64,000 bases of DNA from assembly GCF_006345805.1 (NCBI RefSeq), contig NC_042997.1:31930001-31994000 (forward strand), written 5' to 3'. The notes beneath the pieces were generated by a model that was not told the DNA's origin, searched no databases, and worked only from the letters and a program-made list of their open reading frames with translations. Each line of letters starts with the position of its first letter. Within the stretch, counting starts at the first letter, position 1. This document shows, in pieces, positions 1 through 64,000 of this stretch. The DNA comes from Octopus sinensis. Lineage: Eukaryota. The translations under genes were made by a program, and so were the position numbers.

Positions 1-3000
1 AACACACTGCTACCTATACTGGACGTCTACTACTCATTAGACACACCATTTCCACTATGCCCACCAGACAAGCTTCTGTGATTTCTCTTACCAAGTTTCA
101 TTCAATGCTTTTAGTTGGCCTGTTATGGTTGAGACACTTGTCCAAGGTGTCATGCAGTGATATTGAACCTAGAACCATGCAGTTGTGAGCCAAACTTAAC
201 TATACAACAATGCCTGATTAGATACTGTAAATTTTTTATCCTACAATCATTTTATTGTTGAAATGGGTGGGTTGGTTGGGTATAGCTTTTAGCATATCTA
301 CTTCTCAAACTCCTTTGTCTCATCTCTGGGGGCCAATATTTCAAGACCAGTAGTTGCCCAAGCATACCACTCTCCCCTCTCTATGCCACCGATGTTATCC
401 AACAGAAAGGCAAAGGTCAATACAGCTTGGCACCAGTGACATCGCAACTCATTTCTACAAATGAGTGAACTGGAGCAACGTGAAATAAAGTGTCTTGCTC
501 AAGAGCACAACACACAACCCAGTCCAGGAATGAAATTCCCTACCTCATGATTGTGAACCCCATACTTTAACCACTGAGCCATTTGCCTTCACTCACTGCC
601 CATTTTGCATGTCCATACCAATGCAAATCTTTCATATATATATAATTTGGCTTGGATTCTACAGCTGGATACTCTTCCTAACACCATATTGTTAACTCCA
701 GGTCAGCCTTTCTCAAGGAGGCATATGATTGAAAGTATAGCAACCATGACCAGTCCAGCATCTAATTATCTAGTATGGTGTGATTTGCATGTATTGTTTT
801 GAAAGATGGCTGCATTTCCTACTTCAACTCTGAAGTTTGTATCAGCCAAACAAATTAAGGTATACAGAGTTACCTTTTTGTGCAGGTGGAGAATGAACAA
901 TGCCATAGATCTACAATATTTGAATATTTTCTAACTTAATAAAGGCTTTTTTCCCCCCTTTTTTTTATGGCTTAGCGCAGTGCCCATATGGTATGGGCAG
1001 TCCCCATACTCTGGACCTCTACAGAAGTCTGTTGTAAGGATAGGAGCTCTCTTGTTGGTTACAATGACAAGGGTCCCAGCTGATACGATCAACAGAACAG
1101 CTTGTGAAATTAATGTGCAAGTGGCTGAGCACTCCACAGACACACGTACCCCTTTACATATGGAGCCCATAAGTGAGCAAATTACATAGAAAGCTCTCCC
1201 AAGAGTGGAGATAACTAAATTGATATAAGCATCCAACCCATACCAGCATGGACAACAAACATTAAATGATGATGATGATGATGATAATTGAGCTACTAGT
1301 GCTTGGTTTGAACTCACATGTATTACTGGTGTTTTGTTGTCTTTCTGAATAGAAAAAATTTGTTTATTTACTTTAAGTTTACTTAACTATTGTTGGCAAT
1401 CGGCGCCAAGACTTAATGGAAGAGTTATCTTCCAGAAACTAACTAGGTAACAAGTTAGCTAATTCATTAGAGGGTTAAATGACTTGCTGTATTCGTCCTG
1501 GTTCTCTGCTTTGTAAGTTCAAATCCTGTCAATGTCAGGGGCTATAAAATAAAGGATCTAGTCTTGTGCTGTAAATTGGTCAAATTATTCACATATGGTA
1601 TCTGTTCTGGCCCTTTGCATTTTGGGGTTTTGAATAACAAATTTAATTCATCACCCAGTTAAGCAGCAACATTTGGTCTTTGCTCTGCCTTCAGCAAAGT
1701 TCACTCTTGTAAGCATTTGAGCTAGATCTCAGATTTGAGGATAGCTTCCTTCTTCCCATTATAAATCAGAGGCCCTGAAGAACAAAAATCAGGTCATTGA
1801 TGATACCCTTTTCTTTCTAAGTGATAAAAAAGAAGTCCTAAGTCAACGCAATAAGTTATACAGCACAAAGTAACCTCCCCATCAATTACAAACAGCCTAT
1901 AAACCTAGTACACTTGATATGCCATGCTTTAGTTTGTACTACTATCATGCTGTTGATTATTCTTACATAGACTACTTAACAGCTTGTGGATCACAGTACA
2001 GCTGTAAGAGATTACATCTGTGTTGCAATCTAGACTGTCATAATGCTTCAAGGCTGTTGATGTGACTGCAGAATTTTTTTTTAATCTATGGTTTAGGCAT
2101 GAAAGGGAGGATACTTTTTTTTTTCTTTATGTCTCAGTGCTCCTCTCTCTCTTCAGTTGAAGGATACTGTATGTATCAGAAGTGATACCATTGCATACAG
2201 GATTAAAAATCAAAGCCATATAATTGGAGTACATATAACATGTACATAGCTTCTTTCAAATTCTCAGTCCTGTTGTGCGACACCTTGGGTAATGTGTCCT
2301 CCATAGCCCTGGAGTGGACTGGAGTAATATGAAATAAAGTGTCTTGCTCAGGGACACAGCGCGTCACCAGGAATTGAACTCACAACCTCCGTAACTGTAG
2401 AAAGAGATCACAATTTGTGGGTCTGGTCTGAATGTTTGCAACAGAGTGAACTCTGTTTAAAGTACCTTAGTACCTGTTTAAAGTACCTCAGTGCCAACTG
2501 ATTATTGCACACTGGAAATTAACCTGGAACCATATGACTTCACTTGCATTTGCTCGGCCTTCACTAGTGTCACTGTCTGCAAGCAGTGTCCATTTCCAAT
2601 TTTGTATGCAAACATGTCTGGTCATGAGGAAGTAACTCACTTGGAAATGGGAGGAGGTTGGTGACAGGGACAGCATCTAAAAAAAACATGCCTCAACAAA
2701 TTCTATCCAACCCAAGTGTGCAAGAAAACGATGTTTTATTATGATGATTATGTGTGTGTCTGGCTGTTGTCCGTGCAACATCGATATTCCTCCCTGTGTT
2801 TGTGTAATCTTATATCCCTGCCATAAGGCTTCATTTCCACACACGCCAGCCTAATTTAATTTGTCCTTAGTCGAAAGACACCTGTTATGTCCTGTTATTA
2901 TTTTCATTATATTTGTGTAACGTCTGTTTTTTTTCCATCCTTGTTTTTGTATACATTCGCTGCTTTCTTCCAAGGAATCTAATGCTCTTAGCTCAGTTTT

Positions 3001-3340
3001 TCCTTGGAGCTGGCCAGATTGGAGCAATCTCGAGTATAATCAGCCAAAATTGCAAAGATGATATGGTACTTGACTGAGGAAAGAAAACTTCAAATGACCC
3101 GTCCTTGTTTTCTTTGTATCGTCTATCTGGATGTTTTGTCCCATTTTTGTATGACCTAACTGTCCGGATGTTTTGCGTTCTTGTCTCATTTTGTATTATA
3201 TATATATATATATATCATCATCATCCTCATTTAGCGTCTGTTTTCCATGCTAGCATGGGTTGGACGGTTCAACTGGGGTCTGTGAAGCCAGAAGGCTGCA
3301 TCAGGCCCAGTCTGATCTGGCAGATGCAGCCTTCTGGCTT

Positions 3341-3390
<50 letters not shown>

Positions 3391-6071
3391 ATCAATAAAA
3401 GAACTAAGAAAATCTTGGCTGCAGGAAAATGTGCGTGTGTATGTATATTGCAGTGCCATGCATTAGTTTATATATCATTCCCAATAGATCTTAGTAATAT
3501 GTGTTAAGGGAATTCTGCAAATGCCCATTGAGGTTAATGTGCTCGAGTACTAAGACAAGCAATAAGTTCAGATATTACTGTAGCTATGGTGTTGTGCCCC
3601 TGAGTAAGATATGTAATTTTGTTTGCTCCAATTTGTCTGTTTAAAGCCTAGTCCATTCCAATTCCCAATTGAATGCTTAGCATTGGGAATATTTTCAGTT
3701 GTGAAATAATTGCTCCATTTTAAGCAGGGAAAACAAATATGTTGCAGTGAGTGACTCAAAATTGAACTACTAGGTAGCCAGTCGTTTATCACGATCAATC
3801 CAGAGTAGTTTCACATGATTGGAAGCCACCAATCAGTGTCAACTCATTAGCCAATTCCATCTTCCAGAATCTTCTCCTTGTGGCTTTTAAAAAGCGGTTT
3901 TTGGTGGTAATTTCAGAATTTTCACATAGCTGCATTTTGTGTCACTATTCTTGCCACACTCAGTAAGATAAGAAAGCTGACCTATAATAAACAGAAATTC
4001 TGTCACCATGAATATTATGCAAATATTCTTCAATTGGGATGGGCCAGCCACAAATTACTAAATCAGTAAGCTTGTTGTAAACTCCAAATGGGAAGTGACT
4101 TCCAGTATGTAATTATTACTGTAAGCTGCATAAAAAGTGCTGATCTCTGACTGTGGAGGGAACCTGTGGGAGAGGCAAACGCAGGAAGATATAGGACGAG
4201 GTGGTGAAGTATGATCTTCAACCATTGGGCTTCACAGAGGCAGTGAAAAGTGACAGAGATCTTTGGTGATATACCGTGCTTGAGAAGACCTATCAAGCCA
4301 AGTGAAACCGTAGTCATGGCCAATGCTGGTGTAACATAAATGGCACCCCTGCTGGTGACACATAAAAGGCACCTTTCACAGAGGCAATGATAAGTGACCA
4401 AGTCCTCTGGTGATAAGCCATGCTTAACCCATCAAGCCAAGTGAAAGCATAGTTGTGGCTGATGCCAGAGTCACATAACTGGCACCAATGCCAGTGGCAC
4501 ATAAAGAGCACCCAGTACACTCTTGAAGTGGTTGGTGTTAGGAAGGGCATACAGCCATACAAATCATGCCAAATCAGAGTGGAATGTGGTGCAACTCTCC
4601 AGCTTACCAGTTGAGTCAAACCATGTATGCCTTGCCAACAAGGAAAAGCAGATGCTAAATGATGAGGAGGTTGTAAAAGATTGACACAGTTAAACTCTAT
4701 GTGCAATAATAAAATCTTCTGTTAATCATTTGTGGGTGTAGTCAGTTATTTCTTCATGCAACTCAAGAAATACATTTTTCATTCATTCAGCAACTTGGCC
4801 AATCGTCGCCTCAGACCAGCCAACAACAACAACAACATACTAGAACCCATCGTACACGAAAGAAAAAAAGATGTATTGCAAAAGACCATTAAAATATCAA
4901 AAATTATATGAAGTGAAACCAACTTTAGAACTTTCTCATGAAAGGATTATTCTGAAAAATATAATTCATAGCATAATTGTTTTTTCCTTGTTTTTGTATT
5001 ATGCTGCATATAATTTTCTTTAGATAGTTACAGACTTCAGCTATTCCAAGATGCTGTGTGCATCCTCTAGAGCCATCATCTTCCTCATTTTCATATTTGG
5101 CTGTGTGATAAGTTTGCTTCCCAACCACATGGTTCTGGGTTCAGTCCCATTGCATGGAACCTTGGGCAAATGACTTATGCTATAGTAGCTGCAAGCCAAC
5201 CAAAACTTTGTGAGTGAATTTGGTAGACGGAAACTGAAAAAAAGCCTATTATGCGTGTGTGCTTGTCCTCCACCACTGCTTGACAACCAGTGTTGGTTTG
5301 TTTACAACCCCCCATTACTTAGTGGTTCAGCAAAAAGATACCGATAGAATGAGTACTAAGCTTTAACAAAAAAAAGTAGTAGTGCAGTTGATACATAATC
5401 TCTTAGTTTATATATCTAGTCAGCATTTCAAAGATTGATTTGTCTGAAAATCCTTTTTCTTAAATGAAGCCTTACCACAATTTCCAAACATATTCCTCTG
5501 TTTCCATGTACTTAATTCAAAAATACTATGCCTCATTAACATTTGTGTGATTAGCATTATCTGGTTGTAAAACATCCCTCAAATCAGACTCCATCATCTT
5601 CAAAAACAAAGAATACATTGAATATTGCTGTGCAATATACACAGTTTGTAAAAATAAAAAAAAAATAGAGAGAATGGTCATAGTTGGAATGCTTTTTGAT
5701 CATTGGTGTGGTTAATCAGTTTGGACAAGAACTAGTCCCCGGGGAAATGAGATAGATCAAATAAAGTGTACTGTGCAAATACACAAAGAAATGCCTGCAG
5801 AGGAATTGTACTAGCTGGTAGTCTAATACCATATCCATTTAGCAATTTTACTGCTGCATCCATGTTATTTAACTACAACAGACAGTATTTATATATTCTG
5901 CTGCTAGCTGGATTGGACTAGCAACAGTTAAAAGCTTTGCCTGGATCACCAGACTTTGCTGGTGATGAGACATACAAATCCATCGATCTTCTACTGAGTC
6001 AACTAAGCCATTATTGATTCAGTTTATTGCAAGTTTTTGTGTTTTTGTCGCTACGTATATGCACAAATATG

Positions 6072-6552
6072 TACGAGGGAGTGCTGAAAAGTTCCTGGCT
6101 TTGGATAAAAGAAAATACAGGAGGATCAGTTAATTATAGCACCATCCAATCGTGGCCGTTGCCAGCCTCGCCTGGCCCCCGTGCCGGTGACACGTAAAAA
6201 GCACCATCCGATCGTGGCCGTTTGCCAGCCTCGTCTGGCACGTAAAAAGCACCCACTACACTCACGGAGTGGTTGGTGTTAGGAAGGGCATCCAGCCGTA
6301 GAAACATTGCCAGATCAGACTGGGCTTGATGCAGCCTTCTGGCTTCACAGACCCCAGTTGAACCGTCCAACCCATGCTAGCATGGAAAGCAGACGCTAAA
6401 CGATGATGATGATATTCCCCTCTCAGATTCACACACTTATTGCAGCAGTCCTTCAGTTCTTTGAAACCCTGTAAAAGAACTTAGAAGGTTGGGCCTCCAA
6501 CCAGGCTTTCATGGTACCCTTAGAGCCAGGTACTTTTCAGCACCCCCTTGTA
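6072..6552. mobile_element. Tc1/mariner-type MITE with a nested (GAT)n-tailed SINE
   Basis: TA-flanked TIRs cgagggagtgctgaaaagttcctggct ... agccaggtacttttcagcacccccttg. Family-C repeat inserted at ~6135-6413. Confidence 0.75.
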
Positions 6553-7917
6553 TATAACCCACATGTACCCTAAATTCCAAGTGATAATTTGGCTGAATAT
6601 GCAGTGCCGTTGCTTTTTAGTATCTCTGGTATTGAAAAAATACCACTAAAAGTATTGAGGGTCAATTTAAAAATTACCTGTAAAATTCTTAGGTAGATTC
6701 CATCAGCAATGTTTTCTCTCCATTTATAATCAGGAATGATTCTGCTACTCTTGATCTGTGTGCACATGTTGACTTCTTACTTAGACTCAACAGCTTATGA
6801 CTTATAGGTAAGCGTCAGCTGCAATATTGTGACATTCATGCTTTGTCTCAAAGCATTAGCTCTTGACAGGCATTTCTTGCAAGCCAAGCAAATATTTGGA
6901 GGATCCAAAACAAGACAAACCACCCTAGTTTTTTAAAATAAAAATGGATGTGAAGTAAGAAGTTTATTCCCAACCACATGGTTCTGGGTTCAGTCCCATT
7001 GCATGGAACCTTGGGCAAATGACTTATGCTATAGTAGCTGCAAGCCAACCAAAATTTTGTGAGTGAATTTGATAGACGGAAACTGAAAAAAAGCCTATTA
7101 TGCATGTGTGCTTGTCCTCCACCACTGCTTGACAACCAGTGTTGGTTTGTTTACAACCCCCCCATTACTTAGTGGTTCAGCAAAAAGAGACCGATAGAAT
7201 GAGTACTAAGCTTAAAAAAAAAAGTAGTTGTGCAGTTGATACATAATCTCTCACTTTATATATCTAGTCAGCATTTCAAAGATTGATTTGTCTGAAAATC
7301 CTTTTTCTTAAATGAAGCCTTACCACAATTTCTAAACATATTCCTCTGTTTCCATGTACTTACCTCAAAAACACTGTCTCATTAACATTTGTGTGATTAG
7401 CATTATCTGGTTGTAAAACATCCCTCAAATCAGACTCTATCATCTTCAAAAAGAAAGAATACATTGAATATTGCTGTGCAATATACACAGTCTGTAAAAA
7501 TAAAAAAAAATAGAGAATGGTCATAGTTGGAATGTTTTTTGATCATTGGTGTGGTTAATCAGTTTGGACAAGAACTTAGTCCCCAGGGAAATGAGATAGA
7601 TCAAATAAAGTGTACCGTGTAAATACACAAAGAAATGCCTGCAGAGGAATTGTACTAGCTGGTAGTCTAATACCATATCCATTTAGCAATTTTACTGCTG
7701 CATCCATGTTCTTTAACTACAACAGACAGTATTTATATATATTCTGCTGCTAGCTGGATTGGACCAGCAACAGTTAAAAGCTTTGCCTGGATCACCAGAC
7801 TTTGCTGGTGATGAGACATACAAATCCATCGATCTTCTACTGAGTCAACTAAGCCATTATTGATTCAGTTTATTGCAAGTTTTTGTGTTTTTGTCGCTAC
7901 GCATATGCACAAATATA

Positions 7918-8413
7918 TACGAGGGAGGGCTGAAAAGTTCCTGGCTTTGGATAAAAGAAAATACAGGAGGATCAGTTAATTATAGCACCATCCAATCTTG
8001 GCCGTTGCCAGCCTCGCCTGGCCCCCGTGCCGGTGACACGTAAAAAGCACCATCCGATCGTGGCCGTTTGCCAGCCTTGTCTGGCACGTAAAAAGCACCC
8101 ACTACACTCACGGAGTGGTTGGTGTTAGGAAGGGCATCCAGCCATAGAAACATTGCCAGATCTGACTGGGCTTGATGCAGCCTTCTGGCTTCACAGACCC
8201 CAGTTGAACCGTCCAACCCATGCTAGCATGGAAACCGGACGCTAAACGATGATTATGGTGATGATGATGATGATATTCCCCTCTTGGATTCACACACTTA
8301 TTGCAGCAGTCCTTCAGTTCTTTGAAACCCTGTAAAAGAACTTAGAAGGTTGGGCCTCCAACCAGGCTTTCATGGTACCCTTAGAGCCAGGTACTTTTCA
8401 GCACCCCCTTGTA
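7918..8413. mobile_element. Second copy of the mariner-type MITE plus nested SINE (created by the tandem duplication)
   Basis: Same TIRs and same insertion as 6072-6552. Confidence 0.75.
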
Positions 8414-11400
8414 TATAACCCACATGTACCCTAAATTCCAAGTGATAATTTGGCTGAATATGCAGTGCCGTTGCTTTTTAGTATCTCTGGTATTGAAAAA
8501 ATACCACTAAAAGTATTGAGGGTCAATTTAAAAATTACCTGTAAAATTCTTAGGTAGATTCCATCAGCAATGTTTTCTCTCCATTTATAATCAGGAATGA
8601 TTCTGCTACTCTTGATCTGTGTGCACATGTTGACTTCTTACTTAGACTCAACAGCTTATGACTTATAGGTAAGCGTCAGCTGCAATATTGTGACATTCAT
8701 GCTTTGTCTCAAAGCATTAGCTCTTGACAGGCATTTCTTGCAAGCCAAGCAAATATTTGGAGGATCCAAAACAAGACAAACCACCCTAGTTTTTTAAAAT
8801 AAAAATGGATGTGAAGTAAGAAGTTTATTCCCAACCACATGGTTCTAGGTTCTATCCCATTGCATTGCGACTTGGTTCAGTGTCTTCTGCTATAACTCCA
8901 GGCCAACCACAATGTTTTGTGAGTGGATTTGATAGATGGAACCTAAAAGAAACCCCATCATAACATATGTATACATTTGTGTGTGTTTCTGTATTCATTC
9001 CCCATCACTACTTCACAGCCAGTTGCTGGTTTGTTTACATCCCCATAACTTTACAGTTTTGGCTAAAGAGAAATAGAGTAAGTAATGAAGTTGATTTGTT
9101 CAATTAAAACCCTCAAGGCAGTGCCCCAGTATGGCCACAATCCAATGGCTGAAACCAGTAAAAGCTAGACAATGTAGACCTTAATATATGGGATGTGGTG
9201 GAGGAGATCATAATCATGCATGCCTTTGATACCAGCTCTCCTTGATCTGGGTTGCCAACAATTCTTGGAGTTCTCACTTGTGACTACATATATTGATATT
9301 TGCTGGTTATTTGACCTATTGTATGCTGCACTTGATAGTATTTTCTTATGTTGATGTTTTGAGTAATTCAAAAGATTACCATTCAAGTCTTTATCTATGA
9401 AACACTGGTATCAAAGGGTATAATGTAATCTTGCACGCATGAAGAAAATAGGTGACTTATCAAATATTCAAAGGTCAGAATGTGCAATTATCGAGACATT
9501 CAAGCTTTCAAAGAGTTTCAGTTGATATTATATGTGCAAGCATAAGAGACTGAATTGTTGTTTACTTCCATGTCAGCTTTGTTCAAAGAAATTTGTTGCA
9601 TCTAAGCCTACATTATCCAATATATCTTTCCTTTTCTTTGTTTCTCTCTTTTTTTTTTCCAAGCTGGTAGTGAGATTTTATTGCTATTTCTAGCAGTTTA
9701 GTGACCCAAAATAAGTGCTGCACAAATATTTTAAACTCGCTACTTCTAGCAACACTGTCTCAATGTTCCTTTGCTATGTCCTTCACCCATCTAATGTCCT
9801 GTCACGGTACCAATTGAGTTCCAACACTAGTTTAATGCTGTGATTTACTCAAAATTGCTAGTCAAACTATTGAGACGGTTCAAGTTGAGGTTAATGAAAA
9901 TGGATAAATAAATGAATATATTAATAAACAAGCAAACATAAATCCAAAAGTAAAACTTTGGTCAATTTGTATTTTTAGTTTCTTGTAAAGTGTGTGTGTG
10001 TGTGACTCAAAATGCACTAATTTACATAATTCTAAATGAATTTTCTTCTGCCCACTGTGATCTCCCCACACGAAGCAAGCATTATGAAAGTGAAAGCACT
10101 CCAGAGATCAATAACAAGAAAGATAGACAGCATGACCAGTATTGACTACTGGGGTTGACTAAAAAAAAACTCAATCTTTCCTCTCTCCAATACTGCCATG
10201 AGTTCTACATCATTTGTGTGATGTGGGAAATATTCCATCAATATTGTACAAATGATGTTGGCATTAATTTTAAAATCCACCCTAGACTCCACCCCTATGC
10301 CATCTGCCCAAGACTTGGCCCCTGTGCTATTTGCCTGCTATAGAAATCGAATTCAAAATGCATAACAGCTTTACAACACAACTACTTTACCTCAACTGGT
10401 ACAGTTCTCTTTAGTATTATACTAAAATACAGCAAAACGGAAACATATACCCATAAAATTCAGAAATTTTCTGGATAAATTTCTCAAAAAAATCCTGGAC
10501 CAACCTCCTGCACCTGTATGTGTCTCCAGCATTAATATCTCTTTGCTAGAGCAGGCCATGGTGTCCCACATATGACTAAGGTGTGAATCACAATCTAAAA
10601 GGCTTCACCAGGTGTTGCTATTAAGTTATACATGGCCTGGGCCTATACTGGCCAAAACCTAAGTTATCTAACTAAGTTAACTTGTTCTAGTGTCCTATAA
10701 CAGTACTTTAAGGTATACAATATTTTTAGTTAAAGGTTTTTTTCTGTTAAGACCTAAACAAATTTCAGGAGTTAATTGTTGATTATCATCATTGTGAAAA
10801 GAGATGCTCCTATGCAAAATACTAGTTGTCTTGATATAAAGCTGTAGTCTACAACTTGGAACTTATTTTTGTTTTTGTATACTAAGAGGTCCATCCTTCT
10901 TAAGATGATAGTATGAGTTGATTGACAGATTTGACTGCTGTTTCTAACAAATTGGAAACTGCATAGAGGCTCATTACCTGGCTCATTTTAAAGTGCATCA
11001 GATAAATGGTTTAACTGTTAATTTTAGTACATGTTAAGTATGAGTTTTAGTAATTGCTCCTTTTTAGTCTCCCATTGCTTAGAATATTAATCCACAGTTT
11101 AGTTATTGGTGGGCAGGAAAGGAAATACTTTCTGTAAGTGGCATTTACCTAATGTCATGAGAGATAATTACAGATATTTTAGGTCATTTGGATTTCTCGT
11201 GTGCAAGTGAATTGGTGGAATTAGTAGAAACTGTAAACACTTTAGCAAATTAAATGTTATTATGTTATATCTTTGTTGTTCGTTTAAAAACATCTTACAG
11301 TTGACTTTTACCATTTTATCCTACTGAAATCAACCCCAATAAGTACTGGGCATAATTCAGTCAAGTCTAAGTTGGTTGGTGCCAGCTCACTCTGACTGTA

Positions 11401-13185
11401 CAGGAATTCAAGTGTCCAAGCCATGACCACCTCATCTTAGTTCTTTGGGATAATGCATCTAAGACTACTTGATTTGTCTTGTACTCCTCTTTTCTTTTTT
11501 TTTTAATGGTTGAGTATGATTTAAAGAAAATTTGGCTGCTATTTTTAGCAAACCAAGTGAAATCCTTTCACTATATAAACTGTCCTTGTGCATAATCAGA
11601 GGCAATTTGTATTTTACAACAATTTTGGCTTAAATTATTTGATTAAGACCAACTGGAAAATTTTGCCTAGTACTCTATTTTGTTTCTTTTTTATGCTAGC
11701 ATGGGTCAGATGGACCATAATCGTCCAACATACATAGACTTATTATCCTCTTAGACAGATTAGAGGCCACATCTTGAAATGTTCATACGTTTTAGTATTT
11801 TGATATTACTTCTGTCACTTTGCGTTCATCATCATCAAAAATCTATTTTCCATACTGAGATAGAATCCAACAATCTGAAGATTGCATTGTGTCTACTTTA
11901 ACATGCTTTCTGAGCTACGTGCATTATTCTGCGGTACTAGCTCTATTGAAGTTGCTATGCTTGCAAGACTAAGATTCTCTTTGAATTGAACTACAGTTGA
12001 GAGAGGGGTTGCTTTATACTCTGGGATGAGGGGTAAAATGAGAGAGAAGAATCCAGAACATAATAGGTTTTTTTGCTCTGAGGAACACAGCCATTCACAT
12101 TATAGAAGAGAGGTGGGAGCAAGGCCATTTCCCTAAATATACCAGTGTTCTATCTTTTCTACTTATCAAAATGTTAGTCTTTGCTAAGTTTACTTTGTGG
12201 CCCCTTACTTGTAAGTTTAGCTTCCAAGTCTGGAATTTCCTCTAATTACCATTTAGGTTCAGTTATGAGAACTAGATCATTAGCATATAGGAGTTCCATG
12301 GACAGCCACTCTTAAACTTCTCCATGATGGCCTAGAGACTTTGATGAATAAGAGAGCAGTGAGAACTGAACTTTGCTATCTTCTCATCAAATTCATTACT
12401 GAAATCATTGTTGACTCAGATTATGAGTTCAAGTTCCACCATTGTCACTTTTGCTATTCGTCTTTTGTGGTCAATTAAATAAGATACCAGTTATGTACTG
12501 GGATCTATGTAACCAACTAAATCCCTTCTCTTCCCGTTCTCCAAATTCCTGGCTTTGTGTCTGTTAAAAATAATTTTACTCAGTTTGAGCAGAAATGCTG
12601 GTAACTGGAATAAATGTTACAAGATTTAATTACGTTGCTTCGCATTCCAAGAAGAAATGAGGTCAAAAAAAACAAAAAAAGTCAGTGCTTGTTATATACT
12701 GAGGTTAATTGACTCAATTATACTCCCTCTCCCCATCTTCCTGCAAATTTGTGATTTCATACAAACCTATATGGGAATCGCTATCACCTAGTGAGAATGT
12801 TGGTTGATTATATTAAGTTGAGGCACCTCCTGTTTGTTTAGGTGTTTAACACATGCTGCAGTTATCTTCTGATGCCTTACAGCTGTTGGTAACCATAGTT
12901 ACTAGCAAAATCTAATTAATGTAGGGTATCACAAGTGTTATAATTCATCACTAGGTAGTAGCTGTGCTGCAGTTTGTTGACTTGAGTTCAGTTCCTACTG
13001 AAATCGTATGTTGATTAAAAGAAAATAAAAAAAGTTAAGTCTTTTAATCTGCAGTTTGATATTTATTGTATTTTGTTTCCTGTTCAGTTAAAACTACTTT
13101 TAAACCGCCCAATGCACATTGTTTTGTACCTGCTAACAAAGCTACATCACTAATGTCTGAGCTTAGTCTATCAGGCTCTCTGCAG

Positions 13186-13200
13186 GTTCCACCTTCATGG
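13186..13200 (+). CDS. Candidate 15-nt microexon GTTCCACCTTCATGG of flotillin-1
   Basis: Branch-point-like motifs tgctaac (~13130) and cactaat (~13148), acceptor ctctctgcag, donor G|gtgagt. Length is a multiple of 3 and phase 1 matches exon 2, with no stop in that frame. No transcript evidence. Confidence 0.45.
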
Positions 13201-13293
13201 GTGAGTGGTAGCAATAGAAAGTGCATCTGGTTGTATGCTAAAAATGTGTGTAAATAATCTCTGCCCTTACCATCTACAGCAAATCTATGTAAT

Positions 13294-13735
13294 CATCATC
13301 ATCATTTAGCATCCGCTTTCCATGCTATCATGGGTTGGACGGTTCAACTGGGGTCTGGGAAGCCTGAAGGCTGCACCAGGCCCAGTCTGATCTGGCAGTG
13401 TTTCTACGGCTGGATGCCCTTCCTAACGCCAACCACTCTGTGAGTGGAGTGGGTGCTTTTTACATGCCACCGGCACAGGTGCCAGACGGGGCTGGCAAAC
13501 CGCCATGGTTGGATGGTGCGTTTTACGTGCCACCGGCACGGGGGCCAGGCGAGGCTGGCAACGGCCACGATCAGATGGTGCTTTTTACGTGCCACTGGCA
13601 CGGAGGCCAGTCGGGGCGGTGCTGGCAACGGCCACAATCGGATGGTTCGCTTACATGCCATCAGCACTGGTATCACAGCTGCAATTTCCATTGATGTTGA
13701 TCGACTTCGATTTTGGTTCAGATTTCGATGTAATG
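13294..13735 (-). mobile_element. Family C retroelement: (GAT)n-tailed SINE or LINE 3' end with internal ~55-65 nt tandem subrepeats
   Basis: catcatcat...ccgctttccatgcta..gggttggacggttcaactggggtctgggaagc...gtgctttttacgtgccaccggcac; many other copies in the window. Confidence 0.8.
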
Positions 13736-14166
13736 AAGTACAAAATATATAAAAGATTTGTCTTAGTATACTAAGTTGATGCATTACCTTTTGTGATTAG
13801 TTATGTACAATAGGTGAGCTTCTCTGTTTCATGGAGCAAGGATAAAGTTTGATGTTCATACTCTTTTCTAGCTGGTAGTTATAACCAGTAATCAACCTGA
13901 GTTTTGAATTCTCTTATCTGCTTTTGATTGTTGGTTATACTAGAAATGGTAACACACTGAGTAAATTTTTTGGTGGAATTTAGTTCTATCATTTAGAGTT
14001 ATCATTATCTTTTGTCCATTTGTGGATGATGAATTGGCATAAAACTGGGGTCAGTGCAGTTATCTTTCACCCTTCCCTCTACATTTGTGGTGGCCCTCAG
14101 ATTATGCTAAGACAAATAAACCCAGTAATAATTTCTATCTCTTACATTCTATTTCTTTTTTTACAG

Positions 14167-14242
14167 GATGCTTTCACAGTCAACCAGCATACATCCGAGG
14201 AGGGAGAGCTTTTGTTTGGCCTGGAATTCAGAAAATACAGAG
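14167..14242 (+). CDS. FLOT1: Flotillin-1 coding exon ('exon 2', 76 nt, phase 1 to 2): (G)CFHSQPAYIRGGRAFVWPGIQKIQ(R)
   Basis: Acceptor tttttttacag and donor AG|gtcagt. The peptide matches the flotillin-1 N-terminal segment (GGR-x-FVWP...Q-x-IQR) and its phase fits the next exon. Confidence 0.93.
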
Positions 14243-14290
14243 GTCAGTATCAATCTATCAATTATTTTTGTTAAACAAGCAGAATATATT

Positions 14291-14448
14291 TTAACCCTTT
14301 TTGAGACCAATTTTAAATTAAAACCATCACTTAAAACCATTAAATTAAAACCATCACTTAAATCCTTCTAAATTCTTGATTATTTTCAAAATTAATTATG
14401 ACTCATAGCCATTGTATTTCATTAGAAATAGTGCCATCAAAGGGTTAA
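14291..14448. mobile_element. Short TTAA-flanked piggyBac-like MITE
   Basis: ttaa ccctttttgag ... catcaaaggg ttaa. Confidence 0.55.
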
Positions 14449-14966
14449 CTTTTTTACTTTATATCTTTTATTATAATATTTATCAATTTAAACATTAGCT
14501 TTAATCTTAGATAAAATATAATTTTCTCCTTACTGTCTACCTTAAGGTAGATCAACCTGAGGTCTTTTCTTTAATCTTTTTTTTTAACTATAGTCTTAGT
14601 TACTTAGTATGATTTTCTCTGATTGGTTTAGAGGAGTAAGGGGTAAAAACGAAGAAATTACTGGTTCCATGTTTGTGTTATTTTTAGTTTATTGCTCCTG
14701 TCTATGAAAATAAAATTTGTTTTACATTAGTATAAAATGCATGATTTAAAACTACAACAGTATTCAACACTACAACTTTGAGAAAATACATCAGAGGAGT
14801 GTTCTGAATAATAGACATTGTAGGTTCCCACATATGTAATATCGTGAGTTGAAAAACTTCAGTCAGTTGAGACTATCCATACAATTAGTAGACAAAAACT
14901 CTATGGTTGTTTAAAATCTAAAAATAACAAATAAACCATGACAAACTGGAATAGTTTTGATTTTTT

Positions 14967-15194
14967 TTAACCCTTTAGTGTTTAAACCGGCCATATCTGT
15001 CCCAAATATTCTACATGTTTTATATTTGAACTAGCCATAACTAGCCTCTCACATCTAACCTACAATGTCATTCTAAAAATAAACAATCACATCATTGAAA
15101 CCTCAAAGCTATAAGATAATTCATGAGTAATTCAAAACAATTTGAGTGGAAAAGTATTACATTTAACAGAGTAATCTGAACATTAAAGGGTTAA
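14967..15194. mobile_element. piggyBac-like MITE family E (copies at ~40768-40991, 58232-58459, 62188-62416)
   Basis: TTAA target sites with ccctttag...taaaggg TIRs and a shared ~225 nt body. Confidence 0.8.
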
Positions 15195-15639
15195 AGCCAT
15201 CTGGTGAAAGTAATGTGTTTTGGTATGGTTTTCAATAACAAATCTGATAATGTTAAGTATCATCAGTTGAGGGTTAAAGATCAGATCCACTCTAGTTTTC
15301 ATTATCTATATTGTCCAATGTCAAGGTGGCGAGCTGGCAGAAACGTTAGAGCGCCAGGCGAAATGCTTAGTGGTATTTCGTCTGTCATTACGTTCTGAGT
15401 TCAAATTCCGCCGAAGTCGACTTTGCCTTTCATCCTCTCGGGGTCGATAAAGTACCAGTTTCGCACTGAGTTGATGTAATCGACTTAATCCCTTTGTCTG
15501 TCCTTGTTTGTCCCCTCTTTGTTTAGCCCCTTGTGGGTAGTAAAGAAATATATATTGTCCAACCTCACTGTCTTCAATTTGGTTTATGTGCCTCTCCCCA
15601 CCTGTAGTCATGAATGTTGGGTACAATCATGAATACATG

Positions 15640-16010
15640 CAGCTAAAAATGAGGTTCCTCCAAAGGATCTCTGGAATAGTGTTATTCAACAAGGGTGCAT
15701 AGCTCAGGGAGCAGGGAGTCTCTGCAGGTCAAGCCACTACTTCTCCCCATTTGTTAAGTCACAGCTCCTGTACTACAAACATGTGATTAGAATATTGCAG
15801 AAAACAATTGCAAGATGGATTTTTCAAGCTGATCCAGCCAGCAAGAGCCCTAGAATAAGACAATTAAACACAGTCTGTTAGTCACGCTTAGGGATCTAAC
15901 TGAAAAGTGTAATAACTTCTGATAGGACCCTATGGAAGAAATGCCTAAGGACTCTACTTTCTCAACCCTTTCCCGGAATAGTGGGTAGAGAAAATGGATG
16001 GATGGATGAT
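15640..16010 (+). mobile_element. Degenerate RTE-clade LINE 3' end
   Basis: Interrupted translation AAKMRFLQRISGIV...SQLL..KHVIR..; ends in a (ggat)n tail. Confidence 0.55.
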
Positions 16011-19000
16011 CTTACTGCAGTCATCTCCCTTGCTTGTTTTTACATTTTTAAACACCTCTAGAGGGAGTTTTTGTCTAATTGCTTGTATAGTCTGTCAATG
16101 TTTTTCAGCTCACTACATTTACAGTATTCAACTTGTTCATAACATAATTACTAGATTGCATTTCTCTTGATCTTTTGTTATTTTTAGTGTTAAGTAAAAC
16201 CATAGATGTCCAAGACACAAAAGCACCAGACTAAATGCATTATAGTACTTTGTTTCTTCCCTTCCTTTTCTGAGTTCAAATGCCATTCATGTCTGCTTTC
16301 TTTCATCACCCTCTTGTTTTAAGAAAATAAGCACCATTTAAATCTGCAAGAATCAATTTGATAGATTATCTCATCGCTTTGCTCTCCTCTTTTAGACAAA
16401 TTGGCCTTGTATCATTCAAAAAAAAAAAAACAATTAAAAATAATTAGTGTTATTTAATTTGAAGACAGTGATGTAGCAGAATCACTGAAGCACTGAAGTA
16501 AAAGCTTTTTTTGTATTTAGTTTCATTGCTCTATATACGTAAAAAATCTTTGCTTCTGTCATCTTGTCTACTGTTATGCACCACTACCACCACCATCATC
16601 ATCATCATCAACATTTAACATTCACTTTCCATGCTGACATGGGTTGGATGGATTGACAAAAAGTGGCAAGGCCAAAGGCCACTCTAGGTTCTATAGTCTG
16701 TTTCCATGGCTGGGTATTCTAGTGTACTAAGTGTTTCTATAAAATATCAGTAGCAGCCTGTCTCTTATATGAGAAAGATATCATTAGTACTATTCAGACC
16801 TGTTGTCAGGTCAGGTCTGATGTATGCAGCATCGGATCCTACTACTGGTAAACTGTAAACCAGTACAACCTGTGTCAGTGGGGTAGAAAGGGCTCCTTAG
16901 CCGTAGTGAAGGCAATCTGTCTAGGGAGATAACCTTACAATAAATTACTCGGTCTGTAGCTTAGAAATACTGGGTTGACATCCAGTGGGAACAGCTTTGT
17001 TTCATGGAGGAGGAAAGACCTTCTTTAGTGCTTGGTTGTACAATGCTTTCTAATGTGTGTAGTAGCGGCGCACGCACACATTATTAGCCATTTGAAAAGA
17101 CTATGGAGTCTCGACCACAGTCGAACAATGATGATGATGACTATTCAAAACCCAGTTAAAATAATTTAATGTCTTAAAGAAGACAGTGGATGTCAAAATC
17201 AGTCGAACACAAGAAGTTTTGGAAACGGTTTATGTACCTTTGCATTTTGAGTTCAAACACTACTGAGGTTTGCTTTACCATTCATTCTTCAATGGAGTTG
17301 ATAAACTAAGTTCCAGCCATTGTTTAGTCTTAGGTCAACCCTGACCCAACAGACCAGTGATCAACGACCATAACCATCTCATTTTTCTATTGGGAAAAGG
17401 TTATCAACTGTGCCTTTTTCTAAGACAGTGGGTGTAATTTGAGGGTGATTTGGCTGTTCCTAGCAGGTGGTTTGATCTTAACTATAACCTCCACTTCAGG
17501 CGGTGAGCTGGCAGAAACGTTAGCGCGCCGGACGAAATGCTTAGTGGTATTTCGTCTGTCGTTACATTCTGTGTTCAAATTCCGCCGGGGTCAACTTTGC
17601 CTTTCATCCTCCTGGGGTCGATAAATTAAGTACCAGTTACGCACTGGGGGTCGATGTAATCGACTTAATACCTATGTCTGTCCTTGTTTAGCCCCTTGTG
17701 GGCAATAAAAAAATATATAACCTCCACTTCAAAATTTGCAACCTTCCTTTTGATTAGTGGAAAAAAAAAGGTAAAACAGCAGATATTGTAAGATTGGATA
17801 AAAGATGGTTTGATGGTCTTTGTTTTATAGGCCTACTGGGTCAGGGGATGGGTGATATGGCACTGAACAAAAACAAAGAAAATATTTGAAGAAAAATGTA
17901 AGCAGTAGGTGGTAGAATGTTATATATGCTTGTTAGCCACTTGATATCTTTCAACCTTTCTGCTTTTGTAGGAGTGACAACTTAGGTATGTAAAGACTTT
18001 GAATAGTAAAAGATTGTTAGGGCCAAGTGGAGCGGTTGGTGTCAGTGACTGGATGACCTGGGTTGCTGGTTGTTTGTTGAAGCCATTGTTGTGGTTGGAG
18101 TAAATTATAAACAGATTAGATCTAGGAAGAAACTTGAATTGAGGCAACTATTATTTTAATGTAAATATCATATAACCTAAAAATAAACATAGAAATAAGA
18201 TTACTTGAGATAATTTCATTTGTAATGCTCTGATATCTTTGTTGTTTAGCCCCGGGTTGTCATGATCCAGGAGATGTATGTTCTAGCCAAGATCACACCA
18301 CACTTTGTTCTTCACTCTGTGTATCTTTGGTTATATTATCTAATGTGTCCCCTTTTTCTTTTTTCAAAGCAGTAAAATGTGACTTGAAAGAGTTTTGGCT
18401 GCTTTTTCTAATTGGTCAAAGATCCCCATCTTCTCCTCTTTATTAACAGACAGAGATGGTCTGGTGTTGAAAACGCTGTTGCCATTGAGTGAAAAGGCTG
18501 ACTGCAAAAATAGATTTTATCTTTGTCTTAGAAATTGCAGCTGTTTAATTTGATAAGGTACTTGGCTACAAGCTGAAGGTTCGAGAATTCATATCCTGTC
18601 ACCAGTATGACTGCACCAAGTAGATGGCTGAGGTACTTAACTTTCATAGTTATAAATAGCTATTATGAATACATTCTGAAGGTGCACTGTAGTATAACTT
18701 CATATGCTCACAGTGTTAATTAAATTTTCTATACTTTTAAGGTCTTCTTTTGTAGTTGTTTGTATGTGTGAGGGAGAGTGAGAGAGAGAAAGGAGTTGGT
18801 GCTTAACACTACGTTTTGCTTGGTCCCCTTACCTGTTTTTGTCTGGTACAAATTATAGCTTTGAGATTCAGGAGTTAGTTTTCGGTTGAGTGATTCTGGA
18901 TTCACTCCCACTGTATAGCATGTTTGACCAGAGCCTTGTAATTTAGCTTGAATCAACTGAAGCCTTGAGTGAAATACAGTCAATGGAAAATGCATAGATT

Positions 19001-20784
19001 ATATGTGTTCTTTGCTGTTGGATTTGACCCTTCCTTCAGTTTAAGCCATTATATGCAGAGTCCATTCTGCTGTAAACAGCCTGATGATGACCTACGAAGC
19101 ATGGTTTCTTTGTTTCCCACTGTCTTAGAAGTCCTGCAAAATGCTCATTAGTGCTGCTTTTCTTCTCTTGACTAATCAATAAAGGGACCCCGTTTCTACT
19201 TCGCTATAATATTGATTTTGAATAGTTTTGTGAGCTTAGTCCATGATAGAAACATTCGCACATAACCTTTGCTCCTTGTTTACCAGTTTTATCGCTACCA
19301 TGTCAAAACATATTTGAGATGGATAAATCTTTATCTTTAGCCACATTGATTTAATAGAAATTAATCACTTCTTTAGAGAGATTTCATTTAAGTCCCCACT
19401 CCATCATTCAGTTATAGTAATATAAATTGTGAAATTCTTTTTTTCCCCCAAAATCTCTGCTTGTCATTTTGTCAGTCTTCTTGGTAGTAATTGTCAATAA
19501 ATATAGAAAAATAACCTACGACTTAAGAAAAAAATTTTGTTCAGTAAACCTTCCTCTCTCTCTCTCTCTCTGTCTTCCTTGCACTTTCTCTCACGCGCTT
19601 TCTCAGTCTCTCTCTTGCTCTCTTTCTCTTTCTTCAGTTGGACACTCAAATATTCTACAACCTCTTCAAGCACTCAAAGACCTCCTTGCAAACCTAGCTC
19701 TCAAGCAGTAATATTTCCTGTCAAGGATTTGTTTATGATATCTCTATTTGCAGGCAAGAGCATTTAGTACAAGATTCCTCTTCGGGTTTTCACAACTTAG
19801 CTTCAATTACTCTTAATTCTGTATTGGGCATTCCGTGAAAAATAATGTCATTGGTTTACTGCTTTTCCGGTAAGAGTGACAAGGGAGTGTCTACATCTTC
19901 AGCGCAATAAATACACAGTATTTTTGCTCAAATGCACCTGTTTCCTTGCTCACCAATATACATTGCTGAAAGGTGTGTGTGTTTGTGTCCCTCAGTATAC
20001 ATGTGTGTCTGTGTGTTTAGAGATACAGGCATGGCTTGGTGGCTTCATAATCTCATGGTTTTGAGCTTAGTCTCTTTCCATGGCACCTTGGGCAAATGTC
20101 TTCTATGATAGCCCTAGGCTGACCAATGTGTTATGAGTGAATTTGGTAAACCATAATTGTGTTGTAGCCCATATATGTGTGTGTCCTTGTATTTATCTCT
20201 CATTGCCTAACAACGGTGCTGGTTTGTTTATGTCCTTTTGACTTAGTGATTTAGCAATGAGTGACCAATAGAATAAATATCAAACTTGAAAAATAAAAAA
20301 AAAAATTTTTCAAAAAATAGCACAATTAAACCCTCCAAGTTGATGCTTCAGAATGGCTGCAGTTCACTGACTGAAATAAGTAAAACAATAAAAGAATATA
20401 TAATCAGCGTCTGCCTACATTATGTTGACCTCATCTCACTTACTAGGTATTGGTCCGCCTAAGGCTAAGGTAGAAATCGTCATCTACTTCACCAAGTTGT
20501 TGCAAATAGATAGTGTGGCTTGCATAGTTATAATATAAACATTACCTGCAATAAATTATCTTCTCCAGGGAGAGATCTTCTTATCTGCATAGCTGAGCAT
20601 TGGGCTTAAAGTGGTATTTACCTTTCGCTTATATATTCTTTATTCCATCATTAGGCAACATACATACAATATCTGTAGCCCAAGAAGTAGATTGAGTTGT
20701 GCTTAATTGGTTAATTATAAAACACTTTGTCAGATTTTTCTTGCAACTCCATATATGCTTCTTAATTTACTTGTCAGGTCTTTA

Positions 20785-21013
20785 TTAACCCTTTCATTAC
20801 CAACCCGGCCAAAACCGGCTCTGGCTCTGTAGTACAAATGTCTTGTTTTCATAAGTTTTGAATTAAAATATTCCACCAAGCCTTAGTCACAATTTATGTT
20901 CCTAACACTAGCTGAATGATAACTAAGTTATTTTACTAAATTCTTTGTTATATTTAAAGTAATTGAAAGAAACACAGAGCATCTCAAAATAAATACAGTA
21001 ACGAAAGGGTTAA
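20785..21013. mobile_element. piggyBac-like MITE family D (second copy 47361-47588)
   Basis: ttaa ccctttcattac ... gtaacgaaaggg ttaa; the two copies are near-identical. Confidence 0.82.
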
Positions 21014-21629
21014 ACAAAATTGCGTTGGGCAAAGAATAGCAAATTGAACCTAGTGTGAGTCTGTGCGCACAGGTACATGTATATGCTTAGGACCACCTTT
21101 GGTCATGATTGACCATGGGATTGCACCTAGAAAGTTTGCCTCCTAGGCAGAAGTCCAGGCAAGGTTGTTTTGTGGAAGATCGGCAGTTGCCCATGTATAC
21201 CAGCTTCCTTTCTCCATGCCACTGATGTTATCTAAGGGAAAGGCAAAAGCCGAAACAGCTGAGTGAACTGGAGCAATGTGAAATAAAGTGGAATAAATTG
21301 AACCCACAATCATGTGATTGAGAAGCAAGCATCTTACCACACAGCCACATGTGTGCCCATCTTATTTGTGAAACAAATGAGCATTTATTGCTGAAACCTT
21401 TCAAAGTACTTCAGCTTTATTCAATGCTGTGTTGTTTAGCCCCAGGACAGTCCTGGTTGAGCAGACATATGATTAAAGACATTCTTACCTCAATCATTCA
21501 ATCTTTCTTTGTATCCAAAAGCAAATTATTTCAAGTACCATCCCTTTTACTAAACAGTAGAATGGAATTTAAGGAACATTTGACTTATTTCTAGCATGTC
21601 AAACAACCACAATCTCTCATATGTTAAGT

Positions 21630-21995
21630 GAACCAGCTGATCGTGGCCGTTGCCAGCGCCGCTCCAACTGGCCTCCATGCCGGTGGCACGTAAAAAGCAC
21701 CATCCGATCGTGGCCATTGCCAACCTCGACTGGCTCCCATGCCGGTGGCACGTAAAAAGCACCATCCAACCGTGGCCGTTTGCCAGCCCCGTCTGGCACC
21801 TGTGCCTGTGGCACGTAAAAAGCACCCACTACACTCACGGAGTGGTTGGCGTTAGGAAGGGCATCCAGCTGTAGAAATACTGCCAGATCAGACTGGGCCT
21901 GGTGCAGCCTCCTGGCTTCCCAGACCCCAGTTGAACCGTCCAACCCATGCTAGCATGGAAAGCGGATGCTAAACGACGACGATGATGATGATGAT
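21630..21995 (+). mobile_element. Family C retroelement
   Basis: Reverse-complement copy of 13294-13735 ending in (gat)n. Confidence 0.8.
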
Positions 21996-22547
21996 TATTA
22001 TTATCATTATTATTATTTCTGCTTCTGCTACTGGTACATTGATTAAAAATTAAAGCAATGAAATTGTAGCATTTTTCTCTTTCTTCTATAATAGCAAATA
22101 TTAATTACTTTGATTAAACTTCTATCTTTGAATATTCTCTACTGAATTGGGAGACTCTTTGGCTGTCACCAAATAAGGTACTTCCTTTGTCATGCTCTTA
22201 AATGCATACTGCTAGAGCTAAACTACATTTCTGTCTCCTAACTAGTTGCTGTAATGTTATTTCCTTTTCTCTTTCTCACAGTACATGAATACACATTCTT
22301 ATAAGTGTGCATGCATATTTACATGTAAGCATGTTCGTTTGCTTGCTTGTACAAATGTTAGAAGAAAAACTTGTTTCATCCTGGGAATCTTTCTGATGTG
22401 GGAAATAAAACAAGTAAAAATAAAGCTTTGTTGTTCAAACATCTAAAGTGAAAATCTATATAGAACTGGTATTGTTCAGAGAATCCTTATTAGATTTTAA
22501 TGTAAACATGACATAGGTTAATAGGTTATATTTTTAACTTTCACTAA

Positions 22548-22772
22548 GGCGGCGAGCTGGCAGAAACGTTAGCAGGCCGGGCGAAATGCGTAGCCGTATT
22601 TCGTCTGTCGTTACGTTGTGAGTTCAAATTCCGCCGAGGTCGACTTTGCCTTTCATCCTTTCGGGGTCGATAAATGAAGTACCAGTTAGGCACTGGGGTC
22701 GATGTAATTGACTTAACCCCTTTGTCTGTGCTTGTTTGTCCCCTCTGTTTAGCCCCTTGTAGGCAATAAAGG
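22548..22772 (+). mobile_element. Family B SINE (other copies ~15327-15550, 17499-17715, 56170-56400 on +; ~40200-40560 and 45345-45560 on -)
   Basis: ggcggcgagctggcagaaacgttagc...gagttcaaattccgccgaggtcgactttgcctttcatcctttcggggtcgataaa...agccccttgt; repeated with high similarity. Confidence 0.85.
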
Positions 22773-23318
22773 CATATATATTTCTAACTTTCTCCATAAA
22801 ATAAACAGTAGGATCCTCAAGAACTAGTGGTCAGCTTGCATTTACTAAGTACACAAAGGGTTTTGTTTTTTGTTTTGAGTGAAGGACAGATTGTATGATG
22901 CTTGTGTATGAAGTATAATGCTGCATGGTTGTGAATCATGAGCTTTGAATGCAGATTATTTGTGAAAGTTAGAAAGAAATTAGATGTGTAATGTTATTGT
23001 GCATGAATGATGGGACACAAATGAACTGAGAGAAAAACTGAACATAATCAAATGGAGTATGCAAGAGAGAGTACTACATTGATATTCCTGGTGTGTACGA
23101 GGAATATCAGGTGTATAAAGATGTGCTAGCACTTGAAGTGGGCAGAACTTGTGCAAGAGAGAGACCTAAGAAAACATTGCATAAAGTAGGCAAGACTGAT
23201 CCCAAGAATCTGAGCCTCATAAAGGGCTGGCAAAGAGCTGTGACATGTTGATACATAGGGCTGCAGAAGACTATTTATCCACGCAAGCAGAGTGGTGGTA
23301 ATAGGGGTGACAATGTAT

Positions 23319-23476
23319 GAGTGGCTGTGTGGTAAGTAGCTTGCTAACCAACCACATGGTTCCGGGTTCAGTCCCACTGCATGGCATCTTGGGCAAGTGT
23401 CTTCTGCTATAGCCCCGGGCCGACCAATGCCTTGTGAGTGGATTTGGTAGACGGAAACTGAAAGAAGCCTGTCGTA

Positions 23477-23540
<64 letters not shown>

Positions 23541-23732
23541 CTGTGTTTGTCCCCCTAGCATTGCTTGACAACCGATACTGGTGTGTTTACGTCCCCGTCA
23601 CTTAGCGGTTCGGCAAAAGAGACCGATAGAATAAGTACTGGACTTACAAAGAATAAGTCCCGGGGTCGATTTGCTCGACTAAAGGCAGTGCTCCAGCATG
23701 GCCGCAGTCAAATGACTGAAACAAGTAAGAGT
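23319..23732 (+). mobile_element. Family A tRNA-derived SINE with internal (TA)n
   Basis: A/B-box-like head (tggctgtgtgg ... ggttcagtcc), body gcatcttgggcaagtgtcttctgctatagcc, tail ...ccagcatggccgcagtcaaatgactgaaacaagta. Confidence 0.85.
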
Positions 23733-24005
23733 ATTTGAGTCTTTTGCTTATGTTCCTGTTAAATCTTCTTTTGCCCCCCCCCATCTCTTTGTTACACTTT
23801 CATCTTGCTCTTGTCTTCTCTCCTATTCTCCCTATTACACTGCATATGTTTTTATATTCAATTCCTCCCCTTTAACTTTTATCATTCTACTCTTCCACCA
23901 CAAGGATGGCATCATATCTTTCCATATTCTATATTTCCTACTATCACCCTTCGTTTTACAGCCATAACTCTCTCTCTCTCTGTCTGTCTGTGTGTGTGTG
24001 TGTGG

Positions 24006-24073
<68 letters not shown>

Positions 24074-24523
24074 CTGTGTTTGTCCCCCTAGCATTGCTTG
24101 ACAACCGATACTGGTGTGTTTACGTCCCCGTCACTTAGCGGTTCGGCAAAAGAGACCGATAGAATAAGTACTGGACTTACAAAGAATAAGTCCCGGGGTC
24201 GATTTGCTCGACTAAAGGCAGTGCTCCAGCATGGCCGCAGTCAAATGACTGAAACAAGTAAGAGTATTTGAGTCTTTTGCTTATGTTCCTGTTAAATCTT
24301 CTTTTGCCCCCCCCCCCATCTCTTTGTTACACTTTCATCTTGCTCTTGTCTTCTCTCCTATTCTCCCTATTACACTGCATATGTTTTTATATTCAATTCC
24401 TCCCCTTTAACTTTTATCATTCTACTCTTCCACCACAAGGATGGCATCATATCTTTCCATATTCTATATTTCCTACTATCACCCTTCGTTTTACAGCCAT
24501 AACTCTCTCTCTCTCTGTCTGTC

Positions 24524-24568
<45 letters not shown>

Positions 24569-24580
24569 TATATATATCTA
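23500..24580. repeat. Near-perfect ~533 nt tandem duplication with junctions in (TG)n(TA)n tracts
   Basis: ctgtgtttgtccccctagc at 23541 and 24074; the copies differ essentially only in homopolymer and microsatellite lengths. Confidence 0.9.
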
Positions 24581-25924
24581 TTTTTAACATGCACTATTAC
24601 CTGTCTCTATTTTTATTCCTCACTCACTCCATCTTAGTATCAACATATTCATTACTGTCCTTCACACTCTTCCTTTTTTCTCTCTCTGAAGACACAGACA
24701 TTCATTACTTTCTCTTCTATTAGTCTTCCTTGATATACATCACTCTCCTTCACTTCCATCACTCCATTTCTCTTTATCATTTACTAAAAACCTATAGCTT
24801 ACCTGTCTATCACTGCATCTCTTTCATCACTCTGCTTCCCTCTTTGTCACTACACTTCTTCTAGTTATTGAAGAAGTGGAAACAACATAGAATGAAGAGG
24901 ACTTCTTAGTTTTGCAGAAAACAAGGTAACTTCTCTAAAGCTGGTGCTGTTATGAAATGCACCCAGTACACTGTAAAATAGTTGAGCAAGATGCATTCCT
25001 TTAGCTCAACCAAATAAGAACTGGCTTGGACCCATGACAATCCATTTACCCATCTCAGTTTTGAAAGCAGACATAAAATTGTGGTAATTGAAACCTTTAT
25101 TCACTATTACAAATGTTTGCCCCTTTTATTTGTATCATTCCCCTTATAAATGCTGTTGATTTGTTTCCATTAAAGCGTTTGTCATTTGTGGCTGTCATCA
25201 GGTGTGATAGTGTGGAGAATACTTTTAAAGACTATATAATCAATTGGAGAGGAAGGGGGGGGGGGCTTTTCTTTATTGATTTTTTTTTTTCATTTGTTGT
25301 ATTTTTGTATTTTTTGTTTGTTTTTTTCATTTTCTTTGAGTTGTTTGCAAAACTAAGTGTTTCCATTAAAAGTTAACTCATTCAGATGTTTTAATGAATT
25401 GATTAAGTAAGTTACTAGATGTCCTACAGATAAAGAGATGGGTAATGTGTCTATCTAAGACTGCTTATTTGCTATTCGTCAATTTACACCACTAATCTTG
25501 TATTATATTGCTTTTGCTCACTCACACACACACACACACACAAATATTACGTGTGTGCATGTGTGTGTTTTTGTGTATTTGTCTTCTGTCATCTTCTAAA
25601 TAGTGCTTTTGTGCAGATATACAAAGTCATGTGAAAGTCGATAAAAAGTAGACTCGTACATTTTATTGTCTTCAACGACGTCTTTGTGTGTCTAAACAAA
25701 AACACTCATTAGAAAATATACGCTCAATATTCGATACTGTGTTTTACCCATTACAAAAATAGAAGAAACATTTAAAATTAAACTACATATATGTATATAT
25801 ATATATATATTATCATCATCATCATCGTTTAACGTCCGCTTTCCATGCTAGCATGGGTTGGACGGTTCAACTGGGGTCTGGGGAACCCGAAGGCTGCACC
25901 AGGCCAGTCAGATCTGGCAGATCT

Positions 25925-25964
<40 letters not shown>

Positions 25965-25994
25965 TCAAAATAAAAACATGATTCAAAGGATTTA

Positions 25995-26082
25995 GCGGTA
26001 CATATGTTTCGGGCCTTTATTAGACGGTTTTATAACAATGCATAATTGATGTAAATGTGTGTCTATGGCCTTCTTCAGCCGC
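25995..26082 (-). ncRNA. Minimal type I hammerhead ribozyme motif with an extended stem II
   Basis: Minus strand: gcgg CTGAAGA a ggcc a tagac ... gtcta ataaa ggcc c GAAA c atat g TA ccgc. Confidence 0.55.
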
Positions 26083-26212
26083 ATACAATTACTACTTCAA
26101 GGACATATATTACATTATAAGTTTTACGTTGGGGATGCAAATCCTCATAGTCGCGTACGACAAAGTGGGACACCAATACAAAATCGAAGCGTCCATCCCG
26201 CTTTTCACTCGA

Positions 26213-26276
<64 letters not shown>

Positions 26277-26373
26277 TAATTCAGATTCAGTTGAATTAGG
26301 TACTTAAGTTGAAACACCAAGTCAGTCCGGTATTAATCCACACAGCTTGAAGTAAGGTGAATAAAATGAAAAG

Positions 26374-26578
26374 AAGCAACAGGATATCAAGGACAATCAT
26401 TTTAAGTGGGTCTATTTAATTGAACAATGCAATCATGACATCAATTTAAATGCAGTGTCTGCCATTCATTTCTGCAGCTGAAGATGGCACTGCATCGAAA
26501 TTGATATGATTGCATTTTTCAATTAAATGGACCGCTTGAAACAGTCATATTGCAGTATTACTTGATATCATGTTGCTT
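26374..26578. repeat. Imperfect palindromic (foldback) element
   Basis: aagcaacaggatatcaag/cttgatatcatgttgctt, atttaattgaa/ttcaattaaat and aatgcaatcat/atgattgcatt arms. Confidence 0.75.
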
Positions 26579-26695
26579 ATTTTGAGATATATATATATAA
26601 ATATATATGTAGGTAGGTAGGTAGCTATATATAAATATTGTCATTGTATCATATATCCAAAGAAGAAGCACACTCTAAAGCATAGAGCAGTAACG

Positions 26696-26854
26696 TATTA
26701 AAAGTAATCGAGTCAATGTCCACTCAGAGTGACCGATGGTTTTGCACCCACAAAGGCTTTACAGTCTGAAAAGATGTCCACAAAGCTAAGGCCTTTGTGG
26801 ATGTAAAACCATTGGTCACTCTATGATCAGACAGTGACTCGATTACTTTTAATA
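26696..26854. repeat. Palindromic MITE-like element
   Basis: 20-bp perfect outer arms tattaaaagtaatcgagtca/tgactcgattacttttaata and 32-bp inner arms with 3 mismatches. Confidence 0.8.
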
Positions 26855-26870
26855 TATATATATATATATT

Positions 26871-28055
26871 TAGTCATCCTAGTGTGTGTGTATGTATGTA
26901 TGTATGTATATATATATATATATATATACATATATATATAGTCATCCTCGTGTATGTATATATACATATATATAGTCATCCTCGTGTATGTATATATACA
27001 TATATATAGTCATCCTCGTGTATGTATATATACATATATATAGTCATCCTCGTGTATGTATATATACATATATATAGTCATCCTCGTGTATGTATATATA
27101 TATATATATATAGTCATCCTCGTGTATGTATATATACATATATATAGTCATCCTCCTCGTGTGTGTATATATCCATATATGTATAGTCAACCTTGTGTGT
27201 GTGTGTGTGTATATATACATATATATAGTCATCCTCGTGTGTGTATATATAACATATATAGTCATCCTCGTGTGTGTATATATACATATATAGTCATCCT
27301 CGTGTGTGTATATATACATATATATAGTCATCCTCGTGTGTGTATATATACATATAATAGTCATCCTCGTGTATGTATATATACATATATATAGTCATCC
27401 TCGTGTGTGTGTATATATACATATATATAGTCATCCTCGTGTGTGTGTATATATACATATATATAGTCATCCTCGTGTGTGTGTATATATACATATATAT
27501 AGTCATCCTCGTGTGTGTGTATATATACATATATATAGTCATCCTCGTGTGTGTATATATACATATATATAGTCATCCTCGTGTGTGTATATATACATAT
27601 ATATAGTCATCCTCGTGTGTGTATATATACATATATATAGTCATCCTCGTGTGTGTATATATACATATATATAGTCATCCTCGTGTGTGTATATATACAT
27701 ATATATAGTCATCCTCGTGTGTGTATATATACTTATATAGTCATCCTCGTGTGTGTATATATACATATATAGTCATCCTCGTGTGTGTATATATCCATAT
27801 ATGTATAGTCAACCTTGTGTGTGTGTGTGTGTGTATACATATATAGTCATCCTCGTGTGTGTATATATACATATATAGTCATCCTCGTGTGTGTATATAT
27901 ACATATATAGTCATCCTCGTGTGTGTATATATACATATATAGTCATCCTCGTGTGTGTATATATACATATATAGTCATCCTCGTGTGTGTATATATACAT
28001 ATATAGTCATCCTCGTGTGTGTATATATACATATATAGTTATCCTCGTGTTTGTG

Positions 28056-28056
<1 letters not shown>
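26871..28056. repeat. Minisatellite, ~34 copies of a 32-36 nt unit agtcatcctcgtgtgtgtatatatacatatatat
   Basis: Directly counted core agtcatcctc separated by TG/TA runs. Confidence 0.95.
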
Positions 28057-28105
<49 letters not shown>

Positions 28106-28154
28106 TACCTCATCCTTGTTTGTGTGCATGTGTGTATATATATATATATATATA

Positions 28155-29001
28155 CAGGATGATGTGAATAAACTGTCATTTAGATTATGCAAAAATGAAA
28201 ATAACTCTAACATCTCATTTTAACAGATATATTTACCAAAATTACATAGAAATTTCTTGAAATACTAAAGAGTAAATTTATTCAATAAAATCACCATTCG
28301 CTTCAACCACAGCCTCCAGATGACTTCAGAATCTCCTGCAACTCTTCTGGACGGTTTCCTTGTTTAAGTTGGTGAATGCTTGCATAATCCTTGCCTTCAG
28401 TTCATCTTTGGTGTTACAAGGAGTTCTGTTGGTCTCTTGCTCAACTGCACCCCACACAATAATCAAGAGAGCTGCAGTCTGGGGAGTTAGGTAGCCAGAT
28501 GTTAGGGGTGGTGTTGTCACAGAAATTGTCTGACAGCTATGACTGGGTTCTCCTGCTTGTGTGGCATAGTGCAGAGTTCTGTTGCCAGACATAGGGTCTT
28601 CCAGCAGCCACCCTCTTGACTCAGAGCAGCACTACCTCCTCCAGGCACTTAATGTAGGCCTCTGTGTTGAGTCTGAGGTTGTGTGGGAAGCATAATGTCA
28701 CCATCACTAGTGATCATTCAAAATACCATGATGTTGACTGGATGTTTGACTGTTATCACTCTCGGTACATGTCCTCAGATTGACACCCAAACAGTCTGAA
28801 ATGTTTGTATTGGAGCTTCTGGTGTGAATGCCAAGCAGTACACCATGTCATTTCCAAATTTCTGGTAGTGAATTGTATCATGATACTATTTTTCTCACAG
28901 TTGGTGCCCAACTGCCCCTACTATACTATGTAGTGGACAAAATCAAAAACAATGTGCAAAATTAAAAATATAAAATGGTGACAATGTACCGATTGCGCCC
29001 T
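28155..29001 (-). mobile_element. Decayed Tc1/mariner-superfamily transposon with a transposase C-terminal remnant
   Basis: Minus-strand VWGAVEQETNRTPCNTKDELKARIMQAFTNLNKETVQKSCRRF. TA-flanked ends tacaggatgatg... and ...gattgcgccctgta. Confidence 0.75.
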
Positions 29002-29024
29002 GTATGTGTGTGTGTGTGTATGTC

Positions 29025-29059
<35 letters not shown>

Positions 29060-31660
29060 ATATTATTTGACAGAAGTGCTTCAGTACTGCACTAAGTGAT
29101 GTATTTAGGTTTCATCAACCACGAGTGTTTTAACTGAGGTTAACTTAAATCTTCATTCTCTTTGGGAGTCAATAAGGAAATTGGAACAGAAATATACCAG
29201 GTATTATTTTATGTTGCAAAACCTAAGAAGGAACATCAAAATAGGCATCCCATTGGATACTGTTCTTACTAGTAAACCATGTCTTTTACGAACTTGTTGT
29301 CAGTAGCCCATATTTTTTAGTGTAACAAATGAAGTACTGCTGTGACAGCAGTAAGGATGAAGTAAAATACCACAAAGGAATGTTCTGCATACTAAAGCAT
29401 TTGATTGGTGGAGTCTCAGATGTTATCTAGTGAGTTGAATAACTTTGCTTCATTTAGAAGTATATTCTTTGCTGATGAGGTTTAATAAGTTCGAAGCTTA
29501 TGTTGCTTTCACCAATTGATTTTAAAGATAAAATCACCTCCCATCTACGTTGTCTTTCGAAAACTTTGATTAGCTGAATTGGTGCTATTTCCATTACTGT
29601 TTGATTTCATATTGAATTATTGAAAAAAACTGACCAATCCTAGTTCAATTGTTAACCTTGCAATACGCAAGTAACACTATTTTAAGGTTTATCTTTTTAT
29701 TCTCTTGATTCAAGATTTAACATTCTACTAATTGCATGGAGAGTTTCAGTTAATAAAAGTATTTCAATTCAATATGAGTGACCCTATCAGAAGTACAACT
29801 GTGTATATTTCCCATGACCAGACCTGTTTCCATAGAGTGAAAAATGAACGACACTGCTTTCATGATGGTGGCATTCATTTACAACTGTTACATAATGTCA
29901 AGACAAGGGCACACACACACCTACATACATATATATAATATATACTTTTACTTGTTTCAATCATTCGACTATGGTCATGTTGCAGCACCACCTTTAGTCG
30001 AACAAGTCAACCCAAGGAAATATTCTTTGTAAACCTGCTACTTTATCAATCTCTTTTGCTGAACTGCTAAGTTACAGGGATGTAAACACACCAACATCAG
30101 TTGTCAAGCGATGGTGGGGGAACACACACACACGTGTGTGTTTGTGTGTGTTTATATATATATATATATACATACATACATACATACACACACACAACGG
30201 GCTTCTTTCAGTTTCCTTCTACCAAATCCACTCACAAGGCTTTGGTCGGCCCAAGTTATAGTAGAAGACACTTGCCCAAGGTGCCATGCAGTGGGACTGA
30301 ACCCGGAACCATGTGATGGGCTTCTTTCAGTTTCCGGCTACCAAATTCTCTCATAAGGTTTTGGTTGCCTTAGAACTATAGTAAAAGACACTTGTCCAAG
30401 GTGACATGCTTTAGGACTGAACACAAAACCATGTACCTGGGAGTCAACCATGCCAGTGCCAAAGGAAGATGCTTTTTTAGTTGTTGACCACATAAAGACC
30501 ATCCATGGAGGTAGATGTAGCATCTATCTTCAGTAAGTAATGAAATTATACTCCAAAGCTTCTGTTACAGGTATTTGACATCTTGACTTTCAGTTTAGTA
30601 AATACACAGGTTAACTACCACAATTTCATTCATAATATTCTGAATGATGTGTGGCTGTGGTCATTCATAGTAAAATACAAATACTGTTTAACCCCAGGTT
30701 TTTTCATCCTGATTGAGCAGACTTGTGATCAAAGGTATTCTAAATGCTGCCATCTCATATCTTTCAGACATAATATAATTAGGATTACATTATCCAATGT
30801 ACTGTTTTGTAAATTTTTTTTAAGACAGTAAAGAGAATTGTGGGGAAAGTGATTTAACTCCTATTTCAAGTATGTTATGTAACCACAGAGGTTCCTGCTT
30901 TGGTTCTGAGTCTGTTAGTGAAGCATAGTGGATTTCATATTGAGGTATTGGAAAACTGGCCAATGATAGTTTAAGCTTTAATCTTGCCAGTAACCATATT
31001 CTAATGTTTACATTTTATTCTCTTAATTTAGTTTTGTTTGAATGTCTTTAATTTGTATTTCCACTGACCAATGAGTGAATGGTTAGCTTAGGTAATGAAT
31101 AAAATGGAAGGTGTCTGTTGGAAATATGACTTTGTAAAGGTTAAACTCTTGAAATTGGATTCAATCTAATCAATTAACTTGGAAGAGCCTTCAAGATTAA
31201 TTAGCTATTATCCTCTCCTGAATCCGGATATATAGTGTACTTTCTGAAGTTTAAACAAAGAGAATACCTCAAGGCATGTTCTTCTTAGCAATTGATCTGA
31301 CTTTATTAGGTTGGCTTTCAATTAGCCTTTTTAATTAGCTGACATGTATTCATTACTAAAGCAATTTATATTCTGTCTCCAGTTCCCAAGTATAATTTCT
31401 GTAATTCTATCAGAAATATTATATTCTCTCTCTTTATTCTTTTACTGGCTTCAGTCAGTATGTTATGGACATGCAATGGCACCACCTTCTGGAGATTATA
31501 TCAATTATATTAGTTTTAGTACTTTGTCAATATTGTTTTATGAATATTGAGGGGAAGAAGGACAAAAATCAATTTCGGTCTCATGAATATAAAAAAAACA
31601 CCATAAAGTTTTTTTGTTTAATGCTCCACTGAGTCTGCCATCAACCTATCAAAGTATGTA

Positions 31661-31709
<49 letters not shown>

Positions 31710-31815
31710 ATAATAAATATTAGGGAATAAATCCAAATTTACAGGGAAAAAATCAGATTTAGGATTAAATCGATTTTATAGTAAAATAATAATTTGACAC
31801 TGAATTATTGGAAGT

Positions 31816-31858
31816 CCACCTGAAGATTGTCGATCAAGACAAGAAACGATTGTAGTGG
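31816..31858 (+). ncRNA. Minimal type I hammerhead ribozyme motif
   Basis: ccac CTGAAGA ttgtc gatcaa gacaa GAAA c gatt g TA gtgg; intact core and stems I, II and III. Confidence 0.7.
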
Positions 31859-32140
31859 CGGTTTTTTTGACTATTTATTAAAATTTTATGTATTGATTAA
31901 GTCTTTCCTTGTTTGTTTTGCAAAATAGTGGTTTTGTCTCTAATAATATTTTATATATATATATATATATATATACCAAATAAGTTAGGGGTTGTGGATC
32001 CAACCCACTAAGGGATAATACTTATCCAATATACTGTTGGTATACTACCCAAATTATTAATACATAAGTGTTTTTAATTGCAATGCAACAAACTTATTGT
32101 ATTAAATGGGTGAAGGTAAAGAAATATTTGACTATTAATT

Positions 32141-32305
32141 TATATTACAAATAAGAAAATGGAGAAACACATTAGTTGGTTCATCAGCTTTAGGATATTA
32201 GAATGTTGACTTATTTATTTTGTTTTGATAAATAAGTCACCATTCTAATATCCTAAAGCTGATAAACCAACTAATGTGTTTCTCCATTTTCTTATTTGTA
32301 ATATA
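32141..32305. repeat. Long inverted repeat: 76-bp arms, 2 mismatches, 13-nt loop
   Basis: tatattacaaataagaaaatggagaaacac...gacttattt versus aaataagtcac...cttatttgtaatata. Confidence 0.9.
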
Positions 32306-32317
32306 TATATATATATA

Positions 32318-32698
32318 GGCGCAGGAGTGGCTGTGTGGTAAGTAGCTTGCTAACCAACCACATGGTTCCGGGTTCAGTCCCACTGCGTGGCATCTTGGGC
32401 AAGTGTCTTCTGCAATAGCCCTGGGCCGACCAATGCCTTGTGAGTGGATTTGGTAGACGGAAACTGAAAGAAGCCTGTCGTATATATATATGTGTGTTTG
32501 TGTGTCTGTGTTTGTCCCCCTAGCATTGCTTGACAACCAATGCTGGTGTGTTTATGTCCCTGTTACTTAGCGGTTCGGCAAAAGAGACCGATGAATAAGT
32601 ACTGGGCTTACAAAGAATAAGACCCGGGGTCGATTTGCTCGACTAAAGGCGGTGCTCCAGCATGGCCGCAGTCAAATGACTGAAACAAGTAAAAAAGA

Positions 32699-32700
<2 letters not shown>
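32318..32700 (+). mobile_element. Family A SINE, full length
   Basis: Same consensus, from ggcgcaggagtggc to aacaagtaaaaaagagt. Confidence 0.85.
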
Positions 32701-32738
<38 letters not shown>

Positions 32739-34848
32739 TCAGCATTGTTTAACATCCATTTTCCTTGCTTGCATGAGTTGAATGGTTTGACCGGAGCTGG
32801 CCACCTGAAGAGCAACCCAAGCTCTGTCTCTTTTGGCATGGTTTCTTGACTGGATGCTCTTCCTAATGCCATCCACTTTGCAGAGTATACTGGGTGCTTT
32901 TTATGCAGCACTAGCATGGGTGTATTTATGTGGCACTGTGTGGGTGCTTTTTAGGTGGCACCAACACCCATAAGCTCACAAGGTTAGGAATGCCCAACTG
33001 GAGAGGGATGCAAGGAACAGCCTATATTCAAGAGCAACCACGCTTTTACTTGGCCTTCACGTCTTTTCAGGCATAGCAAACTGCCTGCACCCTGTCATCT
33101 TCCCTGGGTCATAATGTATATACACACACACACACATTCACTTGATGGGCTTCCACAGTTTCCACAAACAAAATTACACTCAGACGGTTTTGATCAATCA
33201 AAGGTGATTGTGGAAGACACTTACCCAAGGTGCCACTCATTGAAATCAAACCCAGAACTACATGATCCCCAAGCAAACTTTTTAACCACACAGTCACACT
33301 TACCCTCCTCTTTACCAAATTCCAAAATACATGTTTTTTTTTGTTGTTTTTTTTTTTTTTTTTTTTTTTTTTTGTAGGAATAATTTGTCTGATTTTGCAT
33401 TTTATTACATTTAAGTGTTTTTTGTTAAGGGAATCAGAATGAATTCTTGACAGAGATTCAAATGATTCGCTGCATCCAGTTTGTGCTTTCACTTTTCTGA
33501 GTTAACAAATTCTACAAGATTCACCTTTGAATTTAACAATAGAGTTTAAGATAATGAAGAAAGGACCTCTTACATGATCAAAGCTTGGTACAGCCATTCT
33601 TGTTTTGCCCACAGTTACAGAACACACTTTAATCAGCTTGTTTCACTTTGCTATGCTGGAAAATCTATGCTGCTACTTTCAAAGTTGACTGATTAGTGGT
33701 TAGGAAGAAATCAAGATGCTTCCAAAACAGTCAAACTTGTGCAAGTATGAAGATGCATGTGGCAAATGATAAAATATTTCAAATTTCTACATATTTTTAT
33801 AGTGTTACCTTTCACATAAACTGTTTTTTTTTTTTTTTTTTGAGGGGTGGTGGAAGTTGTTATTTCTATTCCGATATAGAGTACACACCTGTTTGTACAC
33901 ATGCATGCACCCAAAATAAGCTCTAACATAGGCAATTTTGTAAAATTCATGGCTATATAGATGTCTGATAATTTTCAGTCCAAAGTGGTAAATTTTTATA
34001 TCGTTACAATCACAATAGAATATCTGAAAGACAAAATATTCATATCCATCTGAATCATATTTAAGACCCAAATCTTTAGATGATTAAGGCTTGGTGACAG
34101 ATTAAGAGATTATCATTTATCATTTTGGAAAATGTTCCAATATTGCTGTATGTTTATCAGCTGTAACTAATGTCAAACATATCAGAATTATTACTTTCTG
34201 TTTAGTCATTTCCAAACCACTTGAATAGTTTTGTAAAAAAAAAAAATTCCTTTTGACTATAAAAATATCTTGGTCACATTTTTTTCCCTCAAGTTTACCA
34301 GAAAGTTTTTAACATAAAATTTTAACAGAGAATTATGTAGACTTTGTATAATGAAGATGTTTTTGTGAAACTAGTTCGCTTTTTATTTATTTTAGTATAA
34401 CTAAAATAGGTTTTATAAAATGGCAAAACCACATATACTCATATTTTATGAAAACCAAATTGTTAATTTTGTTCTAAAAAAAAAAACACTTTTAATGCAT
34501 TTAAAAAATGCATGTTGAGATTTTTGTCTCTTGTTTGTTTTGAGTCTAAACCTTGAGGTCTTCAGAGATTTCCTTAGGTGCTTTACTCCACAATGAATGA
34601 CCTGTATCTTTTGCTTTGCTACATCTGTAATACTGTGATTTAGTTAATATTGATATTTTTCAGCCCTTACCCTTTCTATAATTTTTTTCTTTTTTGTGTG
34701 TGTTATTCATTCATTTGGCATTCGAAGAAAATAGCCTATGTTATGACATACCTATTGTGCAATTCCTCAATGGTTAGCTGCTATTTTTATTTGGTTGATC
34801 TTATCACATCACCCTAGTAGCATGGAATAGTGTGTTGTGTGTGTATTC

Positions 34849-34880
<32 letters not shown>

Positions 34881-36711
34881 GGAAGTTTCATCATGATATT
34901 GTATAGAAAAATCTTTAACTGATCACAAAGTTGGCATTGAACTAACTTCATAGTGATCGGAAATAAATTGATGAGGATAAATTTTGATTCTAAAGTTTGA
35001 ATCCATGAAGTTCTGAAGGTGGTCAAAATACTATATGGATATGACAATGTATTTTGTTTCCCATATCTTGAATTATTCTTTCATATATATGTGTGTGTAC
35101 TTGTGGGTACGTAACCATGTGTGTTCTATATATTTGACTGAACATTCTATAGAGTTTCTCTCTAAGATGCTTGGCAAGAAATTTGGTCTTAGCATTTGAA
35201 ACAGATACTGTATTGATCATTTAATAATTAAATATATACACAGTTTATTGTTCACAATCTGGTCGTTGATGCTTTACAGATGAGCAATTCAGAGGTTTGC
35301 TCAGTTGGATGCCTTGCTATGTGAATTAACATAGTATATCATGGATACAAATATATACTCTTTAATGTAATTTTCAGGCAGAATCATCAGTGCAGTTTAG
35401 ACTTTTGAGTTTCCATCTCCCCAGTTTTGCTCACAAGGCTGGAGTTGACACTGAATTACCATTGGCATTAGGAAGGGCATCCAGCCGTAGAAACATTGCC
35501 AGATCAGACTGGGCCTGGTGCAGCCTTCTGGCTTCCCAGACCCCAGTTGAACCGTCCAACCCATGCTAGCATGGAAAGCGGACGCTAAATGATGATGATG
35601 ATGAGATAAAAACCAAGACATCAAGATTGCAATAACAAACTTCTTAACTATTTGCTCATGCTCCATCAACACTGTGCATGCATGTACAGGTCTGTACATA
35701 GCTACAGTTGGAGCTATGTGCAAAAGGTCGAACAAAAAAAACACTGTTTACATATAGCAAATTTGAAGCATCATGGACTACACTTGTCTGTCCTGGATTA
35801 ATGCCTCATAGCATATTGGCTAAATAAACCCACTCTCCGAAAGAAAGATATCAAGAGCATTACCATGGATGGTGTAGAGACTGCCAAAATTCTGGCTATG
35901 AAAACCTTAAAATCAGATGGGTTGCTACAACAGCAGTATTCTATGAAATGTACTTTAAGCTTCAGCCCAACAAACTCAAAATATGCTGTGACTGCTGTGT
36001 GAAAAACTTACCTGCATGATGCTTAATACTTTCACACCTGTACAAATTCTTTCTTTGCCTGCTGCCAAGCCCAACTCATTTGGTAGATGTGTTTTTCTCT
36101 TTGCTGTAAATACATGAAACAAATTTTCAGATGCAACAATTGTTAGACCTCTCTTTGAGTTCATACATCTTATGAGACTGTATTGTTCTCAAATGCTTAT
36201 AATGGGTCCTGATTTTAAGCATAATGCCAGCAATTTTGAGGGAAGGGGTTTAGTCGATACCATCAGTTCTAATACTTGATTGGTCCTATATTTTCTAAAC
36301 CCTGGAAGAATTAAAGTTAGTTGACGTTGGCAAGGTTGGAACTCAGATTGTAAAGAACTGGAACATTTTCCAATGCTGTAACACTTCTTCTGCCATCTTG
36401 CTGTCTTTCAAATGCATATAATAAAATAGCAAAAAATGACAGTCGTTTTGTAGATGTTTGAAAGATTTTGAAGAATGAATTAAAATAGCATGTGTGTTTA
36501 ATAAATGGACAAAATAATTTGTAGAAAAAATAAATTCTATAAACATTTGTTTATCCATTTTTTTTTTTTTTTTTTTTTTGTTCTAAATTTTGAAAAGTAA
36601 AAATGATTTTTGACAGGTCTTTACTAAATATTAGAATAGGGGTTCAAACCACATTTGCGAATTGCATTTTATCCTCAATACCATGACTCTCTTTTTTGCT
36701 CGAACCTGTAG

Positions 36712-36802
36712 ATTGTCTTTAGCAACTATGAGCTTAGCTATAGAAAGCCAACATGTCTACACAAAACAGGGCGTGGCTATCTCCATGACAGGTATTGCAC
36801 AA
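36712..36802 (+). CDS. FLOT1: Flotillin-1 exon 3a (91 nt, phase 2 to 0): (R)LSLATMSLAIESQHVYTKQGVAISMTGIAQ
   Basis: Acceptor ctgtag and donor CAA|gtaagt; open frame. Homologous to the flotillin-1 ISLNTxTL...VYT..GV.ISVTGIAQ segment. Confidence 0.9.
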
Positions 36803-38457
36803 GTAAGTGGTTTTGTCCCTTGTTGTAATGGGTACATTTCTAAATCCTACCAAAAATGCAAGTAGTTGGCAGCTTCTTAGTTTTCAATCCTAGTGGTTAC
36901 CTGAATAGCTTTGTGTTCTTTTGTTGTTGTTGTTATAAATGTTTTCCTATTTTTATATTTTGATTTCTCCACCCACTAACCTTTCCCTTTTGCAGATAGA
37001 ATGTTGTTGCTTTCTATATATATTTATTTATTTTTAATGTGTTGTTGTACTTTACATTGATTATATTTTGTTATTGCAAATTATAATTCTTATGCAGCAT
37101 GGATATTAGTAGTTACAGCTCATTTAAAGAATTATCATTTTATTTATTTATTTTCCCAATGATATTTCCTTTGGTGTGGGCATTACTTTTAAACTTAAAA
37201 CAGATAGCAAACATTTCGTTTTGTCATGGTTGCAGTGTAAATCTTGATCAGCTTAAGAATTCAAATTTTAAGTTTCATATGATAGAACCAAGCGCAAGAT
37301 ATATTTATTGGCCACAAAACTCCATTGTAGTAGGACCTAGGAAAGCATTATCACTCACTCCCTTTCTCCATCTCTCTCCCTCTCTCTCTTTCTTTCTCTC
37401 TCTCTCTCTCCCTCTCTCTCTCTCTCTTTCAACAATCAGCCTTGTTAAAATAGTATGTATGAACACATAGAGCAATGCCCTAAACTTGTGGATAGTTATT
37501 TAAAATAGTTTCTTAGTGATGTCTCTTGGTGCTTTTTCTTAATTCATGGTGATTCATATCTATTCAATTCCTTTTTAATTACCCAAACTTAGCTATTATA
37601 CTACACCAGCCACATTGCCGTATTTTTATGTTTAATACTTAACCTAAAATTTCTCTCCCCACTATATATATATTTTTTTAAATAAGGAATAATGCATGAG
37701 GATTAGTCATATTCATGGCAGTTTATTTATTGGTCCTGAAAATATTTTATTACCATTTACCACCACTACTGCTACTACTACCTTAGCATAAATTGAACTC
37801 AGAATGGTGAGGTATTGAGAAACATCTATTCCAATTGATTACTGTTTATTCCAAATTTTCTATACTTTCTGTAAGATTGTGATAATATGAATTCATTTTA
37901 TTGTACTTTTCTGGAATATGTATTTGTGTAAGCATAGGTAAAGACGGGGCATAAAACATGAAAAAAATGAAGCAACTGCCAAGTGGGACTCGACTCATAT
38001 TTTCCAGCTCAGTGCTCAACAAGAAGTGCAAGTTTGAGTCCCACATAAGGTTGTTTCATTTTTTTTTTAAATACGTAATTGTTCACTAAGTACGCGCATA
38101 AACACTTGATTTAAATAAAAAAAATATATATACATACAAAGTAATTTTTAATAATTCAAATGTAAATTATTTCAGCAAAAAAATTTTTTTTTATATTGAA
38201 TCAATTAACTACTCAAAGAATACCAATTTTGATTTACCTTCTGTGAAATTTTCTAAAACAAAATTATCAAGATTTTCTTTTAATGCATGCAATAAATAAT
38301 TCACGATACTGTAAATAGGTATTTTTGAGAAGAAATCAAAATTTAAAAACTTAGATGATCTCTAAGGATTCTGAACATTTGAAACTTTATTGCATGTAAG
38401 TAATAATAATATCTGGCAAATATAATTTTTTCCATTATAGTCTCTAGCTAAAAATAA

Positions 38458-38511
<54 letters not shown>

Positions 38512-38530
38512 TGGAAATTAAGCTAAATAC

Positions 38531-38687
38531 CAGTATGAATATTTAGTTTCTACATACGTTTCACCATTGCAGTTAATCGGAACTCAGCAGCATTGGGCAT
38601 CAGGTGCATTTGGATGTCTAATTGCAGTGTATCAGCCAAAATAACTGCAATGGTGTAATATATGTAGAAACTAAATTTTTTGTACTG
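38531..38687. repeat. Palindromic element between exons 3a and 3b
   Basis: atttagtttctacata..caccattgcagtta versus taactgcaatggtg..tatgtagaaactaaat. Confidence 0.75.
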
Positions 38688-38995
38688 TTTACTCTTTCAC
38701 TTGTTTCAGTCATTTGACTGCGGCCATGCTGGAGCACTGCCTTTAGTCGAGCAAATCGACCCCAATTTCCAATGTATATGTTCTGTATATCTTAAGTAGT
38801 AAGTAGAGTGGTTGACTGGATAATAATCTACATAAAGCACCCAGCACACACTGTAAAGTGGCTGGCATTAGGAAGGGCATTCAACTTTAGAAACCAGGCC
38901 TAATCGGATGGGGACCTGGTACAGCTTTCCAGCTGCCAGCTCTGGTGAAACTGTCCAATTCATGCCAGCATGAAAAAACGAATGTTAAAAGATGA

Positions 38996-39035
<40 letters not shown>

Positions 39036-39484
39036 AATAGATTTAATAATTTAGGAGTTATAGGATAAAAATATATTATTTTAGTCGGGGTTTTTTCAAT
39101 TTATTTTCTGCTCCGATAATAAGAAAATAGTTGACAAAACTATTGACTTAAGCATAGTCTCAATTATTAACAATCAAAACTTATTTGAGTAAATAGCGGC
39201 TATGTTTCTAAGTGACTGTATTTTCTTGATAAATATTTGAAATATTTACCCTTATAAATTAAAACTAACTCCTGGAAATTGACTTAGAATCATATACTTT
39301 CAAGGAGTTTGTATTTAGTCATATTTAATTTTTTTTTCTTAATTTTTTAAATAAAAAAAAAAGTATTGGTTATGAATAAATTATCAGAAATTCTTGCATG
39401 TGGCTATTTTCCAAATAAGCATGCTTTTTCCACTGTTAGACATGTCTTATGCCAGGGCTTGATACCAAGTAGTATTTGTTACAG

Positions 39485-39575
39485 ATTGACGCTAAATACT
39501 ATGACTTTAGCAATAGAAAGTTCCCAAGTGTACACACAATTAGGGGTGGCTGTTTCAGTGACAGGAATTGCACAG
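39485..39575 (+). CDS. FLOT1: Flotillin-1 exon 3b (91 nt, phase 2 to 0): (R)LTLNTMTLAIESSQVYTQLGVAVSVTGIAQ
   Basis: Acceptor ttgttacag and donor CAG|gtaagt; open frame. Closer to the canonical LNTMTL/VTGIAQ flotillin-1 sequence than 3a is. Confidence 0.93.
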
Positions 39576-42500
39576 GTAAGTCTTCCTTTTATTTGCTGTA
39601 CATTATTTTATATTTTTGTTTGTGTTTGTTTTTTTGTTTTTTTTTATATATATATACATACCTTCCTTACCCACTCACTGTTGCAATGATAACAACACCG
39701 TTTCTTTATTGTCTGCTTACACTAGTCTACTCCTTTTTTTCTTATTTTTATTTACAAATAAATAAATTAAAATGCTTGAAGATTACATGTTTTATATTGT
39801 TTGACTTTTTCATCAGTAAATTTTATTAAAGTACTTTCATCAGTATATTAACCTTGCTGTAATGGCTAGTCATAACAGATGAGTGTTTTTCAACTGAAAT
39901 GTTGCTTGACAGTGTTAGGGAATACTGCTAAACAGTTAAATTTAATACACTGAATCATAAAAGATGACAAATGGGTCGAACAAAATAAAAGGTAGAGCAG
40001 TAGACCTTTTAAGTTTTCACTCTTGTCTTTTTACTTAGTTTTCAAATCGTGCTCATGTCAGCTTGGCATTTTGGATTTTTAGTGTTTAAAAACTGTATAA
40101 AATATATTTTCTGAGTTCAGTTCAGTTTGCCAAACTTTTACCATAGGAATTTGTAGCTTTCTGCCAGTTTAATAAATCAATATTCTTTTCTACTCTAGGG
40201 CACAAGACTTGAAATTTTGGGGGAGGTAGGGGCCAGCCAATTAGATCGACCCTAGTATGCAACTGGTGCTTATTTTATCAACCCCAAAAGGACGCAAGGC
40301 AAAGTCAACCTCAGAGGAATTTGAACTCAGACTGTAAAGACAGACAAAATGCTGCTAAGCATTTTGCCCGGCATGCTAATGTTTCTGCCAGCTCGTCATC
40401 TTTTTTGGGGAGGGGGCCAGTCAATTAGATTCACCCCAGTAGGCAACTGGCACTTAATTTATTGACGCCAAAAGAATGAAAGGCGAAGTCAACCTTGGCG
40501 AAATTTGAACTCAGAGCGTAAAGACTGATGAAATACCACTAAGCATATCGCCTGACGTGCTATTAATAAATCAATATTGCACTAAAACAGATGGAGAAAG
40601 GCTGAGTTGGTAAAGTGTCTCCTTTCAATATCATCTTGCCGAAAACCATCCTTAGGTCTAAGAAGAAAGGCTTCCTTAAAGGTTCTAAATTAAAACCTTC
40701 CCAACTACTGGCATACTTCAATGCAAGGAAAGCTAAAAAGAGAAAAAAAAAAGGTAGTGGGGAGAGATTGAACCTTTAGCATTTAAACTGGCCATACCTG
40801 GCCCAAATATTCTGTTCTATGTTCAAACTAACCAGATCCAGCCTCTCACACCTACTCTACAATGTTGTTCTAAACATGAGCAATCACATCATTGAAATCT
40901 TGAAGCTATGAGATAATGTATGATTTATTGAAAACAATATCAATAAATAAACATTACATTTGAGAGAGTAATCTGAATGCTAAAGGGTTAAAGTAAAAAA
41001 TTTAGAATGACATTTTGCCTTGTTTTACTAATACTAATGATAAAATTATACTTTCTTAATTTTTAAGATACTCGAGTATTGTTATGGATTTTCTAATGCC
41101 ATAAAATACATTTTTTAAAACCCACATTGTACCAAGGTACTCCTTGAGGTACCCTAATGCATAATAGCATTACTGCATTTGAGAACTAGTACTCTATATT
41201 TTGTGTTGCATCCCACAAATAATAGTCTGACATGGATTTAGTCAATGTTTCTTGGCTTCCTGTTCATTCGATAGATATCTAAAAGCTTCAGTGATTAGAT
41301 ACACTTCTTTAAAATGTGGAACTGTCTTGCAACAAAGGTTGATAAAAACCAAAGTTTGAGAAATTTTGCTAAAATTCCAATGTTTTATTCTTTCTTTTAA
41401 ACATTACTTATATAAACAATACTGATACTTAATAACTTCCAATTTGGAGATCTTTTTAATTTGATTCATTAATATACAAAAGAAAATAAAGAAAACACAT
41501 GAAAGCAACTATGTAATGTCGTTGTTTACTGAAATATAATTTCATTTTGATCATAATACAGTATGATCCCTTGTGTGGTATAAATGAATATAGTTAAAAA
41601 AAAGAGTTCTTTTGAAATAATTTCAATTTCATTCATAATAGTTTCTATTAACTGTTTTTTTTTTTTTTTAACCCATTTTAGCCATAAATTATTAACCAAT
41701 TAAATGCTTTATTCAAACTGGTTAGGAATAACAATTACAAAAACAATTTGAATTGTTTACTGAAATGTTTTGCAATTTGAACACTTATAATTTTGTTTTT
41801 GTCAAATCCAAAACGTTTTTATTGATACTAATTAAGTTTTCATCAAATTCATTGAGACTAGTATTGTACATTCGAAAAAAGAACCATCTTAATTTTCAAA
41901 ATAAGCTTCAGGTCATAGATCATTGACATTACATTAAATATATTACAGTTTGAATAGGATAATATCTCAGCTAATGATTTCTGCATATATAAATATCATG
42001 TTATGTTTTATATCTTTTGCTTTTTTTTTTTTTTGTGTGTGTTGATTTAAGATCATTTAGATCTTCAAGTATGATAAAGGAACATTTTATGCATTTCTAA
42101 TTATGAATGAGGAACTAGGTGGGGGGCAGGATGAAAAGTCGTTGCCTTCATTTCAGTTATCTTTGATAGGTTATTCTTTAGTTTTCCTTAATTCTTTGTA
42201 TAGTGATTTCCAAATTCATCAGAAACTGAGGAGGTTGGGTAAGGATTAGTGAACAGTGTATAATAAGATAGACCATATTTTGTGTATATATCCTTTACAA
42301 TATATGTAACCATGAAAATGCAATCAAACTTGGGTATATGCTATACTTTTGATTGTAAATTTTTTGGTAAATTTTGCATAAAAATTAATCATGCCTAATT
42401 GATTCAATAAATACCCAGCCTAAATGATAGATTAATTAATGAACACATATTCACAGCATGTATCCTGATGATACATCCCTGTTCCATGCTGGTATAAGTT

Positions 42501-42619
42501 AGATAGTTTGATAAGATACAATAGGTCTATTCTCCAATTTTTTTTTTATTTATCTAGTTTCAGCTCACTAGCCATGGCCATGCTGGGGCACCGCCATTTG
42601 GTGTTGCTACATGATTTTA

Positions 42620-42900
42620 CTTCACGAATGCTTTTTAGCAATTGCCATTTGGTGCATGAGAGAGTTCGATGCAGCTGCCCTCATCTGCACCTCCTGCCGT
42701 GAAGTTGGTTCATCTGGGATACCTGACAAGAAAAGATCCAGTTTCATTTTAAAGACATCTGCATCCACCCCATGCAGGTCTCTTAGGTTCTTCGGGAGGA
42801 TATTGAAGAGCTGTGGGCCTCGGAAGCCCAGGCTATCACAGTATCTTGTCCTACATCTTGATGGCAAATTTGGAGTCCTTGGCACTATGCAGTGGCGCCC
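42620..42900 (-). mobile_element. CR1/L2-like LINE ORF2 C-terminal fragment
   Basis: SLGFRGPQLFNILPKNLR...FKMKLDLFLSGIPDEP resembles the C-terminus of CR1-group ORF2 proteins. Confidence 0.7.
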
Positions 42901-44258
42901 AGTTCTGGCATTTGTGTAACTCTCGATGCCAAAGTTTGGGACAATGTTTGTTTTAACATGGTTTCTACTGCTGGATGCCTGTCCTTGCAGAGTATACTGA
43001 GTGTTTTCTTTTTTTTATTTATTGTGGTGCTATCACTAATGAGGTTGGCATGCAGCTTGCAAGAAAAAGACTGAATGAGCTAGCTACAAGAGAGAGGGAA
43101 GTAGCTTTGTTCCTGCAGACGAGGGATTAAAAAGTATAAGAAGCCAGGCAACCGGTTGCTTGCTGTTGAGATTTTATCCCAATGTTAGATTACATATTTA
43201 GTAAAACAACTATTGATTATTTGGTTTTACTTGAGATTTAACATCTGCTTAGAGCTACAATAACTATGAGGCTAAAGGTTAACAAATGCCTGCTAAACCA
43301 CAAATTTAAGCTATTACTGCAGTCCTGTTGTTTTCATTGGCATTGCTTGCTGTCGTATAGCTGACAGACAACAGGTTCCATTCTTACTTTGGAGTTTTAT
43401 AATTATCAAAAGAATTTGGAAATGACTTTAAAAAATAAGGAATAACCAGTCATGATTGTTTTTAATATTTATATTGTTGGACACTCGCGGAGTGGTTGGC
43501 GTTAGGAAGGGCATCCAGCTGTAGAAACACTGCCAGATCAGACTGGAGCCTGGAGCAGCCCCTGGCTTCCCAGACCCCGGTTGAACCGTCCAACCCGTAC
43601 TAGCGCGGAAAACGGATGTTAAACGATGATGATGATGATGAGCAACAATCTTTACAGTTAAATGTCTGTAAATGGGCCATCTCAAGCAATATGTAAATAT
43701 CCAGATATGTGCAAATATTTATTTTACCATAAGGCATAAGAATTTATAAACTTTGAGGGAACAAGAGAATTCTGTTTTTGTTTTTGGTTGAAACAGTGGA
43801 TCTCAAAGCAGATGATATTGCTCAAAGTAACAGCCTCTAAATATTGGGTCAAAAAGCCCTTTGGTTTGAACATCTGTGGATTTGTTTCATAGATACGGAT
43901 TAGTATCCTATGGGTTGCCTTTGACTTTTTTGATCTAAAGGTGTTTTTAGCTCAATATTATACATTTATAGCTTTATCTGCTTCAAGGTCCACCCACTGT
44001 TCCCAAGAAGAATTTTGTGTATGTGTCTTTTACTTTCAGTCATTAGACTGCTGGCATGCTGGGGGCACCACCATGAATTTTTAGTCTAGTGAGTCAACTC
44101 CAGTACTGACTATTTTAAAGCCTGGTACTTATTATATCAGTTACTTTTACTGAACTGCTGAGTTATGGAGGGTGTAACCACCAACACAGGTTGTCAAACA
44201 GTAGTGGGGGACACACACTATGTATGTATGTATGTATGTATGTATGCATGTATATATA

Positions 44259-44289
<31 letters not shown>

Positions 44290-47200
44290 CATACATACAC
44301 ACACACACACACAATGGGCTTCTTTCAATTTACACCTACTTCCACTTACAAAGTTTTGATTGGCCTAAGGCTACAGTAGAAGACACTTGCTCAAGGTGCT
44401 ATATAGTGGGACTGAACCTGGAACAATGTGGTTGGAAATCAGACTTCTTTTCACGCAGCTACACCTGTGCATATATATATATGAATGTCAGTACCTTGTA
44501 TCTGGAAATTTCATCTCCAAGTTATAGGCTTGGACAAGGATTTTTTAAAGAAGACTAGCAGTTACCTATGTATGCAAGTCTCTTTTCTCCATACCTACAA
44601 CATCAAAGAGAAAGGCAAACCTGATACTACTTGGCATTAGTGTTATTGCAGGTATTACTGAAAGAACACATAGCCTGTATGAATACAATAAAGCATCTCA
44701 TCCAACACTCTTACTGTTCCACCAATCTGTAACCCTGGACTAGGTATTTTATTTTTTTTATCAACCCTTAAAGGATAAAAGGCAAAGTTGATTTCACTGA
44801 AATTTGATCTCAGAGCTTAGAGTGTTGGAATAAATACAAATTATTTTATCTGGTGCTCTAAAAATTCTGCCAATCTATCTCCATTTGTTCAGTTAACATC
44901 TGTTTTTCCATGCTAGCACATGAACAGGGGCTTCATCTGAAGCAGGATTTTATGGCTGAACCTTCTGCTAGTCACCAACGCTTTCTTGCTTTTCAAGTAA
45001 AAGACTTCACAGCTTTTTGAAGTTGTAGAACAAATGGGACATAATGTCAATAAGGAATGTAAATTACATTCACTGTTTTTTTCTCAAGCAAAGCTGTTGG
45101 ATGTAAATTCCCCCCACCACACACATGCACACATATGACAGGCTTCCTACAGTTTCTGTCTGTCAAATTCACTTGCAAACGTTGGTTGCTGCAAAGTGAA
45201 TTCTTTAACTACATAGCCATACCTGTGTATGCACATACATACACACATGCTTTTGTGTATTGTTTTAAAAATAGGGGATCTTTAAGCCAGTTGTCTTTTC
45301 TACAGCTATCTATTGTAAAAAAGCAAAAATATTAATACTAGTAATTCTTTCTACAAGGCCTGAAATTTGTAGGGAGGGAGCTATTCCATTACATCAACCC
45401 CATTGCTCAGCTGGTACTTATTTTATCAATCCCCAAAAAGATGGAAGGCAAAGTTGACTTCAGTGGAATTTGAACTCGGAATGAAATGATGTACAAAATG
45501 CCACTAATCATTTTATCCAGCATGCTAACAATTTTGTCACCTCACCACCTTAATGATAACGATGATATTAATTATAATTCTACTATAGGCACAAGGCCTG
45601 AAATTTTAAAGGGAGAGAGCTAGTCAATTACTATGACCCAGTGCTTGATTAATCATTAAGCAAAATAAGCATGTGCTTAGGGCATCAGGGAAAGTGGTGG
45701 TGGGGGACACCACATAAATGGTAATTGGTTTATGGTACAAAAAATCACTTTGAATTTGCTAGAATGATATTCGGGATGCCTTATCTCTACTAAGTATAGA
45801 AGCAGATGAGTTACGTGAGATTAATTTTAAGGAGCTGATCAGAGGCTGCAATTTTAAAAAATGTGGGAGAAAGCTTTTTGAATATAAATAAAGTGGAACA
45901 TTATTTTCCATCTTACTGTTAGTTTTGTTTCATTTTGAAAACTAAAAATTTATATTATGTTTTATTATTGTTTATATTTTGAATTCCATATATATGGGGG
46001 CACCAATATCTTCCAAGCTCATAGGGCCTCAATGGGTCTTAACCCAACTCTGCTATGACCCCTAGTGCTCGATTGGTACCTATTTTATCAACTCCAAAAG
46101 GATAAAAAGGCTAAGATGACCTACCACGGCAGAATTTGAACCCATAGCATAAAGATGCATGAAATGCTTCTTAGAATTCTGCCAACTCTCCACCTGCCCA
46201 TCCAACCACTCCTGAGCACCCATAGCAGAACCTTCCACTATCCCTCATGTTCCTACCCACACACTCTCTATATCCTCACCGATCTACCATACCCACCTTC
46301 CAGGCACTCCCTCGGCACCCCATGCTGCAGTCACTTCTTCCCCATCTTTAAACATCTCCCCTCACATTCTTATAGAACATTCCCCTCTATCCCCTCTGTA
46401 TCACTTATACTCCCCCTCCCCCACTGTTCCTCCATCAACCCCCTTGGAGCCTGGTGCAGCCATCTGGTTCGCCAGTACTCAGTCAAATCGTCCAACCCAT
46501 GCCAGCATGGTAAGCGGATGTTAAACGACGATGTTAATGATATCTTTCCTTTCCTACTGGGGTAGCCATGTATCTCCTCTATAGTTAAACCTTTCAACTG
46601 GCACATCTTCTCCTCCATCAGTTCTACTTCCTCTCCCAGTTCAGAGGTCTTTATCTTGTAAATTTCTTGGTGGCCTCACAGATTTTAGTGCCACATAACA
46701 AGCACCCAGTACACTCTGTAAAATGGTTGAGATTAGGAAGCCTTAGAAACCACACCAAAGAAGGCAATGGAACCTGGTACAGCTTGCCTAGCTCTTGTCA
46801 AACTATCCAACTCGTGCTTACATGGAAGATGTAAATGTTAAATGATGATGATGATGATGATTGAGTAAAAATATTATATTCAGTTAAGTCTCTGAAAATC
46901 TTTTCGATTTATTTAAAATATTCTCTTGAATATCAGGCATTTAAATTGCAACATGACAAAAATTTAAGATGGAAAATATGAATAAATAAGTTTTTTCACA
47001 GATTTGGTGCTCTATGATATTATCATCATCATCATTGTTAACTACATGTGTCTTGCAATTCTTGTACATGTTTAATGCATTGATGCTTATCAGCAAGAGG
47101 CAGTCCAGTTCTGCAGTAATAGCATAGCTAATTTGAAGCTTGTTACTTGGTTACAGAAACTGAAAAAAAGGAAAAACACAGATAATTTCATTTACATATG

Positions 47201-48790
47201 AATAGCATTGCATAACTGAAATCCCATAGTCTGATATCGATTTCATTTATGTTTTTGTTATCGTTATTAACTTTGGATCTGACATTTAGTTACATATCTT
47301 CATGCTCTGGGTTCAAATCTTACCTAGTCTTGATTTTTGCCTCTTATTCCTCTCTAGTTCTTAACCCTTTCATTACTAGCCCGGCTGAAACCGGCTCTGG
47401 TTCTGAGTACAAATGTCTTGTTTTCGTAAGTTTTGGATTAAAATCTTCCACCAAACCCGAGTCACAATTTACATTTCTAACACTAGCTGAATGATAACTA
47501 AGTTATTTTACTAAATTTTTTGTTATATTTAAAGCAATTGAAAGAAACACAGATCATCTCAAAATAAATACAGTAACGAAAGGGTTAAAATATATACACT
47601 GATATGTTTAAGTTCATTTAGGGAATTTCACTTCTTCCATTAACATTATTACTAAGCTGGGGAGAATCATTAGCATGCCAGATAAAATGCTTTGCCATGT
47701 TTCTACCAGCTCTTGACATTCAAATACCACCAAAGTCAACTTTGCCATTCATGCAGGGTAAGAATAAGTACAAGTGAAGTACTGAGCTGGATGTAATCAA
47801 TCAACCCCTGTCCATAAACCATAAGAAAGTGGCAAAATAGCAGAACTGTTAGCATGCCAGGCAAAATTTTTAGTGGCATTTCATCTGTCTTTACGTTCGG
47901 AGCTCAAATTCCACTGATCATTTTTGCATTTTAGAATCTATAAAATAAGTACCAGTCATGTACTAGGGTTGGTGTAATCAACTCACCGTCACCTTCAAAA
48001 ACTGCAGGCCCTGTACCAAAATTTGAAGCTATTATTTATTATTATTATCAAGGCAGCAAGATGGGGAGAATCATAAGCATGCCAGGCAAAATGGTTTGCA
48101 GTATTTCTTCTGACTCATTACTTTCTTCGCTCAAATCTTGCTTGGATCAGCTTTGTCTTTCAAGGTCGATAAAATAAGTATCACTTCGGCACTGGGATTG
48201 ATATAAAAGTACCATTCAAATTCTGGATCCTATGGTATCACCTAATCCACTTCCCTTCAAAATTGCCAACCTTGTATCTAAATTAGATATAATTAAGAAT
48301 TTGCTATAGCAGAAGCATCAGTGTTTTTCAGCTGTTTCAACACTTTACATTCCAAGTTCTAATTCTGCTCATGCTGACTTGTCCGTCCACCTGAAATATA
48401 TGTATAACTAACCCACCAAAAAGTTGGCCTTATGTTTAATTAAAATAATTTATTTGTATTGTTTAAGATGGGTCTGTCTGACATATTCCTCTTGTTAATT
48501 CTCTACAAAGCTTCTTTATTTTTTTTCGTCAGCCAATGTCTACAGCAAAAAAAAAAACTGTAGACAGTGAAGTGGGGTAAATATTTAAACAGAATGAACT
48601 GTACTAAAGGTACCCAAAATCTAGCCATCATGTAAAGCATACTATGCAAATTAGGTGTATTATATGACAATTATAATTGGTGATTTTTTTTTTTTTTTGC
48701 AGTGTGGTATGTCATTTAATGACTGACATTTAATGAAGTTATCAATTGTATATCAATGTTTGTTTATTTTCCTTTGTGTCCCATTGTTAG

Positions 48791-48934
48791 ATTAAAGTAC
48801 AAGGTTCCAATGATGAAATGCTTCACACTGCGTGTGAACTATTCCTTGGCAAAAATGAAAATGAGATCGAGAAGGTTGCAAAAGAGACACTTGAAGGTCA
48901 CCAGCGTGCCATAATGGGAAACATGACTGTTGAG
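48791..48934 (+). CDS. FLOT1: Flotillin-1 exon 4 (144 nt): [48 protein letters not shown]
   Basis: Acceptor ccattgttag and donor GAG|gttggt. Contains the diagnostic [10 protein letters not shown] and MLxxACxxFLGK motifs of flotillin-1. Not listed in the ORF track. Confidence 0.96.
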
Positions 48935-49689
48935 GTTGGTAAACATTTTACAGCAAAATTCAATATTTGCATACATGTTCACATTTAGAAATACTAGTCT
49001 ACTTAGACACTGAGATGCAGGGACAAAAGCGTACTTGGATAAGTGTGGAGCTTATTAAGCTACTCTGAATTATTTTCTATGCTGACAATTTTATCTGGTT
49101 TCTATGGATATATTGATCAGTTATCAAGAAGTCGAGATATTAAAGTATGAAGTATGTAAACATACACGCATCAGCAGCCTTATGAGCAAGAATATTATTT
49201 GTGTTTTATATTGCAATTGATGGACAATAGTATTGGTTACATTTGTCAAAAATGTAGTGAACCTGTGATTAGCCAATAGATCAATCACTGGCTCACTACC
49301 TTTTTGTGGAAAATAGCAATGGAATTGTCTAACTCAGCAGAATGAATCACACATCTGACTGCACTTGGTTTTCAATTACCTTACCAATGTTTTTGCCTTT
49401 CTCTAACACATACACATACATAAGGCTAGCTTCTGCATATTTTCCTTCTACTAAATTCTATCGAGGCATTGGCCACTCTCAAGGCTCTGGCAAAAAGGCA
49501 CTCCCACAGGATTCTACACAGGACAAAATCCAGGTTGTGAAATGGCCTTATATATACATATCATACCCATGTCCAGCTTTACTACTCTTACTTTAGAAAT
49601 AAAGGTTTTCTGTTTGTATCGAGTTTGGTACTAAATATGTGCCAAGAATAAAATATTTGATAAAAGCAAAATGGCAATTTTGAGAAGGA

Positions 49690-50047
49690 CCGAGAGAGCA
49701 ATGTGCAGTGTAAAATTATTGGATAAAAGGAGGGATGAAGACTTGATGGGGATGCTGGGGTTGAAGGAATTGGTGGAACAGCTGGCAAGGGCAAATGGAA
49801 TGCAGTGGTAGGTACATGTGTTGAGGAGGGATGAGGATCATGTTCTGAGGTGAGTGCTTAAGTTTAAAGTTGAATGAACTGCAAAAGTGAGGTCGACCAA
49901 AGAAAACGTGGAGGAGGAGATTGGGAGGGTTGGCTTGAAGAGAGAAGATGCCAAAAACTGGGTGAGGTGGTATGAGAGCAGTTGCTGTAAGAGTGAGGTA
50001 GATCCGGTCACCCCTGTTAATGGGAACAAACCTGGATTTAAAATATT
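49690..50047 (+). mobile_element. Degenerate RTE LINE 3' end
   Basis: Interrupted HVLRRDEDHVLR..LKFKVE...GRPKKTWRR. Confidence 0.6.
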
Positions 50048-50700
50048 GGAAATGCAATGAAAATATTTCCCATTTAATGATTAGGTGGTTAAAAGTTACC
50101 TAATAGACAGACGTATTTATAAGGTATTTAGATGTTTTAAGTTCATGCATTTTTTGCTTATACAGGCAATCTTGAGGTAAGGCTTTTGATTTTACTTCAG
50201 TATAAAATGAGATTGATAAGTCTTAGGTGGTTTTTTTATAAACCATAATTGAAAATGTAGTAGTTAAATGTTCAAACTGGAAAGAAAACATAATTGCTGA
50301 AAGTAAAAGTGAAAATCGAACTAAAAAGAAATAAAAAAAACTAATATTTGAAGCATTGACATTGTTTTATATTCCAATCTTTTCCATGCTTGCATGGGTC
50401 AGATGGAATCCATTGATGCAGACCATCTATGGCTGGATGTCTTTCCTGCCACCAACCTTCACCTGTTTCCAAGGAAACCGAAAACTAACAACTCTGCTTG
50501 ATTAATGGTGATGCTTGTTTATGACCATCATGAAATGTAAAGACAATGGCACATGCATGTGCACACACACACACTTATATGATGGGCTTCTTTCAGTTTC
50601 TTTCTACCAAATTCAGTCACAGAGCTTAGGTTGGCTTGGAGCTATAGTAATAGATACTTGCCCAAGATGCCATTCAGTAGGATTGAACACAAAACCATAT

Positions 50701-50869
50701 AGGCACAGGAGTGGCTGTGTGGTAAGTAGCTTGCTAACCAGCCACATGGTTCCGGGTTCAGTCCCACTGCGTGGCATCTTGGGCAAGTATCTTCTGCTAC
50801 AGCCCCGGGCCGACCAATGCCTTGTGAGTGGATTTGGTAGACGGAAACTGAAAGAAGCCTGTCGTATAT

Positions 50870-50900
<31 letters not shown>

Positions 50901-51119
50901 GTATGTGTTTGCGTGTCTGTGTTTGTCTTCCTAGCATTGCTTGACAACCGATGCTGGTGTGTTTATGTCCCCGTTACTTAGCGGTTCGGCAAAAAGAGAC
51001 CGATAGAATAAGTACTGGGCTTACAAAAGAATAAGTCCCGGGGTCGAGTTGCTCGATTGAAGGCGGTGCTCCAGCATGGCCGCAGTCAAATGACTGAAAC
51101 AAGTGAAAGAGTAAAAGAG
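50701..51119 (+). mobile_element. Family A SINE, full length
   Basis: Same consensus. Confidence 0.85.
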
Positions 51120-52553
51120 TTGTGAAACAAACTTAACCGCACAGCCAAAATGAAGAACTTGATTGTTTTTAGCGGATTTTAAGTTCAGTTTTGTTTCATG
51201 TAAAATTTGTAATGTTAAACTGGAGGTGGAAGAAAATTGTAACTGTCATTTTTGATTTGTTAATTTATGTAAGTGAACAGATATATTGTGGCAATTTTAT
51301 TTAATGCAGCCTGTTGAGGAAGATTGAGAGAAAAAAATAGATAGAAGCACCATTTTTATCTTTTGATAATCGAAAGTTTGTATCATGGGATGTTTATTTC
51401 TTCTATGTTATCATAATAGTTACCATGGTAATGTAAAATAAAAAAAAAAATAAATAAAAAAAAAAGCAGCTTTGAGTATCTGTAAGGAACACAATGATTA
51501 CGGATAGCTTGGCTTTTGCAGCAACTCTCTCGCTCTCTCGTTGTCTGCCTTCATTGTTATTGCAGGTTACTATAGAAATTCAGCAGCTAGCTGTACACAA
51601 GTTATAATCTCTTAGGTTCTCTATATGCAGCAGCGCTGCTGATAGTAGGAAGAGGAGGAGGACTGAAAATCGCTTCCATCAGCCCCCCCCCTCCCTGTAA
51701 GCCTGCCTAGTAAATAAGCAGCAGCAGCAGTGTACTAGTTAGTAGTCTAGGTCATTTGATCTAGCTAGCCACAATTCTTCTGAATCAATAGATGCCTGTA
51801 AAAAGTGCTTGCAGTTTCGCCTATAAATGTGAATGAATATTTATGATGCTTGACAATTCTAATTTCTGCTTATTTCCTCGACCCTCGTCTCTTAGCAACA
51901 TTCAAGGCATTTTTCTGCAATTCCTCATTAATTCCTTGTTAATGCTTCTATAATTACATTCTGTACGTACATGGGTGTGTACACAAGACTTGCTTTTTAA
52001 AATTCTTCGGTCCATGGGATGTTGCAATGTTGGATATCTTATTCCAAGTATACAGCACTGATGATGTATAAGCATCATCCTCCCACTTCTAATCCCTTAC
52101 ATACTCAAAGATCTATGTCTAAGAAACCAATAATAAGAGGAACATTGACTCTGACTCTCTCTCTCTCTCTCTCCCCCTCACTCACTCACTCACTCTCTCC
52201 CTCTCAATCTGACATGCTACTGTCAAAACACAGGTCATAAGTAATTTTTGAATGTCTATTCACGCTTAATTTAGTTTGTTGGAATTATGAAGGCACCAAA
52301 TAAACTGGCAAATTCTGAGTTAAGTCCTATCAGGTTTAGCTTCAGCTTATACATCTCCAGGCTGGTTGTTTTAGTTGTTTAACTTCATCAGACTAGACTC
52401 CGTGGACTCATGACCAAAGCTGCTTTCATGATCATCCCATCTTTTTGTCTATCGGGGCCCACATTATCCAATGTATTTTTTTTTAAGACAGTAGAATGTC
52501 AGTTGAGGGAGATTTGGCTATTATTTCTACCAAGTCTAATGATCTTGTAGAGA

Positions 52554-52718
52554 GGCGCAGGAGTGGCTGTGTGGTAAGTGGCTTGCTAACCAACCACATG
52601 GTTCCGGGTTCAGTCCCACTGCGTGGCACCTTGGGCAAGTGTCTTCTGCTATAGCCCCGGGCCGACCAATGCCTTGTGAGTGGATTTGGTAGACGGTAAC
52701 TGAAAGAAGCCTGTCGTA

Positions 52719-52767
<49 letters not shown>

Positions 52768-52985
52768 ATGTCTGTGTGTCTGTGTTTGTCCCCCTAGCAT
52801 TGCTTGACAACCGATGCTGGTGTGTTTACATCCCCGTTACTTAGCAGTTCAGCAAAAGAGACCGATAGAATAAGTACTGGGCTTACAAAAGAATAAGTCC
52901 TGGGGTCAAGTTGCTCGATTAAAGGCGGTGCTCCAGCATGTCCGCAGTCAAATGACTGAAACAAGTATAAGAGTAAAAAGAGAGA
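52554..52985 (+). mobile_element. Family A SINE, full length, ending ~170 nt upstream of exon 5
   Basis: Same consensus. Confidence 0.85.
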
Positions 52986-53152
52986 GAGAGAGTTACTCAT
53001 TAATTCACTCATTCCTCCAGAGCTGATGAAATACCAGTTATATAATCTAGTCTACTCAATTATTTCCGTATTGTACAAAAAACAAAAATTATCCTCATGG
53101 TTTGTCAGAAGGAATCAATACTTTGATCTGTTATGTTTGTTTCTCATTTCAG

Positions 53153-53272
53153 GAAATCTATAAGGATCGCAAGAAGTTTTCCAAAGCTGTGTTTGAAGTT
53201 GCCTCTTCGGATTTAGTCAATATGGGGATCTATGTTGTTAGCTATACATTAAAGGACATTAGAGATGATGAG
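53153..53272 (+). CDS. FLOT1: Flotillin-1 exon 5 (120 nt): [40 protein letters not shown]
   Basis: Acceptor ctcatttcag and donor GAG|gtaagc. Near-identical to the flotillin-1 [35 protein letters not shown] motif. Confidence 0.97.
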
Positions 53273-54854
53273 GTAAGCCTATCTGATGATAGACATCTCT
53301 GTCTGTAATATATGATAATTGAACATCAATATTTTATTTGTGTTTTCATTTATGATTCATAACATTAATGTCCTCTGGGAAATTTTATTGTTTTTGTTTT
53401 TCTTTTAGGTAGTAACATGTCTACAGCATCCATCAGCATTTTCTGCATCTGAATTCGTCTGCTGTTTGCCAATTATAACACATTCAATTACTATTGCCTA
53501 AAGATGTAGTTTTTGCAATAGTTTTAAGTGAATGAGTCAAATTAACATTGTTGACTTTGTTAGAGCTTAAATGTCACAATGGTAAAAAAAAAATTCTATA
53601 CTGTAAGATACATCCATTGGAATCTATTAGTAGTTGTTAAGCTTTTGTAAATTGATGGTTTTTAGTCTCATAATTATTACCGTTTAATTTATGCTTGCTT
53701 TTCTATGCCAGTGTGGTTTGGCTGAGCTATTATCCAGATCAATTCTTGTTTGGAATTACTACTTCTAGATTGGAAGCGTATATCTCACTTGCTTAAGTTA
53801 CATTTCTAACATCCTCGCTTCTTGGTCACCCTCAACAACTGAGCATTCGGTTCAAAATTTGCTACGGTTGACATGTTGGGGAAAGATGGTGATAAAAGAA
53901 ATGAGATGATTGAAGAGAAAATAGTGAGAGAAAATGATAGCTAGCAATGAAGACAAGTGAAAGTAAATGAGAGAGAGAGAAAGGGATGTCAATTGAGAGA
54001 TATAAGAGATGAATAGAGAAGAATAATGGCTAGAAATAAAAATGGATTCTTGTAATTATAGAATTGATTGAATGCAGATCCAATGTGTTGCCATTTCCTA
54101 TTACACAAACAGTGAAATGAGAGAAAGAGATATTGATGGAAGCGAGCGACGAATGGGAATGATAGAGTATTGAAGAGAGAAGAGAAGAGTGATTGTAGCA
54201 AAAATGGTTAGTGTCAAGGAGACTGACATATGAACATTAAAGACCCAAAAATAGATTCTGTACATCCCAACTTGCATTATTTTGACAATATTCATTTTGC
54301 CATCTTTCCATGGATTGAACAGATCTACTCCAGCACAGTGCGTCACCATTTCTCATGATCCATTGCCATCTTCTTTATAAAACTCAGTCTCTTGAAATTT
54401 CCCCCCCCCCCGCACGTCTCCACATATCTTCTTTGGTCTCTCCCTTCTACAGGTTCCATCCACCTAGAAGGGTTCAAGCAGTGGTTTGAGTGCTGGTGTC
54501 ACATAAAAGGCACTGGTAATGGTGCCACGCAAAAAGCACCCAGTAAACTCTAATGTGGTTGGCATTAGGAAGGGCATCTAGCTGTAGAAACCGAACCAAA
54601 ACAGATTATGGAATCTGGTGCGATCCCTGACCTTGCCAGTTCCTGTTAAGCCATCTAACCCATGCCAGCATGGAAAACATATTAAGTGGCTGTGTGGTAA
54701 GTAGCTTGCTTACCAGCCACATGCTTCCGGGTTCAGTCCCACTGCGTAGCACCTTGGGCATGTGACTTCTACTGTAGCCTCGGGCCGACTATAGCCTTTT
54801 CCGTCCAACCCATGCCAGCGTGGAAAACGGACTTAAACGATGATGATGATGGAC

Positions 54855-55100
54855 TCACATCCTCTATACGTATCCCATACCTGTGCCAGTGCTGGATTCT
54901 CTCTTGCACACCAACATTACACATCCAACAGAGCATGTTTCATTCATTTCTTTCCAGCTTTCACAAATTCTTCACATTCAAAGCCCATATCTCATTACTA
55001 TGTGATATAACACTTCACACCCAAGCATCATATAATTTGCCCTTCGTTCGAAAAGAGAAATCTTTCATTGACATCAGAGGTAATAGTTCACTGAACTTTT
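54855..55100 (-). mobile_element. Degenerate RTE LINE fragment (related remnants ~57260-57420 and 59700-60060)
   Basis: Interrupted FSFRTKGKLYDACV.SV..HSNEIWAL..LERNE..MLCWMC. Confidence 0.6.
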
Positions 55101-55469
55101 TCATCCACTTCTTACTCTAGAGGCTATGGTTTAAGAACACCCAGCCCCACTATTAATTAGATGTGAATAATGCTTGACCTGGTGAAAGAAGGCAATGCTA
55201 GACAGACTGGCTTGAAAGGTACCCTTGAGTCAGTGATAGTCTGTTGCAATTTCATCACCTGATACCTCTTGTTTAGTTTAATATTTGTTGCAGAGGATGG
55301 TCCTGAACCTAAAGTACATGGATCAAACCCTGACAAATTAAGCTCCACTGTAAACAGATACTACATTATTGGTATTTCGTCCTGAAATTACCTTCAAGAA
55401 TGAGAAATTGAAAGATTTATGGTAGCTGGAAACTTATATATACTTATGTATTCATATTGATTTTTAATC

Positions 55470-55830
55470 GAAATCAATCAAAGATCAGTGGAAATTGTAG
55501 TTGTGATACCAGTGCCGGTGGCACGTAATAAGCACCATCCAAACATGGCCATTGCCAGTGCCCTCTCAACTGGCTTCCATGCTGGTGGCATTTAAAAAGC
55601 ACCAACCAATCGTGGCCGTTGCCAGCCTCGCCTGACACCTGTGCCGGTGGCACGTAAAAAGCACCCACTACACTCACGGAGTAGTTGGCATTAGGAAGTG
55701 CATCCAGCTGTAGAAACACTGCCAGATCAGACTGGAGCCTGGTGCAGCCTCCATGGCTTCCCAGACCCCGGTCGAACCGTCCAACCCATGCCAGCATGGA
55801 AAACGGACATTAAACGATGATGATGATGAT
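55470..55830 (+). mobile_element. Family C retroelement (further partial copies at ~3217-3325, 4300-4670, 25812-25925, 35460-35605, 43485-43640, 60838-61020)
   Basis: Same consensus and (gat)n tail; coordinates approximate. Confidence 0.75.
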
Positions 55831-56861
55831 GTATATATCGTCATCATTTTACATCTATTTTTCTGTGCTTTCATTAATTTGATGGGTCTTCTTCTGTACA
55901 GTGGTTCACTACCTGCTGCAATCCTTTGTCACCTCTTTTTCATGAGGTTCAACCTCCTCAGGTTATTTTTCACTAATTCTTCCTGTGCTTTCCTTGGTGC
56001 ATAGTTGGAGTAGTTGCTGCTGCATTCAGTCTGGTGTTGTGGGTTCATTGTTAACATGGGGGGGGAAAAGTATGTTACCAGGCTACCTGAAACAATCCAG
56101 CATGCTATGGGAACATCAGCTGCTTGGCATCTGCGAAGAGTGATCTTGTTGGAAGATACTGTAATCAGAGGGCGGTGAGCTGGCAAGATCGTTAGCACGC
56201 CGGGCGAAATGTTTAGCGGTATTTTGTCTGCCGTTACGTTCTGAGTTTGAATTCCGCCGAGGTCGACTTTGCCTTTCATCCTTTCGGGGTCGATTAAATA
56301 AGTACCAGTTACGCACTGGGGTCGATATAATCGACTTAATCTGTTTGTCTGTCCTTGTTTGTCCCCTCTGTGTTTAGCCCCTTGTGGGTAGTAAAGAAAG
56401 AGATACTGTAATCATGATCGCTAGTCAATATCTGATGAAGAGTCTCTCATAGTACAAGCTGTATGTCCAAAACAAATGAACGTGTGTGTGTGTGATCATT
56501 TAACATCCATCTTCCTTGTTGGTATAGGTTTCACAGGATCCTGTGAGCTAGAAAACTGCATCAAGCTCCTGTGTCTGTTTTGGCATGGCTTCTATCATTG
56601 GTTGCCCTTCTTAGAAATCATGCCAAAACAACATTGGTGTTCAATGTAGTCCTCCATATGTGTGTGTCATTATCTGTAGCACAATCTCATCCTTTATGGC
56701 TGTTCTTTATCACCTTCTTGGTGAAATTCGACCTCTTGAGGTCATGTTTCACCACTACCTCCCTTTCTTTGTTATGCACCACGTCTACACCAGCTCAGTT
56801 ATATCTTTAGCACACATCTGATTGCTTTTACACTTATCTTTTCTCTCAGCTCGTCTCTTTA

Positions 56862-57250
56862 CTCTTTACTCTTTTACTTGTTTCAGTCGTTTGACTGCAG
56901 CCATGCTGGAGCACCGCCTTTAGTCGAGCAAATCGACCCCGGGACTTATTCTTTGTAAGCCCAGTACTTATTCTATCGGTCTCTTTTGCCGAACTGCTAA
57001 GTGACGGTTGTCAAGCAATGCTAGGGGGACAAACACAGACACACAAACATATACACACACACTTATATATATATATATACATATATACGACAGGCTTCTT
57101 TCAGTTTCCGTCTACCAAATCCACTCACAAGACATTGGTCGGCCCGGGGCTATAGCAGAAGACACTTGCCCAAGGTGCCACGCAGTGGGAGTGAACCCGA
57201 AACCATGTGGTTGGTTAGCAAGCTACTTACCACACAGCCACTCCTGCGCC
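56862..57250 (-). mobile_element. Family A SINE, inverted, with a small internal deletion
   Basis: Reverse complement of the family A consensus. Confidence 0.85.
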
Positions 57251-59260
57251 TGTGTCCCATCATTTATAAATACCAACATTATACATACATCTAGTGGAGT
57301 CTGCCCAGCTCACCTGTGTGCAGCCTTTGCACACCCTCCACGTTCAATACCAATGTTTCACTACCATGCATTATTGTACATTGTACAATAATCACTTGGT
57401 CCAAGTGAGAATCCTTTTGGAACACACTCCTCCACTGTTAATTTAGTGATCTGCATTAACAGAATCTATCAAATAATTACAGGGAGGCTGTTATGTATTT
57501 GAGAGAATTATTTTATAGAGACTTCTACTACTAATTTCATCAGCTGCATATGAAGTCCTTTTTCTATCACCCTGCCTATGATCTTTAATTGCTCATTCAA
57601 CTGTACAGCTGCTGGATTCAATTGCTAATCACTCGGTGGGGTAGGGGGTCTATTTTGTGTAGTCTTTTGCATTCCTACTGTACTCATTTTACAACCCCTC
57701 AACATTTCCATTCCTTCACTATTGATATAATGTATATTTATCAGCTGTAGATGACTGAGAAAGCAATGTTTCAAGAAAAAGAAATTACTCTCTTGTAGTA
57801 TTCAGTCCAAGTTACAGGTCTTTACACCATAGTGAGTTTAATAGGAATCAATAAAGTATGTATCAAAGTACTGTGGTTGATATAATTGATAAAAAAACCT
57901 TTTAAGATAGTATCCAAAAAATACATACTTCATGCACCAACACACTTTGGAAGGTCACAAAAAAAGATTGCTTGATATTCAGTAAAACATGTAGTTTAAA
58001 GAACTGCTGATCACTATTATATAATGGTTAATAACTCTTGAGCAATAGAAGAGGTGTGGCCCAAATTCTTGTCAATTATTATGACATAATTTGTTTTATA
58101 TTGTGTCTGTGTAATTATATTAAATCAATTAATATTTATTTATATTTCAAGTATTATATATGAGACAGAACAACAGAAAACCGTAGTGACTCATAAACCC
58201 TAGTTTCAGCTACAGAATTTTGCGTGAACTCTTAACCCTTTAGTGTTTAAACTGGCTATATCCGGCCCAAATATTCTACTCATTTTATGCTCAAACTGGC
58301 CAGAACCAGTATCTCACACCTACCCTGCAATGTCATTCTAAAAATAAACAACTACATCTTTCAAATGTTGAAGCTACAAGATAATACCAGATTAATTTTT
58401 TAAAATGTAAATGAATAAAGATTACTTTTGACATATTAATTTGAACGCTAAAGGATTAAATGTTTCAAAATTGGCTACTAACTCAGCTTTTCATCCTTTG
58501 CTTATTGATAAATTAGAAACTAGGCATTATTTGTGTCAATGTACATTAACTGTATCCCTTTTCTACAAAGACACTGCCTTGTACTTAAGGAAAAAAAATC
58601 AGCACATACATATGATAACTTACTTATACACAGAATGCAATATTTAGCTTCAGAATATAAATTACATTAATTTTAGGAAAATAAAAATAAGAAATAAGTG
58701 GAAATTTTACTGGTGAGTGTGTTACATTATAAGGCACAAAAAGAAAATCACTCTCCCCAGACACAACAGAATATGCTTCAACACACGAACTCATATAAAG
58801 AATCTTGCAAACCAAATCCAAAAACGAAAATACATTAAGTAAATGAGAAATAGATTTTCTCCTGGTTAAGATGCTAGTTTAAGATATATGTTATACATTT
58901 ATCTCAAACTTGTGTGTTGCTATATAGTTTCCTTATGCTAAGACATATAAGCTTTTTTAGTTGTTGCAATAAATTGCAAGTCAAACCACATTACGCATTC
59001 AGTTATTTTATTCTCCCTCTTTGTTCTCATCCTATGTGTGCATATGCATGTGTGTGCATACATACTCATGTATATTACTATTAGGATATCATTTTTCATA
59101 AAACTGTTCTGTGCATGACAACAGTTCATGTGTTTCTTCTGCTATAGTTATTTTCTACACTAAGTAATTTCTTTTTAATGATATTCTCAATTGATTTTAT
59201 TGCACATAGTTGTGACAAAAATATCTGTACTCACTATTGTTAAACTATATATATACACAC

Positions 59261-59338
<78 letters not shown>

Positions 59339-61554
59339 CATGTGTAATCAAATGAGTAAAAGACTGAGAATATATTCATACAATCTTTTTGAAACTTGTA
59401 ATTTTATGAAAATTTTCAAGAATAATGGACATGTTTCTTTTTTATTTTTTTACCTTGAATGTTTTATATTATATATATATATATATATTTCACTTAGTCA
59501 TAGCGATACTGATAACCTGGTGTTAGACCTCAATATATATCTGTTTCAGAATAAAGCATTATCCAAGTATAGAGTATAATATGAAATTAAGCAGACAACA
59601 AAGGAACGGGAAATTATTCAATGAAAGAGTGACAAAAGAATAGGGGCTACATGTTCACCTTTATTAGCTTATAACTGTTTCTGCTACAAGGGCTGAGTAC
59701 TTGTACTTGTACAGCATCTTCACACTTCTGCCCATGTTTTCTTTGATCTTCCTCTTCCAGAGTTTCCTTCCACTTTTCATCCTGGCACCTCTTTACTCAT
59801 TTGCTATCCTTTATGATCATCACATGTCCACACATCCCAGTTTTCATTCTTTGCACACTATTGCTGATCTTTCTTATACCTTGTTTCTCTCAGCTCATTT
59901 GTCCCATGTCATTCATGTGTGCTAACATTATGCATCCATTGGAGCAAGCCTGCTTTATTTCTCTCCAACTTTTGCACATCCCCTACATTCGGTGCCCATC
60001 TCTCACTACTTTGCAATGTCACACTTCGTACACAAGCATCTTACAATCTCACTAGAGATGACAACACAACAAACTGAGATGCTGTGTTGGAAAGGATTCA
60101 TCCAACCCACATAGGCATGGGAAAGGGGATAATGATACTTTGAGATCAACCCCAACATCTGGGAAATGCCAGCACAGGACTGTCCTGCCTGGTAAAGCTA
60201 CACCAACTGAAGTGCCACTTCCTACGAACAGAACAGGATTGTAGGAGCACAAAGTAAACATGAATTGTGCAAGTCCAGAGCCAACTCCTTGCCTTCAGTT
60301 CCAGCAGGCCACCAGTGCCCAACCTGCTGCAGAGCCTTCCAAGCCTGCATCAGACTGACTGACCAGTCACAGCCAAACACACCATGACCCATCTTCTCAT
60401 CAACAACAATGGACAAACATTCATTAAACATGATATTCAAGTTAGATGTTTTCCTTTTGTATCTTTTCTTAAGACTCTTATGTTAAGTTAAGGACAATGG
60501 ATTTAGAAATGCTATTGTTCCTAACTAAACATAAAGGACTAATAAGAAAGAATGAGAAATCCTTAATAAGAAAAATTTCTAATTTGAACAGTCATGTCTT
60601 TGATATAACATACATAACAGCTATGACTGTGGTTGAGAAATTTGCTTCCCAATCAACTGGTTTTGAGTTCAGTCCCAACACGTGTCTACTTGTAAATGTT
60701 TAAATCATTTCAGCTTTTAAGCTGCGGTCAAGCTGGGGCACCACCATAAAAAGGAAAATAGCCAACCATTTTCCTGTAATTATTGTAAAAATCTGTAAAC
60801 GACTTCAGTAAATGAATTCTAATTTTATTTATGTAAAGGTGGCACGTAAAAAGCACCCACTACACTGACGGAGTGGTTGGCGTTAGGAAGGGCATCAGGC
60901 TGTAGAAATACTGCCAGATCAGACTGGAGCCTGGTGCAGCCTTCTGGCTTCCCAGATCCCCGGTCAAACCGTCCAACCCATGCTAGCATGGAGAACAGAC
61001 GTTAAACAATGATGATGATATCACCCAGATATCATTGGTTACATAAAATGTGATAGTGTGGAATTATGTATACTACACAAATACACAATTGAAATGCCCA
61101 TTGTAAACCTCTTTGCTGGCTGACTAGTCATTCAATATCTATTTCGAAGGGTTCTGATACCACAACTTCCCTATATATTTTCAAGCTTTGAGGTAGCTTA
61201 AGAAACTGTTTTCATAACATATAGTCATGTTCTTTTACTGTTTCAGAAATCTTTAGCATAGCTGAAATTCTTTGTGACAAGTTATTAATTTATTTCACTC
61301 TCCCTCTCTCTCTTTCCCTCGCCCTCTCTTTTTCTCTCCTTCCTTCCTCCCCACAAACCATTTTCTCACTTTCCAAAATAACAAAGAAATCCATATTTGC
61401 TTTAACATGTGCTGACAAAAATATACTTACTAAATTGAAAGATCACATCAATAGCACTGACAATAAATATACACACCCATATGTGTGTGTCTGTGTATTT
61501 TATTGCTACTCTCCTAATTGTTTTTTAAATCTTTTAAACATTTTTTCTTGACAG

Positions 61555-61650
61555 GGTTACCTTAAGGCACTGGGCTTAAAACGTACTGCTGAAGTCAAAA
61601 GGGATGCCAGAATTGGTGAGGCTGAAGCTAAAAGAGATGCTGGAATACGA
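61555..61650 (+). CDS. FLOT1: Flotillin-1 exon 6 (96 nt): [32 protein letters not shown]
   Basis: Acceptor ttcttgacag and donor CGA|gtgagt. Start of the flotillin coiled-coil domain ([16 protein letters not shown]). Confidence 0.96.
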
Positions 61651-61685
61651 GTGAGTTTTTCCATTTCTTTTTTTTTTTTTTTTAG

Positions 61686-61718
<33 letters not shown>

Positions 61719-62774
61719 ATGTCTTTTTGGTTTCAATTTCTTACAAAATTAGTCCTATATTTATAGCAATCCAAAGAAGTTTGAGGCTATTTTCGTAGAC
61801 TCAAAATTTTTAAAAGTGGTAGGCTTGGTATTTTTTTGTTGTGAGACAGTCAATCTGCTAATTATATGCATTCTGTATTGCCTATGTAAGATCAGCCACC
61901 TACAACTCATCTTTTGCCTTCCCCCCTTTTTTTTTTACTTTTGTTGTTGTTGCTGCTATTGTTTACCCCCAGGTCAACCTATTCAACCACACTTCCACCA
62001 TGACTACCCTGTTTTCCTTCATAGTGCATCAAGAAATACTTCAGCACCCAAGTGTGTGATTAAAAAAAAATGGTTGAATGTGAATGTAGGAAATGAGCTA
62101 CGATGATGGAATGGTCTAAAAAGAGTCTAATTGAAGCCAAGAAAGGAACTTCTATGTAGTCTACTGGCTCATTTTGGCTCAGATTCCTTAACCCTTTAGC
62201 ATTTAAACCGGCCATATCCGGCCAAAAGTATTCTGCCTGTTTTATGGTCAAACTGACCAGATCTGGTCTCTCACACCAACCCTACAATATCGTTTTAAAA
62301 ATTAACAGCTACCTCATCAAAATCTCATAGCTACTAGATAATGCATGATTAACTCAAAACAATGTGGATAAAAAAGGATTAACTTTGGCAGAATAATGCA
62401 AACACTAAAGGGTTAAACCTCCTGTCATCATCAAATTTAATTTCTAATGTCTCAATTCAGGACATAAAATTTGTTGTAAATGATGAAATGGTCTTAAATT
62501 AAAATGCTAATTGAATCATTCGTATTTATTGGCATTTGGAAGGACATCCAGCCATAGAAACTATGCTAAATCCAACTGGAACTTGGTACAGCTCTCCAGC
62601 TTACCAATTCCAGTCAAACCATCTAATCCATGCCAGCATGGAAAGCAGATGCTAGATGATGATTTAGATAACTCCTTGACATCAGTCTATTCAGGGCTGG
62701 CTGGAGCTATTCAGTAAACCCTACAGAAAAATGATTGCTTTTAAGTGCCTTGTTAAAACTACATCTAAAACTGG

Positions 62775-63195
62775 CTGCTGTGTAACATGAATGAATGTTC
62801 GTCCTTCGGTTTCGAAGATGACCATTGACATCAATTGTGTAATTGCTGCTGTGAGACGGAGGTGGCTGGTGAGGCCAATCCGGGCAGAAGCCCCTCACAG
62901 GTGGGGTAGAAGTGGGTAGGGGCTGTGCTATTGGTGCAGGTGGCTCTGGCTTTCCGCATCTGGCGTTTCTGTTCTGCTGACTGAATCCGTTCTCCTCGGC
63001 TGTCTTTGCTCCTGTGGTGATTACGCTGTGCCAGGATGAGCGGTTGGCAGCAAGTGTCTCCCAAGTCTCTGTGCCGATGGAGAAGTCTTTGAGAGAGACT
63101 TTGAGACTGTCCTTGAAGCGCTTCTTCTGCCCTCCGACTTTGCGTTTGCCCTGGCTGAGTTCACCGTAGAAGAGCTGTTTTGGAATGCGTAACAT
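62775..63195 (-). mobile_element. RTE/BovB-like LINE ORF C-terminal fragment
   Basis: RIPKQLFYGELSQGKRKVGGQKKRFKDSLKVSLK...WETLAANRSSW is typical of RTE-clade reverse-transcriptase C-termini. Confidence 0.85.
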
Positions 63196-64000
63196 ATGGA
63201 TATAGTGTCTCCTGTTTTGATTGTTTGTGATGAAGTAGATGTTCAGAATAATAGTGTAATTGATGTTAAACAATACTTTCACCATTGTTTATTTTGAGGT
63301 GATTAATTTTAAATGAAAAGACCTTCCTGCTATCTTGGATTATAAGCAATTACATTCCCCATCAAATGAAATATTTCCATGTAATAATCCTAATGTTGGT
63401 GGCAGTTATTCTTTGGCTGCCAGATCTACCCTGATAGGGCAGTGAATACTAGAATTGGTTGAGCATCAGAAAAATAACTTGTGGTATTCAGTTATACTTA
63501 TGTTTTGAGTTCAAATCCAACCCAAGTCAGCTTTTCCAAAGTTGATAAAATAAGTTACAGTCAAGTTCTCAGAGTGGAGGTCAATATAATTAACTAAACC
63601 AGTGATTCCATAACTTATTTTGGTGAGGGACATTTATCTAATTCTCCAAAATCTTATAACTAGTACCTCTGTACATATTTTACAAACAACTCCTCGCTTT
63701 GCTAATTATAAATAAGACCTTAAATGAAACAAAATTGTTTTAGGGAATTTATTTACATAAAACAGAGTTCACATTTTTATATACATAAGGATATACACAT
63801 TGTACTTTTAATCTGATGTTGTTTCAATACAGTCAATGTATTGTATATTGATTTCTATATAGACAAAAAGTTCCAACCTAGCTTACTATAGCAGAAACAC
63901 CAATGTCTACCAGCTCACTAATGTCATTCTGTGTGAGCTAATCTTTTTTAAACAATCTCTAAAGGAGAAATTTCTCTGAGACAAAATCCTACCTCTAGCA

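What the first reader, a model, noticed from the sequence alone, without database searches (positions are those of the whole stretch)
36712..39575. Tandemly duplicated, mutually exclusive SPFH-domain exons (3a/3b) in flotillin-1
Seen: two 91-nt exons 2682 nt apart, both phase 2 to 0 with GTAAGT donors and open frames. They share 21/30 aa and 65/91 nt. Eight codons differ synonymously and there are no indels or stops, which suggests an old duplication with both copies kept under selection. Including both reads 3b out of frame and hits GAT TAA at the start of exon 4 (stop 48793-48795); skipping both gives a TAA inside exon 4. So only one-of-two yields protein. A 2.7 kb spacer and GT-AG ends on both rule out steric-clash and U2/U12 mechanisms. 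Established (from memory, verify): vertebrate FLOT2 has alternative versions of the homologous exon; I do not know of this for FLOT1. Inference: two isoforms differing in the membrane-proximal SPFH strand (ATMS/QH/KQ versus NTMT/SQ/QL), possibly convergent with FLOT2.
Basis: partly seen in the sequence, partly recalled or inferred. Interest (0 to 1): 0.9.

Follow-up and report, generated by a model that had tools for sequence, protein, structure and literature searches.

The report
Duplicated alternative exon pair in flotillin-1
An animal flotillin-1 gene carries two intact, diverged copies of one 91-base exon, of which only one can be spliced in per transcript; this is an ordinary kind of alternative splicing, notable mainly because the matching exon of the sister gene FLOT2 was duplicated independently in chordates.

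Summary
Window 36712-36802 (3a) and 39485-39575 (3b) are two 91-nt exons of a flotillin-1 orthologue. Both are phase 2-0 and bounded by AG and GTAAGT. They share 65/91 nt and 21/30 aa, with 8 synonymous and 9 replacement codons and no homology in the flanking introns. Including both gives TAA at 48793-48795, and skipping both gives TAA at 48912-48914.

Both copies look selected: dN/dS is 0.15 at dS about 1.4, and a neutral-decay simulation gives P about 3e-4. Both isoforms fit the Band_7 profile.

Flotillin-1 loci of at least three other unnamed invertebrate lineages carry 2-4 intact 91-nt copies of the same exon. Some also have duplicated exons 2, 4 or 6.

FLOT1 is in neither table. The FLOT2 pair clusters apart from all FLOT1-type copies (99% bootstrap), so the two duplications were independent.

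I found no docking/selector RNA pairing. Frame incompatibility is the only exclusivity mechanism the sequence shows. Expression could not be tested.

Verdict: a real feature, a new member of a known kind, of moderate interest.

The parts
14167..14242 (+). Flotillin-1 exon 2 (76 nt, phase 1 to 2). It encodes (G)CFHSQPAYIRGGRAFVWPGIQKIQ plus the first two bases (AG) of the Arg codon that either exon 3 copy completes. It is the common upstream donor (gtcagt).
   Evidence: tblastn with human FLOT1 residues 12-40. Splice sites read directly.
36712..36802 (+). Exon 3a (91 nt, phase 2 to 0). It encodes (R)LSLATMSLAIESQHVYTKQGVAISMTGIAQ. The acceptor follows a good pyrimidine tract and the donor is CAA|gtaagt. 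It is the more divergent copy relative to other species.
   Evidence: (E = 5.6e-7 to human FLOT1 40-72).
36803..39484 (+). Intron of 2682 nt between the two copies. It is repeat-rich (CT and TA microsatellites). It shows no homology between the copies' flanks and no convincing complementarity to the neighbouring introns.
39485..39575 (+). Exon 3b (91 nt, phase 2 to 0). It encodes (R)LTLNTMTLAIESSQVYTQLGVAVSVTGIAQ. The donor is CAG|gtaagt. Its pyrimidine tract is the weakest of the window's exons, and two AGs lie at -16 and -13. It is the copy closest to flotillin-1 exons of other species.
   Evidence: (E = 1.1e-7).
48791..48934 (+). Exon 4 (144 nt, phase 0 to 0), the common downstream acceptor. 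It contains both premature stops: TAA 48793-48795 when 3a and 3b are both included, and TAA 48912-48914 when both are skipped.
53153..53272 (+). Exon 5 (120 nt), a single copy. It encodes [40 protein letters not shown].
61555..61650 (+). Exon 6 (96 nt), a single copy in the window. It encodes [32 protein letters not shown]. The rest of the gene lies beyond the window.

Best explanation
Exons 3a and 3b are a tandemly duplicated pair of mutually exclusive exons of a flotillin-1 orthologue.

Shown by the sequence:
- Each pre-mRNA can give a full-length protein only if exon 2 (donor at 14242) is joined to exactly one of the two copies and that copy is joined to exon 4 (acceptor at 48791).
- Because 91 is not a multiple of 3, double inclusion shifts the frame and stops at 48793-48795. 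Double skipping stops at 48912-48914.

Inferred:
- The aberrant products encode truncated proteins and are expected to be removed by nonsense-mediated decay.
- The choice between the copies is probably made by trans-acting splicing factors acting on unequal 3' splice sites (3a strong, 3b weak). Competing RNA helices are unlikely to be involved.
- Consequences for membrane binding, cage assembly or hinge behaviour are unknown.

The two proteins differ at nine positions, in human FLOT1 numbering 42, 44, 47, 53, 54, 58, 59, 63 and 65. All lie in one structural unit of the SPFH/Band-7 domain: a loop followed by a beta-hairpin. The changes are concentrated near the hairpin turn and in the second strand.

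The duplication is old (dS about 1.4). It is independent of the duplication of the homologous exon in chordate FLOT2.
For: - Anatomy: same length, phase, strand and GT-AG borders, with open frames.
- Frame logic.
- Selection on both copies: dN/dS is 0.15. The simulation gives P(9 or fewer replacements and no stop, given 26 substitutions) = 1.5-3.7e-4. Homology stops at the exon borders.
- Both isoforms fit Band_7 (92.3 and 86.9 bits, cut-off 23.6) and flotillin-1.
- Comparative evidence: in host-genome contigs from ENA metagenome assemblies, the same exon of flotillin-1 is present as intact 91-nt copies bounded by AG and GT. There are 2 copies in L001, 4 in L003, 2 in L004 (the same pair in L013) and 2 in L005.
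- Paralogous copies in those loci also have low dN with saturated dS.
- The two exon-6 copies are each conserved copy-for-copy between L005 and L006. This shows that such flotillin-1 exon clusters persist through speciation.
- Precedent: the homologous FLOT2 exon pair is RNA-seq-verified, differentially included and seen in proteomics.
- Structure: in an AlphaFold2 model the exon maps to strand-turn-strand with pLDDT above 90. Differences between paralogous copies fall at the same exon positions (9-14, 18-19, 22-25) in these loci and in FLOT2.
Against: - There is no transcript evidence of any kind for this species. The protein collection held no sequence closer than 87% identity over part of exon 4.
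- No orthologue of 3a specifically was identified elsewhere. The 30-residue tree is unresolved: 3a+3b monophyly has 8% support and 3a+Intoshia 53%. The age of this particular duplication relative to speciation is therefore unknown.
- The selection test rests on 30 codons.
- 3a is the less canonical copy (A44, M65).
- NMD was not tested.
Confidence: 0.75

Rival explanations
1. One copy, most likely 3a, is an unused relic of a tandem exon duplication. The gene then makes a single protein from the other copy, and the intact frame and splice sites are residual.
For: - There is no expression evidence.
- 3a is less like flotillin-1 exons of other species (15-21/30 identities, against 18-25/30 for 3b).
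- No clear orthologue of 3a was found.
- In L006 one exon-4 copy appears frame-shifted, so exon copies in this gene can decay. That contig has only 6x coverage.
Against: - dS is about 1.4 while dN/dS is 0.15.
- The neutral-decay simulation gives P about 3e-4.
- The acceptor, the GTAAGT donor and the frame are all intact, and 3a has the better pyrimidine tract.
- The 3a isoform scores higher than 3b against Band_7.
- Multiple intact copies recur in other lineages.
Confidence: 0.15
2. The exons are mutually exclusive, but exclusivity is enforced mainly by competing intronic RNA base-pairing of the docking/selector type (as in Dscam1, 14-3-3xi or ATE1). On this view frame incompatibility is only a backstop.
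For: - This mechanism is common for tandem-duplicated clusters (PMC6071210 and PMC7797038, abstracts).
- Other species have flotillin-1 clusters whose exon lengths are multiples of 3 (exon 4 of 144 nt, exon 6 of 96 nt). The frame cannot enforce exclusivity there, so some other mechanism must exist in this gene family.
Against: - Within 3 kb on each side and in the middle intron, the best complementary matches are AT-rich, 11-14 nt long and at chance level (E of 0.025 or more). No middle-intron site pairs with both flanks.
- The four-copy cluster of L003 has no shared selector-like motif next to its copies.
- Long inverted repeats do exist, but they are dispersed SINE-like elements.
Confidence: 0.08
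3. The second copy is an assembly artefact or a collapsed or duplicated haplotype, so there is really only one exon 3.
For: Intron 2 contains a perfect 533-nt tandem duplication (23508-24004 and 24041-24539, 100% identical). Local assembly quality is therefore not beyond question.
Against: - The copies differ at 26 of 91 nt, with a synonymous bias.
- Their flanks are unrelated.
- Independent assemblies of other species show the same architecture.
Confidence: 0.01

Closest known systems
Chordate/human FLOT2 mutually exclusive exon pair. Sources: Kassiopeia/Hatje et al. 2017 (PMC5740500, Dataset EV2/EV4/EV5) and Martinez-Gomez et al. 2022 (PMC9741552, Table S2).
   Same: - It is the homologous exon of the paralogous gene, with the same length (91 nt) and the same phase (2-0).
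- It encodes the same part of the SPFH domain, running from just after the conserved Arg to ..TG(I/V)AQ.
- The two copies lie 1-3 kb apart, and the upstream copy is the non-canonical one.
- The differences between copies fall at similar exon positions.
   Different: - It is in a different gene (FLOT2, not FLOT1) and a different lineage.
- The FLOT2 pair forms its own clade (99% bootstrap), so the duplications are independent.
- The FLOT2 event has RNA-seq and proteomic support, and it is marked tissue specific with a mark in the nervous-tissue column. The pair in this window has no such support yet.
Frame-enforced (NMD-backed) mutually exclusive exons that arose by tandem exon duplication, as defined by the Kollmar-group criteria. 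Those criteria are neighbouring exons with similar length, conserved splice-site pattern and reading frame, and sequence homology (abstract of PMC3923563; PMC5740500).
   Same: All the sequence criteria are met. The exon length is not a multiple of 3, so both double inclusion and double skipping give premature stops.
   Different: Nothing differs structurally. Only the transcript-level criterion (junction reads to each exon, none between them) is untested.
Docking-site/selector RNA-structure systems (Dscam1 clusters, 14-3-3xi, human ATE1; PMC8042237, PMC6071210, PMC7797038).
   Same: A tandem array of homologous alternative exons from which one is chosen.
   Different: No competing complementary elements were detectable around 3a and 3b. 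The frame alone already makes the two exons incompatible.
Independent (convergent) duplication of the same exon in different lineages or paralogues. Examples are ion-channel genes such as SCN-alpha exon 5 (PMC12772994, abstract). Earlier work on convergence in ion channels is cited from memory and was not checked.
   Same: The same exon of related genes has repeatedly become a duplicated alternative pair.
   Different: Here the protein is a membrane-scaffold SPFH protein. In some invertebrates the duplication extends to 4 copies of exon 3, with further clusters at exons 2, 4 and 6.

Membership tests
Flotillin-1 (reggie-2) orthologue | Closer in sequence to flotillin-1 than to flotillin-2, with an SPFH/Band-7 domain | tested here: met
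   One search gives 251 bits (E = 4e-74) to Flotillin-1 chains 9bq2_B and 9l3g_A, against 163 bits to Flotillin-2. One search gives Band_7 PF01145 at 92.3 and 86.9 bits (cut-off 23.6). Only residues equivalent to human 15-190 are in the window.
Mutually exclusive exons from tandem exon duplication | Adjacent exons of one gene on the same strand, with the same or similar length | tested here: met
   Both are 91 nt and 2682 nt apart, lying between exon 2 and exon 4.
Mutually exclusive exons from tandem exon duplication | Same splice-site pattern and same reading-frame phase | tested here: met
   Both have AG|A..CA(A/G)|GTAAGT and both are phase 2 to 0.
Mutually exclusive exons from tandem exon duplication | Significant sequence homology between the exons | tested here: met
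   65/91 nt and 21/30 aa. tblastn gives E = 1.1e-10. The alignment score is about 21 SD above shuffles.
Mutually exclusive exons from tandem exon duplication | Transcripts contain exactly one of the exons: junction reads to each exon, and none (or only unstable ones) joining the two | not testable with these tools
   No transcript or RNA-seq data for this organism were reachable. Protein-collection searches found no hit from the same species or a close relative.
Frame/NMD-enforced exclusivity | Exon length is not a multiple of 3, so that inclusion of both exons or of neither creates a premature stop | tested here: met
   91 nt. The stops are TAA 48793-48795 (both included) and TAA 48912-48914 (both skipped). 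Degradation by NMD itself was not tested.
Steric-hindrance exclusivity | The intron between the two exons is too short (tens of nucleotides) for spliceosome assembly | tested here: not met
   The intron is 2682 nt.
U2/U12 spliceosome incompatibility | One flanking intron has U12-type signals (for example an /RTATCCTT donor) and the other has U2-type signals | tested here: not met
   The donors are gtcagt (exon 2), gtaagt (3a) and gtaagt (3b), and all acceptors are AG.
Docking-site/selector RNA-structure exclusivity | One intronic element is complementary to alternative elements next to each variable exon | tested here: inconclusive
   Nothing above chance was found within 3 kb. Longer-range pairing or pairing that depends on G-U pairs was not excluded, and no close relative was available for a covariation test.
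Same event as the chordate FLOT2 exon duplication (shared ancestry) | One FLOT1 copy groups with one FLOT2 copy rather than with its own paralogue type | tested here: not met
   The FLOT2 a+b clade has 99% bootstrap, and all 23 FLOT1-type exons fall outside it.

The most novel reading that the evidence does not exclude
The exon-3 hairpin of flotillins is a recurrent target for isoform diversification. It was duplicated independently in chordate FLOT2 and in several invertebrate FLOT1 lineages, with up to four copies of exon 3 and, in some species, additional clusters at exons 2, 4 and 6.

The proposed reason is that the hairpin tunes the contact between SPFH domains or the hinge around Y160 in the 44-subunit flotillin cage. 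Choice of exon would then change cage assembly, disassembly or membrane curvature in a tissue-specific way.
Probability: 0.2. Interest if true: 0.6.

Novelty: new member of a known kind. Interest (0 to 1): 0.4.

Why it matters
Tandem-duplicated mutually exclusive exons are among the few alternative-splicing events with consistent evidence of function at the protein level.

Flotillin-1 and flotillin-2 alternate in a 44-subunit membrane cage whose structure was solved only in 2024-2026. Vertebrates vary the exon-3 hairpin of FLOT2, and these invertebrates vary the same hairpin of FLOT1, independently. This points to that hairpin as a functionally adjustable element of the cage, and it gives a natural pair of variants (nine substitutions) to test.

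For annotation, it means two protein isoforms should be expected from this locus. Gene models that contain both copies or neither are errors or NMD substrates.

I found no paper that describes a flotillin-1 alternative exon pair. Public gene annotations of related species could not be consulted and may already list the isoforms.

Tried and rejected
1. Transcript evidence. Two searches of the 5.8-billion-protein collection with exon 2+3a+4 and exon 2+3b+4 peptides returned mostly exon fragments called on genomic contigs. A few spliced or intron-poor sequences came from distant species. Nothing came from this species or a close relative, so usage of 3a and 3b could not be tested.

2. Naming the organisms. 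Cluster look-up gave no names, and a literature search for the ENA assembly accessions gave nothing.

3. Docking/selector structures. An RNAduplex scan timed out. A blastn-short search for complementarity gave only chance-level AT-rich matches. A search for a motif shared beside the four L003 copies found nothing.

4. Orthology of 3a and 3b with copies in other species. A neighbour-joining tree of the 30-residue peptides is unresolved except for the FLOT2 clade.

5. Exon 1. No GPNE-type N-terminal motif was found in 1-14166, so exon 1 probably lies upstream of the window.

6. Other content of the window. Ten ORFs of 120 aa or more have no Pfam match, and there is no Rfam family at gathering threshold.

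7. Flank homology. The upstream flank gave an apparent z of about 3.4, but the match is poly-T/A low complexity.

8. Rbfox-like (U)GCAUG motifs. There is one TGCATG and one further GCATG 66-90 nt upstream of 3b. This is not significantly above the window background.
Full report
**Observation**

The window holds the 5' part of a flotillin-1 gene on the + strand. tblastn with human FLOT1 and direct reading of the splice sites give these exons:
- exon 2: 14167-14242
- exon 3a: 36712-36802
- exon 3b: 39485-39575
- exon 4: 48791-48934
- exon 5: 53153-53272
- exon 6: 61555-61650

All are bounded by AG and GT. Exon 1 is not in the window, and the 3' half of the gene lies beyond base 64000.

The encoded fragment, equivalent to human residues 15-190, matches PDB Flotillin-1 chains at 251 bits and Flotillin-2 chains at 163 bits. 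With either exon 3 copy it matches Pfam Band_7 well above the cut-off.

- Both copies are 91 nt and phase 2 to 0, with GTAAGT donors.
- They share 65/91 nt and 21/30 aa.
- Of the 30 codons, 13 are identical, 8 differ synonymously and 9 differ by replacement. There are no indels or stops.
- The spacer between them is 2682 nt.
- Including both copies gives TAA at 48793-48795, and skipping both gives TAA at 48912-48914.

The similarity is highly non-random. tblastn gives E = 1.1e-10, and the nucleotide alignment score is 41 against 8.3 +/- 1.5 for shuffles. It ends at the exon borders: the flanks share only low-complexity poly-T/A. No third copy of exon 3 and no duplicate of any other exon exists in the window.

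**Are both copies functional?**

Nei-Gojobori estimates for 3a against 3b are dN = 0.21 and dS = 1.36, a ratio of 0.15.

I simulated one copy decaying neutrally by placing 26 random substitutions on it. That gives about 15.5 amino-acid changes on average. The probability of 9 or fewer changes with no stop is 1.5-3.7e-4.

Both copies keep consensus splice signals. 3a has the better pyrimidine tract. 3b has the weakest tract of the window's exons and two AGs at -16 and -13. The 3a isoform fits the Band_7 profile slightly better than the 3b isoform (92.3 against 86.9 bits). None of this fits a dead copy.

**Comparative evidence**

The protein collection contains no close relative of this species. 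It does contain exon-4 fragments called on long eukaryotic contigs inside ENA metagenome assemblies. I fetched 10 kb on each side of those fragments and searched them with the window's exon peptides.

Copies of the exon 3 homologue found:
- L001: 2 copies
- L003: 4 copies
- L004: 2 copies (the same pair in L013, which is the same or a very close species)
- L005: 2 copies

Every one of these 10 copies, the single copy within reach in L002, and the window's two copies is exactly 91 nt, open and bounded by AG and GT. Paralogous copies within these loci have low dN and saturated dS.

Other flotillin-1 exons are duplicated in some of these genomes:
- exon 6 in L003, L005 and L006
- exon 4 in L005 and L006 (the L006 copy 1 looks frame-shifted on a 6x contig)
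- exon 2 in L010/L011

The two exon-6 copies are conserved copy-for-copy between L005 and L006.

By contrast, insect-like sequences have exons 1-4 or 3-5 fused, with a single copy. A compact gene in L007-L009 has exons 2 and 3 fused, also with a single copy. The Drosophila list of tandem-duplicated exon substitutions in PMC9741552 Table S4 has no flotillin entry among the genes starting with E or F.

Duplicated alternative exon 3 is therefore a recurring and maintained feature of flotillin-1 in some invertebrate lineages. These lineages could not be named.

**Relation to FLOT2**

Hatje et al. 2017 list two FLOT2 exons of 91 nt and phase '2-0': ISLEIMTLQPRCEDVETAEGVALTVTGVAQ, annotated as constitutive, and LSLEVMTILCRCENIETSEGVPLFVTGVAQ, found in the adjacent intron. 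Both appear in the datasets of RNA-seq-verified and differentially included MXEs.

Martinez-Gomez et al. 2022 list FLOT2 among the events detected in proteomics. It is marked tissue specific, with a mark in the nervous-tissue column, and its age is at least Chordata. FLOT1 occurs in none of these tables.

The FLOT2 exon has the same borders as the window's exon 3, running from after the conserved Arg to ..TG(I/V)AQ. In a neighbour-joining tree of 25 exon peptides, the two FLOT2 exons form a clade with 99% bootstrap that excludes every FLOT1-type copy. The FLOT1 and FLOT2 duplications are therefore independent.

Within FLOT1 the tree is unresolved. 3a+3b monophyly has 8% support and 3a+Intoshia has 53%. 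I cannot say whether the window's duplication is shared with the other lineages.

**Mechanism**

*Shown by the sequence.* The 91-nt length makes the two copies frame-incompatible, so only single inclusion gives a full-length protein. A steric block is excluded by the 2682-nt spacer. U2/U12 incompatibility is excluded by U2-type GT-AG signals on all three introns.

*Tested without result.* I looked for competing RNA pairings. The best complementary matches among the middle intron and 3 kb on either side are AT-rich 11-14-mers at chance level. The four-copy L003 cluster shows no shared selector-like motif. The long inverted repeats that flank the cluster are dispersed SINE-like elements.

*Inferred.* Aberrant products are removed by NMD or give truncated proteins. 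The choice between copies is made by trans-acting factors acting on unequal 3' splice sites.

**Protein consequence**

An AlphaFold2 model of the 3a isoform fragment has mean pLDDT 78.8, and above 90 across exon 3. In it the exon forms a short loop, a strand (MSLAIESQHVY), a turn (TKQGV) and a second strand (AISMTGIAQ, continuing into exon 4).

In human numbering, the nine differences between 3a and 3b are:
- S42T, A44N and S47T, in the loop and the start of strand 1
- Q53S and H54Q, at the end of strand 1
- K58Q and Q59L, in the turn
- I63V and M65V, in strand 2

A cryo-EM study reports three relevant points (PMC13000311):
- The SPFH1 domains are half embedded in the membrane.
- They contact each other through less conserved loops.
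- V61 and I63 lie in the hydrophobic core around Y160, at the SPFH2-CC1 hinge.

The exon is therefore more than a membrane-proximal strand. It runs from the membrane-side domain towards the hinge. Across the other loci and in FLOT2, paralogous copies differ at the same exon positions (9-14, 18-19, 22-25). What the substitutions do functionally is not known.

**Novelty and score**

This is a standard class of event: a tandem-duplicated, frame-enforced mutually exclusive exon pair. The gene is one for which I found no published description. The event parallels a documented one in the paralogue FLOT2. Public gene annotations, which may already list both isoforms, could not be consulted.

I rate it a new member of a known kind, with interest 0.4. 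The interesting part is the independent, repeated duplication of the same SPFH hairpin exon in both flotillin paralogues, with multi-cluster expansion in some invertebrates.

Confidence that both exons are used in a mutually exclusive way is 0.75. The main rival, an unused relic copy, gets 0.15.

Noticed in passing
L003 2836-4874; L005 3882-4315, 9498-10159 and 13024-13526; L006 896-1570 and 3353-3906; L010 2780-2857 and 5723-5800: In other, unnamed invertebrate genomes flotillin-1 carries several clusters of duplicated exons. There are four copies of exon 3 (L003), two of exon 4 (L005; in L006 one copy looks frame-shifted on a 6x contig), two of exon 6 (L003, L005, L006; conserved copy-for-copy between L005 and L006), and two of exon 2 (L010/L011, GCA_029979725.1). 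Exons 4 (144 nt) and 6 (96 nt) are multiples of 3, so the frame cannot enforce exclusivity there.
   Followed up: partly
window 15323-15475, 17495-17649 and 22541-22721 (intron 2) against 40229-40562 and 45378-45556 (intron 3b-4): Copies of a SINE-like element of about 150 nt lie in opposite orientation on the two sides of the 3a/3b cluster (76-82% complementary over 120-168 nt). Pairing between them would loop out both exons. This might favour skipping or back-splicing, but it is most simply explained as dispersed repeats.
   Followed up: no
window 23508-24004 and 24041-24539: A perfect (100% identical) tandem duplication with a period of about 533 nt in intron 2. It is either a very recent duplication or an assembly artefact.
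   Followed up: no
window 26780-28111: A minisatellite with a period of about 34 nt (TATATACATATATATAGTCATCCTCGTGTGTG-like, more than 35 units) inside intron 2. TA, TG and CT microsatellites are frequent throughout the introns (for example CT repeats at 37348-37447, between 3a and 3b).
   Followed up: no
window 21846-21988, 35462-35604, 43496-43638 and 46398-46540; also 20018-20184, 23319-23485 and 32325-32491: Two further families of dispersed repeats of about 140-170 nt (up to 94-98% identical), with inverted copies at 25813-25905, 30319-30434 and 44341-44482. The introns are largely repeat-derived.
   Followed up: no
window 6594-6780 and 8455-8641 (- strand): Two identical stretches 1861 nt apart gave identical weak tblastn hits. 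They mark a repeated element of about 1.9 kb or less in the region upstream of exon 2. It is not related to exon 3.
   Followed up: no
window 39395-39423 and 39460-39484: Exon 3b has the weakest 3' splice region of the window's exons: the pyrimidine fraction is 0.53 and AGs lie at -16 and -13. One TGCATG and one further GCATG lie 66-90 nt upstream. This is a possible but statistically unsupported hint of Rbfox-type regulation.
   Followed up: partly
window 1-14166: No flotillin exon 1 (..CGPNEA..VVSG motif) was found, and there was no Pfam-matching ORF and no Rfam family. Intron 1 is probably longer than 14 kb and the start codon lies outside the window.
   Followed up: partly
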